Assembly: GCA_963786955.1 (NCBI GenBank)
Contig: CAWBAT010000005.1
Span: 1,664,001 to 1,728,000, forward strand
DNA length: 64,000 nt
Source of the DNA: an uncultured Acidimicrobiia bacterium
GTDB lineage: Bacteria > Acidobacteriota > Terriglobia > Versatilivoradales > Versatilivoraceae
Reading direction: 5' to 3'
The notes under the pieces were generated by a model. It was not told the origin of the DNA, did no database searches, and saw only the letters and a program-made list of their open reading frames with translations. The translations under genes and the position numbers were made by a program. Positions 1 through 64,000 of the stretch are shown here, piece by piece. The first letter of the stretch is position 1. The number at the start of each line of letters is the position of its first letter.

Positions 1-3000
1 ATCATCAGATGGTATCTGCCGTTTGACAGCAATTGCACTTCCGGTACCGAAGTATTCGGGCTGTTGAAAACGCGCACGGGTGTTTCCGGACTCCCGGAAA
101 TCGTACGGAAATCAGAGAGTTCTGCTGAGTGTGAATAGAAGGCCGTGGCCTTTGGAATACGCTCCTGGAGCAACAGCGTGGTTGCCTGGAACAAGGGATC
201 CGATTCAAATCGTTTCTGCATCGGGTGGTCCAGGAGTAGATAGGCCAACGAGAGAAGACTCATGCCCTGGTGATGTGCCATGAAGGACCGAACGACCGCA
301 CTCGATTGCCCCCGGGGAAGCCGTGATGGGGTGTAGTCGATGGCTTCATAGAAGCCGAACTTCCCTTCAAATCCCGCAGCGGCGAGCCGTTGCAGATTCA
401 GGCAGGCTTCCTCAGGCGCGACCATCAATGCGAGGGTGGATGCATAGGGCGCAATGACCAAATCCTGGGCGAGTCCGCGTTTGAGCCCGAGGCCGGGCAC
501 ACCAAACGCGCGATACTGGTAGTTGAGATGCACATCTACCGCATTATAGCCGGATTCTGAAATGCCCCACGGCACTCCGCGCTTCCTCCCATACTCGATC
601 TGCCTTTCAACGGCCGCCTTGTAAGTTTGGTCAAGCAGCGTGTTGTCGTACGTCGGCATTACCAAGAGGGGCATGAGGTACTCGAACATCGAACCACTCC
701 ACGAAAGCAGAATCGGTTCTCCACCGGCCTGAGTGAGCAAGCGTCCCAGGGCAAACCAACTCTCCTGCGGCAATTGTCCCTGTGCGATAGCCACGAAACT
801 GCACAATCTTGCTTCTGAAGCCAGCAAATCGTAATAGCTTGAGTCACGCCGTCGGTCCGTGACGTTGTACCCGATTGCCAGCAGATGACGCGTCTTGTCG
901 AATAAAAAGTCGTACTCCATGCCGGCAAGTTCGTTGCATTGAAGGGCAAGCTCTTCGATGGTCGCGATTCTGGCCTTGGCTCGCTGGCTTGTTTGCGCGA
1001 TGACCTTTCGAAGCTCATTGAGCCCCTCGCTTTCTTCGGCTGGTGTGTTAGAGCTGATCGTATATTTCTTGGCCGGCTGTAACTCTACCTCGAGTCTTGC
1101 CAATTCGCGCAGCGTCGGGATCTCGCTTGGGAAGATGCTCAGCTGATCCGGAGAGCTCGGCAGCAATGTCCAGGGCGTGAGAAACGTGAGCTCATCGAGG
1201 GCGCTCTGGCATTGCCGGACGAGGGCGTGAGCCCACCAGTTCGCTTGGCCCTCGGAGTCAGCGGCAAGGCTGTTTGCTATCTCCAGGGCTGCAGCTACCA
1301 ACCGGTTGAGGCACTCGCGGGCTGCTGCGAGGTTGGTCGGCCCTGAGTCGCATAGGATTCGGACATTCTTTTGGAGTGTGTTGACTGGGTCTTGAGCGGT
1401 TACCCCGGCAGCATCCACCAGGACACTGACCGTGTCACGCAATCCGTCAAACACTCTCGCCCCAAGGATCTTCTGGTCAGGAAGTGAAAGCAGTCCCGGC
1501 CGCAAAGTGAGCAAGTGGCTTGCGAGGTTCCCACTGTCCACCGTCGAGACATAGAGAGGAGACAGGGGTTTCAGAGATTGCGTGTCGTACCAGTTGTAGA
1601 AGTGACCCCGGTACCTTTCCAAGGTTTCCATCGTGTGAAATGCCTTCGCCGTGCGCTCAACCAGTTGCCCAGCCGGGATGTAACCGAAGTCGTAGGCTGA
1701 TAAATTTGCGAGTAGCGCAAGCCCCATGTTGGTTGGCGAGGTACGGTGCCCAACCGCAGCAACAGGGTTCTCCTGATAGTTATCCGGGGGGAGCCACTGA
1801 TCGTCCGGCCCGACAAATGTCTCGAAGAACGCCCAGGTCTTTCGTGAAAGTTTTCGGAGAAAGGCGGTCTGGTCCGCCGTCAGTTTTGCACCACGAGGGG
1901 CGAGAGGGCGGCTGATCCACCAAGCGACAATCGGGGAGGCAAACCAGAGGCCCAATAGGGGTCCCGCCACTGCTAAAGCAACCGGCCGGGAGAGCATGAG
2001 GTAGATCGCCGCGGCAGAGGCTAGAAAAGGGGCGATCCACATCGTCTGACCAAAGGAAACGAGGTCTCGGCGGCTATTGCGATCCTGGTTGCCCGACGGA
2101 TTCCATTCCAGGAGTCGTTTGCGCGTGACCAGCATCCTCCCGGTCGTGCGCGCACTCGCATCCAGGCTGTAGAACGCTTCGTAGGGGAGGCACGTGAGCG
2201 CAAACAAGACTTGAGCGAAATGCCGGCCCGCCGAGTGCACGGCAGCCGCGAGATGCTGGTCGAGCAACAAATCGTCCGGCTTGTGAAATAGATCCAGGAT
2301 GAAGGCCAGCAGCAGCGGAACCAGGAGAATTCCGATCGCTGCTAGAGTCCAAAACCAGGATGGCGACAAGACAGTCCAACTGAGCAGTAACAGCAGGGTC
2401 AGCGCCAAAGAGGTGAGACTGCGACGCAGGTTGTCGAATATCTTCCATAGGGACAATCCAGAGAGCGGATTCTTCCGATAAGATGCGTCGGGACTGGGAA
2501 CGCGCGGCAGCAACCAGCGCGCAATCTGCCAATCCCCGCGAATCCAGCGGTACCGACGGTTCACATCGTCGCTATAGCGAGCGGGATACTCCTCATACAA
2601 CTGCACATCGCTCAACAATCCCGCCCGGGCGTAACAGCCTTCCAGAAGATCGTGGCTGAGAATGCGGTTTTCCGGAAAACGTCCATGAAGTGACTGCTCG
2701 AACGCATCCACCTCATAAATCCCTTTGCCAATGAAGGAGCCTTCACCGAATAAGTCCTGATAAACATCGGAGACGGCCCGCGTGTACGGGTCGATGCCTG
2801 GCTCACTCCCGAACAATCGTGCATACCGCGAACGGTTCGTGCTGGGCAGACTCACGGCGACGCGTGGCTGAAGGATCCCATACCCCTCGGTAATACGTTG
2901 CTTGTTTTCGCTGTACCGCGCACGATTCAGCGGGTGGGCCATCGCTCCTACAAACTGCCACGCCGAATCGCGCGGGAGTTGAGTGTCCGTATCCAGCGTA

Positions 3001-4910
3001 ATGACGTACTTCACGTGAGCTAACGCAGCCACCGCACCCACGATGAGAGAGAAGCGATCCCTTGAGCCGCCGCGCAATAACGAATTCAATTCCGCCAGTT
3101 TCCCTCGTTTCCGCTCGTAACCCATCCAAAGCCGTTCCCGCGGATTCCAGCGGCGCGGGCGATGGAAGAGGAAGAAGGTGCCCCCTTTTGCGTTCTGGTA
3201 TTTTTCATTCAGCTCCTCGATCCTTGTCTGGGCCAGTTGTAACAGCGGTCCGTCCTCCGGAAGCGTTTCCTCGAGTGCGTCTCGAAAATCAGTCAACAGG
3301 CCGAAGTGTAGATTTTCATCCCGATTTGCCAGGAACCGGACTTCCAGCGCCTCGACCAGATCCTCGACGTTTTGAGCGTTGACGAGCATCGTGGGGACCA
3401 CTACCAGCGCGCCGAATTCCGGCGGAATCCCTTCGGAGAAATCCATCCGCGGAAGCAGATGGGGCATTGCCAGTACCGTGGCCAGCCAGTTTGTTAATGC
3501 CACCGCCAAATGGCTGGTGCAGAGAAGGGAAAGGAGACCCAACCAAGCCAGCATCCATCCCTGTAGCCCGTCCGCCTGTGCCTTCGCCAGTAAACCCCCG
3601 GTGAAAATGACCGTGATCAGCAGGATCGTGCCCAGATAGAAGAACAAGGGAAACTGGAAACCGGTTCTGTGAAGCGTCTCACTCAGGGATACCTGCATCT
3701 GAGCCGTTCGTTCGAGCCCCAATAATCCCTCGTCAATCAAGTAGAACCCCACATGAGCCGCACGCTCGTCGCTGCCTTTCTTGGCTGCAGTCTCACGCGC
3801 CAGTTGAATCGCGTGGCGTGCCACTTCGTACTCGGAGTGCCGACTCCTCTTGGCTACCTTCTCCACGACGTGACGGTACCGGTCACGGGTTGTAAAATCC
3901 ATCTTGGCGTAAGTTCCGCCAGGATCCTCACGCAGCGTTTTCTCGACGACGCTCATCGTCTCGACGAACTTGCGCCAGTCCATCGCCTCGAGAAATCGGA
4001 GACTGCCGATACTGTTGCTGATGGAGACCTGGTCGGAGGCCTGTTGTTGGTTCTCCGCTTGAATCATCTGCTCAATCGTCAGGCTAGACTCGGAGAGCCG
4101 CTGCTCTATCCAGGTGAGCGGCAGTGCCAACGCATGGCTTTGCCCCTGCAATCGGCGCGCAAATTCCGCCACAAACGAACTGGATACAGGAGGATTCGAA
4201 CGCGCCATGTCCGCGATCACCAAAATCAGGCTCTTCGGGTCCTTCTCGGCGATTTCGGTCATCTGGTCCGCCCATCTGTCGGCGTCGTTTCGGTCCGTCC
4301 TGTCGGCGGCGATCCGCGCTCCAACGCGCCGGAGATTCTCGATCAGTGCCAGGCGCAGCATGATCGGGATGGCCCACAGTTCCCCTAACTTCAGGGCGGT
4401 GACCGTTTGGTAAGAAGCGACGAAACTCGCGAGGCTTTCCGGGTCTACCCGTCCATCGCCGTGCGAGATCGTCTCCAAAGCGATGTCATACACGCGCGGT
4501 AGTGTGGCCGATGGCCCGTTCCGTAAGCGAGGCAACTCCCGGCTGTAACCCCTGGGTAAGTGTCTCTTCGCGGTGCGAATCTGCTCCTCGATCAGATAGA
4601 AATTATCAAGCAACCACTCCCCGGCAGGCGTAATTCGGCGGTTCCCTTTGACCGCCACCATGAGCAAGTTTTGGACTTCAATGAGGACGCCTTCATTCTC
4701 AGCCAACCTTTTTAGAAGCCGATCGGGAGCGGGCTCCACACTCAGTTGGTGCGAGGCCGCCAAGGTCTTGCCATGCTGCTCCATCTGATGGGCGCTGAAT
4801 AGTTCTGACCGTAACGGTGGCTCGTCGCCGAGGTATTTCTGTGATAAGCCGTTTCCGCGCAGACTCATCCTCAGATGGAGCAAGTTCTCGATAATTGTTT
4901 TGTTACTCAC
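1..4910 (-). CDS. ndvB: Cyclic beta-1,2-glucan synthase (GT84/glucoamylase-like/GH94 multidomain), 3' end outside the window
   Basis: Absent from the ORF track because no stop falls in the window. GTG at 4910 reads MSNKTII...GDEPPLRSELFSAHQMEQHGKTLA. Internal motifs include WLLDNFYLIEEQ, WMGYERKRGKL, ILSHDLLEG, RWIRGDWQI, SWSGSMFEYLMP and WGISESGYN. The left edge reads PEVQLLSNGRYHLM in the same frame. Confidence 0.9.
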   Translation of the reverse strand, partial: MSNKTIIENLLHLRMSLRGNGLSQKYLGDEPPLRSELFSAHQMEQHGKTLAASHQLSVEPAPDRLLKRLAENEGVLIEVQNLLMVAVKGNRRITPAGEWLLDNFYLIEEQIRTAKRHLPRGYSRELPRLRNGPSATLPRVYDIALETISHGDGRVDPESLASFVASYQTVTALKLGELWAIPIMLRLALIENLRRVGARIAADRTDRNDADRWADQMTEIAEKDPKSLILVIADMARSNPPVSSSFVAEFARRLQGQSHALALPLTWIEQRLSESSLTIEQMIQAENQQQASDQVSISNSIGSLRFLEAMDWRKFVETMSVVEKTLREDPGGTYAKMDFTTRDRYRHVVEKVAKRSRHSEYEVARHAIQLARETAAKKGSDERAAHVGFYLIDEGLLGLERTAQMQVSLSETLHRTGFQFPLFFYLGTILLITVIFTGGLLAKAQADGLQGWMLAWLGLLSLLCTSHLAVALTNWLATVLAMPHLLPRMDFSEGIPPEFGALVVVPTMLVNAQNVEDLVEALEVRFLANRDENLHFGLLTDFRDALEETLPEDGPLLQLAQTRIEELNEKYQNAKGGTFFLFHRPRRWNPRERLWMGYERKRGKLAELNSLLRGGSRDRFSLIVGAVAALAHVKYVITLDTDTQLPRDSAWQFVGAMAHPLNRARYSENKQRITEGYGILQPRVAVSLPSTNRSRYARLFGSEPGIDPYTRAVSDVYQDLFGEGSFIGKGIYEVDAFEQSLHGRFPENRILSHDLLEGCYARAGLLSDVQLYEEYPARYSDDVNRRYRWIRGDWQIARWLLPRVPSPDASYRKNPLSGLSLWKIFDNLRRSLTSLALTLLLLLSWTVLSPSWFWTLAAIGILLVPLLLAFILDLFHKPDDLLLDQHLAAAVHSAGRHFAQVLFALTCLPYEAFYSLDASARTTGRMLVTRKRLLEWNPSGNQDRNSRRDLVSFGQTMWIAPFLASAAAIYLMLSRPVALAVAGPLLGLWFASPIVAWWISRPLAPRGAKLTADQTAFLRKLSRKTWAFFETFVGPDDQWLPPDNYQENPVAAVGHRTSPTNMGLALLANLSAYDFGYIPAGQLVERTAKAFHTMETLERYRGHFYNWYDTQSLKPLSPLYVSTVDSGNLASHLLTLRPGLLSLPDQKILGARVFDGLRDTVSVLVDAAGVTAQDPVNTLQKNVRILCDSGPTNLAAARECLNRLVAAALEIANSLAADSEGQANWWAHALVRQCQSALDELTFLTPWTLLPSSPDQLSIFPSEIPTLRELARLEVELQPAKKYTISSNTPAEESEGLNELRKVIAQTSQRAKARIATIEELALQCNELAGMEYDFLFDKTRHLLAIGYNVTDRRRDSSYYDLLASEARLCSFVAIAQGQLPQESWFALGRLLTQAGGEPILLSWSGSMFEYLMPLLVMPTYDNTLLDQTYKAAVERQIEYGRKRGVPWGISESGYNAVDVHLNYQYRAFGVPGLGLKRGLAQDLVIAPYASTLALMVAPEEACLNLQRLAAAGFEGKFGFYEAIDYTPSRLPRGQSSAVVRSFMAHHQGMSLLSLAYLLLDHPMQKRFESDPLFQATTLLLQERIPKATAFYSHSAELSDFRTISGSPETPVRVFNSPNTSVPEVQLLSNGRYHLM

Positions 4911-5413
4911 CTTCAAGCTTGCGGTCTCCTTCTTTGATTTGAAGTCTGAACGAACCCGAGCGGAAACAGTTTAGCGGCTATGGATTGCTGTTCGTATTCA
5001 AGGCAGCGAACCGAGCTCCTCTCTTTTCATCTACAGAAAATGAGAGTGTGAGCCTGAGGTTCTGACAGGACGGTTGCCTGAGCGGAGCAGCACAGTTTTG
5101 CTGTCTATCGATTGACCTAGCCAGAATAACGGTGGACCGGACGCCGGAATGGGAGATCCACTCCCGCCAAGAGCATACCTTGCTAGCGCGTGAATAGATA
5201 TCCATCTTTCGTGTGGGCTGAATTGTAGGTTGGTTTTCTTACTTTACTCTTGAGGGGTGCCTTGAATCCGGTTGTAAAACAACGGGTTCCAAAATCTAGG
5301 CATGGATTACAGGGTCTTCATCATCAATGGCCATTTATGGCATTATCCTCGCCCTCGCCAAAAGAGACGCTTTGTTTATTAACTAGATTAAGTTAAGTTT
5401 TTATGGTTATAGA

Positions 5414-5452
5414 TTGACAAATTAATATAATTAATCTATTTTAGTTAATTAG
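5414..5452 (+). promoter_or_regulatory. sigma70-type promoter of groESL with an overlapping palindromic operator
   Basis: TTGACA (5414-5419), 17 nt, TATTTT (5437-5442). Palindrome ATAATTAAT-N8-GTTAATTAG at 5427-5452. No CIRCE (TTAGCACTC-N9-GAGTGCTAA) in the leader. Confidence 0.75.
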
Positions 5453-5539
5453 ATGAGCCATTCCAATCACCTCAAGGATTTCCCAACTTAGTCTGGTTCA
5501 CTGAAATCTCACCTAAAACGACAACCCAAGGAGGTTACG

Positions 5540-5854
5540 ATGAAAGTTAGACCCCTGCATGATCGTATTTTGCTCAAGCGGATCGACGAGAAGGAAAGCG
5601 TTAAGGGTGGAATCATCATTCCCGACACCGCCAAAGAAAAGCCCCAGGAAGCTGTAGTGGTGGCCGTAGGAAATGGCAAGATTTTGGAAAATGGAACCAA
5701 GCTGGCGTTAGATGTGAAAGAGGGCGATCACGTTCTCTTTGGGAAGTACTCCGGATCCGAGATCAAAGTTGACGGAGAAGAATACCTCATCGTTCGTGAA
5801 GATGATGTCTTGGGAATTTTGGCTGAGTCGGCCAAATCAAAAGCTTCTAAGTAA
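5540..5854 (+). CDS. groES: Co-chaperonin GroES
   Basis: [14 protein letters not shown]...[14 protein letters not shown]...GKYSGSEIK; AAGGAGG RBS. Confidence 0.99.
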
Positions 5855-5904
5855 TTTTTCTATTCCACGAACTGTTACCCACTCATTTATTCCAGGAGGT
5901 TTAA

Positions 5905-7533
<1,629 letters not shown>

Positions 7534-7568
7534 TCCCCAGCCGGGGGCATCTCAGAAAATACTTTTCT

Positions 7569-7599
7569 AGACCGCTTGCAATTTAAGCGGTCTTTTTTT
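7569..7599 (+). terminator. Rho-independent terminator after groEL
   Basis: AGACCGCTT-gcaattt-AAGCGGTCT stem followed by a T-run. Confidence 0.85.
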
Positions 7600-7699
7600 A
7601 TTTGCTGAACTGAAGACTCGAGGGATTTGTCCGGCACTTTGGAATTGAAGTAAAGCAACTGGAGAGTGTCGCAGCCTAAAATCCACACAATAGTCGCTC

Positions 7700-7740
7700 A
7701 ACAAAAAGGCCAGCCCTCGGAAGCTGGCCTTTTTGTTTGT
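7700..7740. terminator. Bidirectional terminator between convergent groEL and glgC
   Basis: ACAAAAAGGCCAGC-loop-GCTGGCCTTTTTGT with A and T runs on the two sides. Confidence 0.8.
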
Positions 7741-7782
7741 GGCTTCAGTCTATTCGATGGTGAAGCTCGAAATGCTGGATCT

Positions 7783-9084
7783 TCAAATGATGGTTCCGTC
7801 TGGAATGATCGCGTTTTGGGGAATGACGACAATACCGTCCCGCACGCAGTAATTCTCTCCGTCAAAATCAGCCCGCTCCCGAGCATTGCCAATGACGACG
7901 TTGTTCCCGATTCGCACGTTCGTATCAATGATCGCATGGGTGATTGTGGCATGATCGCCGATGCCAATATTGGGAATGTGATGGTGCGCATTGTCCTGGA
8001 TCTGTTCCAGCGTTTCATAAAAGTCGGCTCCCATGATATAGGAATGATCAATAGTCGTTTCATAACCAATGCGGCTGCGGATGCCAATGACAGAGTTTCT
8101 AATGTCAGAACCGTCAAGGATACTGCCTTCTGAAATGACACTTTGCTGCAAATGACAGTCATGCATTTTCGAGCCGGGTAAGAACTGGGCCTGCGTATAG
8201 ATCGGGTTGGATTCCTGGTAGAAATTGAATCGAGGCAAGTTGGCAGTCAAATCCAGATTCGCTTCATAAAACGAGCGGATCGTCCCGATGTCGGCCCAAT
8301 AGCCCGAAAACGGGTAACTCATGACTCGGTATTCGCTGATGGAATCCGGAATAATGTTTGCCCCAAAATCGTGCTTGCTCGTTTCACTGAGTATTTTTAT
8401 TAAAAGCTCCTTTCTAAAAAGATAAATGCCCATGGAAGCCAGGTAGGCCCTGCCTTCCGGGAATTCACCGGCATCGAATCGCCCGGGGAGTTTACTTTCC
8501 AGATGACCGAGGTTTTCGATGGCCGGTTTTTCGTGGAACAGAACAATCTGGCCCGTTCCATCCACTTTCATGATGCCGAAGCGTGACGCTTCCGCAGCAG
8601 AGACCGGGATGGTTGAAACAGTAATGTCAGCCTTACTCTCCAAATGAAAGTCCAAAAGTTTTCGATAATCCATCTGGTAAAGCTGGTCTCCCGACAAGAT
8701 TAAAATATGAGAGACCACAATCTCTTCGAGATGTTGAATACTCTGCCGCACGGAGTCGGCATTCCCTTGAAACCAGTCGGGATTTTCCAGGGTTTGTTCG
8801 GCAGCCAGGACATTGACAAACCCTTGAGAGAAGTTGTCATAACGGTATGTCCGGGCAATATGTTGGTTGAGCGAAGCCGAGTTGAATTGGGTCAAAACAA
8901 ATATTTTGCGAATGTCGGAATTGATACAGTTACTGAGAGGAATATCCACAATGCGATATTTACCGGCTAAAGGGACGGCTGGTTTGGAGCGATGTTTGGT
9001 TAAGGGAAACAGGCGCTCCCCTCTCCCACCCCCCATAATAAGACCGAGCACATTACTGTAAATTGCACCCATGAAGTCCCTCAC
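7783..9084 (-). CDS. glgC: Glucose-1-phosphate adenylyltransferase
   Basis: GGGRGERLFPLT..RSKPAVPLAGKYR, ILSGDQLYQMDY, ASMGIYLF, YWADIGTI and a C-terminal beta-helix. Start may be the ATG at 9072. Confidence 0.97.
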   Translation of the reverse strand: MRDFMGAIYSNVLGLIMGGGRGERLFPLTKHRSKPAVPLAGKYRIVDIPLSNCINSDIRKIFVLTQFNSASLNQHIARTYRYDNFSQGFVNVLAAEQTLENPDWFQGNADSVRQSIQHLEEIVVSHILILSGDQLYQMDYRKLLDFHLESKADITVSTIPVSAAEASRFGIMKVDGTGQIVLFHEKPAIENLGHLESKLPGRFDAGEFPEGRAYLASMGIYLFRKELLIKILSETSKHDFGANIIPDSISEYRVMSYPFSGYWADIGTIRSFYEANLDLTANLPRFNFYQESNPIYTQAQFLPGSKMHDCHLQQSVISEGSILDGSDIRNSVIGIRSRIGYETTIDHSYIMGADFYETLEQIQDNAHHHIPNIGIGDHATITHAIIDTNVRIGNNVVIGNARERADFDGENYCVRDGIVVIPQNAIIPDGTII

Positions 9085-9130
9085 TAGCTAATCACCAATA
9101 CGTTGCGTCTTTCAGGTTTTTAGACGGATG

Positions 9131-9330
9131 AACCCGGATTCCAAAGTTGCGTGAGCGTCACTAGGTGGAGCGGGCGCTCCCGCGCACGCTCAGTGAACGC
9201 GCGGCGGAGCGCGCGTTCCACCAGAATCCGCAGGTCATCGGTATACTTTTCCCTTTCCTGAGCGTCTTGCAAGTTTCAGGCAAATCAGCAAATTGATAGA
9301 AATCCCGCCTGCCTAACTTCGGAATTCAGT
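9131..9330. mobile_element. MITE-like element, family A, copy 1
   Basis: Ends AACCCGGATTCCAAAGTT ... AACTTCGGAATTCAGT. Internal GGTGGA...TCCACC hairpin doublet. Aligns along its length with 53242-53459. Confidence 0.75.
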
Positions 9331-9532
9331 ATAAATTCAGCAGGCCTCCGAGCGGGCTGAAAATTACGCTCAAAGGAAATGGAGAGATTCTAGCTTCTAG
9401 AAGCACGGAGCAAGAACCGATCTTAGGCCAAATCCAGGCCTCTTGAATGCGGGAGGAATTTGTTCTTAAGGTGGATTCTTCTTGGGATGCTTGCCCTGCG
9501 GTGTCCGCTTGCGGCATGACGAGGGCAAAGAG

Positions 9533-9859
9533 CTAGGCGTCGAGAAAAATAATTTCAGAAATTTTCTTCCAGGGAATGAACTGCCTGCACTTCTTTACAG
9601 CCGGATTCCGATTCACAATCAGAAAGTCGGCACTGGAAATATCCAAAGTATCGCTCGATCGGCCCACGGCCGGTTCCATTTTGGACAACTGGCGAGGAGG
9701 AACCAAGTATTTGATGCCGAAGTGAATCTCGACGGCGCTATTCTTCTTTTCGTTCAATATATAAATCGATGCGTTTCCATCCAGCTTCAGTGGCACCATT
9801 TTCTCTTTGATGATTTTTTCCCACGTCGACTTACTCATTCCGTCACTGTTATCACTCAT
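9533..9859 (-). CDS. Hypothetical protein (108 aa)
   Basis: ATG with a purine-rich upstream region and protein-like composition; no family recognised. Confidence 0.5.
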   Translation of the reverse strand: MSDNSDGMSKSTWEKIIKEKMVPLKLDGNASIYILNEKKNSAVEIHFGIKYLVPPRQLSKMEPAVGRSSDTLDISSADFLIVNRNPAVKKCRQFIPWKKISEIIFLDA

Positions 9860-9908
9860 GATGTCATCTCTTTCTCGTACTCTAGGATTTTAGAGGATTC
9901 TTATTAGA

Positions 9909-10060
9909 TCAGAGTCGCGCATTTCGTTTTAAAAGGCGATTGTTTTCGGATTCCAATGTTATCTTCTCGAAGCTTGTCCTGACTCGTTTGCTCTTGTATA
10001 AGTTCTCATCTGCCTCAGCAATCAGGTCCTTAATAGTCATCTTGCCTCCATAGGGAACAG
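9909..10060 (-). pseudogene. Possible C-terminal remnant of a GGDEF domain
   Basis: TIKDLIAEADENLYKSKR resembles the terminal helix of diguanylate cyclases (LxxADxALYxAK). No GGDEF core is visible upstream. Confidence 0.3.
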
Positions 10061-10364
10061 GACTTCTTCGAATTGCGCCACTCGATCTTGCAATAGGGCC
10101 TATCCTTAATGTTCCAACCAACCCGCCTGACTAGAAACGCAAAGAGGCTTTTTTCTCTTTGCTGGGCGCGGTATGGATTGGCTCTGTTGATTTGGTTTCC
10201 AGGCCCAGCACTTTTTGAGATTCTCGATCACGCTCGCGCTGAGAAGCCCTTTTCTTCCGTTCTCGGTGAAACCTGGCTTTATCGCCGTTCTTTTGCGACA
10301 CAGTTCCCTCTCTTTTAATGGTCTATGGAAAACATACTGCATTTGTCAACTGGGCTTTGTCCCG

Positions 10365-10787
10365 TCATGCCGCAGCGGGGGCTGGGAAGCGTGCCGCGCC
10401 TCGAATCGTTCCCATCCAGGCGGCCGCTTCTCGGCGTTCCTCTTCGGTGGGCGGATAAATCAGAACCAGACCATCATGGCAAGCATCGGCAGAACGGAGA
10501 TACTGATCCTGGTGTTTCATGATGAAACCAAGGGCCTCGGCCAACTGCTCAGAATAGTGTCGGTCCCTGAATCGTATCCCACTGGGATGATCTGAAGATG
10601 TGCTTACCCAGTAATCGCAGATCAGATTCTGATAACCACCCTCTCGAACCAGCCACACGCTTGCGTAATCCAGGAAGGCTCCTGGTTCGCAGTTGTATTC
10701 AACACGTAGCAGGTTGCCCACGCTCGTTTTCATCAGCTCATCCCAAGCTAGAACTACTGCAAATTGAAGGGTCTTGTCTAACTTCAT
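10365..10787 (-). CDS. Hypothetical protein (140 aa), last gene of the XRE-divergent operon
   Basis: AAGGAGG RBS before the ATG; 23-bp gap to the upstream gene. Confidence 0.7.
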   Translation of the reverse strand: MKLDKTLQFAVVLAWDELMKTSVGNLLRVEYNCEPGAFLDYASVWLVREGGYQNLICDYWVSTSSDHPSGIRFRDRHYSEQLAEALGFIMKHQDQYLRSADACHDGLVLIYPPTEEERREAAAWMGTIRGAARFPAPAAA

Positions 10788-10810
10788 GTTGAGCCTCCTT
10801 TCCTAAACAA

Positions 10811-11692
10811 TCATCGCGCTGCGCCAAGAGCAGTTGCTATCCACGGGCTTCGCACTGGACCTGCGTCAAGGGCCTGTTTCGGGCGCGCGGCGACAACGAC
10901 CTCGTTGATATGGTATTTCACGTCATGTGAAACCACCGTGTATTCACCAAAGATCCGCACAGTGGCGGTGGCTTCCAAAGCCGTCTGCAGCCACATCCCG
11001 CCGACGTCACCGTAGAGAAGCGCGATTCGCACGTCCCGCAGCCACCACGAGAGGGTTTTTGCAGGCTCGCCCTCGGTCCGGTGAATCAGGTAGGTCTTGG
11101 CATCCACCCAGACGTTTCCGCGAAGTAGATGCCTGTCTTTGCGCCTGGGAACCAACTCGACTACGTAGCAGCGTTGGGCATTGGCCTCTTCTTCACGGAG
11201 GTACCGGAAATCATAGTTGTTCCGTGAGATTTCGGTAGAACTGGTGTCTTTCGTGATTTCCGATTCGCTCGCCAACATTCTGCGAACAATGAATTCGCCT
11301 AGTCCCATGCCGCTCGTTTGCTGGATAGAGTAATTCTTGGAGTTCGGGGGAACAAAGCTTACATCGGCAACCACCTGGGCCCGGGTATTGGATTTCTCTT
11401 TGTCAGACAACTTGTAGTCGCGCGTCACGACGTAAGGACGGAAGCGAGATTGGTTTTCATTCCGAGCCTGGGCCATGCGGGCGATGATGGTTTCCAAGGC
11501 TGGAATGGGGCTAGAGGTCTGTGCCGATGCGTATTCCACCGCCGTGGTGAGACAGAGAAAAAGCATTCCCCAAGCCTGTACAGCCAGGCGCGAAAAACCC
11601 CACGTCATTTCCTGGATATTGCGATTCAGTCCACGGCCTTCAATGATTCGGAGGTTGATTTTTTCTGCCATACGGCTCTCGACTCGATACAT
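10811..11692 (-). CDS. Secreted LolA/MucB-RseB-like fold protein (start may be downstream)
   Basis: Signal-like stretch ending ASA-Q, then YDFRYLREE...CYVVELVPRRKD..LLRGNVWVDAKTY, typical of the lipoprotein-sorting/LolA-like superfamily. Confidence 0.7.
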   Translation of the reverse strand: MYRVESRMAEKINLRIIEGRGLNRNIQEMTWGFSRLAVQAWGMLFLCLTTAVEYASAQTSSPIPALETIIARMAQARNENQSRFRPYVVTRDYKLSDKEKSNTRAQVVADVSFVPPNSKNYSIQQTSGMGLGEFIVRRMLASESEITKDTSSTEISRNNYDFRYLREEEANAQRCYVVELVPRRKDRHLLRGNVWVDAKTYLIHRTEGEPAKTLSWWLRDVRIALLYGDVGGMWLQTALEATATVRIFGEYTVVSHDVKYHINEVVVAARPKQALDAGPVRSPWIATALGAAR

Positions 11693-11723
11693 ACAAGCTC
11701 CCAGGACGACTGGTCTGGCAGTC

Positions 11724-12074
11724 TTATAGTGACTCGCTGCCGGGTACCCGATTCGTGATCGATGCCATCGAGAGAATCGGTTGCCTCTTTAACGCCAACA
11801 AGGAGATCATGAAGGTCATCAGGCAAACCCAATCCAGCCAGAGAAGTGTCTTACGAGACAGGACCAAAGGCACGATGGGATTAAAGAGTACGGCAATAGC
11901 TAGGAATCCAGTTGCCCACATGTACTTGCCGACACGAGCCGCCTGCGTGAGGACTAGAAGGGCAGAGACACAAACAACCAATTCCAACAATACTTGGTAG
12001 GGCGCCGCAAGGCTTAACCCCGCCAGAAGCAACACCACGCTGGAAACCCACTTCATGATATTCGTTAGCATCAT
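11724..12074 (-). CDS. Small membrane protein, DUF6804-like
   Basis: About four hydrophobic segments with an AIAVLFNPIVP motif; AGAGG RBS before ATG 12074. Confidence 0.7.
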   Translation of the reverse strand: MMLTNIMKWVSSVVLLLAGLSLAAPYQVLLELVVCVSALLVLTQAARVGKYMWATGFLAIAVLFNPIVPLVLSRKTLLWLDWVCLMTFMISLLALKRQPILSMASITNRVPGSESL

Positions 12075-12178
12075 TAACCTCTTTTCTTCTGTTCTATTTA
12101 GACCCCTGATGATTGTTGCAGGAAATCGGAAAGGGTAGGCATGGTCGTTACCCACCAAACTAAAGTGACCAACCCGGT

Positions 12179-12499
12179 TCAAATTCCGACGCGAGCAGCT
12201 ATCTTGTGAAAGGTCGAGTTGGAGACTTCATAGGTTTGAACCCGGGGAGTCCCCTCAATCACGTTTGCCAGGACTTTCAGCACATCTTTATAAAGACCGC
12301 GGTTGTAGATATCCGCCTGGTCTTTTTGATCCCACAAACTGATTCCCACGGCCTCTGCTCCGCCTGGGACAATAAAAGTAATCTCATCCTGGAAGCCGTT
12401 CTGTTTACGAAGCATGGGAAGAACTTGTTTCTCCATAGTATGGGTAAATTCCGCAACGCTATTGGGTTTCAGACTCAGGTTAACTGTCCGAGCAAACAT
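12179..12499 (-). CDS. Dimeric alpha-beta barrel (antibiotic biosynthesis monooxygenase-like) protein
   Basis: MFARTV..LKP...VLPMLRKQNGF...ISLW...YEV pattern; AAGGAG RBS. Confidence 0.75.
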   Translation of the reverse strand: MFARTVNLSLKPNSVAEFTHTMEKQVLPMLRKQNGFQDEITFIVPGGAEAVGISLWDQKDQADIYNRGLYKDVLKVLANVIEGTPRVQTYEVSNSTFHKIAARVGI

Positions 12500-12589
12500 G
12501 GCAAACTCCTTAGGTTGTTGTCTAAGAGGAGTAATCTCAGATAACCTGACTTAGTTCAGATAGTCTGGGAAATGACTAAAAGTTCTCTT

Positions 12590-12628
12590 CTAGTTAACCA
12601 TTAGAAGTTAATTAGCTTTACGTGTCAA
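12590..12628 (-). promoter_or_regulatory. sigma70-type promoter with a palindromic operator, divergent from the XRE gene
   Basis: Minus strand TTGACA (12628-12623), 17 nt, TCTAAT. Palindrome CTAATTAAC-N8-GTTAACTAG (12615-12590) straddles the -10 box. Confidence 0.75.
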
Positions 12629-12689
12629 GTGAAATATGGGATTATGACGGGCAGGTTAATCGACGCAAATTAAGAGTCGGAGGAGCCAG

Positions 12690-13547
12690 GTGGATGTTTC
12701 TTTAGTCATCAAGCATCGGCTGGAAGAATTGGGTATGGAACAGCGAGATCTTGCGAATGCCGCCCAAGTAACCGAGTCCTACATTTCACAGTTACTGACT
12801 CGAAGAAAAGCTCCCCCCGCGCCTAATCGAACGGATATTTACGTCAAGATGGAAGAATTCTTGAAGCTTTCGAGCGGGGAGCTGGCGAATCTGGCCACCT
12901 TGCAGAGACAGGAAGAACTAAAAAGAAAATTGGCAGACCCGGCCATACCCTTGTTTGAGGAAGTTCGAGAGTTGGTCCTGCGCAAATGCAAACCGGACAA
13001 AGAACAGCAGATCCGAAAAATTTTTGAGCGGCAGCCGTTCGGTGAACTCGAACGATTGATTACCCAGAAACTTTTGGACGTGGTCAAGAGAGTAGCCCGG
13101 GAAGAGTTAGAAAGTGAGAATTGGCTTCACCTGGTAGGCAGACTTAGCAACCGGAGTTTCGAAGAAATGAGGGTTGCCATTCTCGAGTTCCTGGACACGG
13201 ATATCTTTAATGTGTCGCTTGAAAACTGCGTGACCTTCTTGGATCCTCTCATCGAATTCTGGGACATCGATCTCAAGAGTTTTGCTGTGGAGATTGTTTT
13301 AAACCGGAGAGTGGCCCCGGGGCACCCTAAGAAATTCGAGTTTGTGGAAAAGGAACCTCAACCCGCCTTCGACCCAGAACCCGGCCTCGCGAAATTCCTT
13401 CAGGATGCTTCCCTCAGCGGCGATGCGACTGAAGAGGAAATCGTCTTTCTCAGAAGCCTGAGATTCAAGGAGAGACGCCCAACCCCACTTTATTATTATC
13501 GAGAGTTGCAAAGCCTCAGAGACCCGCTCCATTTTCGTATCCCGTAG
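12690..13547 (+). CDS. XRE-family HTH transcriptional regulator with an uncharacterised C-terminal region
   Basis: N-terminal HTH RLEELGMEQRDLANAAQVTESYISQLL; GGAGGAG RBS before the GTG. Confidence 0.88.
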   Translation: MDVSLVIKHRLEELGMEQRDLANAAQVTESYISQLLTRRKAPPAPNRTDIYVKMEEFLKLSSGELANLATLQRQEELKRKLADPAIPLFEEVRELVLRKCKPDKEQQIRKIFERQPFGELERLITQKLLDVVKRVAREELESENWLHLVGRLSNRSFEEMRVAILEFLDTDIFNVSLENCVTFLDPLIEFWDIDLKSFAVEIVLNRRVAPGHPKKFEFVEKEPQPAFDPEPGLAKFLQDASLSGDATEEEIVFLRSLRFKERRPTPLYYYRELQSLRDPLHFRIP

Positions 13548-13877
13548 TTGAAGAGGAAAAGTGTCCGACGCCACGAGGTGAGAAGAACAGCGCCTCATGT
13601 TTCTAGGCAGGGCTATGGCAGGATAAAGTCAAAGGGCTCGAACGAATGGGCCTGGCATAGCTTACACTCCTCCCTCTTCTCCCTCAGATTACCTTTTCCC
13701 AGTCTTGGGCCAGATCTACAATCCTGACTCAACTAATTTCTTTGAGAGTGGGGGTATTGACATTAGCCGGATCGGAGTGGACTATTCATAATGGCTGGCA
13801 TACGTTTCATTTGGCGGCGAAGTTTTAGTTTCTAATTTGTAATTATCCTTTAGAGCCCCAAGTCTTCGTAACCCCTG

Positions 13878-14171
13878 CTATGGCATTTTGGAGAGGATCC
13901 GGCCAATTTCTTCAGCTGAAAACGCTCGCAGAGTCTGTGTCCGAACATTACCCAACGTGCCGAGGCTTAATCCGAGCGCAGTTGCGGTCGCTTCATCAGG
14001 GGCTTCAAAGATCAGTACCCCATCGTATTGGCCCAGGGTCCAATAAACTTCCTTTACTTTCACGCCGGCCTTGTCGGCTATTCTCTTGAAAGTTTCCGCC
14101 CGTTTGGCTGTGTCCTTTACATTACGGATTCCTTGATCGGTAAAGTTCAAAAGCAGGATATAGGTTTCCAT
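13878..14171 (-). CDS. GYD domain protein
   Basis: METYILLLNFTDQGIRNVKD...YWTLGQYDGV..EAPD...GNVRTQTLRAF. Confidence 0.88.
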   Translation of the reverse strand: METYILLLNFTDQGIRNVKDTAKRAETFKRIADKAGVKVKEVYWTLGQYDGVLIFEAPDEATATALGLSLGTLGNVRTQTLRAFSAEEIGRILSKMP

Positions 14172-14580
14172 GTTCTGTCTCCTTTCCCAGCAGCCGCATG
14201 TCAACCACTTCGAAATCAATTTCTAAATGATAGCACCGTCCGAAGTGTGAGTCGAAAACTTGTTGGCGTGGACTGACGGGGTAAAGAGTGAAGAATCTAA
14301 GGCAGTCGGCAAGTATTGTGACACCCAAAAAAGCTGCGGGGGAGTTATAAGGGAAGTCCCCTTTGGGGATAGCGTCTTGCTTCCATGCTTTGTCTAGCAG
14401 CTTGAGTTTTTCCATGCCGAATTCTTTTGAGGTCTATTCTGGTTTGAGATTATTATTCAAACTGTGCTCAGCAATTACTGATACGCCAATCTCGATCTAA
14501 TCTGGCCAATAATGGCCCAATCGATTGCCTTAATTAGGGGCTTTAATCCTTGTTAGGCCCTATCGTGTGAGTTCTAGTCA

Positions 14581-14817
14581 ATGGACTTTGAACTTGTTGG
14601 AGAGATTACGAAGATTGAACTGATTGCCGTTGGGCGGGCGATCCGTGAGCTTGCTCGACTGCGCAAGCAGTATGGCAAAGGCCGCTGGAGAAAGTTAAAA
14701 GGCGTTGGTACTGTGCGGCTTGAAGATGGTACCCTACATACAGCAGAATTACATTGGTATGAAGCGCACGGCATTGGGAAGAAATAGTTCAAACTGAAAT
14801 TCCCGCTGATGGATTAG
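14581..14817 (+). CDS. Small basic putative toxin (WRKLKG...HWYE motif) with an in-frame TAG at 14785-14787
   Basis: 68-aa ORF ending HWYEAHGIGKK*. The frame continues FKLKFPLMD* to 14817, 2 nt before the partner ATG. Confidence 0.65.
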
Positions 14818-14819
14818 TT

Positions 14820-15056
14820 ATGAGAAAACGACGCAATCCTGAGTTGCAATTCGCAGTTTGTATCGATAACAAAGGCTATAAAGCTTCTCTTGAAATCGGA
14901 AAGCTGTATCGAGTCATAGCCGATGAAGAGGCAACTGCCCACGGTTACGTACGTGTGATCGACGAAAGTGGTGAAGATTACGGATACTCAGCGAATCGCT
15001 TCTTTCCGATAGAACTCCCTCAAGAATTGGAAAAAGCCCTACAGTTGGCATCTTAA
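14820..15056 (+). CDS. Small putative antitoxin/immunity protein
   Basis: FAVCIDN.GY..SLE.GKLY.V...RVIDESGEDYGY motif; coupled to the upstream gene. Confidence 0.75.
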   Translation: MRKRRNPELQFAVCIDNKGYKASLEIGKLYRVIADEEATAHGYVRVIDESGEDYGYSANRFFPIELPQELEKALQLAS

Positions 15057-15077
15057 GAGTCATCCAACACCGGGCCA

Positions 15078-15183
15078 ATGCTGGCTGCGGAGTGCGATCT
15101 CGGTATTTACTGAAGAATCGAGTTTGACATTGAGAATTCCCGCTCACACAGATATGTAGAAGACACATGCCTTTGCCACCCCG
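15078..15183. repeat. REP-doublet repeat, family R, copy 1 (degenerate)
   Basis: Shares GAATCGAGTTTGACATTGAGAATTCCCGC...CACAGA.ATG.AGAA.ACACATG with the copies at 16033 and 16902. Confidence 0.8.
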
Positions 15184-15240
15184 ATCCCGGCAGTGGAGGT
15201 TGGGGAAGTTGTGACTTATTTCAGACTGCGTGTTAATCCT

Positions 15241-16026
15241 ATGCATCTCCATCGTCTCATAGTTGCCATACTTTTGTTATTACCCTCTGCCTTCGGTCAG
15301 AAACCAGAGTACGAGTTCTACTTTGAATTTCGAACAGTTTTTGGGGAGAGAGTGCAAGAGGAGAACCACTGGTCGCTGACGAATGAACAGATTTTCGAAA
15401 AATACGCCGCCAAACTCAAAGTCGATGGAATCGCCGAATCCGAGATCGCACGAAGGCTCAGATTGCTTCGGACGGAACACGCTGCTTTAGAGGCCGACTT
15501 TTATAGCCGTTACTACCTCGATAGCAAATCCAATTTCAATCACGCTCCAAACCGTTTCCTAATGGAGATGGTGAGAGGCAGGCAGTCGGGAGTAGCGCTG
15601 GACTATGGAATGGGGCAAGGGCGAAACTCTATATACCTCGCGAGCCTCGGGTGGCAGGTGTGGGGGTTCGATCCGGCCGAAACGGGCGTCGCAATCGCTC
15701 AGGAGAAAGCAAAGGAACTTGGGCTAACCTTGCACACCTCCGCCGTTAGCGACAGTAACTACGACTTCGGCGAGGAACGGTTTGACCTCATTCTCTTCAG
15801 TTGGAGTATGCCCTTTGTGCCAATTCAGAAAGTGGTCGACGCACTGAAGCCAGGAGGGATTGTTGTGATGGAATGCGGGGCCGACTTTGTCAACCGCAAC
15901 GGGATGTTGAGGATGTTCGACGCCTTGCCGATCGTCCGTTACGAAATTGTGCGGGCGAAGTCTGACTTTTACGGTCGCCGTGAGACGGACGTCCTGCGCA
16001 TGGTGGCGAGGAAGCCATTTCATTGA
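15241..16026 (+). CDS. Secreted class I SAM-dependent methyltransferase
   Basis: Signal peptide (LIVAILLLLPSAFG); motif I ALDYGMGQGRN; FDLILF. Confidence 0.85.
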   Translation: MHLHRLIVAILLLLPSAFGQKPEYEFYFEFRTVFGERVQEENHWSLTNEQIFEKYAAKLKVDGIAESEIARRLRLLRTEHAALEADFYSRYYLDSKSNFNHAPNRFLMEMVRGRQSGVALDYGMGQGRNSIYLASLGWQVWGFDPAETGVAIAQEKAKELGLTLHTSAVSDSNYDFGEERFDLILFSWSMPFVPIQKVVDALKPGGIVVMECGADFVNRNGMLRMFDALPIVRYEIVRAKSDFYGRRETDVLRMVARKPFH

Positions 16027-16032
16027 AATGCG

Positions 16033-16160
16033 TGGCTGGCGCAGACATGCGTTGTTGGCATGTCTGCGGAGAGATCGAGCTGCCTGGATGAGGATCGAGT
16101 TTGTCATTGAGAATTCCCGCATACACAGACATGCAGAAAACACATGTCTGTGCCAGCCTC
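16033..16160. repeat. REP-doublet repeat, family R, copy 2
   Basis: CTGGCGCAGACATG-loop-CATGTCTGCG followed by an inverted CACAGACATG-loop-CATGTCTGTGCCAGC. Confidence 0.85.
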
Positions 16161-16233
16161 GGTGGCTAAGCAGTAAACCGCTAGGTCCTTGATATCCTCC
16201 TTCTATGTTGTTTGACCTTGTTGGTGGTGAGAC

Positions 16234-16527
16234 TTGCGCTACACTTTCGAGTGGGACCCTCGCAAGGCAAGGGAGAATCAAAGCAAGCATAAGGTCAGCT
16301 TTGAGCGTGCGGCAGAAGTTTTTCGGGACCCGTTGGCGCTGTCGATCTTCGATGAAGAGCACAGTGAACAGGAGCAACGCTGGGTCACCATGGGGAAAGA
16401 CAGCCACGGCAGTGTGCTGGTTCTCATCCACACCTTTTTGGAAATTTCGTCCGAAGAGTGCAGGATTCGAATCATTTCCGCCAGAAAAGCCAAGAATAAC
16501 GAGTCCAGGCAGTACGAGGAGAATTGA
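16234..16527 (+). CDS. brnT: BrnT-family toxin
   Basis: FEWDPRKARENQSKHKVSFE.A..VF.DP...RIRIISARKA. Confidence 0.93.
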   Translation: MRYTFEWDPRKARENQSKHKVSFERAAEVFRDPLALSIFDEEHSEQEQRWVTMGKDSHGSVLVLIHTFLEISSEECRIRIISARKAKNNESRQYEEN

Positions 16528-16529
16528 AC

Positions 16530-16745
16530 ATGAAAAGCAAATATGATTTTTCCAAGGGCGAGCGCGGGAAGTTCTTTCGTGCGGATGTCGAGTTAAATAT
16601 CCCAGTCTACTTGGATTCGGATGTGGCCCATGTTGTTCGGCAGTACGCAAAGAAAGGGAAGACCGACATCGGCGCGCTGGTGAATGAATGGCTTCGCAGA
16701 GACATCAAGTCGCTGGACCAATCGCGTAAGGTGAAGGTACGGTAA
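16530..16745 (+). CDS. brnA: BrnA-type antitoxin
   Basis: MKSKYDFSKGERGKF...VYLDSDV...LVNEWLR, directly downstream of brnT. Confidence 0.85.
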   Translation: MKSKYDFSKGERGKFFRADVELNIPVYLDSDVAHVVRQYAKKGKTDIGALVNEWLRRDIKSLDQSRKVKVR

Positions 16746-16754
16746 CCTTTGGAG

Positions 16755-16853
16755 GCCTAAACCGGCGAACTAGCAAACTCTTGGCCGCACGCGGCTGTGG
16801 GAACTTGTTACGACTGGTTCGGCCAAAAGTCACTGAGCTTGAAGCCGTTAGGT
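16755..16853 (+). mobile_element. attC-like integron recombination site (degenerate)
   Basis: Begins GCCTAAAC 9 nt after the brnA stop and ends GTTAGGT (GTTRRRY). Imperfect long hairpin: AAC.GGC/GCCGTT and TTGGCCG/CGGCCAA. Confidence 0.5.
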
Positions 16854-16901
16854 GGCAGGTGGAGCGATGGGTCTTAGGGAAATGCTGGACCACCATTAAC
16901 G

Positions 16902-17090
16902 TTGCTGGCGCAGACATGCGTTGTTGGCATGTCTGTGGAAAGACTGAGTTGAGGGAATGAGGTTTGAGTCACAAAATTGTCGGAACAACTTATAGTGGTC
17001 TCATCAATGTATTTACTAAAGAATCGAGTTTGACATTGAGAATTCCCGCAAACACAGACATGCAGAAAACACATGTCTGTGCCACCCTCG
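16902..17090. repeat. REP-doublet repeat, family R, copy 3 (longest)
   Basis: Same two inverted CAGACATG/CATGTCTG hairpins with a longer spacer. Confidence 0.85.
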
Positions 17091-17136
17091 TTTGTATTAC
17101 CCTTCCTTATCAATGTCACAATCTGGAGAATAAACG

Positions 17137-18135
17137 ATGAAGAAAATCCTCAATGAGCCTTTTGCATATGTAGATGAAATGTTGGTTGGACTTTGCGCCG
17201 CACACCCTCAGTATTTCAAGCAGGTCGGACCTGATGGCCGGGTCATTGCGCGTCCGGATGGGCCGGTCAAAGGAAAGGTAGGCATTGCCACTGGAGGAGG
17301 TTCCGGGCATCTGCCGGTTTTTACGGGTTACGTCGGGAAAGGATTAGTGGACGCTTGCGCGATTGGAGAAGTGTTCTCGTCTCCTTCCGTGGATCAAATG
17401 GCAGAGGCGATCCGAGCGGCCCATGGCGGTCGCGGTGTCCTGAGACTGTACGGGAATTACGGCGGCGACAACATGAATTTTGACATGGCAGGTGAAATGG
17501 TGGAAATGGAAGATATCCAGACTACCACGGTTCGCGTTGCCGATGATGTGGCCAGTGCCAGTCTCCAGGAACGGTCCAAGCGGCGAGGAGTGGCAGGTCT
17601 GGTGTACGCCTACAAAATCGCAGGGGCTAAGGCCGACACTGGCGCCAACCTGCAGGAGGTCACCGCAGTCGCCCAGAAAGCCGCTCTCGCTTGCCATTCG
17701 ATTGGTGTAGCCCTCACTTCTTGTACGGTCCCTGCAGTCGGGAAGCCGACCTTCGAGATCGGCGAGAATGAGATGGAAATTGGAATGGGGATTCACGGTG
17801 AGCCCGGTGTGCGGCGAGGTCCACTCAGAAAGGCCGATGCCATCTGCGAGGAAATGCTCTCGCTCCTGCTGGCTGACGTACCGCTCCGAGCCGGAGACCG
17901 GATTTCGGTCTTGGTCAACAGCCTGGGCGCCACACCTCCCGAAGAACTTTATATTGTCTATCGATATGTTTCTCAAAAGCTGGCAGAGCTCGGAGTCGCT
18001 GTCGTTATGCCCTGGGTGGGACGCTATGCGACATCGATGGAAATGGCGGGGCTTTCGATCACCTTCTGCAAACTGGACAACGAACTGGAATCTTTGCTGA
18101 AAGCTCCTTGCGATTCCCCCTATCTGAGAGTCTGA
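17137..18135 (+). CDS. dhaK: Dihydroxyacetone kinase family, K subunit
   Basis: GGGSGHLP..GYVG.G, NYGGD..NF, EIGMGIHGEPG, TSMEMAG. Confidence 0.95.
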   Translation: MKKILNEPFAYVDEMLVGLCAAHPQYFKQVGPDGRVIARPDGPVKGKVGIATGGGSGHLPVFTGYVGKGLVDACAIGEVFSSPSVDQMAEAIRAAHGGRGVLRLYGNYGGDNMNFDMAGEMVEMEDIQTTTVRVADDVASASLQERSKRRGVAGLVYAYKIAGAKADTGANLQEVTAVAQKAALACHSIGVALTSCTVPAVGKPTFEIGENEMEIGMGIHGEPGVRRGPLRKADAICEEMLSLLLADVPLRAGDRISVLVNSLGATPPEELYIVYRYVSQKLAELGVAVVMPWVGRYATSMEMAGLSITFCKLDNELESLLKAPCDSPYLRV

Positions 18136-18136
18136 A

Positions 18137-18745
18137 ATGGAAAACGGATTCACTACCGATATCCTCCGCGAAGGCTTCGCACGGATGATTGCAAAACTCG
18201 AAGCCTGCGCGGAGGAACTCAATGGACTCGATGCAGTCTTGGGAGATGGAGATCTGGGCGTCACCATGATGCGAGGCGCCAAGAGTGTGCAGGCAGAACT
18301 AGCGAACTTGCCAGACGATGTCGGCATGGCGCTGTTGAAGTGTGCCCAAGCATTCACCAAAATCTCTGGGTCCACTCTCGGCACCCTGCTGGCGACTGGT
18401 CTGATGAGCGCCGCCAAAGCCACGAAGGGTCGCCATGAGATTCCATGGAACGAAATTTCTCCCCTCCTCTCCGGTGCCCGAGATTCGATGTCCAGCCGCA
18501 GCCAAGGGCAACTGGGCGACAAAACGATTTTGGACGCCCTGGACGCCGCGCGAGTGGCCACTGAGGGTCTGGAAGATCCCCGAGCCATGGCCAGCGCGGC
18601 CAATGAGGCGGTCGCTTCTGCCCTTGAGCATTTTCGAGGTCAACCCTCGCGCCAGGGGCGGGCCCGCATTTTCGGAGACAAGAGCATCGGCCAAGACGAT
18701 CCTGGAATGGTTGCATTCAAACGCATTCTCGAGAGTCTGTTGTAA
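18137..18745 (+). CDS. dhaL: Dihydroxyacetone kinase family, L subunit
   Basis: LDAVLGDGDLG, GDKTILDAL, GRAR...S.G.DDPG. Confidence 0.93.
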   Translation: MENGFTTDILREGFARMIAKLEACAEELNGLDAVLGDGDLGVTMMRGAKSVQAELANLPDDVGMALLKCAQAFTKISGSTLGTLLATGLMSAAKATKGRHEIPWNEISPLLSGARDSMSSRSQGQLGDKTILDALDAARVATEGLEDPRAMASAANEAVASALEHFRGQPSRQGRARIFGDKSIGQDDPGMVAFKRILESLL

Positions 18746-18949
18746 CTTGCCTCGGAGCCGTTGGCCTGATTCAATGCGACATTAAAGGGGCGTAGTTTGT
18801 TGCAACGGAGATTGTCACCTGGGAGGCCGTGTCACCGGTAGAATCAGTTAAAATAACAGCTCGATTGAGACAAGTTAAAAGGCGTCGCGTCACACCAAAC
18901 GGAGTCCCAAACAAGTTTGACGAGAAAGAGGCACCGATCGCTCAGGCTC

Positions 18950-19741
18950 TCATTGGTTCGACCACTCGGCCGCCGTCAGATAGCCTCCATCCACAATCAG
19001 GGAAGTCCCTGTGATTCCGCCCGATTCATCACTGGACAAGTACAGCACGGCTCGAGCGATATCATCAGGTTGTAGCAATCGTTCGAGGGGGACGCGATCC
19101 AGTCGATCCAATAGCGTCTGTTCTGGATCAGGACTACTTTCGAGGTGAAATCGCAACATCGGAGTATCCGTAATTCCAGGGCAGACACAATTAACGCGAA
19201 TGTGATACTGAGACAGATCAAGAGCCAGACTCTTCGACAGCATAAGTACGGCGCCCTTCGAAGCGACGTAGGAAGGTGTCCACTTCTGCCCCACGAAACT
19301 TGAGATCGAACCAATATTGACAATCGTGGACCTGGAGGACTTTTTCAACCAGGGCAGCGAGTGCTTTGTGGTCAGGAAGATCGACTTGACATTGACATCC
19401 ATCACCCGGTCCCATTCCTCCACGGTCTGTTCTTCAATAGGTTTAATCAGAACAACACCGGCGTTATTCACCAGATGGTCTATCCCCCCAAAGACTCCGC
19501 TGACTTTGTCCATCAAACGAATGACGTCCTCTTCCTTAGCCACGTCAGCAGAAAAGAACTCGCAAACCAGACCTTTCGAGCGAAAAGCACTCACAGCCTC
19601 ACGCCCCAAATCCTCGTTGAGGTCCACCAAGGCAACTTTAGCCCTCTCTTCCGCAAACCGCTCAACAATCCCTAACCCAATGCCGCTCGCTGCACCCGTC
19701 ACAATGGCGACTTGGTCCTCTAATCGTCGGCCCATACTCAT
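18950..19741 (-). CDS. SDR family NAD(P)-dependent oxidoreductase
   Basis: TGAASGIG, NNAG, YVASK, VNCVCPG, VDGG; ATGA overlap with the upstream gene. Confidence 0.95.
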   Translation of the reverse strand: MSMGRRLEDQVAIVTGAASGIGLGIVERFAEERAKVALVDLNEDLGREAVSAFRSKGLVCEFFSADVAKEEDVIRLMDKVSGVFGGIDHLVNNAGVVLIKPIEEQTVEEWDRVMDVNVKSIFLTTKHSLPWLKKSSRSTIVNIGSISSFVGQKWTPSYVASKGAVLMLSKSLALDLSQYHIRVNCVCPGITDTPMLRFHLESSPDPEQTLLDRLDRVPLERLLQPDDIARAVLYLSSDESGGITGTSLIVDGGYLTAAEWSNQ

Positions 19742-20535
19742 GCCAGAACTCCTCCCGGAAAACGTTTGAAGAACTCGGGATCGTAAATCGAAGCAATGAG
19801 GCTGCTTTCCTGCTTGATTCGTTTCCAAGTGGCGTCCGCTTCCATCATGCTCTCCATCACCCCCAGATAATGTCCGCCTTCAAGATTGCCGTACTTGAAA
19901 AATGAGTCCGTGATCAGCGCCGTGCCTTTTTCTGTTTCGATGCAGATGGCGATGGAGGACCGGTGATGAACCCCAGCCCAAAAAGTCCGAATCCCAGGAC
20001 TGACTTCCTCCTCGTCCGATAAAAGTCTCAGGTGTTCCCAGCCTTCGTTTTGGAGAAAGTTGTTCACTTCTGGAGGAATGCGCATGTGTCTGGGAACGTG
20101 CAGGTGATAATAGGGAGCTTGAAAATCCTCGATCCACCCTTTCCGAGAGATGCAGATCTGGGCGTTCCGGAATAAATGGATATTGGCGGTCGCATAAGCT
20201 TGAAGGGGCGTGACGATGACTAAGTCGATATCTTCTGGTCTGAGCCCTTTCGACTTAAGGATTTGCTCCGGGCGCTGTTCTTCAGCCCGAACAATCTGGG
20301 CTTCATCAAAGCCAAAAAAATCGAGCCAGGCTTTGTTCATGATGGAAAGATCACGCGGCGGGCCGGTATTGATCAGAATGTTTTTGCCGCCTCCCTGGAC
20401 CAGGAAAATGATGAGGTTCATTTCTTCGCGTTCACCCCACCCCTGCATCCAGTAGACTTCCGGCCTTGGAACCCAGAATGTTCCAGCATTGAAACCTTGA
20501 ATTGTATATTTCGTCGGATGACTTTCTTCTGTCAC
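19738..20535 (-). CDS. Metallo-beta-lactamase-fold protein (AHL-lactonase-like), degenerate metal motif
   Basis: FLVQGGGKNILINTG, LRPEDIDLVIVT, LFRNAQICIS, EVSPGI. Probable GTG start at 20535 (the ORF extends to 20601). Confidence 0.75.
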   Translation of the reverse strand: MTEESHPTKYTIQGFNAGTFWVPRPEVYWMQGWGEREEMNLIIFLVQGGGKNILINTGPPRDLSIMNKAWLDFFGFDEAQIVRAEEQRPEQILKSKGLRPEDIDLVIVTPLQAYATANIHLFRNAQICISRKGWIEDFQAPYYHLHVPRHMRIPPEVNNFLQNEGWEHLRLLSDEEEVSPGIRTFWAGVHHRSSIAICIETEKGTALITDSFFKYGNLEGGHYLGVMESMMEADATWKRIKQESSLIASIYDPEFFKRFPGGVLA

Positions 20536-20575
20536 AGATTTCCATTCCTCTTTTCTCTTAGGGGTATTACTCGCG

Positions 20576-20790
20576 CTAAGGATCGCCATCTCTCGCATCA
20601 TCCAGAACGCGCACCATCGGGGCTGTCCTCACTATCTCATGGTCGGCAAACTGCCAACCACCTTCTTTCCAGGAGTGATCTCAAAGGCATGGACTCCCTT
20701 ACCCTCCTGCCCGCGGAGGAAATTACCAATCACCAAATTCCCGTTACGAAGGGTTTGCAAACTGGTGATCCAGTCGCTCGTGGCCAAGCT
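20576..20790 (-). pseudogene. C-terminal remnant of a beta-propeller protein
   Basis: Reads WITSLQTLRNGNLVIGNFLRGQEGKGVHAFEITPGKKVV / QFADHEIVR..MVRVLDD with a frameshift; no start is visible. Confidence 0.5.
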
Positions 20791-21138
20791 GTTCCGTGGA
20801 TGTCAAACCCTTCATTCTATAATTGTAACAAATCAGACGTCGTGCTTCACCAAAGCCGCGCAATCAGACGTCCTTGTCATTAAGGCATTTGGGCGCACCT
20901 GTCAACCCGAAAAGCCTTGGAGCTTACGTACTTTGATTACAGTCTACCAAATAGAGAGATTTTCTTGACTTCGTTTATTGGCCAGCGCGAGAATGGTTGG
21001 AGTAACACATCGTTCATCTTAATCGTCTCGTCGGCCTGCTCAGCCCGTAGTTTGAGCGTAGTGGGCCACGCAGTATTTAAATCGCACCCGCATCCTTTAG
21101 CCGGATCGGGCAGCCTAAGTTGGAAAGGAGAATCAATC

Positions 21139-21576
21139 ATGGCGACTAAAATCACCGGGACATTTTCCGGAAAAATCAGGACGCAGGCCGCAGCGGCACT
21201 CTTCCACGAGGACAATCATGCCCTCACACTGATAGAAGTGGCAGGGCCTCAAACTTCACCCGACCCGCTGTATAACGGGGCGAAGATCACTTACTGGGGC
21301 ATCGGCGATCTGGAGAATGGCAATGGCACCCAGAAAGGCTATTGGTGCAACGAACACCCCGACGGCGACCGCGACTGGGGCACCTTCGAGGGCAAAATTA
21401 TTACTTCCGGCCAACAGGTAAGCATGGAAGGTACGTTCAAATTCACGGGCGGCACCGGCAAATTTAAGGGCATGACCGGCAGCGGCAAATACAAGGGCCA
21501 TTTCCCCTCTCCCACGGACGTCGTCAATAATTGGGACGGCGAATACACACTCGCCTCATCCAAGGCCGCAAACTAG
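21139..21576 (+). CDS. Hypothetical beta-barrel protein (145 aa)
   Basis: GAAAGGAG RBS; GTFKFTGGTGKFKGMTGSG motif seen in dirigent/AOC-like barrels. Confidence 0.75.
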   Translation: MATKITGTFSGKIRTQAAAALFHEDNHALTLIEVAGPQTSPDPLYNGAKITYWGIGDLENGNGTQKGYWCNEHPDGDRDWGTFEGKIITSGQQVSMEGTFKFTGGTGKFKGMTGSGKYKGHFPSPTDVVNNWDGEYTLASSKAAN

Positions 21577-21681
21577 TGCTAAGTTGCGCAAATTTGCGGT
21601 AATTGCTGTAGCCGGGGACGTTGACCCCGGCCGGCCCCAGCGGGGCCAGCTACAACACGGACTTCTGCAACTTCGTACTAG
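21573..21681. mobile_element. MITE-like element, family B, enclosing a GTAG-type REP hairpin pair
   Basis: CTAGTGCTAAGTTGC ... GCAACTTCGTACTAG ends; internal TGTAGCCGGGG..CCCCGGC...GCTACA. The left CTAG contains the upstream stop codon. Confidence 0.65.
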
Positions 21682-21822
21682 ACAAGTTTTTCCCCTCTCA
21701 GGCGCAGTCCTCCCGCGGTCTGCGCCTGCTGGGGGGAGCAGTTCCAACCCGTGGGCATCTGCGGCGACGACCTCGGCGCGGACGAGAAGGCCAAACGATC
21801 CCACTAGCCCAGGGTAGCCTTG

Positions 21823-23022
21823 TCACATATAGCTCAGCCACCAGTCCCGGCGCCGCGCCTTTACTGCAGCGAGCCAGCGACAGAACGGGTACAAGATGGC
21901 CATGACCAAAATCCAGACGACATAAACACCAGGCAGCGTGACGCCGTAATTTTTCGGATAGAAGAAGAAAGGCGCAAGGAATTGCCTGGCGTTGAACCCC
22001 TGGGTCACGCCCAACAGCACACTTAAGATGTGGATCAGGAAGAAGTGCGCAACATAGAACGCAAAAGGTACTCGGCCGAACGTCACGAGTGCGTCCTTGA
22101 TGACACCCGTCATGCGATCCGCGAAGGCACAAAGAATGGCCGCTGGCCCAAGTGTCATGAGCAGGAACAACAGGCTTGGGGGGTACTTCGTCGTATTTAG
22201 AAAATCGATGAATGTCTCGACCACTCCATTGGGTTGTCGTTGCCATGGATTTGGGTCGCCGTAGACGTCGATGGCCCTGAGCACCAGGAAGGCCGTTGTC
22301 AGCGCAACGCCGAATCGAAGCAACATTGAGTTACGCCGAGAAGCTGGGAGTTCGAATACGCTGGAGACACCAAAACCGAGCAACATGACGCCGACCCAGG
22401 GCAGCAGTGGATAGATGAAGATGAACAGAAACGGGCCCGTGCTGTGCGCCATCTGCGAGTGCAGGGCCACCCATAATGGCCAGCTCTGATCGAAAAGCTT
22501 GCTCGCGGGCCAAAACGAATCGAGCAGATTATGCCCGGCAACGATCACGGCACCGATCACGATGCAGGCCTGCCGTCCCAGAAGTTGGGCACCAGAGAGC
22601 ACTACCATGCTCGCGCCGATCGCCCAGATCACCCCCATGGGCACGAGTACCCGCCCGGCAACCTCCTTGATTCCGCCCGGAGCGAACGTCATAGCCGTGG
22701 AGATCACGAACCATTCGACAAAGATCAGCCAGAGGCCCCGTTTAAACAGAAATCGGGCAAGCTCGGTCGGGCCCCTTCTTGCCGTCATCAGCCCGGCGCT
22801 GGTACCGGCAAGAAATATGAACACGGGCGCGCAGAAATGCGTGATCCAGCGGGTCGCAAACAAGCCGGGGCTGATATGGGGATTTGCTGTCGGATCCCCC
22901 ACGGCGCCGATCATGACGAAGTCTCGAACATGGTCAATCGCCATGATGACGATTGCCAGTCCACGTACCATGTCGATGGAATTGAGCCGGTATGCGCGTT
23001 GGTCAATAGATTCGATAGTCAT
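21823..23022 (-). CDS. DUF1624 / HGSNAT-like multi-pass membrane acyltransferase
   Basis: RLNSIDMVRGLAIVIMAIDHVRD, RWITHFCAPVFIFLAG, KYPPSL, GRVPFAFYVAH. Confidence 0.9.
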   Translation of the reverse strand: MTIESIDQRAYRLNSIDMVRGLAIVIMAIDHVRDFVMIGAVGDPTANPHISPGLFATRWITHFCAPVFIFLAGTSAGLMTARRGPTELARFLFKRGLWLIFVEWFVISTAMTFAPGGIKEVAGRVLVPMGVIWAIGASMVVLSGAQLLGRQACIVIGAVIVAGHNLLDSFWPASKLFDQSWPLWVALHSQMAHSTGPFLFIFIYPLLPWVGVMLLGFGVSSVFELPASRRNSMLLRFGVALTTAFLVLRAIDVYGDPNPWQRQPNGVVETFIDFLNTTKYPPSLLFLLMTLGPAAILCAFADRMTGVIKDALVTFGRVPFAFYVAHFFLIHILSVLLGVTQGFNARQFLAPFFFYPKNYGVTLPGVYVVWILVMAILYPFCRWLAAVKARRRDWWLSYM

Positions 23023-23286
23023 GTCTTGGATTCCCCCCCTCGCTCCGACGCGCCTTTGCAGCGTCACTTATCGTCGATGCTGCCTGAAAGGTTGTCGAAT
23101 CGGTGATCAGTTAGCCGATATGCCAGCCCAGTCTAACACTTCCGAGTGAGCTAAAGGCGGCGGCGCCATGATTGCTTAAACCGTCTGACGCGCCGGCTCT
23201 ATCTGAACGTGACTCAGTCACCGGCCGAAGTGGTCAACAGCGCAACCACTTCAAATAAGATTCGTAGGCCACAACCAGCCTTGGCC

Positions 23287-23438
23287 CTGCATTTCATGAA
23301 TTCGGTGACGTGTTTTTGGATGGGGGCCATGTGAGGTTGGGGCTTTGAGAAAGCCCCAACCTTACAAAGGTGTAGGCCGGGTCACCGCCCCGGCGTTAGC
23401 CCGGATTTCTGAATCGCAGTACTTAGTGAAAAGACTCT
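23287..23438. mobile_element. MITE-like element, family C, copy 1 (degenerate)
   Basis: Shares TGTAGGCCGGGTCACCG.CCCGGCGTTA and both end motifs with 55328-55452. Confidence 0.65.
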
Positions 23439-23522
23439 CGGGATAAAACGTGCCTTAGACCTCTTCAGGGGACGATGAATTACCTGCTTAGCTGAAGGAA
23501 CAACTATTCGGGGAAACAGCAA

Positions 23523-25385
23523 TCAACGTGACAGCACCGCCAGCAGCGCGTGGTAATCGTCCACAAGAAAGCCTTCGTAGCCATGCGGGGTTCCGTCCCA
23601 GGCTTTCCAATCGTAGGTCATGCCGTTGGTGCCGTGTCCCTGAAAGCCGCCCTCCTCATAGGCACGCAGCAACGGAAACAGCATCGCGTCGGCCTCCTCG
23701 CGCCGCCCGAGTTGGTACAAGGCTTTGAGGGTGTAGTAGACAAAGCAGGCAGTAGCCCCGCCGTTGATATAGATTTGAAATCGGTCGGAGCCGTCCTTCT
23801 TTTCCGGCCCGCCCCAGCGCTGGTTGTGCACCATGTAATCCTCCTGGCGAATGGGGATCAGGTTGCCAGGCAAGCCGTACTCAAAGTGGGTATAGCCCAC
23901 CTCTTTCATCTTGGCGAGCATGCGGTCCATGATAAGGTTTGCTTTATCCCGGGGAACGAGACCATAAGTGATGGCCACGCCATTTACAAACGTGAAGTAG
24001 TAATCGTGCAGCTTGCCGTCGGCACTCCGCCAGCCTGCCAGCACTCCTGTGGTGGGATTGTAGAAGGTGTCGAAATAAACCGATCGGAGCTTTTCGGCGC
24101 GCGCGGCATAGAGCTGGGCATCTTCCGGCACATTGGCCCGCCGGGCCATTTCCGTCATTCCCAGCAGGGCATGGTACGCGAGGGCATTCGAGTAAGCGTC
24201 CAGATGGCCAAAGCCGATATTGTCCCACCAGTTGGCCGTGTGTTTGGGAAATTGCCGGTAATCCCAGATGCCTGCATTGCCGCTCGACACGTCAACCAGC
24301 AAGCCATCCCCAGTGGGATCCATGGCAAGCATCTGCTTGGCCCAGCCCTTCACTTCGGCATAGTTCTTTTTCAGCCACGCCTCATCCCCACTGGCCCGCA
24401 CATAATCCCCAGCGGCGATCAGCAGCGAGGGAAAAGTATCCACGGAATGGGCGGGATTCTCCGGGTCGTTGTGAACCGCCATGCCATAGCCATGCGTCCC
24501 GCTCAGATAGTGGTCCAGGGTTTGCCGGATCAGGTCCATGACAGTCAGGCTGGGCGCGAGCGGTGGAGTGTGTTCCGCCATGGCGGTGTAAAGAAAAACC
24601 GTGAAAGCGCACGCATCGCTGGCGGCGTTATTGGCCAGCATTTGACGGCGAGGACTGAGCTGAAAAGCATTCAGCCAGTTGCGCCGAAAGCCGTCAAACC
24701 GCGGGTCACTATCGACTCCCGGCACATGGGGATAAATGGCCACAACGTCCAGGGTATAGTCCAACTCGGGCAAGGCAGCGGAGGCAGGCGGAATCGTGAC
24801 CTTCACATAAGCCTGGTCGCCTTCTTTATAATTCAGTTGATTGTCCCACGTAAAAAAGCGTTGGGCGTCATAGCCGAGTGCCAGCCCTTTGCCCGCGCGG
24901 GAAGTGATTCGAAAAGTCCCCTGGTCAGGCAGGTGAAGAAGCGCCGGCAGGCGGACGCTGCCATCCTCATTCATGAGGCCCAGGAGTGTGGCGTGGTTCA
25001 CGAACGTGTTGAAATTGAGTACCAGCGGCGGCGGCGGATTTCCCGGAGAGTAAGAAGAATGCAGGCGAATCTGCCGCGTTGAGAATTCAACAGTCCATGC
25101 CGCCGGTGCGTTCGCAGGCGCCCCGGTAACACGGTATTCGACCTTTGACCCGGTAAGGCGCGACTCGTAATTCCTATCCGACGTGCCGACTCGCCGAAGC
25201 GGGCTCTGGCCGAGCTTCACTTTTCCCAACGAGTCCACGGCCAATCCCACGAAGGCCGGCTGGTCGGGCGCCAGTTCAGCGCGGAGGAAGGGGGACTCAT
25301 ACTGCAACGCCCGACTCGGCTCCTTCCCCGCGGCCAGTGAAAGCGCGAGGGGTGCAAGTACGACGAGATTAAATCTCTTCAACAT
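23523..25385 (-). CDS. Secreted (alpha/alpha)6-barrel glycoside hydrolase-like protein, family unassigned
   Basis: Signal peptide MLKRFNLVVLAPLALSLAAG; YVRASGDEAWL, NWWD...DAYSNALAYHAL, A..LR..YFDTFYNP, YINGG. Confidence 0.8.
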   Translation of the reverse strand: MLKRFNLVVLAPLALSLAAGKEPSRALQYESPFLRAELAPDQPAFVGLAVDSLGKVKLGQSPLRRVGTSDRNYESRLTGSKVEYRVTGAPANAPAAWTVEFSTRQIRLHSSYSPGNPPPPLVLNFNTFVNHATLLGLMNEDGSVRLPALLHLPDQGTFRITSRAGKGLALGYDAQRFFTWDNQLNYKEGDQAYVKVTIPPASAALPELDYTLDVVAIYPHVPGVDSDPRFDGFRRNWLNAFQLSPRRQMLANNAASDACAFTVFLYTAMAEHTPPLAPSLTVMDLIRQTLDHYLSGTHGYGMAVHNDPENPAHSVDTFPSLLIAAGDYVRASGDEAWLKKNYAEVKGWAKQMLAMDPTGDGLLVDVSSGNAGIWDYRQFPKHTANWWDNIGFGHLDAYSNALAYHALLGMTEMARRANVPEDAQLYAARAEKLRSVYFDTFYNPTTGVLAGWRSADGKLHDYYFTFVNGVAITYGLVPRDKANLIMDRMLAKMKEVGYTHFEYGLPGNLIPIRQEDYMVHNQRWGGPEKKDGSDRFQIYINGGATACFVYYTLKALYQLGRREEADAMLFPLLRAYEEGGFQGHGTNGMTYDWKAWDGTPHGYEGFLVDDYHALLAVLSR

Positions 25386-26009
25386 GGGTGGTTTTCTAGT
25401 GGGATAATCCCTGCCTTTCAGAAAGTTCACTTGGCTGATAGGGACCGTGAAACAGGAATTCGGGCGCATTTGAACTCCTGCTACAGGCTACTCGCGTTTC
25501 CCCTTAATCCTTATTGTTTTTCGAGCTCAATGTTAGTACAGCTCCGCTGAGTCGGTGTCAAGACAAAAGCTTTTGCGTGTCCACCCAAATTAGAAATGTC
25601 CGGTTTGTTGTCTACCCGCAAAACTCAGGGCAGGTGATTCTGCGGCAGTAGGTCACGGATCACAACAAGTCCGCGCCACAAACGCGTAGAGGATTTGAAA
25701 GCAAAGTGTACGAACGGTGAAGAAGTCCGTCCCCCAGGAGACTTACATGTAGTCGAGTCCAAAAACGCATCGGGTTTTTTACTTTTGAGTCGCCTTGCTA
25801 TATACGCTCCGCTAAGGTACATTTTAATCCGCCATCGACTTGGTCATCCTTACCAAGCGAGCTCAGAAAGACCTGGAGTAAGTGCCGATACCCTTCGCTA
25901 AAAAGTTGGACGGCCGGATTAGTTTTGCGGTGAAGTTTGCAAACCGGGGCTCTAACGACGAAACATTGAAGGGTGAGCGGTCCAACCTGCGCCATGTCAA
26001 TTCGTTCCC

Positions 26010-26190
26010 CTATTTTGACCCTACCGCCTGTGGATGTGCGTGATGAACTTTTCGCCCGTCTCGGCACGCTTGGCCAGGGTAGCAGTCTCATCCTTGGCCC
26101 GACCCACCATGTCCAGCTTGATCCCCCCATGGAGAATTTCTGGGCAATGGTGAACACTATCCTGCAACCCAATGCGGCGACTGGTTCCCA
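26010..26190 (+). pseudogene. C-terminal remnant of a uroporphyrinogen-decarboxylase/MtaA-family protein
   Basis: DVRDELFARLGTLGQGSSLILGPTHHVQLDPPMENFWAMVNTI matches the terminal motif of that family; the N-terminus is missing. Confidence 0.6.
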
Positions 26191-26220
26191 ACAGGTGCCA
26201 ATCTCGCAGAACATAAAGTT

Positions 26221-27816
26221 ATGCATCTTGCTTGTTGGGATTGGTTGATTATCGCGGTCTATGTGATTGTCGTGGTTTCGGTGGGACTGCGGGCGGGAAC
26301 CAAGCAGCACACCAGCGAGGGCTACTTCCTTGCCGGCCGGCAGCTCCGCTGGCCCTTTATCGGCTCCTCCATCTATGCCGCCAATATTTCCACTGAGCAC
26401 TTTGTGGGGCTGGCGGGCACCGCTTATGCCATCGGCCTGGCTATCGGCGCTTATGAATGGATTGCGGTATTCTGCTTGATTCCTCTGATCGTGCTGTTCC
26501 TGCCGCTGTACATCCGGGCACGGATTTACACGGTTCCCGAGTTCCTCGAAATGCGCTTTGGTCCCGGTGTGCGCCTGGTGTTCTCGGGTTTTATGATCGC
26601 CATGTCGGTGGTGGCGAAGATCGCCATTTCACTCTGGGCCGCCGCAATTGTTTTTTCCGATGTTCTGGGGTGGGACCACCTTACGGTCATCTGGGTGATC
26701 GGCTTGGTGACAGCTCTTTACACCATGAAAGGCGGGCTGAGCGCGGTGGTCTATACCGACGCGGTTCAGACGTTGGTTTTGCTGGCCGGCGCAGCGACGC
26801 TGACCCTCATCGGCCTGCACCACGTCGGAGGCTTTAGTGGCCTGCGGGCGAAGGTTGATCCGGTAATGTTCTCAATGGTACGGCCGGCCACGGACCCGAA
26901 CTTGCCCTGGCCCGGTATCTTCATCGGAGTGTTTTTCGTTGGGGCATTCTACTTCTCCATGGATCAGGTGTTGGTGCAACGGGTCTTTGCGGCTAAAGAC
27001 TTGAATGAGGGGCGGCTTGGCGCCGTGTTTTGTGCCTTCCTCAAGACGCTCAACCCGCTGTTGCTAGTGCTGCCGGGGTTGATCGCCAAGGCTCTTTATC
27101 CCCACCTGGAACGCGCGGACGATGCTTTCCCGGCGCTCTTGAAGAACCTGATGCCGACGGGATTGCTGGGGCTTACGGTTGCGGGTCTGACGGCGGCCTT
27201 GATGGGCCATTTGAGCGCGACCTACAATTCTATCGCCACACTCTTCACGCGGGATTTCTACCTGAAGTTTCATCCTGCAGCCACGCAAGAAAGGCAGATC
27301 CGGGTCGGCCGCATCGCGGTGCTGGTTGTTTTTGTTCTCGGCGCGATTTGGGCGCCAATCATCGGCAGCTATAAATCGCTATTCATCTATCTCCAGAACG
27401 TTCAGGCCTATCTCATGATGCCTTTTGCTTTCATTTTCTTTTTTGCGGTGTTCTGGAAGCGCATCAACTCGCCGGGGGCACTGGTTTGCATGATCGCTGC
27501 CTTTGTCCTGTGCCCGGTGATGATGGTGAACAACCAACTCAAACCCGAGCAGCAATGGTTCCAGTTTCTGAATACGCCGTATCTCATGCCCTGGCTTCAC
27601 CGCGCCATGCTCGTGACCCTGTTATGTATAACTTTGTTGGTGGGAATTTCGCTGTTGACCGCCCCGCCGCCACCGGCGAAACTCGCGGGCACCACAATTG
27701 AAGGATTGTGGGCCCGGAAGATAAACGAGCCGCGAGTGTTTGTCCTGAAAGACTATCGCCTGTGGCTCACGATCGTCTCTCTTGCCACGGCGGTGATGTG
27801 GTACTTCATGAGATGA
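26221..27816 (+). CDS. Sodium:solute symporter (SSS, sugar type)
   Basis: YFLAGR, ANISTEHFVGLAG, TVPEFLEMRF, GGLSAVVYTD, DQVLVQR; many TM segments. Confidence 0.96.
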   Translation: MHLACWDWLIIAVYVIVVVSVGLRAGTKQHTSEGYFLAGRQLRWPFIGSSIYAANISTEHFVGLAGTAYAIGLAIGAYEWIAVFCLIPLIVLFLPLYIRARIYTVPEFLEMRFGPGVRLVFSGFMIAMSVVAKIAISLWAAAIVFSDVLGWDHLTVIWVIGLVTALYTMKGGLSAVVYTDAVQTLVLLAGAATLTLIGLHHVGGFSGLRAKVDPVMFSMVRPATDPNLPWPGIFIGVFFVGAFYFSMDQVLVQRVFAAKDLNEGRLGAVFCAFLKTLNPLLLVLPGLIAKALYPHLERADDAFPALLKNLMPTGLLGLTVAGLTAALMGHLSATYNSIATLFTRDFYLKFHPAATQERQIRVGRIAVLVVFVLGAIWAPIIGSYKSLFIYLQNVQAYLMMPFAFIFFFAVFWKRINSPGALVCMIAAFVLCPVMMVNNQLKPEQQWFQFLNTPYLMPWLHRAMLVTLLCITLLVGISLLTAPPPPAKLAGTTIEGLWARKINEPRVFVLKDYRLWLTIVSLATAVMWYFMR

Positions 27817-27971
27817 TGCCTGTGGAAATACAAAGACGAACAATATGGAAATGAGAATCCCCCCGTTGAAATATCTGGCATGAATAGCGATTCATTCCGA
27901 CGGGACTGCTTGTCCCCGTCTCGAGGGGCGGCTTCAATGGTTTCTTAGCGAACTTTGTTCACGGCACGACT

Positions 27972-29021
27972 ATGGTCCCCCATCCGTACAAATCCTTAAC
28001 GCATTTCAGCGGGCACATTACCTTCTTCTTAGTGACATGCCTTTGTTTGATATTCCGAGTTCTGGAAGTTGAACCGACTTCTCTGAAACGGTACGAATTT
28101 TCTTTGATTCGAATGGGAACCGCATTCCGGATGGTGTTTTATGCCCAGGATCCCGGCATAGCTTCTCAGGCGAGCACCGAAGCCTTTGAGCGCATTGAAC
28201 AGCTGGAACAGATCCTCAGCGATTACCGTGAGGAGAGCGAGCTCAACAGAATTTGTGGGACAGCCTTCAGGGCTCCCCAACGAGTGAGCCCTGAACTGTT
28301 CCATGTTCTGGAAAGGTCGTTGCACTTTTCAGAGCTTTCCGAAGGAACTTTTGATGTAACGATTGGCCCCGTGGTCAAACTTTGGCGGGAGGCGCGACGC
28401 GAGAAGCGTCTGCCAGATGCCGAGCGGTTGTCAAGAGCGCGATTGGCCGTGGGTTTCCAGAATGTCGTGTTGGACTCCGAAACGGGTACGGTATTCCTGA
28501 AACGGGACGATATGAAACTGGATCTGGGAGCCATCGCAAAAGGCTATGCCGCTGACCAGGCACTGGCTGTGTTGAGGGGATATGGCATCAATCGAATACT
28601 AATAGACGCGGGGGGAGATCTATCCTTAGGTGACCCGCCTCCAGGATCCCGGGGATGGGATATTCGGATTCACGAATGGGATAAAGAGCCAAGATCAGAA
28701 GGCCTATGGCTACGGTTGCGCAACGTGGGAATAGCGACTTCGGGCGACACTTTTCAGTTCTTGGAGAAGCAAGGGGAGCATCTTTCTCATATCATCAACC
28801 CTTCTGACGGCATAGGAATAAGGGATTCTGTCAGCACAACGGTGATTGCCCAAGATGGAATTTCAGCGGATGCTCTGGCGACAGCGTTGAGCATTCTTCC
28901 GGTATCTAAGGCATTGGCGTTGGCAGATTCCCTGGAAAACGTGTCTGCATTTCTCGTTCGGCGCAATGGGAATAAGGTATTGTGCTTCAAATCGAGAAAT
29001 TTTCCAGCGTTTTCCAGATAG
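27972..29021 (+). CDS. apbE: FAD:protein FMN transferase (ApbE)
   Basis: MGT, GTFDVTIGP, LDLGAIAKGYAAD, AGGD, ATSGD, HIINP, ADALATA. Confidence 0.95.
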   Translation: MVPHPYKSLTHFSGHITFFLVTCLCLIFRVLEVEPTSLKRYEFSLIRMGTAFRMVFYAQDPGIASQASTEAFERIEQLEQILSDYREESELNRICGTAFRAPQRVSPELFHVLERSLHFSELSEGTFDVTIGPVVKLWREARREKRLPDAERLSRARLAVGFQNVVLDSETGTVFLKRDDMKLDLGAIAKGYAADQALAVLRGYGINRILIDAGGDLSLGDPPPGSRGWDIRIHEWDKEPRSEGLWLRLRNVGIATSGDTFQFLEKQGEHLSHIINPSDGIGIRDSVSTTVIAQDGISADALATALSILPVSKALALADSLENVSAFLVRRNGNKVLCFKSRNFPAFSR

Positions 29022-29030
29022 ACTGGCTCC

Positions 29031-30627
29031 ATGCCGGCGGGAAAAATAACGATCCGGATTCAGAAAAATAAGGGGCTAGAATTCAGCGTGTTTCAGAGAC
29101 TGTTTACGACCAAATCCGTTTTCTCCAATAAGAAGGGCCTAACCACGTTCGTTACGGGTTTGATTTGTGGGGTGCTCCTGCTCTTTGCCGGGCATACTGG
29201 CATGGAGAAAACCTCGACTGACAGGTTCTGTGACCAGAGCTGCCATGTCCATCCCCAAGCAACTCAGAGCTGGATCAAGTCGACTCATTTCTCGAATAAA
29301 CGCGGGGTGGTCACCCATTGCATCGAGTGCCACCTTCCTGCCGGGGGTGTCGAGTTTTACACCGAAAAAGCTCGCTTGGGAACTCAGGACATTTATGGCA
29401 AGGTGTTCAAAGATATTTCCAAAATCGATTGGCAGGCCAAGCGCAGCCTGGATCTTGCCAAGACCTTCACTTACGATTCCGCTTGCATAAGATGCCATGC
29501 CCAGCTATTCACAACCGGGCTTTCCAAGAAAGGGGGCGGATGGGCATCTTCATTACCAGCGTTTCAGGGACAAGATGACCTGTATCAACTGCCATTTGTT
29601 TGTTGGACATTACAGCGCGAAAAAGGCGGAGGAAATCAGCGATATTGAAGCCGACGAAATGAAAGATTTCCCTGAGGAGGTGGAGGGGTTTAAGAGTTAC
29701 GCAGAAAAGATACCGGGAACAAATGTCAAGTTTGCGATGGCAGCCCTACCGGGTGGAACCTTCATGCTGGGCAGCCCCGAGTCCGAGCCCTATCGGCGCC
29801 TTGACGAAGGGCCCATCCACAAAGTAAGAGTGAGTTCTTTCTGGATGGGCCGGGTTGAAGTCAGCTGGCGAGAGTACGAAATTTTCCTGCTCCAGCGCGG
29901 CACCAAGGGGAAACAGGAAGAAAACGGTCGGATCCGTGGGGCAGTTACCGGCCCAACTCCCCCTTACGGTTCGCCTGACCAAGGGTGGGGACGGGGATCG
30001 CGACCCGCTGTCACTATGACGCATCACGCGGCCATGATTTACTGCGAATGGCTTTCTTCCGTTACAGGAAAAACATACAGGCTTCCGACTGAAGCCGAAT
30101 GGGAATATGCTTGTCGTGCCGGAACGAGTAGTCCCTATTTCTTTGTTGGGGATCCCTCTCGCTTTACGGGCCGGTCCTGGATCAATAAGATCCGCGGGAT
30201 TGAGACCTCACCCATTGCGGAGTTCGCAGTCTATCGATCTACCAGCGCTTTGCGTACCAGTCCACCCAAAGCCAGCAAGGCGAATCCCTGGGGGTTGGTG
30301 AATATGCTCGGAAATGTGAAGGAGTTCTGCCTGGATTGGTATGATCCAAAGTCGTACTCCAGTGATTCTCTTATCGAAGAAGTCAGCAATCCGCACGGAC
30401 CCGATTCCGGTACTGAGCACGTCACACGTGGAGGTTCGTTTAAGAGTGATGCCATCGATTTGCGTTCGGCAGCCCGGGACTATACCCGGACAAATGACTG
30501 GCTCATGACAGATCCCCAATCCCCCAAGAGCATCTGGTGGTACTCTGACAGTAATGACGTCGGGTTCAGGGTAGTGCGGGAATTTGAGGGTCAAGTCTTG
30601 GAAGTAACATCTAATAAGTCGAACTGA
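29031..30627 (+). CDS. NapC/NirT-type tetraheme cytochrome c fused to an FGE-sulfatase (SUMF1) domain; +1 frameshift at about 29531
   Basis: TM helix followed by CDQSCH, CIECH, CIRCH and, after the G-run shift, CINCH. Then FMLGS, YRLPTEAEWEYACRAG, NPWGL.NMLGNV.E, RGGSF, VGFRVV. Confidence 0.85.
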
Positions 30628-30682
30628 TTTTCATCCAACTCATCAAACAAGAAGTCGAAGCAGTCATCATAAGGAAAAACAT

Positions 30683-32003
30683 ATGATCGATGAAAAGAAG
30701 AAGTCCAATTCCAGTCGCCGCGATTTTATGGGTGCGGTAACGGCCATTGGGGCGGGGATGTTATTGACCCGGTGCAGTAAGAGTTACTCCGAAAATGGCC
30801 TTCGTGGACAAAGCGCCGGACGGACCACTGCTCAAGGCAGGATTGGTAGGCTGTGGGGGGAGGGGAACCGGGGCTGTCCAGGATTTCTTAAAAGCGGGAC
30901 CCAGTCTGCAAATTTCAGCTCTGGCAGATGTCTTCGCGGACAAAGTCCAGGACACCCGAAAAACCCTGGAAGAAAAGGCCAACCAGAAGATCGCCGATGA
31001 TCATTGCTTTGTGGGATTTGATGCCTATAAAAAGTTGATTGATTCGGGAGTCGATGTGGTGATTCTGGCCACTCCGCCGCATTTTCGGCCGGAACACTTT
31101 GAAGCTTCCGTTGATGCCAAGAAACACGTCTTTATGGAAAAGCCAGTGGCCGTCGACCCTGTAGGGGTGCGTTCGGTCTTGGTCTCAGGCGAAAAAGCGA
31201 AGGCGTTCGGATTGTCAGTGGTCACGGGCACTCAGCGGCGGCATCAGCGCTCCTATATCGAAACCTACAATCGGATTGCGAATGGAGCCATCGGCAAGAT
31301 CGTGGCTGCCGACGTCTGTTGGAATCAGTCACAGCTCTGGTATAAGGAGAAACAGAAAGGCTGGTCCGACATGGAGTTCATGATTCGCGACTGGGTCGAT
31401 TGGTGCTGGCTTTCCGGCGATCACATTGTTGAACAGCATGTCCATAACCTCGACGTAGCCCACTGGTTTCATTGGAGGGACTCCCGAGAAGGCGGTTGGC
31501 ATGGGGGGCCGGGCGCGACGCGTGACAGGGGATCAGTATGACTTCTTTGCGGTGGACTACACGATGGCCGATGGAACCCATATTCAAAGCATGTGCCGGC
31601 AGGTGGATGGCTGTAACAACAATGTGTCTGAGTATGTCGTCGGAACGGGAGGGTCATCTAACTGCAAAGACACGATCTTTGACAAAGACGGGAAAGTCGT
31701 CTGGCAATACCAGGAACCGGTAAAGAGCCCGGGAAGTCCGCCTTCAGTCCATATGAGCAGGAGCATGTCGACCTGGTTAATGCGATTCGTACGAATCAGC
31801 CGATCAACGAAGCGACCAACATAGCCAAATCTACTCTTGTTGCGATCATGGGAAGGATTGCGGCTTACACAGGGCTAGAGGTCACTTGGAATCAAATGAT
31901 GGAGTCAAGCTTGAGGCTGGGACCGAAGGAATACGTCATGGGTCCGGTAGACATCAAGGCCGAAGTGCCCGTTCCTGGCAGCGCCAAGAATTCCAAAGGG
32001 TAG
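30683..32003 (+). CDS. Tat-exported Gfo/Idh/MocA oxidoreductase, three apparent frameshifts
   Basis: SRRDFM Tat motif, GLVGCGGRGTGA, ILATPPHFRP.H, FMEKP, GDHIVEQHVHNLD. Spread over ORFs 30683, 30795, 31501 and a final frame ending at TAG 32003. Confidence 0.88.
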
Positions 32004-32204
32004 GCATGAGCCACGGAAATTTCTGGATCATTCGATTTCCCGTCCTTATTTTTGGTTTTCCTGCCGGTTAAAGCGGGTCAACATCGCCTGATGTGCGTCC
32101 AAAGTTTTTTTGCACCCGACTGAGAGCGGCCTTCTATGCGTGCCGATTAAGCCCCTGATAAGAACAAGCTATGGCGGTCACAGACCTTCGCAGCAGGGGA
32201 CGAT

Positions 32205-33861
32205 TCATCCCAAATCCAAAGTCAATCGTGTTACCGAAGCAGCTGGAAATCGATAGATTAATGTTTTTCCCCTACTCTGGATCACGCTCTCTTTGGGCTC
32301 TACAGCGCGGGGATTATCGAAGCTGTTGTAAGCGTGAATATCACTGGCCGTCAATGTTGTGCCCCGGCCCGACAAAACCGATGCAGAACGGATCGCGATC
32401 TCTGCTTCCCGTTCCTGGTTTGTGTCCGGGTTGACGACGGTCAGCACCAGCCGTTTCTGTTGAATTGATGCTGACCCGGCCAATCCCCCAAAAGAGGCCG
32501 GCTTGCCCAGACGGGTGTAACTTACCTGAGGGCCGGAAAAGAGCGTGCGAACCGCCTGGTTTCCTTGATGGGCCGCATACATATCGAAGACATGGTAATT
32601 GGGTGTCAGAAGGAATCGTTCCTCATGAGCCGCGAACAGCGAATGCAGGCAGTTGATCAGTTGAGCCACATTGGCCATGGCAACCTTATCGGCATGGCGT
32701 ATGAACGTGTCTAACGTTAAGGCCGCGAGCAGTGCATCACGCAGTGTCGACGTCTGGCCATACAGATGAGTGGGATCTGCCTCACTGCCGGATTTATGCC
32801 AGGCACCCCATTCGTCCACGACCAATTTGACACGATGCTGGTGATCAATCTCGCCCATAATAGACCAGTGTTTCATGATGAGAGTTTCCATTTGATCGGC
32901 CTCACGCAGCAGTTCGTACCAGTCTTCGACGGAAAATTTGATCGCATCCCCTTTACTGGCGACCCAGTCGGTATTCTGCCCTTTGCCGACATTCCAGGAA
33001 TAGTGGTGCATTGCCCACCCGTACAGATTGTTAATTTGATCTTTTCCTTTTTCGGTCAGTTTGAGAAAAAAACGACGGGTCCATTCTGTATCGCCACCAT
33101 TGGGCCCCGCTCCAATGATGGAGAGATCCACACCGTATCGTGGGATCCAGGCTGTAAAGCGGCGAAATTCCGTGGCGTACTCCTCAGGCGTGAAATTTCC
33201 ACCACAGCCCCAGGGTTCATTCCCGATTCCCCAATAACGAACCCCAAAAGGGTTCGAAGTGCGCCTCCTTTCGCTCGCAGTTCAGAAAGAGTCGTGCTAC
33301 CGGCAGGGGAATTACAGTATTCCACCCACTCGTCGAAATCTCTGGGGGTCAGACTTCGGACGTTGGCTGCCAGGTAAGGTTGCGCGCCGACCTGCCTGCA
33401 AAAACGGATAAATTCGTTTGTGCCAAACATGTTTGGATCGTATCTTTGGGGTCCAGACAATATCTTTCGGGAAGATTGGGATCATCAGTCCAGAAGTTAG
33501 TGCGACGCGGACGTTGATTGCGTGGCCCCACGCCATCATGCCAGTTATAGCTGTCGGCAAAACATCCACCCGGCCAACGAATGACTCCTGGCTTTAGACG
33601 GCGTAAGGCGTCTACTAGTTCCTTGCGTATCCCTTCATAATTCGGAATCTTGGAATTCTCCCCGACCCACACTCCATCGTAGACCACTCCTCCGAGGTGT
33701 TCCACGAAATGTCCGAACAGATCCGGTGATACCGCTGCGACCGGTTCTCCCGCCAGAATCTCGATTCTGGAGTCGGTTGCCCGTAATGATCGGGGTCCAA
33801 ACAAGACAGCACTTCCAATGACTACGTTTTTGACAAATGATCTGCGCTTCATTGTTGACAT
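32205..33861 (-). CDS. GH51 alpha-L-arabinofuranosidase, Tat signal, frameshifted
   Basis: KRRSFV, FGHFVEHLG..VYDG, RWPGGCFAD.Y.W, FGTNEF, W.EYCN, VDEWG.WH, MANVAQLIN.L across three ORFs. Confidence 0.9.
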
Positions 33862-33986
33862 GTTTCGCCTCACGCCAAATCGCAGACATACAGAAACATC
33901 GGCCAACTCCTGATCCGTCCTTTGAGCGTCTGCCCCACGGGTCGGTAGAAATCACCAAAAAATTCCACTACGTCGGGGATAAAACT

Positions 33987-36026
33987 TTAAAACTGCTTCA
34001 ATAGTGGAAAGACTGTGATCCGCAATTTCGCCGATCCATAGGGAATCAGAGTAAGAATCTCAACCGGTTCCAGGCTACTCGCAGGGCTCTGCGGGAGCAG
34101 TCCTGCGGACCCATTGACTTCTGCCCATTCCATGATTCGGCGTCCCTTCAGGCGTAATTGAATAGGTGCCCCTTCGGACGTGAATGGGGATAACCCGACT
34201 GGCTTTAGGTTCGTTTCAATAGAGTCTTCTGGATGATCGACGTCCAGAATTAACCCGTAATTCCACGGTGTGGTGGGATGAACTTCCCAATCTTTGGCCG
34301 GAACCGAAGCAGGTCTGCGCATACCTTTTTCAATCTTCCGCCAGTCTTCGCCTACCTTCAAAGAGAAGACCAGCGGCCCCTTTTCAACTGCTATCGAATC
34401 CCTGTACCAGCGGGAAGTTCTCGCGTGCAGTGGGAATTCTAAGACGACCTTGTCACCCTTGTTCCACTGCCGATCAATCCTATGGAATGAACCAGGCTTG
34501 AGACCTTGCAACGGTTTCCCATTCAGAAAGACCTTTGGTTCTGAAACCCATTCGGGGATTCGTAAAGATAGCGGGAAATTCACAGGCTTTGCGGGTGTGA
34601 GCCCCAGATGGATAGTCCCGCGAAATGGATAATCGGTCTCTTCGATGATGTGAAGGCGTACGCCATCCTTTACGATGGTATTCACTTCACAGGGGCCGTA
34701 GCTCACGGCTGCCACTCCGTCGTCCGGCGTGGCCATCCAGAGGCTGGCTAAAAACTTAGGCCAGCCTTGGTGCATATTGGCTGTACAGCAACCGAAGTTG
34801 GGCTCGAGACCGAAAACATTGGCTTCCGGCCCATTGGTTGTCCAGTCTCGCTGCCGGATATCGCAACGGATTTGATTGGGCTGTTGATCATATTGATGTG
34901 CCCACATGTCGCCTGAAAAAGTTGCCGGCATTGCGTTGAAGGCAATTCTCTCGAGACGGTCTCCCAACCTAGGATCTCCTAGGAGGCCAATCAGGTGCTC
35001 CAGAGAAAACATGGATTCCACGACGCTGCAAAGCTCGTTGCCCTGTGTAGGATTAGGCCCGGCGTAGTGTTCATCGGCACTGTGCATGCCGTGTGGAAGT
35101 AGATGATAACTGTCCAATTCCCCCAACATGCGGTAGATAGCCTCTCGATCGGAGGATTCATGTGAGACCAGCCACCAGACCGCAGCGGTCTTCATGGCCA
35201 TGGCATTGTTCACTCCGTGGGCTCGCAGAGCCAGGTCCGTCAAGCCGCCGCCGGGTCTCAGCCCAAGTTGCTCGTTACTCGTTTTGGCTACGAATTCAAA
35301 ATGTTCGAACTGTTTCTTCCAGTCATACCCCTGGTCATGCAACTGTCTTGCCAGGCCAAGGAGTTGTTTGTTGCCGGTGCGGTTGTATAGCCAGAGGACG
35401 CTTAGAAGTTCATCCGCCCAGCGATAGACAGCCCACTCCTTCAAGGGGTGTTGTTGAAGCTGATTCGTTTGATAGAAGAAATATCGTTCCATTAAGGGGA
35501 TGACCCTTGGATCACCCGTTGCTTCCTGATATTGCGTGAGCACCTTAAGCATGATCATGTTGGGCCACCAGTCTTGATTCTTCTCAGGACCTATAGATCC
35601 GTCAGGCCTCTGGTGGGTTAACGTCCAATTCACCCACTTATTCGCTTTGGCAATCAGCTTTGGGTCATCGAGAAGATAAGCCAAAGGCACAAGCCCATCC
35701 ATGTAATACGGGCCTCGTTCCCAACTTTCACCTGTTCCTCCCAACCAGCCGTTGTCTTCCATGAGGTCAGGCCAGAACTCGTCCAAATGGCCTGTGAGCC
35801 CGGAGGCTTGGGTTTCCAGTTGGTGCCGGAGCCAGCCTCTGGGCTTCACTGAAGTCAAGGGTAATAAATAAAAAGTGGCGCCTGCCAATTCAGGCCGGTT
35901 TCTCACAACGTGCAATCGTGCTGGCACAGGAACAGTTTCCGCACTTCTCCCGTATCCGTTTTGCAGTGAAACAGCTGTGGCATTGGCGAGAAAACAAATA
36001 GCCAGAAGTTGAGCTTTTATTTTCAT
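33987..36026 (-). CDS. GH127/GH146 beta-L-arabinofuranosidase-family protein
   Basis: V.PRGWL, HGVN, ADEH, ELCSVVE, ERIAFNA, FGCCTAN.HQGWPK, LRIPEW. Confidence 0.9.
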   Translation of the reverse strand: MKIKAQLLAICFLANATAVSLQNGYGRSAETVPVPARLHVVRNRPELAGATFYLLPLTSVKPRGWLRHQLETQASGLTGHLDEFWPDLMEDNGWLGGTGESWERGPYYMDGLVPLAYLLDDPKLIAKANKWVNWTLTHQRPDGSIGPEKNQDWWPNMIMLKVLTQYQEATGDPRVIPLMERYFFYQTNQLQQHPLKEWAVYRWADELLSVLWLYNRTGNKQLLGLARQLHDQGYDWKKQFEHFEFVAKTSNEQLGLRPGGGLTDLALRAHGVNNAMAMKTAAVWWLVSHESSDREAIYRMLGELDSYHLLPHGMHSADEHYAGPNPTQGNELCSVVESMFSLEHLIGLLGDPRLGDRLERIAFNAMPATFSGDMWAHQYDQQPNQIRCDIRQRDWTTNGPEANVFGLEPNFGCCTANMHQGWPKFLASLWMATPDDGVAAVSYGPCEVNTIVKDGVRLHIIEETDYPFRGTIHLGLTPAKPVNFPLSLRIPEWVSEPKVFLNGKPLQGLKPGSFHRIDRQWNKGDKVVLEFPLHARTSRWYRDSIAVEKGPLVFSLKVGEDWRKIEKGMRRPASVPAKDWEVHPTTPWNYGLILDVDHPEDSIETNLKPVGLSPFTSEGAPIQLRLKGRRIMEWAEVNGSAGLLPQSPASSLEPVEILTLIPYGSAKLRITVFPLLKQF

Positions 36027-36104
36027 AATGAGAACCGACTCGAGAAGATCGCTGCCTGAATTGTTCCTCAGCAGTTTTTGCGCAGCACAGGATCGGGTTT
36101 CCCC

Positions 36105-38216
36105 TCACCTCAAGCGCTCGGTAAAAGCTGAGCTGCCGCCATGCAGATGGCAACTGCTCAAGTCGCATGACCGGGCTGTGCGCAGTGCCAACGCGCCACT
36201 CGGGCACGCCTCGGCGCAGCGCCGCCCCACTTCGCGAAGCCCCTCAGAGAGCGGCTTGCTGAACGGCACCGCAACCGTTACATCGAAGCCGCGTCCGATC
36301 ATGCTGACGCCGAGGGCCTCTCCGGCATTGGCCGCAATGCGCACGCAGGCGTCGCACAGGATGCACTTGCCCGGCTCATAGATGATCTCCGGGTGGGAGA
36401 GGTCCTGTGAGAACCGGCGGCGGGCGCCGGCAAAGTGGTACACATCGACGTTGTTTTGGGTTGCCAGAATGCGAACCTTGCAGCAGTCCGCTTTGCGGCA
36501 ACCGCAGGTCAGGCAACGCCGGGCCTCCCGTTGGGCGTCCGCTTCAGGCAATCCGTTCAAGACCTCGTCGAAGCTCGCCAGCCGGCGCTCGCTGTCGATC
36601 TCAGGCATGCGCACTCGCGCCGTCCTCTCGATTGCCCGGAAGATAACGGCCCGCTCGCCGTCATCGACCGGCCGCATTGCGATATCTCTCATCGCGGGTT
36701 CCCCCGTCACCCCTTCGCCTTTCAGGAACTGGTCGATCGATGCTGCGGCGATTCGTCCCGCGGCAACCGCGCGAACGGCGAGGTCCGCTCCAAGCACCGC
36801 ATCCCCACCGGCAAAGATTCCGGGCAGGTTCGTGGCCAGCGTTTTTTCATCAGCAGCGATCCCCCAACCGGTCACCTGCAACCCTTCGTGCTCTGCAACC
36901 GAGCGTTCCACCGCTTGGCCGATGGCGGCGATCACGGTCGAGCACTCGACGTAGAACTCGGAACCATCCACTGGTACTGGCCGCCTCCGGCCCGACTCGT
37001 CCGGTTCGCCCAACTGCATCCGCTGGCAGGTCAGCAACAGCCGATGGTTCCCATTGCGTTCGAGTCGCGTCGGCACCACCAGGAACTTGATGGAGACGCC
37101 TTCGGCTTCGGCTGCTTCGACCTCCTCCATCAAACAGGGCATCTCAGGCCTCGTCCGCCGATAGAGGATCTTCACCGCTTGCGTATCCAGTCGAACGGCC
37201 GAGCGGGCGCAGTCCAGCGCAGTATTGCCCCCACCGACAACGATGACATCCTCGCCGAGAGACGGCGGGTTGCCCTTTGCGACCAGCTCGAGAAACTCGA
37301 CCCCGGAGAGCGCGAGTTCCTCGCCCTCGCAGCGGAGTCCCTGGGCCTGTTGTGCTCCGATGGCGAGAAAAACCGCATCGTGGCTTTTCCGCAGCTCGGC
37401 TAGCGTGAAGTGCTCGCCCCAGCGCATACCCATGCGAAACTCGGCGCCAAGTTTCCGAATGACCTGGATCTCGGCATCGAGCGCATCTTTGGGCAGCCGG
37501 TACGCTGGAATGCCGTACCGCAGCATCCCGCCCGGAGCCGCCGCCGCGTCGAAGAGCGTGCAAGCATGCCCTTTCTGCCGCAGGAAATATGATGCTGACA
37601 GTCCCGCGGGACCAGCGCCGATGATGGCGACCGACTTGCCCGTTGCCGGTGCGCACAGCGGGACATAGGGATCGGCGGAGCGCCAGTCCAGATCGGCTGC
37701 GTAGCGGTGCAGAGCGCCGATCGCCAAGCCCTGGTCGAGTTGCGAACGACGGCACTCCTGCTCGCACAATCGCGGGCAGACCCGCCCCAGGGCACCGGGC
37801 AGCGCGAGCCGGTTAGTAATGACCTCCATCGAGCGCCGGTTGTCTCGCGTGGCGACCTCGTAAACGAACCCCGGAATGTCCAATCCGGCCGGACAGCGGG
37901 CCGCGCACGGGGCCACACATTCACCTGCGTGATCTGACAGCAGCAGCTCCAACGCTATTTTCCGCGCACGCCGCACGTCTTCGCTGTCTGTTGTCGCCAC
38001 CATGCCGTCGGATACGGGCAAGGCGCATGCCGGCGAGAGGGCGCGCCGGCCTTCAATTTGAACGGCGCACACAAAGCAGGATGCCACGGGTTCGAGCCCC
38101 TTTACGTGACACAGCGTCGGGATGCGAATCCCCAGCCGCTCCGCTGCCTCGAGCACGGTCGTCCCCGGTTCCACGTGGATGCTTCGGTTATCGATGGTCA
38201 GGGCAAGCGTTCCCAC
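36105..38216 (-). CDS. Fe-S flavoprotein: NuoG/HydA-like N-terminal clusters fused to a GltD/NfnB-type FAD/NADP(H) module (StnC/NsoC-like, truncated)
   Basis: IPTLC..SCFVC..PAC (2Fe-2S); LLSDH..C..PC...CP; GRVCP..CE..C; GAGPAG; GGGNTALD..YRRT; FAGGD; CLTCGC; KCILCDAC; CAEACPSGAL. Confidence 0.9.
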   Translation of the reverse strand: MGTLALTIDNRSIHVEPGTTVLEAAERLGIRIPTLCHVKGLEPVASCFVCAVQIEGRRALSPACALPVSDGMVATTDSEDVRRARKIALELLLSDHAGECVAPCAARCPAGLDIPGFVYEVATRDNRRSMEVITNRLALPGALGRVCPRLCEQECRRSQLDQGLAIGALHRYAADLDWRSADPYVPLCAPATGKSVAIIGAGPAGLSASYFLRQKGHACTLFDAAAAPGGMLRYGIPAYRLPKDALDAEIQVIRKLGAEFRMGMRWGEHFTLAELRKSHDAVFLAIGAQQAQGLRCEGEELALSGVEFLELVAKGNPPSLGEDVIVVGGGNTALDCARSAVRLDTQAVKILYRRTRPEMPCLMEEVEAAEAEGVSIKFLVVPTRLERNGNHRLLLTCQRMQLGEPDESGRRRPVPVDGSEFYVECSTVIAAIGQAVERSVAEHEGLQVTGWGIAADEKTLATNLPGIFAGGDAVLGADLAVRAVAAGRIAAASIDQFLKGEGVTGEPAMRDIAMRPVDDGERAVIFRAIERTARVRMPEIDSERRLASFDEVLNGLPEADAQREARRCLTCGCRKADCCKVRILATQNNVDVYHFAGARRRFSQDLSHPEIIYEPGKCILCDACVRIAANAGEALGVSMIGRGFDVTVAVPFSKPLSEGLREVGRRCAEACPSGALALRTARSCDLSSCHLHGGSSAFTERLR

Positions 38217-40058
38217 CTAAATCACCTCGATGGCATTGTCCTGGCAGGCCTGGAAACACATGTCGCAACGGGTGCAGAGGTTTCCGTCGATCTCGTGCTT
38301 TTCGTACGGGCGAAACTCAATCGCGCCAACCGGGCAGACCTGGGCGCACAAGGTGCAGCCAATACAATTGTCTTTCACGCGGTATTGAATCAGGGCCGGG
38401 CAGCGTCCGGCCGGGCAGCGCTTTTCGTGCAGGTGCGCCTCGTATTCCTCGCGGAAGTACCGCAATGTTGTCGCCACCGGGTTGGGCGCTGTCTGGCCCA
38501 GCCCGCACAGGCTGCCACGGCTGACATAGTCGGCCAGCGTTTCCAGTTTTTCCAGATCGTCCCTCCGGCCGTTCCCCTCACAGAGTCGCTCGAGAATCTC
38601 AAGCATCCGTTTGGTGCCGATCCGGCAGAACGTACACTTGCCACACGACTCGGCCTGTGTGAACTTTAGGAAGAAGCGGGCCATGTCGACCATGCAGTCA
38701 CGCTCATCAAGCACCACCAAACCGCCGGAGCCCATGATCACCCCCGTCTTGGCCAACGCGTCGTAATCGATTGGCGTGTCCGCCAATCGAGCCGGGATGC
38801 ATCCTCCCGACGGTCCCCCGATCTGGACGGCTTTGAACGTGCGGCCGTTTTTGATGCCGCCCCCGATCTCTTCTACAATCTCCCGGACGGTGACGCCCAT
38901 CGGCACCTCGATCAGGCCGCCGTGGTTGATCTTGCCGGCCAGTGAGAAGACCTTCGTGCCCTTGCTGCTCCCGGTGCCGAGGGCGGCGAACGCTTCTGGG
39001 CCGTTGCGAAGGATCCATGGCACGCATGCCAGGGTCTCAACATTGTTGATGAGGGTTGGCTGGCCACGGAAGCCCCGCTCGGCAGGATAGGGCGGGCGCA
39101 GCCTCGGCATCCCGCGCTGGCCTTCGAGCGAGAGGATCAACGCGGTTTCTTCACCACAGACGAAAGCGCCGGCTCCCTCCCGGACTTCAAGGCGGAGCGA
39201 GAATTGCGAACCCAGAATGCGTTCGCCCAGGTAGCCTCTTTGTTCCGCCTGTTGGATCGCCGACCGGATGCGCTGTACGGCGAGGGGGTATTCCGCACGG
39301 ATGTAGAAATAACCTTCCGCGGCCCCAATCGCGTGAGCTGCGATCATCAGTCCCTCGATCACGCGGTGTGGATCCGCTTCCAGCACCAGCCGGTCCATGA
39401 ACGCGCCCGGATCGCCCTCATCGGCGTTGCAGATGACGTATTTGGTTTTTCCGCTCTGCGCCCGGGTGACCGACCATTTTCGCCCCGTGGGGAACCCCGC
39501 GCCGCCGCGACCTCGAAGGCCGGAATTCGTGATCGCGGCAATCACCTTTTCCGGAGCCGATTCTTTCAGGCAGGTCGCCAGTGCCTGATATCCATCCCGG
39601 GCGATGTAATCGTCGATCTTCAGTGGATCGATCTCACCGCAGTTCTCGAGGACAATGCGCTTCTGTTTTCCGAGATACGCCGCCGCAGCGCCCGTGCTGC
39701 GGTCGAACCGGAACTCCTCCAAGTGCGGTCGGTCGCTGTCCGGCGCGACCCATCCCGCGACCCTCTCGGCCTGCCAGCGTGCCCACGCGCGAAGCCGGAG
39801 GGGGCGGAGGTGCTTCCTAGCAATCTGACGGGCCGTCCCGGGTGTCACGTTGCCATAGAGCGTGGTGCGGCCATCCGGCCCAACGACTTCCACCAGCGGC
39901 TCGCGATGACACATCCCGTTGCAGCCGACTGTCTTGACCACGCCATTCGCGCCGGCTTGTCGGGCCTCCTGCATCAGGACCGCGCGAACCGGCTCACTGC
40001 CGCTGGCGACCCCGCAGGAGCCGAGACCGATCCGGATCTCGACGGCGCCCCGTCTCAT
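38217..40058 (-). CDS. NuoF/HydB-like FMN NADH-binding subunit with an N-terminal thioredoxin-like 2Fe-2S and C-terminal 2x[4Fe-4S]
   Basis: CG.ASG...GCNGMC; LRGRGGAGFPTG; NADEGDPGAFMDR; GAGAFVCGEETAL; SCGKCTFCR; CIGCTLC..VCP, CTRCDMC..AC. ATG 40058 overlaps the upstream TGA. Confidence 0.93.
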   Translation of the reverse strand: MRRGAVEIRIGLGSCGVASGSEPVRAVLMQEARQAGANGVVKTVGCNGMCHREPLVEVVGPDGRTTLYGNVTPGTARQIARKHLRPLRLRAWARWQAERVAGWVAPDSDRPHLEEFRFDRSTGAAAAYLGKQKRIVLENCGEIDPLKIDDYIARDGYQALATCLKESAPEKVIAAITNSGLRGRGGAGFPTGRKWSVTRAQSGKTKYVICNADEGDPGAFMDRLVLEADPHRVIEGLMIAAHAIGAAEGYFYIRAEYPLAVQRIRSAIQQAEQRGYLGERILGSQFSLRLEVREGAGAFVCGEETALILSLEGQRGMPRLRPPYPAERGFRGQPTLINNVETLACVPWILRNGPEAFAALGTGSSKGTKVFSLAGKINHGGLIEVPMGVTVREIVEEIGGGIKNGRTFKAVQIGGPSGGCIPARLADTPIDYDALAKTGVIMGSGGLVVLDERDCMVDMARFFLKFTQAESCGKCTFCRIGTKRMLEILERLCEGNGRRDDLEKLETLADYVSRGSLCGLGQTAPNPVATTLRYFREEYEAHLHEKRCPAGRCPALIQYRVKDNCIGCTLCAQVCPVGAIEFRPYEKHEIDGNLCTRCDMCFQACQDNAIEVI

Positions 40059-40951
40059 ACGAGCTCCTTTTGCTCGACAATGTCCAGCGCTGCGCAGGCA
40101 CTCGCCGGGGTGAGGTTCCCAGCGGTATGGTCGTCGACCATGAGGACCGGCGCCAGGCTGCAGCACCCCAGGCACGCCACCTCGTCTACGGTGAACATCC
40201 TTTCCGGATCGGTATCGGCGTCTTCCGGAATCCGAAGTTGGCGGCGCAGTTCCTCTCCGATCTGTCGTGCTCCCGACACATGACAAGCCGTCCCATGGCA
40301 GACGCGGACGATGTGTCGGCCAACCGGCGACCGGCGGAACCGTGCATAGAAAGACGAGGTCCCCGCAATCTGTGCGGGTGTCACTTCCGTCAGCTCGCAG
40401 ACACGCGCAAGAGCTTCATCCGGCAGGTAGCGATAGAACGCTTGGATAGCTTGGAGAATCAGGATGGCCGATTCCTTGCTCCTGCCCTCTTTTTCTACGA
40501 TTCTGTCCACGAAGGTCAGGTCGATCTCGCCCGAGGCGGAAGCGCCGGAGAAAGGCCTCGCCACTGCGGCGGGCCCTCGGGCCGGTGGCGCTTCCAGTTG
40601 GACCAGCTTGCTCATCGTGACGGGACGACGGCCATCCAGCGCGATCCGCCATTTCGAACTCGCAACGAATGCCGACGCCGCGAGAATCAGCAGAATCGAG
40701 ATCCAGCCGCTCCTTACCTTGCGCGTGCGCCGGGCTCGCGTGACGCCATCCTGTAGGGCGGCGAGCTGCGGCGCGAACGACGAGTCGTTCTGAGCCTGTT
40801 TCTGCAGGGCCACGATGCGCGCGTCATCCTTGGGCGCCCGCAGGCGGGCAGCCACGTAGTCCGCGATCAAAACCAGGACGCACACCGCTACGAAGAACCC
40901 AGCGATTTTGGCCGCGGTCAGCGCCAAAGATCTCTGCCCGTTCGTGGTCAT
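40055..40951 (-). CDS. NuoE/HydC-like 2Fe-2S subunit with an N-terminal two-TM membrane anchor
   Basis: VCHGTACHV...ACLGCCSLAP. Preceded by hydrophobic IAGFFVAVCVLVLIA and WISILLILAASAFVAS segments. Confidence 0.9.
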   Translation of the reverse strand: MTTNGQRSLALTAAKIAGFFVAVCVLVLIADYVAARLRAPKDDARIVALQKQAQNDSSFAPQLAALQDGVTRARRTRKVRSGWISILLILAASAFVASSKWRIALDGRRPVTMSKLVQLEAPPARGPAAVARPFSGASASGEIDLTFVDRIVEKEGRSKESAILILQAIQAFYRYLPDEALARVCELTEVTPAQIAGTSSFYARFRRSPVGRHIVRVCHGTACHVSGARQIGEELRRQLRIPEDADTDPERMFTVDEVACLGCCSLAPVLMVDDHTAGNLTPASACAALDIVEQKELV

Positions 40952-41913
40952 ATCGCGGCTCCAGACTTCGTCTCGCGAGGGCATGCGGCGTAGCACCGCG
41001 CACAGTAAAAGCACTCTTTACGTACAGCCCGCATCTTCTCGATCGCACCGTACGGGCAGGCTTCCGCGCACAGCCCGCAGTCCAGCTCTGTGCTCGGGGT
41101 GATGGTGACGCCGCGTTTTGCCAGTCGAGTACACCAGGAGAGCAAGCCGCCGTACGGGCACAAGTAACGGCAATAGGGCCGCCCCACAAACATGCCCAGC
41201 ACCAAAAATCCTCCGCCGATCAGCATCATGTGAGCGAAGCCTTCTCTGCGGAAGAACCCCACGAACGGGTCGAACCGGCAAATGACGAAGTCACGTGAAA
41301 TGGCAGGCTTCACAGCGAGGAGAATGGCCAGCGCAAGATAAACGTACTTCAACAAACCTAGCGCGTTGTCCAGCCGGCGCGGCACCTGAACCGGCTTCAG
41401 GACAACCAATTCCTGTATTGCGCCCAGCGGGCAGACACCTCCGCAGAAAGCGCGGCCGAAAAACAGTGCCACCAATAACGGCAGGAAGAAGATCGCCGTG
41501 ACAACAATAGGAATCGAGTATCCCGGATCGGCGAGCGCCACCGCGACGTTCTGTATGGAGCCGATCGGGCAGATGCAGCCCTCCCGGTAGAATCCGAAAT
41601 AGGCCAGGCAGGCGACCGTCAGCGCCAGCACCCACTTCCGGCTGCGCTGGGACAGAACCAGCCACACGGAGATCCCCATGGCGGCCGCCAGCAGTACGAC
41701 GTCCAAGACCTGCAGCCAGTATTGCCGCGGCTGCGGCTTTTGGACCTCCGGGGTGACGTAGCCGCCCCCGATGGCTTCTGGTTGGGGGGCCGTTTCGACG
41801 GGACGCTCATAATGCATGGCCTGCCCCGGTGCCTTGCTGGCCAAGGTGAGGCCCAGCAGGACTAACGCCAGCAGTACCACTACGGAACGCCACGTTAACT
41901 TGATCGATTTCAT
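40948..41913 (-). CDS. NapH/MauN/NosR-C-like polytopic 4Fe-4S membrane protein
   Basis: GCICPIG, GRAFCGGVCPLG, RPYCRYLCPYG, CGLC..ACP, CFYCARC..ACP; N-terminal signal/TM; ATGA-coupled. Confidence 0.88.
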   Translation of the reverse strand: MKSIKLTWRSVVVLLALVLLGLTLASKAPGQAMHYERPVETAPQPEAIGGGYVTPEVQKPQPRQYWLQVLDVVLLAAAMGISVWLVLSQRSRKWVLALTVACLAYFGFYREGCICPIGSIQNVAVALADPGYSIPIVVTAIFFLPLLVALFFGRAFCGGVCPLGAIQELVVLKPVQVPRRLDNALGLLKYVYLALAILLAVKPAISRDFVICRFDPFVGFFRREGFAHMMLIGGGFLVLGMFVGRPYCRYLCPYGGLLSWCTRLAKRGVTITPSTELDCGLCAEACPYGAIEKMRAVRKECFYCARCYAACPRETKSGAAI

Positions 41914-43358
41914 GTTACTGGCTTCGCCGCCCCCCCGATCTCGAGAGCCTCTTTCACCTGCTCCTGCGCGATCGCGTCTTTTGGACATGCACTGGCGATG
42001 GCGCAGCGGTTGCAGTCGACGCAGAGGTTGTAGCGTACCTTCAGCACGATGGATCCGAGTCCCAGGGGTTCCTTGCAGCCCTTGACGCATATCCCGCAGC
42101 CGTCGCATTTCTCTTCGTCAATGATGTATTCGTAGAAGTTGTTGGCCGGGTCCTCGGGATCGATCAGGCCGATCGGTTTGCGCTCGATCGCGTCCCGCGG
42201 GCAAAGCTTCTCACTCGGCAGGCCCTTCTCGTCCACTGCGCTCTTGATGTTGTAGTAGGCGGGACAAATGTAGCAGCGGCCGCACTTGGAGAAGTTATTC
42301 ACCGCCCGAACGGCGGACTGCGACACGACGCACTCGCTCGTGCATAGGGTGCACACTTGGGCGCCCACCTCGCCGAGCCGGCTGTTGACGCACTTAGCCG
42401 CGTCAACCTGCCAGACGATCTGCCCGTTCGCCTTTTTAACCAGGTAGCCGGCACCGCCGGCAAACCCGAGAAGAACGGTGCCGCGAACCACCTTGCCCAA
42501 TGCGTCCCGTCTGGTAATCTCTTCGCTCATGGTCTGTGCGTCTTCTTCAAAAGCGAGGATCTCGAGCCTCACGGTGTCGGCGACATAGACCCGGCCGCGG
42601 GTGTCCACCGCGATATCCATGTTCTTGCAGTTGGGGTCGAACACGACCGTCGCAATCACCGAAAGCAGCTTCCCTTGGGAATCATAGACCTTCGCGCGCG
42701 GCTCGGCCTTCTCCGTGACATAGATGCGGTTGCGGCCGACGACGGTCACATTCGTCGGATTGCAGCAGCCTGAAAACCCCGACGGATCCAGCCCGTCGAA
42801 GCGGCCGATATGCCCCAGCAAATGGTCCTCCGGTGTGTAGCGCTCCACGCGGTGCTTGCCGGGATTCGCGGCGTGGATGATACCGTCGGCATCCACACTG
42901 AAATCCAGGACGCCGTTCGGGATCAGGAACCCCTGCATCCGGTTGTTCTTGCCGATATTGTTGAGAAACTTCCCGCCTGTCTCATAACGGCGTATCGCAC
43001 GGTCATTGGCGTCACCTATCAACACGCTGCTTCCGAGAAACCCGATCGCCGTCACGCGCCCGAGCCGCTCAGCGTCGCTCCACCTGTCCGCCAGGCGACC
43101 CTCGCCGTCGAAGATTTCCACCTGGCCCGCCTGGCCCACATACACCGAACCGTCGGCCGCAACCGCCACCGCATATCCCGGTTTGGAGGTGGGCCAACGC
43201 CGCTGGACCCTCCCGTCGGGGTCGAAGATCTTTAACTCTGAATCTCCGACGGCGTACAGGCGATTCCGCCCGTCCACGGCGATACTGCGTAATGTCTGGA
43301 CGAAGCGATCGGAGGCGTCTCCCTTCCCGCTGATGACTTGAACTTGCTTGTACTTCAT
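41910..43358 (-). CDS. NHL-repeat beta-propeller read in frame with a Tat-type polyferredoxin (NapG/MauM-like; internal ATG at 42530)
   Basis: NHL repeats (AVAVAADGSVYV, DIAVDTRGRVYVAD) with GFSGCCNP. Then MSEEITRRDALG..TM.. and CGRCYICP, CDGCGICV.GC, CVDCNRC...ACP. Confidence 0.85.
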   Translation of the reverse strand: MKYKQVQVISGKGDASDRFVQTLRSIAVDGRNRLYAVGDSELKIFDPDGRVQRRWPTSKPGYAVAVAADGSVYVGQAGQVEIFDGEGRLADRWSDAERLGRVTAIGFLGSSVLIGDANDRAIRRYETGGKFLNNIGKNNRMQGFLIPNGVLDFSVDADGIIHAANPGKHRVERYTPEDHLLGHIGRFDGLDPSGFSGCCNPTNVTVVGRNRIYVTEKAEPRAKVYDSQGKLLSVIATVVFDPNCKNMDIAVDTRGRVYVADTVRLEILAFEEDAQTMSEEITRRDALGKVVRGTVLLGFAGGAGYLVKKANGQIVWQVDAAKCVNSRLGEVGAQVCTLCTSECVVSQSAVRAVNNFSKCGRCYICPAYYNIKSAVDEKGLPSEKLCPRDAIERKPIGLIDPEDPANNFYEYIIDEEKCDGCGICVKGCKEPLGLGSIVLKVRYNLCVDCNRCAIASACPKDAIAQEQVKEALEIGGAAKPVT

Positions 43359-43368
43359 AACAGCCTCC

Positions 43369-44628
43369 TTACTTGCCTCGCACGTCCAGGCACACCATTT
43401 TTGTCAGGTCCCGCAGGATGAGCTTGCCGTCCGACAGGGCCATTGGTCCCCAGACATCCGGGCCGCTGAGCACCTGGGCGCTGGCGAGTTCCTTGTACGC
43501 GGTCGTGTTCGCCTCCACCAGCCGGAGCATTCCGGTCTTGCCATCGAGAACAAAGAACATTCCGTCGGCCAGCAGGAAACTTCCCAGGTCAAAAGAGGCC
43601 TTACCGTCGCTTGTCCAGACCTCCTTGCCGTCCAGGCTCAAGCAGGTGAACAAACCTCTTCGCTTCTTTCCAACGGCGAACAGGTGACCTTTGTACACAA
43701 TGGGCGTGTGGACTTCGGAGTTCCACTCGTTGTTCTTCATGTCGAACACGCTCTCGGCATGGAAGCTGCCGCCGTTCGATTGCACCCGGACCATGACACT
43801 GCCGGCGTCATAGCTGGCGGTCATGAAAACACACTGTCCGTCGACCGCCAAAGGCGAAGGTGCAACGGCCACGTTGAACTTTCGCGGGTATTCCCACAAC
43901 AGTTTTCCGTCCTTGGCCGATACCCCGAGTGGGCCGTTCAGCGTGCCCCAGAGATACTGCTTGACGCCTCCAAGAACGGCCGGCATGACCGAGGCATGCG
44001 AGAGCACCAATTTACCCGGGTTGGGAGTCCGCCAGATTTCCTTGCCCGTGGCTTTGTCGAGGGCGACCATGATTGCATCCCCGCCGGTGGCGATGATAAT
44101 CCGATCCTCCTCCATTAAGGGGTTCTGGCCGTTGTACCAGGGGGGGATCACGGTCTTGTATTCGGTGACCAGGTTCTTGGCCCAAAGCTGCTTCCCGGTC
44201 CTTGCGTCCAGGCAATGGAGCCCGAATTTTGGGTCAATCGAAAAGACGTACCTGCCATCCACCGCTGGCACAGTGCGTGTAATGGCGTGGTTGGGGCGAA
44301 TAACACGGGCCTCTCTGTAGCTCCAAATCACCTTACCCGTAGTCAGGAACCGGCAATGAACGCCCCACTCGTTTTTAGCCTCATCATAATCGTTATGGTA
44401 GACGCGGCCTCCCACGATCGCCGCGCCCGCGTAACCTTGGGCGACCGGAATGGTCCACAACACCTTTGGCCCACTTGTAGGCCATTGGTGTAGCAAGCCC
44501 ATCTCTTTGGATATGTTGTCTCGGGCAGGCCCACGGAACTGCGGCCAGTCCGCCCCCTGAACTGCCGGCATAAGAGCGGCGATCGCCACGCAGCTGAGAC
44601 TGATGCGCCAGGTTCGCCATGTGGGCAT
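43369..44628 (-). CDS. Secreted PQQ-like (BamB-type) beta-propeller protein
   Basis: Signal peptide, ADWPQFRGP.RDN, repeated LDA.TGK.LW blades; GAGGAG RBS. Confidence 0.9.
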   Translation of the reverse strand: MPTWRTWRISLSCVAIAALMPAVQGADWPQFRGPARDNISKEMGLLHQWPTSGPKVLWTIPVAQGYAGAAIVGGRVYHNDYDEAKNEWGVHCRFLTTGKVIWSYREARVIRPNHAITRTVPAVDGRYVFSIDPKFGLHCLDARTGKQLWAKNLVTEYKTVIPPWYNGQNPLMEEDRIIIATGGDAIMVALDKATGKEIWRTPNPGKLVLSHASVMPAVLGGVKQYLWGTLNGPLGVSAKDGKLLWEYPRKFNVAVAPSPLAVDGQCVFMTASYDAGSVMVRVQSNGGSFHAESVFDMKNNEWNSEVHTPIVYKGHLFAVGKKRRGLFTCLSLDGKEVWTSDGKASFDLGSFLLADGMFFVLDGKTGMLRLVEANTTAYKELASAQVLSGPDVWGPMALSDGKLILRDLTKMVCLDVRGK

Positions 44629-44674
44629 TGGAATGTCTCCTCGGGGCCCTCCCAGTGGATACAGCACACTCTCA

Positions 44675-44690
44675 AGCAATTCTGATGCCG
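44675..44690 (-). promoter_or_regulatory. sigma54 (-24/-12) promoter of the propeller/oxidoreductase operon
   Basis: Minus strand CGGCAT-CAGAA-TTGCT (GG-N10-GC), 47 nt upstream of ATG 44628. IHF-consensus AATCAATGGCTTA at 44840-44852. Confidence 0.6.
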
Positions 44691-44947
44691 AATCTAGCCA
44701 GTCGAACCGCTAAAAGCCTTTCGTCCACCCGAAGGAAGTCTTAGTCTTTGATTTCTAAGAAATTAGAAAAGTTGTGAAGGCTGTCCGCCTCTGTAAGGTA
44801 TTGCGTAGTGTGGGAAAGATCCTCTTATAGACGGTTGAAAATCAATGGCTTAGCTAATACGGGTTTTTGCGGAGCACAACTGGCCGAGGCTACGAATTGT
44901 TCCGGTAACCAATGCGATTTGGCCGGTCAGATCGAATGGATTGGAAT

Positions 44948-45980
44948 TCACGGCTTCAGGATTACCTTCATGAGGTTGGGCTCCTGGCGATAGAGCCGGT
45001 CGAACCACGCTGGCCCTTCGGCCAGCGGAACTACTGCCGTGATGAGCGACTCAACCTTGATCACGCCTTTTGACATCAGATTGATACAAACGGGATACTC
45101 ACCGCTCGACGCACAGGAACCCTGCAGGCGGATCTGCTTTGTCACTACCACTTGCAGCGGTAAGTCGATGGATGGTGCCAGGTTGCCGACCAGTGTGACG
45201 GCGCCGCCCTTGCGAACACTCTGAATCAAGACCTGGATTGGATCGGTCGTGCCCACGCACTCGATAGCCACATCCGCTCCGCGGCCGTCCGTCAGCTCAC
45301 GAATCCTCTCGGCCGGGTCGCCTGTCTTCGAGTTGAGGACATCCGTGGCACCCAGCTTGAGCGCGCGCTCGAGCTTGGCGTCATCCAGATCGAAAGCGAT
45401 CACACGCGGGCAACCAGCGGCTCGTAGGGCCTGGATCGTGAGTAAACCAATCATCCCGGCGCCGGCTACGACGCCCGTATCTCCCAACTGAACAGGCGTA
45501 ATCCGCACGGCGTGGACCGCCACGGAAACGGCCTCAATGAGTGCGGCGTGCTCAAATTGGAAATGGTCCGGAAGCCGATACACGATGCGGCGGGGAACCG
45601 ACACAAACTCGGCAAAAGCGCCGTGGCGGCGATAACTTCCCGGCGAAACGCCCAACACCTCGCGGTTGTCACAGAGATTCAATTCGCCCCGGATGCAATA
45701 GATAGCAGTGCCCACAGTAAACGGTAGAGTCGAAAGTAACGCGGTCGCCTTCCTGAAGGTCATGCACGTTCGTGCCGGTCTTCGCAATTTGACCGGCGGC
45801 TTCATGTCCCATGACGATCGGCGGGACTCGCCGCCCGGTTCGACCGTCCATCCCATGAACGTCGCTTCCGCAGATACCGCACGCCTTCACGCGCACCAAC
45901 ACGTCGTCGGGGCCAATGCCCGGGATCGGCATCTCGACTACTTCCAACTTCATGTATTCTTTAAGCAGAAGCGCATTCAT
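44948..45980 (-). CDS. Zn-dependent sugar-alcohol dehydrogenase (galactitol-1-P/sorbitol DH family), frameshift at about 45710
   Basis: CGICGSD, GHE, YCG.C..C...C, GAGMIG, split between ORFs 45669-46004 and 44948-45856. Confidence 0.9.
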
Positions 45981-46113
45981 CGTTTCGAAGTGAACTTCCC
46001 GCACTTATTTTTCTTCAGGAAACCGTCTGTGTCCAAGAACTCGAAGTGACCCGAAAGCCATGCCGCCACGGAATGGGTTGCCAAAATTCTTCTATAAATC
46101 CGGACTCATAATG

Positions 46114-47358
46114 TCATTTTCCTTTGGGATTCTCAACTGCCTCGGCGGAGACTTCTGATTTGTAATCCCGCCAGAGCCAGCGCAGCGAATCTGGCAAAAT
46201 TGCCCGACCGTGCAGGTTGTTGTGATACCCCTTGCCCATGACGAACCTGTAGTCATAGCCCGCAAATTTGAGGGCTCGATCCATTTGCTGGTTGGCTAGC
46301 GGCCAGTTGCCGTGCACGTTGTCGAGATCGTTCTCTCCATCTTGAAGAAAGACGCGGATCGCTTTCTTGGGTGTTTTGCGGATGAGAGCAGGGTAATTGT
46401 GGCCGCCTTCGCGTAACGTAGCGCCGCTGGCGACGTTGGCGAAGCTTCCAACCCAACTCAGCACTTTGCTAAACTCGTCGGGGCGTTCCCAGGCCACCGT
46501 GAAGGCGCAAATACCCCCACTGCTGATCCCGCCTATGGCTCGGCCGGCCGCATCGTGGCGCAGTTTTACAGTCTTTTCCGTTTCCGGTAGAATCTCAGCC
46601 AAGATGAATCGGGCATACTGGTCTGAAAGTGTGTCGTACTCGAAATTGCGGTTAGATCGTCCGTCTTTAAGAACACCCGGAGCAACGAAGATACCCACCA
46701 TTACAGGGATCTCCCCTTTCGCGATCAGATTATCGAAAACTATCGGAACGAAGTCTTTGTAGCCCTTCCCATCCTGAAACACCATGACACAGGCCGGATT
46801 CTCCGGCTGGTACTGGGCTGGCACGTAGAGCCACCATTCTCGAGTAGTCCCTTCGAAGATCCGGCTGCTCCACTGGGGCATCTCAGTCACCTTACCTTTT
46901 GGGACTCCTGGTTTCTCGAGGCTGTCCGGATCCGGCTTATAAATCTCTAGCGGAGCGCTTGCAATTCGTTTGCCGCCAACCTCATAGTGAAAAAGCTGCA
47001 CGGTCTGGTCCGGGAAGGCGACCACTGCAGCATACACGCCTGTAGAACCAACCGGCGTTAGCTTAAACGCCTTTCGGCCGTCGTCTGAAACCACTCGTGG
47101 AGCAGCAGCACCACCACTGACTTCAATAGCCCAGGCTGCCAGCTTACCTTCTACTTTGGGTGCGGGTCCCTTTTGCAGTTTTTCTTTGCCGCCAAAGGAC
47201 TGACGGATCTGTTCAGCCAGTTGCTCAGCGTGAGTTCCCGTTGGTTTGGCTTTCAAAGCTGCCCGTAATGACTCAGGCGTGAGTGACGTTGCAGACTGAC
47301 CAATCGAAGACAATGGAATCGCGAGAATCAGAGCGAAACCACCCCAGAATCGTTTCAT
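46114..47358 (-). CDS. Secreted enterochelin-esterase-like alpha/beta hydrolase
   Basis: LYVPAQY, VFQDG, R.FEYD, GISSGG nucleophile elbow, GNWPLAN. Confidence 0.88.
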   Translation of the reverse strand: MKRFWGGFALILAIPLSSIGQSATSLTPESLRAALKAKPTGTHAEQLAEQIRQSFGGKEKLQKGPAPKVEGKLAAWAIEVSGGAAAPRVVSDDGRKAFKLTPVGSTGVYAAVVAFPDQTVQLFHYEVGGKRIASAPLEIYKPDPDSLEKPGVPKGKVTEMPQWSSRIFEGTTREWWLYVPAQYQPENPACVMVFQDGKGYKDFVPIVFDNLIAKGEIPVMVGIFVAPGVLKDGRSNRNFEYDTLSDQYARFILAEILPETEKTVKLRHDAAGRAIGGISSGGICAFTVAWERPDEFSKVLSWVGSFANVASGATLREGGHNYPALIRKTPKKAIRVFLQDGENDLDNVHGNWPLANQQMDRALKFAGYDYRFVMGKGYHNNLHGRAILPDSLRWLWRDYKSEVSAEAVENPKGK

Positions 47359-47529
47359 TAAATTCTCCGCGGCATCGAGTTTAATCACGGTGCTTCCGCG
47401 ATCCATTGTTCGTAGGGCGATTGTAGCTCATTTAAGGGTTCGGATTTGAGACTCAATTTTAGCCTATTCAGGCGCCCCAACAGCACGGTGCAAAGCCATG
47501 CTCTCCTGAACCAGATCCTGCCGCCTTCT

Positions 47530-47706
47530 CCAGGCTGCATTTCTCACCACGAATTGGATTTCCTGGGAGCGCAGGCTTCCAGCCTGCATCTTCGTCGAAT
47601 TTGACCCAATCCACGAAGGACAGCGGGAAGGGACAGAGCCGGCAAGATGCCGGCGGTCCCAGGGGTTGCCAGCTTTCCCGGTGCGCCGGTGAGAAACCCG
47701 GACTAG
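47530..47706. mobile_element. MITE-like element, family D, enclosing an inverted REP doublet
   Basis: Ends ..TTTCTCACC / GGTGAGAAA..; internal CCTGGGAGCGCAGGCTTCCAGCCTGC and GCCGGCAAGATGCCGGCGGTCCCAGG. Confidence 0.7.
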
Positions 47707-47981
47707 GCTGCAACCATCAATATTCCTAGCCATCGAAGTGTCCCAATCACGGGCAGTCGTGTGGAGGGGAGGCTAAATAATCAATCAATGGTTTTCAAGC
47801 CGATGAAATTATAGCCGGAAACTGGTAATTAAAGGTCGGTTTAAGGTCAGGATCGATTGGAAGAATTTCTGACCGAAAGTCAGAAGTTGAAGGGTAAGAG
47901 AAACTCCATCTTTCGACGGAGTTTCGTCTTGTCAAATGGAAAGAGCAAGAGGCTCGAGGAAAATGATGAATGCCAGACTGG

Positions 47982-48578
47982 CTACAGCTTAAACTTTACC
48001 ACCGGCCCGCTGGTTTTTTTCACCTTGAGTCTGACGGTCACGTCAACATGGTCGGAAATTTTGACAAAGGGAATGCCCTTGTTCATCCCGAAGTCCTTAC
48101 GGTTGAAGCTCATTGTCCCATTAATCGTGCCTTGGCCTGACCCCTTCTTCCCTTCAAGTGTTAACGTGAGCGTCTCGGTTTTAGTCACACCGCGTATCGT
48201 AAAGTCGCCGGTCAACACAATGGTGTTGGGACCGGTCTGTTCAGACTTCTTAGAAACAAATGTGATCAACGGATCCTGTTCGGCGTTGAAGAAGTCTTTG
48301 CCTTTCAATTTGCCGTCCTTCATGCCACTTCCGGTATTCACGCTGTCTGCTTGAATCTTGAGGGTCAAAACTCCTGTTTCCACATCAGGAGATGTGAATG
48401 TAAGCGTGGAGTCCCACTTGGCGAAGGTCCCTTTTATAGACACTGACGCATCCACAAAGAACGTAACTGAGCTGCTTTCCGGCGTAACCATGAAAACAGG
48501 AGCCTCTGCTCGGGTTACTGACGGGAGCACGGCGGACGTTAAAAAACAACAGATGATAATAGTTAATGTTTTTCTCAT
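47982..48578 (-). CDS. YceI family protein
   Basis: Signal peptide, S.VTF, ADSVNTG...D..L...DFF.....P.ITF.S, GDFTIRGVTK, RKDFGM. Confidence 0.92.
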   Translation of the reverse strand: MRKTLTIIICCFLTSAVLPSVTRAEAPVFMVTPESSSVTFFVDASVSIKGTFAKWDSTLTFTSPDVETGVLTLKIQADSVNTGSGMKDGKLKGKDFFNAEQDPLITFVSKKSEQTGPNTIVLTGDFTIRGVTKTETLTLTLEGKKGSGQGTINGTMSFNRKDFGMNKGIPFVKISDHVDVTVRLKVKKTSGPVVKFKL

Positions 48579-48639
48579 GGCGAATAATTTTACTTATCCT
48601 CGCTTCATTGTCAACCAGAAATTGCATTTATTTATTGTA

Positions 48640-48801
48640 ATGCGTTAGTTATGGGGGGAAATCCCTAAGGGCAAGACCTTCGGTGACGATTTGAGATTGT
48701 CGCTTCTGTAGCGGCTGAGTGGGTAGGGACGGACCGCCGGGCCGTCCGCGGCGCGCTCGGCGAGCGCGCCCTACCAGAAATTCCCCCGATAACTAACGCA
48801 T
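48640..48801. mobile_element. MITE-like element, family E, enclosing a GTAG REP doublet
   Basis: ATGCGTTAGTTATGGGGGGAA ... TTCCCCCGATAACTAACGCAT; internal GGTAGGGACGG...CGCGCCCTACC (48721-48775). Confidence 0.75.
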
Positions 48802-48893
48802 AACCATTTATTCCTTATCGATAGGGCTTCAAATCGAAAGGTGACTGAATATTTTTCTCTCGCTTCCGCAAGAAAGTGGCTGATTGGATCGTT

Positions 48894-51800
48894 TCATCCC
48901 AGCAGCAACTCCAGGTCTTCGCGCCGCAGGTTACGAATCAGGCTGCTATCTTCGTTTAGGATCGCATCGGCCAACTGCCGCTTGTTCTTTTGCAGTTCCA
49001 GGACTTTTTCTTCGACAGTATCCCGGGCGATCAGACGATATGCGAAAACCCGGCGGGGCTGGCCGATCCGGTGTGTCCGGTCGATTGCCTGAGCCTCCAC
49101 CGCGGGATTCCACCAGGGGTCAAGTAAGTAGACATATTCGGCTGCTGTGAGATTAAGCCCCAACCCCCCTGCCTTAAGACTGATGAGAAACAACTTGCAT
49201 TCAGAATCCTTTTGGAATCGTTCGACTTTGGCTGCCCGATCTCGAGTCTTTCCGTCCAGATATTCGTAAGGGACACGGTCCCCATCCAGCCGCTCGCGCA
49301 CGATGGAGAGAAAACTGGTGAACTGAGAAAAGACAAGCGCTTTGTGCCCCTCATCGATAACCTCGTTGAGTTGTGGAATTAGGATCTCCAACTTGGCGCT
49401 CGTTTCATCTCTCCGTGACTTGTCGACCAGGCCCGGATGGCATGCTGCCTGACGCAGACGGAGCAACGCTTCCAAGATAAGGATCTTGGCTTTTTGAATC
49501 CCGTCTCGCTCAACTCGCGCTAAGAGTGAATGGCGATAATAGTCGCGCAGCTCGTCATAGAGTTTCCGTTGGTGGGACTCCAGTTCACAGAACAGCGTCT
49601 GCTCCAACTTTTCGGGGAGGTCTTTGGCCACCTGCCCCTTGGTGCGACGCAGGATGAAGGGTTTCAGGGCCTTGCTTAAGAGGGCTCGAGTTTCCAGGTC
49701 AGGGTTTCGTGCGCCGTTGTCGGTAAACTTAAACACCGAAGACGTTCCCAGTAACCCAGGGTTGAGAAATTCAAACAGACTCCAGAGTTCTCCCAAGTGG
49801 TTTTCGATGGGCGTCCCACTCACTGCCAGTCGATGCTGTCCGCGCAATAATCGCGCAGCCTTAGCGGACTCGGTGCTGGCGTTCTTGATGGCTTGGGCCT
49901 CATCCAGGATGATGTAGTCGAACAAGACATCCTTCAAATGAAGCACATCCCGCCGCAGCGTGCCGTAGGTTGTGATCACCACGTCATACGAGTCAAAGGA
50001 ACTCCCATCGGAAGTGCGCCCCGTGCCGGTGTGGTCCAAGATCCGAAGGTTGGGGGTGAAGCGGGCTGCTTCCTGCTTCCAGTTAAAGACAAGAGATCGC
50101 GGCACAACCAAAAGCGAAGGACGAACCTTTTCACCTGAGTCCCGGCGATTGGCCCGCCGCGATTCTAACGCGGCCAGCACCTGCACCGTCTTGCCTAGCC
50201 CCATATCATCAGCCAGACAACCGCCAAAACCGAATCTTTCGAGAAAGTGCAGCCATCCGACTCCCTCGCTCTGATAGTGGCGCAATTTCCCTTTGAATCC
50301 ATCGGGAGGATCAACCGGCTCTATGCCTTCGAATCGCTGCAGCTCATCACGGGCTCGGGCAAAAACCGTGTCAAAGGTGGCCTCCGGCAAGCTGGCTAGC
50401 AAGGCATCCAGAAAGCCAACTTGGGCGCGACTGAACTGGACGTGATCATCGCGCGCCGCTCCTACTGAGGCGAGAATGTCTAATTTCTTTAGCATTTCTT
50501 CTGGCAGCAGACCAAAAGTCCCGTCATCCAGACGGACGATGTTTTCTCCCCGCTTCAATGCAGCCAGCAGGGAGGGTAACCTAACGGTCTGAGTTCCAAA
50601 ATTCAGCTCTCCATTGAGTTCAAACCAATCGATGCCCGAAGTGACCGAGATGTTGAATGCTCCTGCCTGCCGATAGAGTTTGCCTTCTGCCTCAACGTGC
50701 CAGCCCGCACTGACCAGTTTCCTCACTGCCCCTGGTAACTTCGCGGGAGCCAGTTCCAACTCGGGTTGGCCGCCGTAGGAAGAGTTAGGCAGGCGAAATC
50801 CTTGTTGAGTCAGGCATTCCAAGGCAGAATATTCGGCGTCTGAATCGCGTAGTATCAGGCATCGGCGCGCAGTGTGAAAAATTCCCCGCCCCGGCTGGTG
50901 ATAAGAAACCTTGGCCCCGTCGTAGTTGAATTCCAGGCTGGCTCGCAGTCGGGCGGGACCCCATTGTTTTGGCTGCGGCATACGCACTCGCAAATGGGGT
51001 TGCGGCTTCACCCAAATCTCTTCGATCCTCCACTCTTCAGGCAAATCCAGTCGCGGACACTGGGGCAACTGAATCAGCTCCTTGAAGAATTCGTCCTTCT
51101 GGACCACGGGGACCATAAAGGAGCCGATTTGCCGAAGAAGGGCAATCCAGGCAAAGGCGCCGCAATCATCTAACTTGGCTACCTCTTTCAAATTGAATAC
51201 CAGCCCGCCAGCCAACAGCAATGCTGGCTCAGACAGGTTTTGTCTTTCTCCGCCACGCTTCAAGAACCCTCGAATCAGGATTTGTTGAACGTTTGATTTA
51301 TCAATGTCACACTGAAGTCCGAACTCCCAGGCAGGCCCGTCGTCCCATTCCAGCGGCGCCGCTTCCAAAGTCTGAGGCGCAAGACGCAGGAAGCACCGTT
51401 TCCTTTCACAAATCTTCGGAAGGATGGTCTGTTGTAACAGTTGCGAAAGCCGATATCGGCAAGGGGAGCTTCCATAGCCATAAGAATGGCCACTATCCCA
51501 CTCATTCCTAGCGCCCTGCAACAGCGTCAAAATCTCCCGATCCATCGGGTCTGGCAACTGAGGGACAAGTCTTGGGGAAATCCCATAAGACTTAGGCTTA
51601 CCCCAGTCTCCATTCATCTTTCGCTCCCGGTAGAGCACTTCCAGGATGAGCTCTCCCTGGATTTTGCTTGTTGGGACATCGATAACATACAGGAGTTCTC
51701 TGCCCGCAGGACACACTGCGGAGGACCCGTCGTAGCTTGGGCCCATAGCCTGAAGGAGGCTGCTCAACTGGCTTTTCCAAACTGGAGGCTTGGCTGGCTT

Positions 51801-52256
51801 TGGCTTTAATGTGGTGGGTTCTGATCTCAGTGAGGGCTTGGGTGAGTCAAACCCAGCAACCTTGTACGGAAGGACTCCCGGATTTTCCCAGGTTTCTTCG
51901 TCCAAATCACCATCACGCCCCTCTTCGTAGTGCAGAAGGTTTGCGACCACAAGGTCGACATCATCCGTCAGTTCCAATCGCCTGAAGTGGCCGGCTTTTT
52001 CAGCAGCCAGAATTGTAGCCCAGATGTGTTTGCATGGAGAGTCGCTCGAATCCATGTAAGGACAGGTGCAATCGACTACAAAGTTCGTGCCTTTTAAGGA
52101 AAGGGACACATCATAAGGGGCACCTCCGATTACTTTAGCTTCCACTTCCTCATCGGAGCTGTGAGTGATGCTCACTGCACTACGATAGAAATAGTTATTG
52201 CCCCGATTGCGAATGGATTTGGAGAAGAAGCCTGCAAGGTAAGCAGAAAGAGCCAT
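48894..52256 (-). CDS. SNF2-family helicase with an N-terminal SWIM zinc finger
   Basis: CTCP...CKH; LADDMGLGKT, LDEAQ, SGTPIEN, LRRTK, FSQF, SLKAGG.GLNL, QA.DR.HRIGQ. Confidence 0.96.
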   Translation of the reverse strand: MALSAYLAGFFSKSIRNRGNNYFYRSAVSITHSSDEEVEAKVIGGAPYDVSLSLKGTNFVVDCTCPYMDSSDSPCKHIWATILAAEKAGHFRRLELTDDVDLVVANLLHYEEGRDGDLDEETWENPGVLPYKVAGFDSPKPSLRSEPTTLKPKPAKPPVWKSQLSSLLQAMGPSYDGSSAVCPAGRELLYVIDVPTSKIQGELILEVLYRERKMNGDWGKPKSYGISPRLVPQLPDPMDREILTLLQGARNEWDSGHSYGYGSSPCRYRLSQLLQQTILPKICERKRCFLRLAPQTLEAAPLEWDDGPAWEFGLQCDIDKSNVQQILIRGFLKRGGERQNLSEPALLLAGGLVFNLKEVAKLDDCGAFAWIALLRQIGSFMVPVVQKDEFFKELIQLPQCPRLDLPEEWRIEEIWVKPQPHLRVRMPQPKQWGPARLRASLEFNYDGAKVSYHQPGRGIFHTARRCLILRDSDAEYSALECLTQQGFRLPNSSYGGQPELELAPAKLPGAVRKLVSAGWHVEAEGKLYRQAGAFNISVTSGIDWFELNGELNFGTQTVRLPSLLAALKRGENIVRLDDGTFGLLPEEMLKKLDILASVGAARDDHVQFSRAQVGFLDALLASLPEATFDTVFARARDELQRFEGIEPVDPPDGFKGKLRHYQSEGVGWLHFLERFGFGGCLADDMGLGKTVQVLAALESRRANRRDSGEKVRPSLLVVPRSLVFNWKQEAARFTPNLRILDHTGTGRTSDGSSFDSYDVVITTYGTLRRDVLHLKDVLFDYIILDEAQAIKNASTESAKAARLLRGQHRLAVSGTPIENHLGELWSLFEFLNPGLLGTSSVFKFTDNGARNPDLETRALLSKALKPFILRRTKGQVAKDLPEKLEQTLFCELESHQRKLYDELRDYYRHSLLARVERDGIQKAKILILEALLRLRQAACHPGLVDKSRRDETSAKLEILIPQLNEVIDEGHKALVFSQFTSFLSIVRERLDGDRVPYEYLDGKTRDRAAKVERFQKDSECKLFLISLKAGGLGLNLTAAEYVYLLDPWWNPAVEAQAIDRTHRIGQPRRVFAYRLIARDTVEEKVLELQKNKRQLADAILNEDSSLIRNLRREDLELLLG

Positions 52257-52513
52257 CAAACAACCCATGAATTTCTATGATCGGAGATCAATGAAGAACA
52301 ACAGTCAATGTACAAGAAGACGGCCCAGAGCGAGAGCATTGCAATATGAGATAAAAACAAATAAAGAAGGTTGTTGTCAATCAGGAGATTAGAGAGAGGC
52401 CGGGAAGCAGAGTGCAGGCCATCTCCTAAAAGATCCGACGCCACTTCCAAATCTTAAAAGTTCCGAAATGGCTGCACACGACTTACAATTGATGACGGAA
52501 GCACCGTGATCTG

Positions 52514-52548
52514 TTATGCTTGACGTAACGCATAATTTATTTTAGGCT
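52514..52548 (+). promoter_or_regulatory. higBA promoter with an autoregulatory inverted repeat
   Basis: TTGACG-17 nt-TAGGCT; TTATGC-N10-GCATAA overlaps the -35 box. Confidence 0.6.
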
Positions 52549-52553
52549 TGGGA

Positions 52554-52838
52554 ATGATCGTCAGTTATCGGGACAAGCGAACCAGAGATTTTGCCGCTGG
52601 GAGGCGAGTCAAGACTTTTTCCGGAATCGAACGCTCTGCGCGCCTAAAACTTGACCGTCTTGAGGCCGCCCTGTCGCTCAAAGATCTTGCCGGATTGCCC
52701 GGCAACCGCTTCGAAAGGCTGATTGGAGACCGCAAAGGACAATACAGCATCCGCGTCAACGACCAATGGCGGATTTGTTTCGAATGGCCCGAGAGATCCC
52801 CCGGACCTGTGAACGTGGAGATTGTTGATTATCATTAG
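52554..52838 (+). CDS. higB: HigB/RelE-family toxin
   Basis: PGNRFE.L.GDRKGQYSIRVNDQWRICF.W...VEIVDYH. Confidence 0.95.
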   Translation: MIVSYRDKRTRDFAAGRRVKTFSGIERSARLKLDRLEAALSLKDLAGLPGNRFERLIGDRKGQYSIRVNDQWRICFEWPERSPGPVNVEIVDYH

Positions 52839-52848
52839 GAGAACCACT

Positions 52849-53151
52849 ATGGCACTCACCGCAATCCACCCAGGGGAGCACCTGGCCGAAGAACTGGAAG
52901 CCCTTGACATGAGTGCTGCCGAGCTTGCCCGTCAGCTCAAAGTGCCGACCAACCGCATCACAGGAATTCTGAACGGCCAGCGCGCTATCACCGGCGACAC
53001 AGCCCTGCGCCTTGCTCATTTCTTCGGAACGAGTGCAGAGTTCTGGCTCAATCTGCAGAGCCTCTACGAGCTGCGACTAGCTGAGGACAAAGCTGGGAAG
53101 TCCATTAAGACTCTCCCAACCCTTAAGCACCGCGAGCCTGCCCACGCATGA
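52849..53151 (+). CDS. higA: HigA antitoxin
   Basis: IHPGEHLAEEL...RAIT.DTALRL..FFGTSAEFWLNLQ..Y. Confidence 0.95.
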   Translation: MALTAIHPGEHLAEELEALDMSAAELARQLKVPTNRITGILNGQRAITGDTALRLAHFFGTSAEFWLNLQSLYELRLAEDKAGKSIKTLPTLKHREPAHA

Positions 53152-53241
53152 AGCCAGATCCGTTAACGCTCGAAGACCTTGAAGGGGGACAGGCAATAGC
53201 CAGCAGCATCGCCCACGGAAAACAGGGGGTTGCTTTCTTTC

Positions 53242-53459
53242 AGCCCGAATTCCGAAGTTGTGTGAGCGTTGCCAAGTGGATCGAGCGCGTGGGACCGCTG
53301 TCCCCCCGCGCAAGCTCAATGAACGCGCGGCGGAGCGCACGTTCCACCTGAATCCGCAGGTCATCGGTATCCTTTCTTCCTTACTTGAACGTCTTGCAGG
53401 TCTCAACCAAATCAGCAAATAGATCTAAAACCCGACTGCCCAACTTCGGAATTCGGGTT
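53242..53459. mobile_element. MITE-like element, family A, copy 2
   Basis: Perfect 17-bp terminal inverted repeat CCCGAATTCCGAAGTTG / CAACTTCGGAATTCGGG; homologous to 9131-9330; abuts the GH32 stop codon. Confidence 0.8.
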
Positions 53460-55199
53460 CAGTACGGGTTTGCGGGCATCATTTCCCAGGCCTTCACGGT
53501 CTTGAAGTGCGCGATGCCGCCGCTGGCGAACAGGCTGACTCCCAGGCTGTCGCTCCGTACCGGATAAACGCGGCGGCTGATGGCTTGGCGGTCGTTGGCA
53601 AAGACCTCCACGACCGACTTGTCCACGAAGACCCGCAGCTTCAGCGGCTCGCCTGGCTTCAAGGCAAACGGGGCGCGCTCGACCACCTTTGCGGCCTTCC
53701 TTGCCGCTGCGGGTGGAGTCGAAGACCAGTTCCTTCTTGTCCGCGTCGTAATAGAGGAGCGTTTCTTCCTCGCCGCTGGGTGAGGCCCGGACTTTCAGGC
53801 CGCAGCGTTGGGCGGCGCCGACTTCGATTTCGATCGCCAGTTCACAGGCATCCCCCGCCACGCCTTCGAGCGCTTTGGTTTCGCCATCGGCCAACGCCAG
53901 ATCGCTCCACGATTTCTCGTGGCAGCGGAGGGTTTCGAGTTCCTTCACCGGCTGGCAGGCGCAAGGTGCCATCCTCGCCCAGCCAGAGCGAGCGGGGCAG
54001 TCCATAGACGCCCGACCAGCCTTTCTCCTTTTCGCCGGACGGGTTGTCGAGCAGCCACGCCCACATGATCTGTCGGCCCTGCCCGTCCATCAAGGCCTCC
54101 GGGGCGAAGTAGGTGTTGTCCACCCACGTCATGCGTCCGTGGTTGTTCGGGGTGAACCGGTCGTTCCGGTAGTCGCCCGACATAGTATTGGCAGCCTTTG
54201 TTGTGGCTGATGAACAAGCAGCAGATGCTTCCCGCTCGGCGGCCCGCCGGCAGGGCTCGAAGGCAGCGGCAGAAAACTGGGGCACATGTTGTCTTCGCTG
54301 CGGTCGGTCCACTCCGGGTTCCGTTCGTAGAAGACGTGGAGGTATTTCCAGTCTTTCAAGTCGTCCGAGACGAAGAGGTAAAGCCGATCGCCCTTGTTCT
54401 GAGAGCGGCGCATCGGGGGCGCGGCCAATTTTGTTCAGCACGAGCAGATTGCCGGTGAGCATGTAGTAGCGGCCGTCTTTCTTCCAGATGTTCGACGGGT
54501 CGGCGGAGCCGTAGAGGAAGGATTTCCCGCTCGGGTCCTTGACCTCCGTGATTCCCCACTCGGTGGATTTGATGACCGGATTGGCATCCAGCTTAGTCCA
54601 GGAATCGAAATCGGGGCCGAGGCTCTTGGCCAGCCCGATGCCTTTGGCGCCCCAGAGCATCCAGTAGGACAGATACGCGGTGCCGTCGTCGTCCACAAAC
54701 GCGCCGCCGCTGAAGCAGCCTTCGTCCCCATTGCCCGGGCCCGATCGCGTCGGGATGATGCCGCCAGTGAACCAGGTCGCCGCTGGAGATGTGGCCCCAG
54801 CAGAAACCCGATCCGTTGCGGTTGTAGAGATACATCAAGTGATAGCGTCCGTTGTGGTAGAACGCGCCGTTCGGGTCGCCGGGCATGCCCATGTCCTCCG
54901 GCACGCAGAAATGGTAAGTCGGACGATAGGGATCGGCGAGGAACCGCTCGCGCAGCAACCGCGCCGAGCGAACCGCTTCATCGGGAACGGGGCTGGTGAA
55001 GCGACCAAGTCTTCGGAATGGGATTGGACTTCCCTTCGTCGCCGCCCGAATCAATCGTCAACACGCTGCTACCTTGTTGGGTTAGGTTCGCGAGTGCGAA
55101 CCAAGCAACGAGCGGTTTGTCTTTGAGCTGGACTGGTTCCGCTCCAGGCGCGACGAGAGCGATTACAAAAGCCAGCAAGGTGATGACAATTGTTTTCAT
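53459..55199 (-). pseudogene. GH32-family glycoside hydrolase with multiple frameshifts and a truncated N-terminal LamG-like domain
   Basis: RPTYHF...GDPNG...YHL.Y, WGH.SS.DL.HW, CFSGG, YFAP, LPR, LRVFVDKSVVEVFAN spread over at least six frame segments. Confidence 0.8.
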
Positions 55200-55327
55200 G
55201 GTGCGGGTATTCATTTTATGGATCGGTGCTGCGCGATAAATGGCAATACTAAGTCTCATTCAAACGGTTGTGAAAGGCCGGGTGAGGGGCCAGCTCGATT
55301 TAATATATCCATTTGATTGCAACTTAG

Positions 55328-55452
55328 TAGTACTTTTCATAAATACGATGACGTATTTTAGGATAGGCGCCGCGTGGGGGCACGCGGCCTACAAACTTGT
55401 AGGCCGGGTCACCGACCCGGCGTTAACGTCACAGTATTTATGAAAAGCACTA
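55328..55452. mobile_element. MITE-like element, family C, copy 2, TA-flanked
   Basis: TA-GTACTTTTCATAAATAC ... GTATTTATGAAAAGCAC-TA; internal back-to-back GTAG REP hairpins. Confidence 0.8.
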
Positions 55453-55629
55453 TTAAGTATAAGGGACGGCTTTGAGCAAAGATTGATCGGAATCAGAAAA
55501 TTCAGAAAATCTCGACTTGGGATGCCGATCAGCCTCTCGCAACGCGAGTTCGCTTGGGGCGAGCGGGAGGGAATTCCGAGGTTCCGAGTTAGTCTGGACG
55601 TCCCGCAGCAACCGCATCGCCAATTGCTC

Positions 55630-55953
55630 TTACCCTTTCTCGGCAAAAGCTGCGTCCACACTCCGAAGCTCGTCTTCGCCCTGGGGTCGCCAGGCGCCGC
55701 CCAGCCTTCGCAACGCTTCATGCAATTCCGGAATGGCTTGGTTCGCGAGGTTTTTTCGCAGCTTCACCCACTCTTCCCGGGTCTTTTTAACCTCCTCGAT
55801 GTTCCCGTCACGACAAAAGGCCCTCGCCGCACTGGCCGCCGATCCATACTCATCTTGAAAATCCTCATGCAGATAGGCGGAGAAAAAATCCCGCAGCCAT
55901 GGATATTCGGCGACCGAAAATACCACTGCTTTTTTCCCTTTATCTCGCTTCAA
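55630..55953 (-). CDS. CdiI-like immunity protein
   Basis: YPWL.DFF.AYLHEDF..EY motif; TTG start overlaps the toxin stop (TTGA). Confidence 0.75.
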   Translation of the reverse strand: MKRDKGKKAVVFSVAEYPWLRDFFSAYLHEDFQDEYGSAASAARAFCRDGNIEEVKKTREEWVKLRKNLANQAIPELHEALRRLGGAWRPQGEDELRSVDAAFAEKG

Positions 55954-56492
55954 TTGCGTGCCTCCGGATACGTCGTCAGCACATGAAAATTCTCCACTCC
56001 GTCCGCCTTCAACACGATCACTGCTTGCGTGCACGGCGATGACTGCGACTCTCCGTGCCTCATACTCCGGCCGATCACCCGACCCGCATTGAAATGCAGA
56101 GCAAGATTCGAGCGCGGATAACCCCGTCGTTCCCAGCTCTCAATCTTTCCTCGGTTGATTCGCAATGCTTCCCCCACGGTTTCTTCCGCAGTATCCCGAT
56201 CCGTCCATGTCGAAGCCGCAGCAATGTTCAGCTCTCTTTGAAGCCGCTCTCGAAGCGCTTCATCGGTCTGACCCACGTGCTTCTTCAGCGTGTGCCCACC
56301 TCGATCCTCATCCGCTGAAAGGTCGTAGCGCCCACTCCTTGGTGGGCTTTTCGCAATGGTTCCTGCTTCGCTTTGCGGCATTGCCTGCTGCATCCGCGGT
56401 TCATGGCTTTCTCCTCCGCACCCAGCAATCCACAATACCCAACCGCAGAAAGAAATCACTTGCAGCCATCTGATCAATTGCCCCGATTTCAT
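55950..56492 (-). CDS. Lipoprotein carrying a bacterial RNase A-like (CdiA-CT type) toxin domain
   Basis: Lipobox IAG-C at residue 25; DL..DE.RGGHTL.KHVG.T...L..R, AS.W.D, terminal VLTTYP. Confidence 0.8.
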   Translation of the reverse strand: MKSGQLIRWLQVISFCGWVLWIAGCGGESHEPRMQQAMPQSEAGTIAKSPPRSGRYDLSADEDRGGHTLKKHVGQTDEALRERLQRELNIAAASTWTDRDTAEETVGEALRINRGKIESWERRGYPRSNLALHFNAGRVIGRSMRHGESQSSPCTQAVIVLKADGVENFHVLTTYPEARN

Positions 56493-56763
56493 TATTATTC
56501 CATTTCATCCCTTAACGAGCGTGACCATCGAACAGAATACTTTCTTCTGTGGAATCTGTCGAAATGCATGCCAGAAACGCCATTGCTTTAGACAGCGATC
56601 TTAGCCGACGCTGAAGTTTTCCAACAGACGAGACTATTCCCCCACTTGCCTTCCCACTCTTTTCCTTTGATTGAGCCCCTCCTCAACAATGGTTATTCCT
56701 TCTTCGCTGCTTCCCACCTCCACTAGTCTTCAAGACAGGTCGCCATCATTCATCCATCCCGCA

Positions 56764-59700
56764 TCAGTAGTAAATCTTCAGCCCAAACTGAATGTTGCGC
56801 GCCCCCTGGGAGGAATAAATCTTGCCCAGACCTGATCCCAGCCCCGTGGAGGGTGCAGTGAAAATAGGGGTGTTCGTGAGATTGATAAACTCGGTTCGAA
56901 ACTCAACTCGTCTCTTATCGCCGATCGGAAATATTTTTTGAAGGCTTAGGTCAAGGGTGCGGAGGCCGGGGCCACGCACCGTCCCCACGCCGCAGCTCCC
57001 AAAAGTCCCCGTTGCCGGTGCGCCATAGGGAGAAGGATCAAACCACTGGAGCCCCCCATCCGGAGCATTTTGGCTGGAACCGAAGACCTGGGCGGGGCTA
57101 TCGCAATTGGCCCGCGGACTCCGTGAGCCGGTTCCAGAGGCGTCGCCGGCCCCTATTGTGAGCGGGAAACCGCCCCGCAATTGCAGAATGTCACCCAGTT
57201 GCCAGTTACCTACCACTCCGTTAACCACAGGGTTCCAATGGTTGCCGAACTTCTTGCCGCGTCCGAAGGGCAGTTCGTAAACGGCATAGCTGGTGAGCAC
57301 GTGCGTGACGTCGTAGTAGCAGGGCCCCCATTCCGCTCGCCTGTCGTAAAGGTTTTGCCAGTAGGAACCTTGCGAGGCGGACTGGCCCCCTGCGCCAAAG
57401 TACCCAATCGAGTCGCTCATGCATTTCGAGTAGGTGTAGGCCACATTGAATTGCAGGCCCTGGCTGAACCGCTTCTGCAGGTTGGCTTGCAGGGCGTCGT
57501 AGAGCATGTTCCCGTTCGATTCGGTCCCGGAGATTTGCGAGACGCTCTGCAGCGCCGGATTGCCCGAGAGGTAAGGGCTGGGGGCGGTAATTGGCGTGCC
57601 GCCGGCATCCACACCGAGCAATTGCCTCTGAAAGTAAGGCATCGGCACCATGAGGTGAGTTCCATGCTGCCCGACATAGCCCACCGTGAGAACCAGGTTG
57701 CTCCAAAACTGATGCTCGATCGTAAAGTTCCATTGCTGAGCGATTGCTGGCCGGATATTCGGATCCCACAGGCGAATATCCGCGTTCTGATACGGGTCCG
57801 TCGGGGAGGCCAGAACCGTCATCCCCTGGTCCAGGGTGGAACCCGGGAAAGTCAGGTTGTCGTAGAAGCTGTTCAAGTCACCGGCAAACGGGGGATTCAA
57901 GGGAAGGCGCAGGCCGGTCCCGGTCCCCTCCAGGTAAGAGGAAACCGTGTAGGCTCCGCGGAAGACCGTCTTCTTTCCCAGTGCCCCCGGCGTATAGGCA
58001 AACCCGAAGCGCGGCTGGAAATTCCCCAGCCCCCAGTTGTAGGAGTTGTAGAGGGCACGATTGTTACTATAGAAAGTACTCTCACCCGGCACTTCAACCT
58101 TGCCGCTGAAAGGTGCGAAGTTCACCTGCCGGTCCCGGACTTCCACCCAGGGCGTATAAGTTTGATAGCGGAGGCCGAGGTTCAGGGTCAGGGAGTCGGT
58201 GACTCGCCATTCATCTTGAAGATAAGCGCCAAAGACATTGGAACGCTGTCCCCAGGTGCCCCCATTGCTGCCGCGTCCCAAAAAGTCGGGAAGCCCCAGC
58301 AAGAAGTCAGCTTCAGGGGCCCCGGAGCCTCCAAAAGGTTGGGCAAGGGTGTCGGGGCCTGCCGTCCACCTTCCGAGGAAGAAGATGGCTCCCGAAACAC
58401 CCCAATTACCAGGATAAAACGTGTTGATCCGCTGTCGCCAATACTGGAATCCGGTATGCAGGATATGCCGGCCCCGGGTAATGACCATGCCGTCTGTTAA
58501 CTGGATGACCGTATCCGCGAAGAGTGCCTGCTTGGGGGTAGACGGGCTTCCAATGGGCCACGTGGGACTCGCGAAGGCGAGGAGCATGAGTCCAGGGCCG
58601 CGATCATTGCCATCCTGGATCCCGAGCTGTTCGGCAAAGTTGCCCACACCGTCTTTGTGGTCTCCATTGAAAAACCAGACGTAATTGACGCCCACCCTGA
58701 CTTCGTTCACAAAGTGCGGGTTCACCGTTCGCGTCCAGTTGACAACACCGTTGCGGGTACGGGCCGACTGTAGCATGTCGAAGACCAGCGGAAATGAGTT
58801 GCTCGTTGGAATATTCTGGCGGCTCCAGGAGAAGCGCCCAAAAAAATGGTCTTTTTGAGTCAAGTTCCAATCCAGCTTGATGTCGAACTGGTCCCCGTTA
58901 ATCGCACTTCGGGTCGTGTTGAGATAGTTATTCGTAAGCTGGCCATTACTCGGCAACGGGTACAAGGACGAAGCGAACAGATTCCGGGCCACCGGATTGA
59001 TCCTGTCCATGGGGATCTGATTATTCGCAAAAGGGGCGCGTACCATCTGTCCCGGGTTGGCTGGATCCGGAATGTAGTGATTAGGATCAGGGTCGTACAA
59101 CTGGATGCCCGACTCTGTCAGTAATTGTGAGAAGTCTCCTCGCCGTTCGGGTTCGGTAAAAACCGTCATCGGGCCGGTCGAGGCCGGGAAGTCATAACGC
59201 TGCCCCTGGTAGTCGCCAAAGAAAAACAGCTTGTCTTTCTTGATGGGACCGCCAATCGTGCCGCCGAACATGTTCCACCGCATCTTGGACCTTTGGCCCC
59301 CGGACCAGTTGGAGGCCCAGTCGTTGGCATTCAAGACGTCATTGCGGAAGAATTCAAAGAGGGTGCCTTGGAACCGGTTGGTCCCCGACTTGATCGTGGC
59401 ACTGATTATCCCTCCCTGCGCGTTCCCGAATTCAGCAGGAGCGTTGTTGGTGATCATGTTGAACTCTTCAATTGCGTCGATGCTCGGAGTGTATCCAACC
59501 TGGTTGTCAGACACCTGGTTGTTGTCGAGACCATCCAGTAGAAAATTATTAGCCTGCTCCCGGTTTCCGTTCACATAAGGCCTGCCCGAACCAAAGCCAT
59601 TAGTTCCGTTGGTGAACGCCGAAGGATCAGGATGAACTGTGCCGGGCACCAGCAGAGTCAACTGGATATAGTTCCGTGTGGCCAGCGGCAGGGCCTCGTT

Positions 59701-60167
59701 GATATTCGATTCAATGACCGCCCCCAATTGAATCGTGTCCGTGTTCAGCAACGGCACCCCTCCCTGCACTTGAATGGTTTGATTGAACGTACCCAGGTGC
59801 ATCTGAAAGTCCAACCGGGCCGTCTGGTTGAGCACCAGCCCCAAGAGAGGATAGACCGCCGTTTGAAATCCCGTTATTTCCACCCTGACTTCATAGCTGC
59901 CAACCGGGACTCGCGGCAGGTTGTAAAATCCCTCCGCATTGGTTTCTGCTGTCCAGACCGTGCCGCGCGCAATATCTTTGGCCTCAACCTTTGCCCCTGC
60001 GATAGGGGTATCCGAGGGGTCCGTGACCTTCCCCTGATAGCCGCAGTCACTTGCTGGCCCCAGGCCGGTTCACGAGCGGCCAGGCAAATGGCGATGAAGA
60101 CAAGAGTCAGAACCATACCGGTTAGGCTCACTCCTTCATCTTTCCTGGATCCGGGATGCATGTTCAT
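56764..60167 (-). CDS. TonB-dependent receptor (carboxypeptidase-regulatory domain, Oar-like), frameshifts near the 5' end
   Basis: LPL..RNY.QL..L.PG, NNFLLDGLDNN, KSGTN, QDEWRV...LTLNLGLRY, terminal RNIQFGLKIYY. The signal/N-domain lies in other frames (60167-59880). Confidence 0.92.
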
Positions 60168-60308
60168 AACACTTCCTTGCTCGGTTCCCCGAGAAAACAT
60201 CAGCCCCACAATCGGCACGTTGATTCTTGTTAATCACGCAATCGAGTCCGGCCACTTTAGATGAAACGACCCCTTCCGCAGGGGAGGTGTGAAAAAATTC
60301 AATTTTGG

Positions 60309-60395
60309 TTCCCCTCCTTGGTTAGGAGGGGGCAAGGGGGTGGTCGTAGGTCCTGCTGGACGAACCCCCTGGAGTCCCCCTTAACCAAGGGGGAC
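60309..60395. repeat. REP-like inverted hairpin doublet
   Basis: TCCCCTCCTTGGTTAGGAGGGG...GGGGGTGGTC and AACCCCCT..GTCCCCCTTAACCAAGGGGGAC. Confidence 0.65.
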
Positions 60396-60434
60396 ACTCG
60401 CAGAGTGACACCGATAGACCTCAATCCAGTATCA

Positions 60435-63156
60435 TCACCGCCCTTTTTCCTTGTAATCCGTGATCCAGATATTGCCCGTGAGTTCGCCCATCGGAAAGAC
60501 GATCTGATTGCGACTTACGGACATGCATTGGAGTCCTTGCGATACATTCCTGATCGATCGCCTGGGATCATGCGAGTGATACACCGGAAAAGGCGCACCC
60601 AGCGGCTTTTTGTTGGTCGGATCCAGCTTCTGCCCCCAGATGCAGCGGAACCCATCCCGCTCCGAAAGGAAATACAGCAGATTTCCATCCGGTGCCCAGT
60701 TCGCGGCCTGGTCAATTCCGGAGCCATCCGTGATGGTCACCCACTCCTTTTCGTCGGCCGCCACGCCATTGCGCAGAGGAATGACCATTATTGAGGACTT
60801 GCACTGCGCTGGTAGTGGAGTGCAAGGCGATCCAGCGGCCGTCGGGCGAAACCTGCGGTTCCCACATATGCATGGGAGTATTGGATCGCCAGTGACCGTT
60901 TGCCTGAATTCACATCAATTGAGTCTATCCGTCCACCGGGGAAGCATGGTATAACAGAAGTGTGTGTCCATCCGGGAACCAGTCGCTAGGACTGCCCGCA
61001 ATCTTCACAGAGCGATCTCGAGGTCAGATCATCGGTATTGGAAACGAAAAGTCTGCCTATTTTGTGACTGTGAACCCACAAAGTAGGCGACCGTTGACCC
61101 GTCCCTGGATATTTTGGGAGGTACAGGATGGTGAACTCAGGCGATTCGGGTAGAAGGGGCCTGACACGCCCGCTCTCCAGCTCTTTAATCATTCCATTCC
61201 AAGTCCTGGGCGCGGCGGGAGGTGTAGACCAATCTCGTGCCATCGGCTGAGATACTGGGCAATCCGTTGATGGAGGTGTCCTGTGTCAGCGCCTTTATCT
61301 CGCCGAGAGCTTTTCCCTGTGTGTGGTCGACAGGCAGGGCCCAGATATTCCCACTCTCCGTCACACTGGAGAAAGCGAGATAGCCGGCGGCCACAGAAGG
61401 CTGGATCTGATGACCAGTCCCGCCGGTCAGACGCTGGGGCGAACCGATAACCTGGAATGTTTTGGGCGAGATGGAAATTTGCCAGATGTCTGAATTGTCC
61501 TGAGCCCTATCGGAAGAGATGATTGTGTCTGCTGTCTTGTCCATTCGAGCAGCTTCGGCCCCAAGTCCATTACGTCGTTGTATACGGGAATGTCTGTCCG
61601 TGTAGCCTGTCCTTTTTCCACCGGTGTCACCCACCAGGCTTTATCTTCTCCGTTGGATTGTTTCCAACAATAAAACAAAATGTGCTTTCCATCCGGAGAC
61701 CAGGTGGGAAGAACCACTCCGGCAAAATCCGGCTGCAACTGCCGTGCCGTCCCTCCGGAAAGAGGCAGGATAAAAGACTTTTCTCCAACATGGTAGGCAA
61801 TCCATCGGCCATCCGGGGAAAAGCGAGGACGATGGCCCTGTTTGGTCAGCAGTCTCTCCTGTCCTCCACCCGCCGGGATCAGATAGATTCCGCCTCCACT
61901 GCGCGCCGAACTAAACGCGATCGAATTGCCGTCCGGTGAAAAGGTGGGTTCAGAGTCATCAGCCGGGTCGCGGGTCAAGCGAAGCGGTTCACCCCGGGCT
62001 TCGCCCCCGGCGAGTCGCTGTACCCAGATGTCCAGGTTCACCTCCCCGCTGCGGTCCGAGGCATAGGCCACCAGCTTCCCATCGGGCGAAAGCGCCGGAT
62101 CGGTGGTTAACCCGGTATCCCAGGTGATCCTTCTCAGCACGGGCGGACTGGAAGGGCCTTCCGATTTTCTTAACTTGAGAAACCAGAATCCAGAGGCGGC
62201 AGTCACTGCAATCAACAGGAGCGATGCTGCCCACCACCAAGACGGGCGCGGCTTTGCTTTTGGCACCGCGGCGGCCAGCTTACCTGTGTCGGTGTCCCGC
62301 TTGAGCCGCTTCAGGTCAGTCAGCATCTCCTTGGCTGACTGGCAGCGCAGGTCCCGGTTCTTTTCCAGGGCCTTGTCTATAACCCGTTCCAGTTCGACAG
62401 GGCACTCCGGGTTCAAACGAACCGGCGCCGTCGGCGTTTGGCTCAGAATCGCATTGAAGATCAAGCCGAGGTCGAGCCGGTGAAGGGCAGTTTGCCCGTG
62501 GCCATCTGGTAGAGCACCACCCCAAACGAAAACAGATCCGTCCGCGCATCCAGCTCCATCCCCATGGCTTGCTCCGGAGACATATAGGCCACCGTCCCGA
62601 TCACCATCCCCGGGCTGGTGAGATCCTCTTCACTGACAGTCGGGACCGCTGAGGTATTCATTGACTCGAGGGCATGTTGGGGAGCACTGGTCAACTTGGC
62701 TAAGCCGAAATCCAGGATCTTGGCCTGACCCCGTTCGGTGACGAAGATATTGGCCGGCTTGATGTCCCGATGGACGATGCCTTTCGAGTGAGCTACTTCC
62801 AGGGCATCGGCAATCTGGATGGCGAGGTCGAGCAACAGTTCCTGTTTGAGCGGTTTCCCTTCAATCCGATGCCGGAGCGTCTGGCCTTCCAACATCTCCA
62901 TCGCGATGAAATGCTGGCCTTCAGACTCGCCGACGTCGTAAATCGTGCAGATATTGGGATGGTTCAGAGCCGAGGCAGCCCGAGCTTCGCGCTGGAATCG
63001 CTCCAGAGTCTGCCGGTCCCCGGACAGTTTCTCAGGCAGGAATTTCAAGGCAACGATACGTTTGAGCCGGATGTCTTCGGCTTTGTACACCACTCCCATC
63101 CCGCCCGCGCCCAGCTTTTCCAGAATTTGATAATGAGAAATGGTCTTCCCGATCAA
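60435..63156 (-). CDS. Hanks-type Ser/Thr kinase with a TM helix and TolB/PD40 beta-propeller, several frameshifts
   Basis: [31 protein letters not shown]. Then a TM segment and SPDG repeats across ORFs 61427, 61185 and 60435. Confidence 0.92.
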
Positions 63157-63175
63157 AGTGATACCTCGGTAAGAG

Positions 63176-63201
63176 GCAGGCTGGAAGCCTGCGCTCCCAG
63201 G
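63176..63201. repeat. Solo REP hairpin
   Basis: GCAGGCTGGAAGCCTGCGCTCCCAGG is the exact reverse complement of 47562-47587. Confidence 0.8.
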
Positions 63202-63237
63202 AAATCCATTCGGATACTGACAGGCGCGTTCGCTTGG

Positions 63238-64000
63238 CTACTGCCCTTTTGTGATAGTTTCCTTCAAATTCAGATTTTTGATGAGGCGATGCAGGTAATT
63301 GACGTGCATTCCAAGGCGCCTTGCCGCCTCAACGTAGTTCCCGGTTGCCTGGTCAAGCGCCCGCAGAATCAGTTGTCTTTTCGCATCAATAATTGCCTCA
63401 TAATATGTTGACACAGAAATTCCTGTGCGCGGCCGCGTATCAAGCACTGCTTCGGGCAAATCTTCCGGCAAAATGAGGTCGGACGAACCCAATACTACGG
63501 CGCGTTCAATGGCGTTTCCCAGCTCGCGGATATTGCCTGGCCAGTCGTAGGCCAGCAAACACGCCCGTGCTTCGTCAGAAACCCCTATGAGCCTCCTTTT
63601 GGACTTCGCACTATATATCATGGCGAAGTAGTTCGCCAGGAGCGGGATATCTTCGCGACGTTCCCTCAATGGCGGCATTGCCAGAGAGACCACGTTGAGC
63701 CGGTAATAAAGGTCCTTGCGAAAATCTCCTGTCTGGATGGCTTCCCCCAAATCCTTATTGGTCGCCGCAATTAACCGGATGTTCACCTTGATAGGGCACG
63801 TACCCCCCACCCTTTCGAACTCGTGTTCTTGCAAGACGCGCAGTAATTTGGCCTGAATTGTCGGAGCGAGTTCCCCCATCTCGTCCAGAAAAACCGTGCC
63901 GCCGTCGGCCACTTCCAATTTGCCCTTCTTTTGGGCGACGGCGCCCGTGAAAGCTCCCTTCTCGTGTCCGAACAGTTCGCTTTCTAAGATATTCTCGATT
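63238..64000 (-). CDS. sigma54-dependent Fis-family activator (5' end outside the window)
   Basis: [38 protein letters not shown]-terminal HTH. Confidence 0.95.

Follow-up and report, generated by a model that had tools for sequence, protein, structure and literature searches.

A recurring ApbE, FGE-fold cytochrome fusion and Tat-exported dehydrogenase unit: a possible flavin-based periplasmic electron relay

We analyzed a 64,000-nucleotide stretch of DNA (here, the window) in which genes for a sodium:solute symporter (SSS), an ApbE-family FAD:protein FMN transferase, a NapC/NirT-type cytochrome, an FGE-sulfatase domain and a Gfo/Idh/MocA dehydrogenase follow one another on the plus strand (Table 1). 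Pfam matches (PF00474, PF02424, PF03264, PF03781 and PF01408) and open reading frames bear out this order, which had been claimed in an earlier note on this DNA. The apbE gene is intact and its profile match is full length. Direct reading of the sequence gives its product a hydrophobic N-terminus (...ITFFLVTCLCLIF...) with an LVTC box. The transporter lies upstream as described, but it is not conserved with the other genes, as no SSS homologue was identified in 79 related loci or in five orthologous loci.

Table 1. Features of the locus, in coordinates of the window.
Feature	Position	Strand	Basis and remarks
SSS (sodium:solute symporter) gene	26221..27816	+	PF00474, E 1e-75; local context only, outside the conserved unit
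apbE (FAD:protein FMN transferase family), intact	27972..29021	+	PF02424, E 4e-71, profile positions 1-265 of 266
NapC/NirT part of fusion, frame 0; membrane helix and haem motifs 1-3	29031..29531	+	PF03264, E 3e-23
Haem motif 1, CDQSCH	29229..29246		atypical CX3CH
Haem motif 2, CIECH	29319..29333		
Haem motif 3, CIRCH	29484..29498		
Frame break between NapC part and remainder of fusion gene	29526..29536	.	one extra base in aagaaaggggg; ORFs in frames 0/1; public contigs
Remainder of fusion, frame 1; haem motif 4, linker, FGE-fold domain	29533..30627	+	PF03781, E 1e-43
Haem motif 4, CINCH	29581..29595		downstream of the frame break
Loop G-A-V-T-G-P-T	29938..29958	+	family signature; putative FMN-bearing Thr is codon 29956-29958
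RGGSF	30427..30441		
Second family signature, T-D-P-Q-S-P-K-S-I-W-W-Y-S, near C-terminus	30508..30546	+	absent from ordinary FGE homologues
Gfo/Idh/MocA gene, four frame segments in assembly	30683..32003	+	PF01408, E 1e-12; breaks near 30784, 31467-31471 and 31716
Twin-arginine motif S-R-R-D-F, Gfo signal peptide	30713..30727	+	sequence reading

Two of the three genes of the unit are frame-broken in the assembly; the earlier note missed the breaks. The NapC part lies in a frame 0 ORF (29031-29648), and haem motif 4 and the FGE part lie in a frame 1 ORF (29497-30627), so one surplus base must be present between the two parts. Over positions 28900-32100, contigs of four public runs, one per study, carry single-base differences at all four breaks. 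One letter is missing at 29528 or 29532 in contigs of X1, X4 and X5 (the fusion break), at 30784 in those of X1 and X6, and at 31467 or 31471 in those of X1, X5 and X6, and a G is inserted after 31716 in those of X1 and X4. As each of these differences restores the reading frame, the breaks must be either consensus errors of the assembly or very recent lesions. The native design is an intact, fused NapC::FGE-like gene, because the best homologue (P0001, 512 aa) is 93% identical. The cytochrome::FGE fusion claimed earlier thus holds for the intact homologues, but in the window its two parts are read in different frames.

The cytochrome part has an N-terminal membrane helix (residues 4-42 in the AlphaFold model of P0001) followed by four haem motifs, the arrangement of the NapC/NirT family. 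A membrane tetrahaem cytochrome with one atypical CxxxCH, as first described, is confirmed by the four motifs read in the sequence and by the PF03264 match. The eight Cys and four His of these motifs are invariant in an alignment of 97 homologues. From family membership, we infer that this part exchanges electrons with quinone or quinol. The same FGE-like domain has PSCyt1 or cbb3-type cytochrome c domains as fusion partners in Verrucomicrobiota, Planctomycetota and Bryobacteraceae. Fusion to unrelated c-type cytochromes in other phyla is compatible with a role in electron relay.

The second part of the fusion has the FGE-sulfatase fold. In addition to the PF03781 match, a profile comparison identified FGE (6s07, E 1e-34), and Foldseek matched both PvdO and FGE at a probability of 1.00. 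Structure searches with this domain returned nothing beyond FGE, PvdO, PorK and EgtB-type proteins, and the fold is not known to bind flavin. Pfam identified no known flavinylated domain in the fusion, only Cytochrom_NNT and FGE-sulfatase. The catalytic, copper-binding Cys pair expected after GGS[FWY] is missing: the window's protein has no Cys after RGGSF, and no conserved Cys follows this motif in 26 aligned homologues. Thus, the domain is not classed as FGE. The absence of the Cys pair and the presence of AVTGPT, both noted before, were confirmed. AVTGPT is part of a family signature, D-A-[VI]-[TS]-x-[PA]-[TS]-x-P-Y. Overall confidence is high in two AlphaFold models (pLDDT 80 and 85), and the invariant loop is the least confident internal segment of both. 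This may be expected of a segment that becomes ordered only with a cofactor or partner, and other causes are possible. The second signature is also poorly modeled (in the model of P0001, residues 473-485 have pLDDT <50).

In line with the earlier description, the PF01408 match and the twin-arginine motif mark the next gene product as a dehydrogenase probably exported by Tat. The Rossmann domain was identified on the 30795-31541 piece. The C-terminal pieces have no Pfam match alone, but do match the C-terminal portion of adjacent Gfo proteins, and the protein has the N-terminal Rossmann and C-terminal domains of the Gfo/Idh/MocA family. An intact paralogue in the same genome matches PF01408, PF22725 and PF02894. 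After adjacent Gfo frames were filtered by length and position, 29 remained, and every one contains RRx[FL]. The earlier note proposed a sugar as substrate; this may be so, but the nearest solved relatives of the window's Gfo are inositol dehydrogenases. A Tat xylose-isomerase-like TIM barrel (PF01261) is encoded nearby in 14 related loci. None was found next to the window's unit, where the neighbors are glycoside hydrolases.

We compared 79 loci from species-representative genomes, 56 of which were assigned to the family on the basis of its two signatures and 23 of which are ordinary FGE homologues. A Tat Gfo gene occurs within 500 bp in 39/56 family loci and 0/23 ordinary FGE loci (Fisher 2e-9), and apbE within 2 kb in 19/56 and 0/23 (Fisher 5e-4), although kin are not independent and such cross-genome tests therefore overstate significance. 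The gene arrangement is far beyond chance. Each of five same-phylum genomes with the long form encodes apbE, then an ORF of 507-547 aa (the size range of intact fusion homologues), then a Tat Gfo, all intact. This ORF contains four haem motifs and x-A-x-[TS]-G-P-T-P-P-Y-G, and intact Gfo orthologues lie directly 3' of the fusion in 5/5 orthologous loci. Judged from gene content and order, the three-gene unit (apbE, NapC::FGE-like and Tat gfo) recurs in many bacteria. Within the 79-locus set, ApbE is adjacent in 1/12 NapC-fused loci. Given this and its adjacency in only 19 family loci, a housekeeping ApbE must be assumed in Bacteroidales.

Every one of the 50 family genomes tested encodes ApbE somewhere. 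Among 301 genomes sampled from the phylum, ApbE is present in 31/31 family-positive genomes and 157/270 others (Fisher 2e-7; relatives are not independent). These tallies include the unpublished genome G098, and G195 and G073 are among the ApbE-positive genomes. Phylogenetic analysis places 18 of 20 FGE-adjacent ApbEs in one well-supported group (SH-aLRT 98), to which that of the window belongs; the adjacent ApbEs of loci L027 and L031 fall outside it. According to record titles, the group spans Acidobacteriota, Planctomycetota, Bacteroidota, Verrucomicrobiota and Gemmatimonadota. Another 20 ApbEs, drawn from eleven genomes that bear the family, all lie outside this group; five of these genomes are represented on the tree by an adjacent ApbE as well. 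A dedicated ApbE lineage co-travels with the FGE-like module in five phyla.

The window's genome (93% complete) has three apbE genes, and a profile search of it gave no matches to the usual ApbE targets FMN_bind (PF04205) and NqrB/RnfD. Two of the three adjoin FGE-like and Gfo pairs. The third adjoins a Gfo gene with no FGE-like gene, so linkage of ApbE to Gfo alone does not implicate the FGE-like protein. In a sister arrangement, the candidate site is inside an insertion of the Gfo protein itself, whose gene often adjoins apbE; of 120 homologues, all except one read [D/N]-W-[WM]-A-G-A-T there. Among the 50 family genomes, 20 have ApbE without an FMN_bind match; ApbE is adjacent in 11 of these 20, compared with 6 of the remaining 30.

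ApbE recognizes D-x-x-[S/T]-G-A-[S/T] and attaches FMN to the last residue, according to the available portion of PMC12052999, in which changing D to A has a minor effect and changing G to A or A to V leaves about 50% flavinylation. No tests of Pro at position -1 were found in the literature examined. In the family, the final residue of the loop (position 0) is Thr or Ser in 55/55 loci (T 43, S 12). Across the same loci, -6 is D in 52, -5 is A in 45, -4 is V/I in 50, -3 is T/S in 50, -2 is Gly in 13 and Arg in 25, and -1 is P in 46 and A in 9. The canonical D-x-x-[ST]-G-A-T is read exactly in L001, L005, L006, L015 and L046, as well as in P0107 and P0115. The window's loop departs from it at -6 (Gly) and -1 (Pro), and the Asp is also missing in its closest relatives. 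As a putative ApbE site, the family's loop is thus divergent, with Pro at -1, a variable -2 and, in the window, no Asp at -6. Position -1 is Pro in each of the 19 loci with an adjacent ApbE, and none of the six loci with G-A at -2/-1 (the five fully canonical ones and L007, with Val at -3) has an adjacent ApbE. The strict motif was not identified in neighboring proteins (0/43 Gfo, 0/17 ApbE, 0/14 TIM-barrel), and a relaxed motif is present in 49/56 family proteins versus 1/23 generic FGE proteins. The FGE-like protein alone in the unit carries a candidate ApbE-type site.

TGPT had been proposed as a non-canonical flavinylation site. Its place in a family signature, its invariant terminal residue and its overlap with the ApbE motif favor this, but the Gly is variable. 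It was also suggested that the motif might be conserved specifically in ApbE-linked homologues. Linkage of apbE to the family was found, but the signature is family-wide and occurs also without adjacent apbE.

Our preferred reading, to which we assign a probability of roughly 55%, is that ApbE attaches FMN to the loop Thr and that this FMN re-oxidizes NAD(P)H locked in the Gfo protein, with electrons passing via the haems to quinone. The three genes would act as one unit for periplasmic oxidation of a sugar or cyclitol and would thereby probably couple such oxidation to the respiratory chain. In the manner of glucose-fructose oxidoreductase, the dehydrogenase would cross the membrane through Tat as a folded protein that holds its NAD(P) locked, and the reduced cofactor could then not be exchanged. 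The need is recognized in print, and we counted this for the preferred reading. A periplasm-facing ApbE would link FMN, through a phosphoester, to the final Thr of the loop (D/G)-A-V-T-G-P-T in the FGE-fold domain. As second substrate of Gfo, the tethered FMN would accept the hydride of the enzyme's bound NAD(P)H and deliver electrons one at a time to the NapC/NirT domain, whose four c-type haems would reduce membrane quinone. In other lineages, the FGE-like domain, stand-alone or with mono- or dihaem class-I cytochromes, may feed soluble cytochrome c or oxidases. What we infer in this scheme is that the loop is flavinylated, that NAD(P) stays locked in Gfo, what is oxidized and which way the electrons flow. 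The evidence for the scheme is comparative throughout. The flavinylated periplasmic electron chain of the earlier note fared largely well in the comparative test, given the invariant loop residue, the proximity of apbE, the dedicated ApbE lineage and the lack of usual ApbE targets in the genome.

The FGE-like domain could instead be a cofactor-free docking or maturation adaptor that holds Gfo on the cytochrome or membrane, with the loop and DPQxPKSxWW forming a protein-protein interface and ApbE serving another target, periplasmic FAD hydrolysis or flavin trafficking. The fold does have non-catalytic scaffold members (PorK, PvdO and the Treponema variable protein), the loop is proline-rich (P-T-P-P-Y) and does not follow the canonical ApbE site at -1 and -2, and ApbE is not adjacent in 37/56 loci. 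A flavin-trafficking, FAD-hydrolyzing ApbE homologue is a precedent, as described in the abstracts of PMC4767422 and PMC4436053. However, an adaptor offers no chemically plausible route by which bound NAD(P)H, which donates hydride, could reduce one-electron haems. It also leaves unexplained the co-travelling ApbE lineage, the invariant terminal Thr/Ser, the members with an exact canonical site, and the absence both of other motif-bearing neighbors and of FMN_bind/NqrB targets in the genome. We consider it unlikely. A role as an enzyme, i.e., an FGE/EgtB/PvdO-type oxidase that acts on the Gfo product or another periplasmic substrate while the haems supply or remove electrons, seems very improbable. 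It would accord with the strong PF03781 match, with FGE enzymes as nearest solved relatives, and with the public annotation of homologues as 'SUMF1/EgtB/PvdO family nonheme iron enzyme' or 'formylglycine-generating enzyme'. Against it, the copper-binding Cys pair of FGE is missing in the window and in the aligned homologues. The EgtB-type iron site sits in a DinB domain, which is presumably absent from the window's fusion, and ApbE and the family-specific loop would be left without a role.

A further possibility bears on the window's copy alone, not on the nature of the unit: the four breaks may be real and the genes pseudogenes, with the work done by an intact second module on the same contig (G000:C5:89.5-93.6 kb). 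All four breaks fall within 2.5 kb, two more occur in the neighboring arabinofuranosidase gene while window ORFs of 3.1-4.9 kb elsewhere are open, and the genome does have an intact apbE, FGE-like and Gfo set. We regard decay as improbable, however, as every break is a single-base difference and at least two are in short homopolymer runs, the usual pattern of long-read consensus error. The contigs of the four studies (about 95-100% identity) read through all four breaks, one X4 contig of 151 bases is otherwise identical to the window, and the pieces still encode protein 93% identical to the intact homologue.

More tentatively, at a little under even odds, the preferred reading of a flavin-bearing FGE fold may extend to a new and widespread class of ApbE substrate. 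These 'flavin-arm' proteins would have a Pro-containing site read by their own ApbE lineage and would be the missing re-oxidases of Tat Gfo/Idh/MocA enzymes with locked NAD(P). In at least five phyla, their NapC-fused forms would link the periplasmic oxidation of a sugar or cyclitol to quinone, and their PSCyt1-fused or stand-alone forms would link it to cytochrome c, with a sister solution that has its site in Gfo itself. We found no published account of such a unit, and word searches of the main texts of Meheust 2021, Huang 2024 and a 2025 ApbE review did not find the FGE fold named.

FGE, PvdO, PorK/GldK and the EgtB C-domain share the fold and profile match of the window's domain. Unlike them, the window's family lacks the catalytic Cys pair and has different genomic partners, and it differs from generic members of the fold in having two extra invariant segments, the loop and DPQxPKSxWW. 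The NapC part resembles the NapC/NirT/NrfH/CymA quinol dehydrogenases in its single N-terminal helix, four c-type haem motifs and PF03264 match, and among solved cytochromes NrfH comes nearest (2j7a, E 5e-8). It differs from them in its fusion to a 300-residue FGE-fold domain, in the CX3CH form of the first haem motif in the acidobacterial branch, and in the proposed flow of electrons toward quinone rather than from quinol.

Compared by description, Zymomonas glucose-fructose oxidoreductase, Bacteroides BT2158 and Alistipes AL3, periplasmic enzymes with a locked cofactor, have in common with the window's Gfo the Tat signal, the fold and, as proposed for the latter, periplasmic sugar oxidation. 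The BT/AL glycoside 3-oxidizing clusters, in the available part of their description, have a nearby TIM barrel gene, as do the 14 related loci. Such 3-keto-glycoside pathway clusters (BT2156-2160 and AL1-5) pair the Gfo enzyme with a DUF1080 hydrolase, a sugar-phosphate-isomerase-like lyase or both. Whereas these enzymes recycle their cofactor by reducing a second sugar, the window's unit has a cytochrome-linked partner and ApbE, which suggests net oxidation coupled to respiration. Elsewhere, ThuB belongs to the Gfo/Idh/MocA proteins and has an accessory subunit of non-homologous origin, and LacABC is FAD-based. Both ThuAB and LacABC are described, in the available portion of PMC8121099, as carrying out periplasmic glycoside 3-oxidation with electrons passed to cytochrome c, and are to this extent like the proposed unit. 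Here, the accessory subunit is FGE-like rather than ThuA (a ThuA-like gene is present in locus L001), the cytochrome is fused, and ApbE is involved.

Extracytosolic proteins flavinylated by ApbE include FMN_bind proteins (NqrC, RnfG, NosR and PplA), DUF2271, DUF3570, and Flavodoxin_4 and FMN_red variants. As in those systems, the gene for a presumably periplasm-facing ApbE adjoins that of its presumed target, the target has a short loop that ends in Thr/Ser and overlaps D-x-x-[S/T]-G-A-[S/T], and flavin and cytochrome modules would be combined, a pattern described in the available part of Meheust 2021. In contrast to them, the proposed carrier has the FGE fold, position -1 of its site is mostly Pro and -2 varies, the window's ApbE belongs to its own lineage, and the proposed job is to re-oxidize a cofactor locked in a partner enzyme.

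Downstream of a sodium:solute symporter gene, the window encodes ApbE, a NapC/NirT-type tetrahaem cytochrome part, an FGE-sulfatase-fold part and a Gfo/Idh/MocA protein (Gfo) with a twin-arginine (Tat) signal. The first haem motif is the atypical CxxxCH remarked upon in the earlier note, which had also claimed that the FGE catalytic cysteine pair is missing. We found no Cys downstream of RGGSF, and thus the pair of true FGE is indeed absent from this FGE-like domain. Genes for glycoside hydrolases (six-hairpin GH, GH51-type arabinofuranosidase, GH127) surround the unit. Source names of the closest homologues place the organism in the Terriglobia/Acidobacteriota. A promoter/terminator scan of 26000-32400 returned fewer sites than in shuffles and found no terminator after gfo, and is therefore uninformative on operon structure. 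Further downstream, a block with G+C of 0.61-0.64 (versus about 0.52 in both flanks) codes for GltD-like 2Fe-2S/FAD, NuoF-like FMN/Fe-S, NuoE-like 2Fe-2S and further 4Fe-4S proteins; these may be an acquired, soluble redox complex linked to NAD(P)H.

Features of the window and of two other stretches of the same genome (L083 = G000:C5:84001-99000; L084)
Feature	Location	Strand	Remark
Sodium:solute symporter	26221-27816	+	
apbE	27972-29021	+	
NapC/NirT cytochrome part	ORF 29031-29648	+	9 bases downstream of apbE
FGE-sulfatase-fold part	ORF 29497-30627	+	other frame, overlaps NapC/NirT ORF
Haem motifs (four)	29229-29246, 29319-29333, 29484-29498, 29581-29595	+	first is CX3CH
Loop G-A-V-T-G-P-T	29938-29958	+	
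RGGSF	30427-30441	+	0 Cys after motif
Gfo/Idh/MocA gene (gfo)	ends 32003	+	twin-arginine signal; starts 55 bases after FGE-fold ORF
GH51-type arabinofuranosidase	32205-33131, 33056-33460, 33349-33906	-	three frames
High-G+C redox block	36105-43358	-	
Gfo, second module	L083:5544-6845	-	intact module
Stand-alone FGE-like gene	L083:6913-7980	-	loop D-A-V-T-R-P-T
Second apbE	L083:8399-9607	+	divergent
GMC oxidoreductase	L083:10041-11756		
Gluconate 2-dehydrogenase subunit-3-like gene	L083:11996-12628		
Third apbE	L084:7610-9256	-	
Tat Gfo by third apbE	L084:9357-10772 = G000:C9:228360-229772	-	

The genes and their order were described correctly in the earlier note, but it read through four frame breaks unnoticed. 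Removing one base within 29526-29536 restores the frame of the cytochrome::FGE-like fusion; gfo needs a base removed near 30784, another removed near 31467-31471, and one added after 31716. We aligned Logan contigs from four public sequencing runs of four studies (X1, X4, X5 and X6; about 95-100% identical to the window, one run possibly being the source sample) to 28900-32100. Frame-restoring differences occur at 29528 or 29532 (X1, X4, X5), at 30784 (X1, X6) and at 31467 or 31471 (X1, X5, X6), and a G is inserted after 31716 (X1, X4). Each run spanning a break shows exactly a one-base, frame-restoring change there, and no indels beyond the four breaks were listed for these runs in the aligned interval. 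Because every covering run restores the frame, the simplest explanation of the breaks is consensus error or lesions of very recent origin. No RNA run was among the public runs listed as containing this stretch. An intact fusion homologue of 512 residues is 93% identical. Breaks cluster in 29500-33906, which holds the four of the unit and the broken GH51-type gene, while open ORFs of 3.1-4.9 kb exist elsewhere in the window; the clustering may stem from thin local read coverage of a long-read assembly or from true decay. Single-gene fragmentation of the same kind was seen at the acidobacterial locus L004, where the apbE (G004:C2:465499-466336) beside the NapC::FGE-like gene lies in three frame pieces and gfo is likewise in pieces.

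The succession of apbE, cytochrome::FGE-like gene and Tat Gfo is almost certainly a conserved unit. Of the 120 homologues listed for the FGE part, nearly all span about 480-560 residues and contain both PF03264 and PF03781. A sample of 301 genomes from the window's phylum contained five with this long form; in each, apbE precedes a single intact ORF (507-547 residues, four haem motifs), after which comes an intact Tat Gfo. No conservation of the symporter with the unit was found in the related loci or the five long-form loci.

A wider family was defined from 79 related loci, taken from contigs of one genome per species, whose ORFs were aligned with hmmalign. Two segments missing from ordinary FGE homologues are shared by 56 of the 79: the loop, D-A-[VI]-[TS]-x-[PA]-[TS]-x-P-Y, and D-P-Q-x-P-K-S-x-W-W near the C-terminus. 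Of the 56 family loci, 39 have a Gfo gene no more than 500 bp away and 19 have ApbE encoded within 2 kb; for the 23 ordinary FGE homologues that this search also yielded, both counts are 0. RRx[FL] is present in each of the 29 adjacent Gfo frames retained by the length and position filter, and a Tat xylose-isomerase-like TIM barrel is also present in 14 loci. Twelve of the 56 are NapC-fused; the rest occur either as stand-alone proteins or as fusions to PSCyt1 or cbb3-type cytochrome c domains. One or two such domains lie N-terminal to the FGE-like domain at L018, L019, L022, L026, L028 and L034, and these NapC-free proteins occur in Verrucomicrobiota, Planctomycetota and Bryobacteraceae. At L014 the ORF is much extended at the N-terminus, with no haem motifs in the extension. 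In a Bacteroidetes locus, L001 (L001:13944-15200, L001:11240-13936), two Gfo paralogues and a ThuA-like gene (PF06283, trehalose utilisation) come after the NapC::FGE-like gene. A Protein Atlas query returned generic FGE-sulfatase clusters only.

According to the portion of the 2025 ApbE review covered here (PMC12052999), the ApbE motif is D-x-x-[S/T]-G-A-[S/T], with FMN on the final residue; changing D to A has merely minor effects on flavinylation, and about half of it is kept after G-to-A or A-to-V changes. The loop resembles this motif in the 55 family loci that have it. Taking the proposed FMN-bearing residue as position 0 (T 43, S 12; 55/55), we counted D at -6 in 52, A at -5 in 45, V or I at -4 in 50, T or S at -3 in 50, R (25), G (13) or others (17) at -2, and P (46) or A (9) at -1. 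The window's copy and its nearest relatives lack the Asp at -6. Exact D-x-x-[ST]-G-A-T sites are present in five loci and in two further family proteins, and a relaxed ApbE pattern matches 49/56 family proteins versus 1/23 generic FGE. The strict site was found in none of the neighbouring Gfo (0/43), ApbE (0/17) or TIM-barrel (0/14) proteins. Gfo as the ApbE target within the unit was rejected because of that first count; its Rossmann stretch, consensus D-V-V-I-L-A-T-P-P, is part of the fold's core.

ApbE is present in 50/50 family genomes tested and, in the phylum sample, in 31/31 family-positive genomes versus 157/270 others (tallies that take in unpublished genomes: G098, with G195 and G073 among the ApbE-positive). 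Among the 150 of 320 ApbE matches listed, at least 15 of those 31 genomes have it no further than about 3 kb from the FGE-like gene. In a tree of 43 ApbE domains (a quick search with SH-aLRT support and no bootstrap), 18 of the 20 FGE-adjacent domains, from five phyla, form one group (SH-aLRT 98); L027 and L031 are the exceptions. Another 20 ApbEs, drawn from eleven family-bearing genomes, all fall outside this group; five of those genomes also supply an adjacent ApbE to the tree. Pro occupies -1 in 19/19 ApbE-adjacent loci, and an adjacent ApbE is lacking from all six loci that read G-A at -2/-1. The split, which is confounded with phylogeny, fits a specialised transferase for the deviant site and a housekeeping one for the canonical site.

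The FGE cores are confident in the AlphaFold models both of the fusion homologue with 93% identity (pLDDT 80, pTM 0.82) and of the stand-alone paralogue of the second module (pLDDT 85), and in both models the loop is the lowest-confidence internal segment. In the fusion, residues 272-299 and the W-W segment (473-485) fall under 50; in the paralogue, ten-residue blocks between 71 and 100 average 51, 46 and 57. Sequence and fold searches of solved structures with the FGE-like domain returned only FGE, PvdO, PorK, EgtB-type and similar proteins, with no flavoprotein among the matches.

Three apbE genes are present in the window's genome (5.65 Mb, 9 contigs, 93% complete), which yields no match to FMN_bind or NqrB/RnfD. 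The second apbE is beside an intact stand-alone FGE-like gene and its Tat Gfo; the neighbouring GMC oxidoreductase and gluconate 2-dehydrogenase subunit-3-like genes constitute a further periplasmic sugar-oxidising pair. Upstream of the third is another Tat Gfo, and no FGE-like gene accompanies this pair. The C-terminal half of that Gfo contains N-W-W-A-G-A-T, and [D/N/K]-x-x-A-G-A-T is found at this place in 119/120 homologues among the matches listed (D-W-M-A-G-A-T in 12). This comes close to a canonical ApbE site, with -3 occupied by Ala, so Gfo proteins of this type may be flavinylated in cis. The subfamily occurs in 5/301 phylum-sample genomes, with apbE alongside in three of the five. 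Across the family, ApbE occurs without an FMN_bind match in 20/50 genomes, counted irrespective of completeness, and adjoins the module in 11 of these 20 versus 6 of the 30 others.

Bound NAD(P)H donates a hydride, haems accept single electrons, and a flavin is the usual converter between them; thus, we read the unit as a putative Gfo-FMN-haem-quinone chain. Gfo would oxidise its substrate with a locked cofactor, ApbE would install FMN on the loop Thr, and electrons would pass from FMN through the four haems to quinone. We infer flavinylation, direction of flow, cofactor retention and substrate alike, and from sequence comparisons give this flavin-arm mechanism a probability of roughly 0.55. 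The solved structures nearest to the window's Gfo are inositol dehydrogenases (profile, E 3e-26), so 'sugar' should be taken as sugar or cyclitol. The interpretation put forward in the earlier note survives the comparative tests suggested there and several more, although it is still unproven.

C3 oxidation of glycosides by periplasmic Gfo/Idh/MocA enzymes is a lately recognised, broad route of glycan breakdown. The sections consulted of two studies (Liu 2021, PMC8121099; Nasseri 2024, bioRxiv 10.1101/2024.03.25.586180) describe Tat-exported Gfo enzymes with tightly bound NAD that form 3-keto-glycosides, leave the in-vivo re-oxidant open and raise cytochromes as a possibility. The unit offers a concrete, testable answer to how locked NAD(P)H is re-oxidised in such enzymes, and net periplasmic sugar oxidation would become a respiratory input. 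If this is true, ApbE biology would extend to a carrier whose fold is not that of flavoproteins, to a site with Pro at -1, which surveys with [S/T]GA[S/T] would overlook, and to a specialised lineage. The names 'nonheme iron enzyme' and 'formylglycine-generating enzyme', given to the family in public annotation, are probably mistaken.

In the main texts of Meheust 2021, Huang 2024 and the 2025 ApbE review, word searches did not find FGE, sulfatase, Gfo or NapC, and literature searches pairing ApbE or flavinylation with formylglycine or Gfo/MocA found nothing relevant. PF03781, PF01408 and PF03264 were not found in the small supplements of Meheust 2021; its large domain tables, beyond the search, might list them. 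We conclude that the unit is undescribed in the literature searched, which is not a claim of absence from print. Meheust 2021, in the part consulted, counts 6230 genomes with extracytosolic flavinylation parts but without a characterised system, some of which modules like this unit may explain. The ThuA-like gene of L001 ties the unit to the ThuAB-type glycoside 3-dehydrogenase. The unit itself is most suitably classed as a variant of ApbE-dependent extracytosolic electron transfer.

What the first reader, a model, noticed from the sequence alone, without database searches (positions are those of the whole stretch)
36105..44690. Membrane-anchored HydABC/Stn-type bifurcating oxidoreductase operonically linked to beta-propellers and a NapGH-like module
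Seen: six ORFs (seven modules) with ATGA overlaps or 0-10 bp gaps behind a sigma54-type promoter. Order: secreted PQQ-like propeller, NHL propeller, Tat polyferredoxin, NapH-like membrane Fe-S protein, NuoE-like, NuoF-like, and a NuoG-N/GltD fusion. Established: the last three match the architecture of Sporomusa StnABC and Thermococcus Nso/NfnABC, which are soluble NADH-ferredoxin:NADP+ enzymes. The NuoF-like subunit has features of bifurcating HydB subunits (N-terminal Trx-like 2Fe-2S, GDPGAFMDR, a C..H..C..C site, C-terminal 2x[4Fe-4S]). No H-cluster, NiFe or molybdopterin catalytic subunit is present. Inference: a transmembrane complex that couples cytoplasmic NADH/NADPH/low-potential electrons to a periplasmic reaction or the quinone pool, with the propellers as catalytic or substrate-binding partners. 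I do not recall a characterised complex of this composition.
Basis: partly seen in the sequence, partly recalled or inferred. Interest (0 to 1): 0.88.

Follow-up and report, generated by a model that had tools for sequence, protein, structure and literature searches.

The report
Membrane-wired bifurcating NADPH oxidoreductase operon
A tightly conserved seven-gene operon of soil Acidobacteria and Planctomycetes joins a cytoplasmic NADPH/NADH enzyme of the electron-bifurcating Stn/Nfn type to an iron-sulfur membrane protein, an exported ferredoxin and two propeller proteins, a combination that the literature searches made here did not find described.

Summary
On the minus strand, 36105-44628 carries six tightly packed ORFs (seven modules): a secreted BamB/PQQ-like propeller, an NHL propeller, a twin-arginine polyferredoxin, a NapH/NosR-like membrane Fe-S protein, and NuoE-, NuoF- and NuoG-N/GltD-like proteins.

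The last three best match the solved Stn/NfnABC bifurcating transhydrogenases. They differ in two ways: the NuoE-like subunit has two predicted N-terminal membrane helices, and the GltD subunit lacks the C-terminal FdhF-like domain.

Anchoring on the NHL gene, all six neighbours are present in the same order in 52 of 54 testable loci (Acidobacteriota and Planctomycetota MAGs).

New findings:
- NHL is normally a separate, signal-less gene. The window's fusion fits one extra base.
- A complex model docks NHL's invariant His/Cys-Cys face onto the ferredoxin's cluster domain (ipSAE 0.78, best control 0.00). This suggests Tat hitchhiking.

The sigma-54 promoter claim is weak. The substrate and the direction of electron flow are unknown. 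Seven literature searches found no description. Verdict: a new membrane-coupled variant of the Bfu family. Interest 0.78.

The parts
44675..44690 (-). sigma-54-like -24/-12 element (GG-N10-GC), 46 nt upstream of the first ATG; weak
   Evidence: It matches 9 of 11 defined consensus positions. The exact consensus has 0 hits in the window. It is not conserved beyond the shuffle expectation in 73 upstream regions.
43369..44628 (-). Secreted eight-bladed BamB/PQQ-like beta-propeller (419 aa) with an N-terminal Sec-type signal
   Evidence: Pfam PQQ_2, 5.7e-25. AF2 model pLDDT 89.8. The best Foldseek PDB matches are BamB (TMt up to 0.76), then tetrathionate hydrolase and PQQ alcohol dehydrogenases. 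It is present upstream of NHL in 78 of 78 testable loci and is 58-81% identical across 60 orthologs.
42531..43358 (-). Six-bladed NHL beta-propeller (residues 1-276 of the 482-aa ORF). It has no signal peptide and an invariant GCCNPTN motif.
   Evidence: AF2 pLDDT 92.6. Foldseek TM 0.83-0.85 to TRIM2/TRIM3 NHL domains. H169, C198 and C199 are present in 61 of 61 orthologs and C244 in 52 of 61. None of 79 orthologs has an N-terminal hydrophobic segment. Homologs are stand-alone proteins of about 275 aa.
42531..42536 (-). Junction where the NHL frame runs into the ferredoxin ATG (42530-42528) without a stop codon
   Evidence: The window reads CAG ACC ATG A. Six of the seven nearest database homologs end in Q-P or R-P followed by a stop. 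Removing one base from ACC reproduces that ending and an ATGA overlap. None of 77 related loci is fused.
41910..42530 (-). Twin-arginine (Tat) polyferredoxin, 206 aa, with 16 invariant Cys, consistent with four [4Fe-4S] clusters
   Evidence: Pfam Fer4 families. RR is invariant in 61 of 61 aligned orthologs, as are 16 Cys. [ST]RR lies within the first 25 aa in 70 of 71 orthologs, followed by a K-A-x-G motif. No NapG/MauM model matched at E <= 1.
40948..41913 (-). NapH/NosR-C-terminal-like polytopic membrane Fe-S protein (321 aa). It has about 6 hydrophobic segments, two CX3C(P) motifs, a GCxCP motif and a C-terminal 2x[4Fe-4S] domain.
   Evidence: Pfam Fer4_5, 1.2e-15, two stretches. NCBIfam NosR positions 410-664, 1.6e-14, and NapH/MauN, 1.1e-9, both far below their cut-offs. 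It is present in 71 of 72 testable loci.
40055..40951 (-). BfuC/NuoE/HydC-like [2Fe-2S] subunit (298 aa) with an N-terminal extension of about 135 aa that holds two predicted transmembrane helices
   Evidence: Pfam 2Fe-2S_thioredx, 8e-40. The best PDB match is Csac NfnC 9bov_C, 134.7 bits, over residues 141-289 only. TM-like segments lie at 16-34 and 79-97. 53 of 61 orthologs have two such segments.
38217..40058 (-). BfuB/HydB/StnC-like FMN subunit (613 aa). It has an N-terminal thioredoxin-like domain, an FMN/NAD site, a [4Fe-4S] site, a His/Cys site and a C-terminal 2x[4Fe-4S].
   Evidence: PDB matches: 8oh5_B 754.7 bits, 9bov_B 749.7, 9n5u_B 747.3. These exceed NiFe-HydB (691), FeFe-HydB (653-565), Fdh beta (418) and Nqo1 (382). 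Motifs are present in 48-49 of 49 orthologs.
36105..38216 (-). BfuA/NfnA-like subunit (703 aa). It has an N-terminal [2Fe-2S], a GltD-like FAD/NADPH domain with two [4Fe-4S], and NuoG-type clusters. It lacks the C-terminal FdhF-like domain.
   Evidence: Pfam Fer2_4, Fer4_20, Pyr_redox_2 and Fer4_Nqo3. PDB 9bov_A at 579 bits aligns residues 5-676 to 5-671 of 1178. 41 orthologs are 669-736 aa long.

Best explanation
The seven modules form one membrane-spanning redox machine.

Cytoplasmic side. A Stn/Nfn-Bfu-type module (NADPH at the GltD-like FAD, NAD(H) at the FMN) is held at the membrane by two helices on its NuoE-like subunit. In the soluble enzymes the low-potential outlet is the C-terminal 2x[4Fe-4S] of the NuoF-like subunit, which reduces free ferredoxin. 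Here I infer that it hands electrons to the ferredoxin-like cytoplasmic domain of the NapH/NosR-like membrane protein.

Periplasmic side. From there electrons would reach a four-cluster polyferredoxin exported by the Tat pathway. This ferredoxin would carry the signal-less NHL propeller with it as a hitchhiker. The NHL face with invariant His169 and the vicinal pair Cys198-Cys199 sits on one cluster loop of the ferredoxin. It is the likeliest site of the periplasmic reaction. The secreted BamB-like propeller is a seventh, structural or substrate-handling partner.

Net reaction proposed: NADPH-driven, NAD+-coupled delivery of low-potential electrons to an unknown periplasmic acceptor.

Shown: gene order and its conservation, domain identities, cofactor-ligand conservation, the Tat motif, predicted membrane segments, and a predicted NHL-ferredoxin interface.

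Inferred: the Bfu-to-NapH contact, electron passage across the membrane, hitchhiking, bifurcation itself, the direction of flow and the substrate.
For: 1. One unit. ATGA overlaps or 0-10 bp gaps join all genes. All six neighbours of NHL are present in the same order in 52 of 54 testable loci. By record title, the 80 loci are 62 Acidobacteriota, 14 Planctomycetota, 3 unclassified and 1 labelled archaeal. No other gene family is conserved in the flanks.

2. Bfu identity. All three subunits best match the solved Stn/NfnABC complexes. The Bfu-type motifs are kept in 48-49 of 49 NuoF-like orthologs. The defining clusters are those described in PMC9304861 and PMC11829005 (passages read).

3. Membrane attachment. 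The NuoE-like extension has two hydrophobic segments in 53 of 61 orthologs. The NapH-like protein has about 6 hydrophobic segments, followed by CX3C(P) motifs and a C-terminal dicluster domain.

4. Export. RR is invariant in 61 of 61 ferredoxin orthologs, and 16 Cys are invariant. NHL has no signal in any of 79 orthologs. In most of the 77 loci the NHL stop overlaps the ferredoxin start.

5. NHL-ferredoxin complex model. The score was 0.78 (runs 0.80, 0.70, 0.78) and the best of 3 controls was 0.00. That mark was reached by 116 of 157 solved complexes and 2 of 215 mismatched pairs. The runs agree in at least 97% of contacts and the partner's pLDDT is at least 77. My own alignments and riding-along clusters were used, so the counts hold only roughly. 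The interface uses NHL residues that are 61 of 61 conserved (P147, H169, R170, G197, C198, C199, K217). It also uses the ferredoxin loop C82-G-R-C85-x-I-C88-P, not the signal peptide. No NHL-ferredoxin complex turned up among PDB relatives, so a pass from memory is unlikely.

6. Direction. From recall, not from a call: NapGH, NosGH/NosR and RdhC-type proteins are described as supplying electrons to periplasmic reductases. The NapGH topology is as quoted in PMC5449189.
Against: - No experiment and no model links the NapH-like protein to the Bfu module. That contact rests on gene order alone.
- No heme or other known transmembrane wire is present. How NapH-type proteins pass electrons across the membrane is unknown (recall).
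- NapGH is described as a quinol dehydrogenase (PMC5449189 passage), so quinone may be the real partner.
- In this window NHL and the ferredoxin are one ORF with the Tat motif internal. That would keep NHL in the cytoplasm, or block export, if the extra base is real.
- The BamB-like propeller has no assigned role.
- The complex model is a prediction.
- Conservation was tested only from the NHL side.
- All 80 loci are metagenome-assembled genomes. No physiology is attached to them.
Confidence: 0.5

Rival explanations
1. Same complex, opposite direction. A periplasmic substrate is oxidised at the NHL/ferredoxin or propeller module. Its low-potential electrons enter the Bfu module and, together with NADH, reduce NADP+ by confurcation.
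For: Stn/Nfn enzymes are reversible, and NADPH formation is discussed as physiological (PMC10482914 passages). Several loci carry arrays of 1-5 further BamB/PQQ-like paralogs upstream (L037, L009, L019, L027). This would suit a set of alternative periplasmic donors.
Against: The secreted propeller fails the PQQ-dehydrogenase model (30.9 against 480) and looks like BamB. No dehydrogenase cofactor site was identified. From recall, described NapH/NosR-type systems work outward.
Confidence: 0.2
2. The NapH-like and ferredoxin pair is a quinol dehydrogenase or quinone reductase, as in NapGH. The Bfu module uses the quinone pool as an acceptor, as Nuo-Bfu was predicted to do. Cytoplasm and periplasm would then be linked only through quinone.
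For: NapGH is described as a quinol dehydrogenase (PMC5449189 passage). Quinone is among the third substrates predicted for Bfu enzymes (PMC9304861). No transmembrane cofactor chain is evident in the sequence.
Against: The NapH-like protein is far below the NapH cut-offs (38.1 against 213; 33.3 against 234). The BfuA subunit already carries its own third-substrate site (the GltD NADPH domain). That leaves only the ferredoxin outlet free for a partner.
Confidence: 0.15
3. NHL is a cytoplasmic partner: an assembly or proofreading factor, or a cytoplasmic catalytic cap, for the ferredoxin before export. It is never exported.
For: In the window NHL is fused N-terminally to the Tat motif. Internal Tat motifs are known to work, leaving upstream parts on the cytoplasmic side (PMC5449189 passages). 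NHL has no signal of its own.
Against: None of 77 loci is fused. The other apparent fusions in the databases (P0052, P0127, P0136, P0138, P0146) show frameshifted stretches. The window's fusion fits one extra base. The model puts NHL on the cluster domain, not on the signal peptide. NHL is 56-75% identical across phyla with invariant Cys/His at the interface, which is unusual for a chaperone. One database protein (P0122) has NHL fused behind the signal-bearing secreted propeller, though that too may be a read-through.
Confidence: 0.1
4. Two independent systems merely share an operon: a cytoplasmic transhydrogenase, and a periplasmic propeller/NapGH-like system.
For: No direct evidence of contact between the halves was obtained.
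Against: Order and presence are conserved in 52 of 54 loci across two phyla, with overlapping stop and start codons at the NapH/NuoE junction. The NuoE-like subunit has a family-specific membrane anchor.
Confidence: 0.05

Closest known systems
StnABC of Sporomusa ovata and NfnABC (Nfn-Bfu) of Caldicellulosiruptor saccharolyticus and Thermococcus sibiricus (PDB 8oh5, 9bov, 9n5u)
   Same: All three subunits have their best PDB matches here. The cofactor-binding motifs are shared: FMN/NAD site, [4Fe-4S] next to FMN, His/Cys site, C-terminal 2x[4Fe-4S], NuoE-type [2Fe-2S], and a GltD FAD/NADPH domain inserted in a NuoG-like subunit.
   Different: - The known enzymes are soluble. Stn was purified from the cytoplasmic fraction.
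- Here the NuoE-like subunit has two predicted membrane helices.
- The BfuA subunit is 703 aa against 963-1178 aa and lacks the FdhF-like domain.
- The genes are locked to four membrane or periplasmic genes.
- The hosts are Acidobacteriota and Planctomycetota rather than acetogens or thermophilic fermenters.
Predicted membrane-bound Bfu complexes Nuo-Bfu and Mbh-Bfu (PMC9304861)
   Same: A BfuABC module proposed to be attached to a membrane complex.
   Different: Those use complex-I-type or Mbh-type proton-pumping modules. Here the membrane partner is a NapH/NosR-type Fe-S protein with an exported ferredoxin and propellers. The main text of that paper has no occurrence of Acidobacter-, NapH or propeller. 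Its supplementary tables were not seen.
NapGH / NosGH quinol dehydrogenases and MauMN
   Same: A Tat-exported ferredoxin with four predicted [4Fe-4S] clusters, paired with a polytopic protein that has CX3CP motifs and a cytoplasmic dicluster domain.
   Different: It is not a member by NCBIfam models. There is no nitrate, N2O or methylamine enzyme nearby. The membrane protein has an extra N-terminal helix and a conserved periplasmic loop. The ferredoxin pairs with an NHL propeller.
NosR / NirI / RdhC-type membrane Fe-S flavoproteins
   Same: The NapH-like protein aligns to NosR positions 410-664 of 680. By recall, these are the membrane and cytoplasmic Fe-S half of proteins thought to feed periplasmic reductases.
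   Different: There is no periplasmic FMN-binding domain. The score is 53.2 against a cut-off of 1000.
Tat hitchhiker pairs such as [NiFe]-hydrogenase small and large subunits (recalled)
   Same: An Fe-S subunit carries the twin-arginine signal. A signal-less partner encoded next to it is predicted to bind its mature domain.
   Different: The passenger is a cofactor-unknown NHL propeller. Export was not tested.
BamB and eight-bladed PQQ dehydrogenases / tetrathionate hydrolase
   Same: The fold of the secreted propeller.
   Different: It is below every family cut-off (BamB 41.8 against 285; PQQ alcohol dehydrogenase 30.9 against 480). It has no lipobox. It is fixed in this operon.

Membership tests
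Bfu family (BfuBC core; PMC9304861, PMC11829005) | BfuB with an FMN/NAD(H) site and the adjacent [4Fe-4S] (B1) | tested here: met
   Complex1_51K, 1.4e-47, and NADH_4Fe-4S, 4.7e-34. The SCGxCxxCR motif is in 49 of 49 orthologs. It aligns to 8oh5_B.
Bfu family (BfuBC core; PMC9304861, PMC11829005) | C-terminal 2x[4Fe-4S] of BfuB (B3/B4), the ferredoxin-reducing outlet that non-bifurcating NuoF lacks | tested here: met
   Fer4 families at ORF residues 636-688. The two Cys motifs are in 48 and 49 of 49 orthologs. It aligns to the end of 8oh5_B and 9bov_B.
Bfu family (BfuBC core; PMC9304861, PMC11829005) | B2 site (3 Cys + 1 His) and the N-terminal thioredoxin-like domain (B5 site) | tested here: met
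   Residues 7-84 align to 2-78 of 8oh5_B and 9bov_B with three shared Cys. The H...C...C stretch is shared and present in 49 of 49 orthologs by pattern. Which metal occupies the sites cannot be told.
Bfu family (BfuBC core; PMC9304861, PMC11829005) | Bfu-specific residues in the NAD/FMN pocket (F182, A202, M204 of the A. mobile enzyme) | tested here: inconclusive
   GDPGAFMDR is present in the window and in 49 of 49 orthologs, and is identical in 8oh5_B and 9bov_B. I did not align to the A. mobile numbering.
Bfu family (BfuBC core; PMC9304861, PMC11829005) | BfuC with the mobile [2Fe-2S] cluster C1 | tested here: met
   2Fe-2S_thioredx, 8e-40. The CHGTAC and CLGCC stretches are at least 95% conserved in 62 sequences. 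The best PDB match is NfnC 9bov_C.
Bfu family (BfuBC core; PMC9304861, PMC11829005) | Electron-bifurcating activity | not testable with these tools
   Needs the enzyme.
Nfn-Bfu / Stn transhydrogenase | BfuA with an N-terminal [2Fe-2S], a GltD-like FAD/NADPH domain with two [4Fe-4S], and NuoG-type clusters | tested here: met
   domains. 9bov_A at 579 bits over residues 5-676.
Nfn-Bfu / Stn transhydrogenase | C-terminal FdhF-like domain of StnC/NfnA (it mediates tetramers in Stn and is partial in T. sibiricus) | tested here: not met
   703 aa aligns to residues 5-671 of 1178. 41 orthologs are 669-736 aa long.
Nfn-Bfu / Stn transhydrogenase | Soluble cytoplasmic three-subunit enzyme that reduces free ferredoxin | tested here: not met
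   By prediction only. There are two hydrophobic segments in the NuoE-like extension, and the genes are fixed to four membrane or periplasmic genes.
NapH (quinol dehydrogenase membrane subunit) | Match to the NapH family models above their cut-offs | tested here: not met
   TIGR02163 scores 38.1 against 213. NF007013 scores 33.3 against 234. The Pfam Fer4_5 repeat is present (57.6 against 22).
NapG / MauM periplasmic ferredoxin | Match to a NapG/MauM family model | tested here: not met
   No such model was listed at E <= 1. The shared features are a Tat motif and 16 Cys.
NosR | Full-length match including the periplasmic FMN-binding domain | tested here: not met
   NF046105 scores 53.2 against 1000, over positions 410-664 only. 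No FMN_bind domain was found.
PQQ-dependent alcohol dehydrogenase | Match to the family model above its cut-off | tested here: not met
   TIGR03075 scores 30.9 against 480. 419 aa, BamB-like fold.
BamB | Match to the BamB equivalog models | tested here: not met
   TIGR03300 scores 41.8 against 285. NF008351 scores 34.3 against 423. Only the fold is shared.
NHL-repeat six-bladed propeller | Fold | tested here: met
   Model pLDDT 92.6. TM 0.83-0.85 to TRIM2/TRIM3 NHL domains. Profile match 1.4e-22 and below.
Tat substrate | Conserved twin-arginine motif, a moderately hydrophobic stretch and a basic c-region | tested here: met
   RR is in 61 of 61 orthologs. [ST]RR is in 70 of 71. K-A-x-G follows in most. 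Export itself was not tested.
sigma-54 promoter | A conserved -24 GG / -12 GC element upstream of the operon | tested here: inconclusive
   The window site scores 9 of 11. 16 of 73 upstream regions score 8 or more, against about 13% of shuffles.

The most novel reading that the evidence does not exclude
This is a previously unrecognised class of redox machine. Flavin-based electron bifurcation in the cytoplasm of soil and aquatic bacteria generates low-potential electrons from NADPH. The electrons are exported through a heme-free, all-iron-sulfur path (a NapH/NosR-type protein, then a Tat polyferredoxin). They drive a reaction at the Cys-Cys/His site of an NHL propeller in the periplasm. If so, the system would also reveal what the enigmatic cytoplasmic clusters of NapH/NosR-type proteins are for.
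Probability: 0.3. Interest if true: 0.9.

Novelty: new variant of a known kind. Interest (0 to 1): 0.78.

Why it matters
Bfu-type bifurcating enzymes are known as soluble enzymes of anaerobes. The only membrane-bound forms predicted so far use complex-I-type or Mbh-type modules (PMC9304861).

This system is different in several ways:
- It is a membrane-anchored Stn/Nfn-type module fixed to a NapH/NosR-type protein, an exported ferredoxin and two propellers.
- It is conserved in at least 160 species-level genomes, mostly of abundant soil and peat Acidobacteriota.
- It would extend bifurcation to a new cellular setting.

It also makes an old question testable: who feeds the cytoplasmic Fe-S clusters of NapH/NosR-type proteins, and how electrons cross the membrane without heme.

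Finally, it points to an NHL propeller with an invariant vicinal cysteine pair as a possible new kind of periplasmic redox enzyme.

Tried and rejected
1. sigma-54 promoter. The exact consensus has 0 hits. Conservation upstream of orthologous operons is not beyond the shuffle expectation. The generic sigma-70 and terminator scans gave nothing above expectation.

2. Conserved flanking genes. Clustering 1950 flank ORFs from 80 loci found no family present in most loci. The commonest (28 loci) were extra PQQ-like paralogs.

3. Gene fusions as evidence for topology.
- The apparent NHL-ferredoxin fusions in the databases (P0052, P0127, P0136, P0138, P0146) contain frameshifted stretches.
- The window's own fusion fits one extra base.
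- P0122 (secreted propeller fused to NHL) could be a read-through.
- I therefore give none of these fusions much weight.

4. NHL as a binder of the signal peptide. The complex model has no contacts in ferredoxin residues 1-50.

5. The Atlas look-up for NHL returned only generic NHL clusters.

6. PDB sequence searches for the NapH-like protein and the ferredoxin gave only generic Fe-S matches.

7. GC content. The operon has GC 0.624 against 0.537 for the rest of the window. This gap is larger than in any of 35 related loci (median 0.031, maximum 0.065). It suggests horizontal acquisition here and says nothing about function.

8. Not done:
- A phylogeny against Stn/Nfn/Hyd references, because no reference sequences were available as ids.
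- Metagenome and viral contig collections, which were closed.
- Host taxonomy from GroEL.

Full report
**What is there**

The feature lies on the minus strand. Start-codon inspection gives this gene model:
- a PQQ-like gene, 44628-43369;
- a 10-bp gap;
- one 482-aa ORF, 43358-41910, holding an NHL propeller (residues 1-276) and a ferredoxin that begins at an internal ATG (42530);
- a NapH-like gene, 41913-40948;
- a NuoE-like gene, 40951-40055;
- a NuoF-like gene, 40058-38217;
- a GltD-fusion gene, 38216-36105.

Three junctions are ATGA overlaps and one is a 0-bp gap.

The sigma-54 element at 44690-44675 matches 9 of 11 defined consensus positions. The exact consensus is absent from the window. 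Upstream regions of orthologous operons do not carry such a site more often than shuffled sequence: 16 of 73 score 8 or more, against about 13% of shuffles.

**The cytoplasmic module**

Against all PDB chains, the NuoF-like protein best matches three Bfu-type enzymes:
- 8oh5_B, the Stn complex of Sporomusa ovata, 754.7 bits;
- 9bov_B, Caldicellulosiruptor NfnB, 749.7 bits;
- 9n5u_B, Thermococcus sibiricus NfnB, 747.3 bits.

These are ahead of NiFe-HydB (691), FeFe-HydB (653-565), formate dehydrogenase beta (418) and complex I Nqo1 (382).

The GltD fusion best matches NfnA 9bov_A (579 bits), 8oh5_C and 9n5u_A. The NuoE-like protein best matches NfnC 9bov_C.

The features that papers use to define the Bfu family are all present and conserved in 48-49 of 49 orthologs (passages of PMC9304861 and PMC11829005 read):
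- FMN with an adjacent [4Fe-4S];
- a 3Cys-1His site;
- an N-terminal thioredoxin-like domain;
- C-terminal 2x[4Fe-4S] as the ferredoxin outlet;
- the NuoE-type [2Fe-2S].

Two things differ from the solved enzymes:
- The BfuA-like subunit stops after the NuoG-type clusters. Its 703 aa align to residues 5-671 of 1178, and orthologs are 669-736 aa long. It therefore lacks the FdhF-like domain, which in Stn is inactive and mediates tetramers (PMC10482914 passages).
- The NuoE-like subunit carries an N-terminal extension of about 135 aa with no PDB match. It has two hydrophobic segments, found in 53 of 61 orthologs. Stn, by contrast, was purified from the cytoplasmic fraction.

**The membrane and periplasmic genes**

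The NapH-like protein has:
- about six hydrophobic segments;
- two Fer4_5 units, each a helix followed by a CX3C(P) motif;
- a further conserved GCxCP motif;
- a conserved loop after the first helix;
- a C-terminal 2x[4Fe-4S] domain.

It aligns to the C-terminal part of NosR and to NapH/MauN, far below their cut-offs.

The ferredoxin has an invariant twin-arginine motif (RR in 61 of 61). A weakly hydrophobic stretch follows, then a K-A-x-G motif, and 16 invariant cysteines. It matches no NapG/MauM model even at E <= 1. 'NapGH-like' therefore describes architecture, not membership.

The secreted propeller models as an eight-bladed BamB-like fold (pLDDT 89.8). The best Foldseek matches are BamB, then tetrathionate hydrolase and PQQ dehydrogenases. 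It fails the PQQ-dehydrogenase and BamB family models.

The NHL protein models as a canonical six-bladed NHL propeller (pLDDT 92.6; TM 0.83-0.85 to TRIM2/TRIM3).

**Conservation**

The NHL protein belongs to a large family of stand-alone proteins of about 275 aa that are 60-87% identical to it.

A scan of one genome per species with an NHL alignment found 160 loci, of which the best 80 were kept. By record title these are 62 Acidobacteriota (Bryobacterales, Solibacter, Vicinamibacterales, Terriglobia), 14 Planctomycetota, 3 unclassified and 1 labelled archaeal. All are MAGs.

tblastn with the seven window modules was scored where the contig reaches far enough:

| Neighbour of NHL | Present / testable loci |
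|---|---|
| Secreted propeller | 78 / 78 |
| Ferredoxin | 76 / 77 |
| NapH-like | 71 / 72 |
| NuoE-like | 65 / 66 |
| NuoF-like | 60 / 61 |
| GltD fusion | 53 / 55 |
| All six together | 52 / 54 |

All are in the same order and on the same strand. The two exceptions are:
- L073, where a run of N follows the NHL gene directly;
- L009, a frameshifted second copy in a MAG whose other copy (L005) is complete.

No further gene family is conserved in the flanks. Note that the scan was anchored on NHL only. Whether close NuoF/GltD relatives occur without the membrane genes remains untested.

**The NHL-ferredoxin relation**

In most of the 77 loci that hold both genes, the NHL stop overlaps the ferredoxin start. 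None is fused.

In the window the two are one ORF. The junction reads CAG ACC ATG A. Six of the seven nearest database homologs end in Q-P or R-P followed by a stop. Dropping one base of ACC reproduces exactly that ending and an ATGA overlap. The fusion is thus a one-base difference, either real or a sequencing error.

Other apparent fusions in the protein collections carry frameshifted stretches. I therefore do not use fusions to infer topology.

A complex prediction of NHL with the ferredoxin, each with 61-row alignments and four riding-along clusters, gave these results:
- The score was 0.78 (runs 0.80, 0.70, 0.78) against a best control of 0.00.
- That mark was reached by 116 of 157 solved complexes and 2 of 215 mismatched pairs.
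- The runs agree in at least 97% of contacts, and the partner's pLDDT is at least 77.
- The counts hold only roughly, because my own alignments and small molecules were used.

On the NHL side the contacts include residues that are 61 of 61 conserved: P147, H169, R170, G197, C198, C199 and K217. C244 is conserved in 52 of 61. On the ferredoxin side the contacts are the invariant loop C82-G-R-C85-x-I-C88-P and neighbouring conserved stretches. There are none in the signal peptide. Ferredoxin numbering starts one residue after its ATG.

So there is a signal-less protein, encoded next to and translationally coupled with a Tat-signal Fe-S protein, and predicted to bind its folded domain. From recall, this is the pattern of Tat hitchhikers such as hydrogenase large subunits.

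**How it most likely works**

Putting the parts together, I propose the following path:
1. An Stn/Nfn-type bifurcating module sits at the membrane.
2. Its low-potential outlet feeds the ferredoxin-like cytoplasmic domain of the NapH-like protein instead of a free ferredoxin.
3. Electrons then reach the exported polyferredoxin.
4. The terminal reaction takes place at the NHL Cys-Cys/His face in the periplasm.
5. The BamB-like propeller acts as an accessory.

The steps from gene order to physical contact, the passage across the membrane, bifurcation itself, the direction of flow and the substrate are all inferred.

I keep four rivals open:
- The reverse direction, with periplasmic oxidation feeding NADPH formation.
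- A quinone-mediated link, as in NapGH.
- A purely cytoplasmic role for NHL. This is what the window's own fused ORF would imply if its extra base is real. Internal Tat motifs are known to leave upstream parts in the cytoplasm (PMC5449189 passages).
- Two independent systems sharing an operon.

**Comparison and novelty**

The cytoplasmic part is a member of the Bfu family by every sequence feature I could test, and is closest to Nfn-Bfu/Stn. It fails two traits of the characterised enzymes: solubility (by prediction) and the FdhF-like domain.

The paper that defined the family predicts membrane-bound forms only with Mbh-type and complex-I-type modules. Its main text has no occurrence of Acidobacter-, NapH or propeller. 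Its supplementary tables, which I did not see, may list these sequences among 17 unassigned clades.

Seven full-text searches found no description of this gene set. In one search, no paper held 5 of the 6 terms. The library lacks most subscription journals, so absence from print is not proven.

I rate it a new variant of a known kind.

**Context in the window**

The operon has GC 0.624 (GC3 0.74-0.78) against 0.537 for the rest of the window. This gap is larger than in any of 35 related loci. The flanking genes are glycoside hydrolases, an esterase, GroEL and an outer-membrane barrel typical of a polysaccharide-degrading bacterium. The operon was probably acquired horizontally here.

Noticed in passing
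window 36105-44628 versus flanks: The operon is a GC island: 0.624 against 0.537, with GC3 of 0.74-0.78 against 0.56-0.63 in neighbouring genes. The contrast exceeds that in all 35 related loci compared. This suggests recent horizontal acquisition.
   Followed up: partly
window 44948-45856 (-): A 302-aa ORF matches only the C-terminal zinc-dehydrogenase cofactor domain (ADH_zinc_N) and has GC 0.60, like the operon. It may be a truncated gene at the edge of the acquired segment.
   Followed up: no
window 27972-29021 (+): An ApbE-family flavin transferase gene (4e-71) lies about 7 kb from the operon. By recall, ApbE flavinylates periplasmic domains of NosR/Rnf/Nqr-type proteins. The NapH-like protein here has no FMN-binding domain, so a link is doubtful.
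   Followed up: no
L037 821-7864; L009 1295-6414; L019 91-5808; L027 5-6429: Arrays of four to six further BamB/PQQ-like paralogs (about 22-34% identical to the operon's propeller) lie just upstream of the operon in several loci. There are none in the window.
   Followed up: partly
L037 12499-15303: In this Phycisphaerales MAG the NuoE-like gene (with its membrane extension) and the NuoF-like gene form a single 934-aa ORF.
   Followed up: no
L005 and L009 (same MAG): One genome holds two copies of the cluster. The second has a frameshifted NuoF-like gene and no GltD gene.
   Followed up: partly
protein P0122 (733 aa): This database protein has the signal-bearing secreted propeller fused in frame to the NHL propeller through a linker of about 26 aa. 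It is either a real fusion, which would place NHL in the periplasm, or a read-through. Its cluster could not be inspected.
   Followed up: partly
proteins P0145 (535 aa) and P0157 (627 aa): These are more distant NHL relatives (34-39% identical) that keep a GCCNPVN motif and carry an unrelated C-terminal domain of about 220-250 aa. The vicinal Cys motif may mark a wider NHL subfamily.
   Followed up: no
L065: A complete copy of the cluster sits on a contig whose record is labelled Candidatus Bathyarchaeia archaeon, while its proteins are 53-75% identical to the bacterial ones. This is probably a binning error.
   Followed up: no
L003, L014, L036, L057 (upstream of the propeller gene): The Vicinamibacterales loci share a similar GG-N10-GC element ending in TTTGCA (CTTGCA in L003), 11-61 nt before the start codon. 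A sigma-54 promoter may exist in that sublineage even though it is not general.
   Followed up: no
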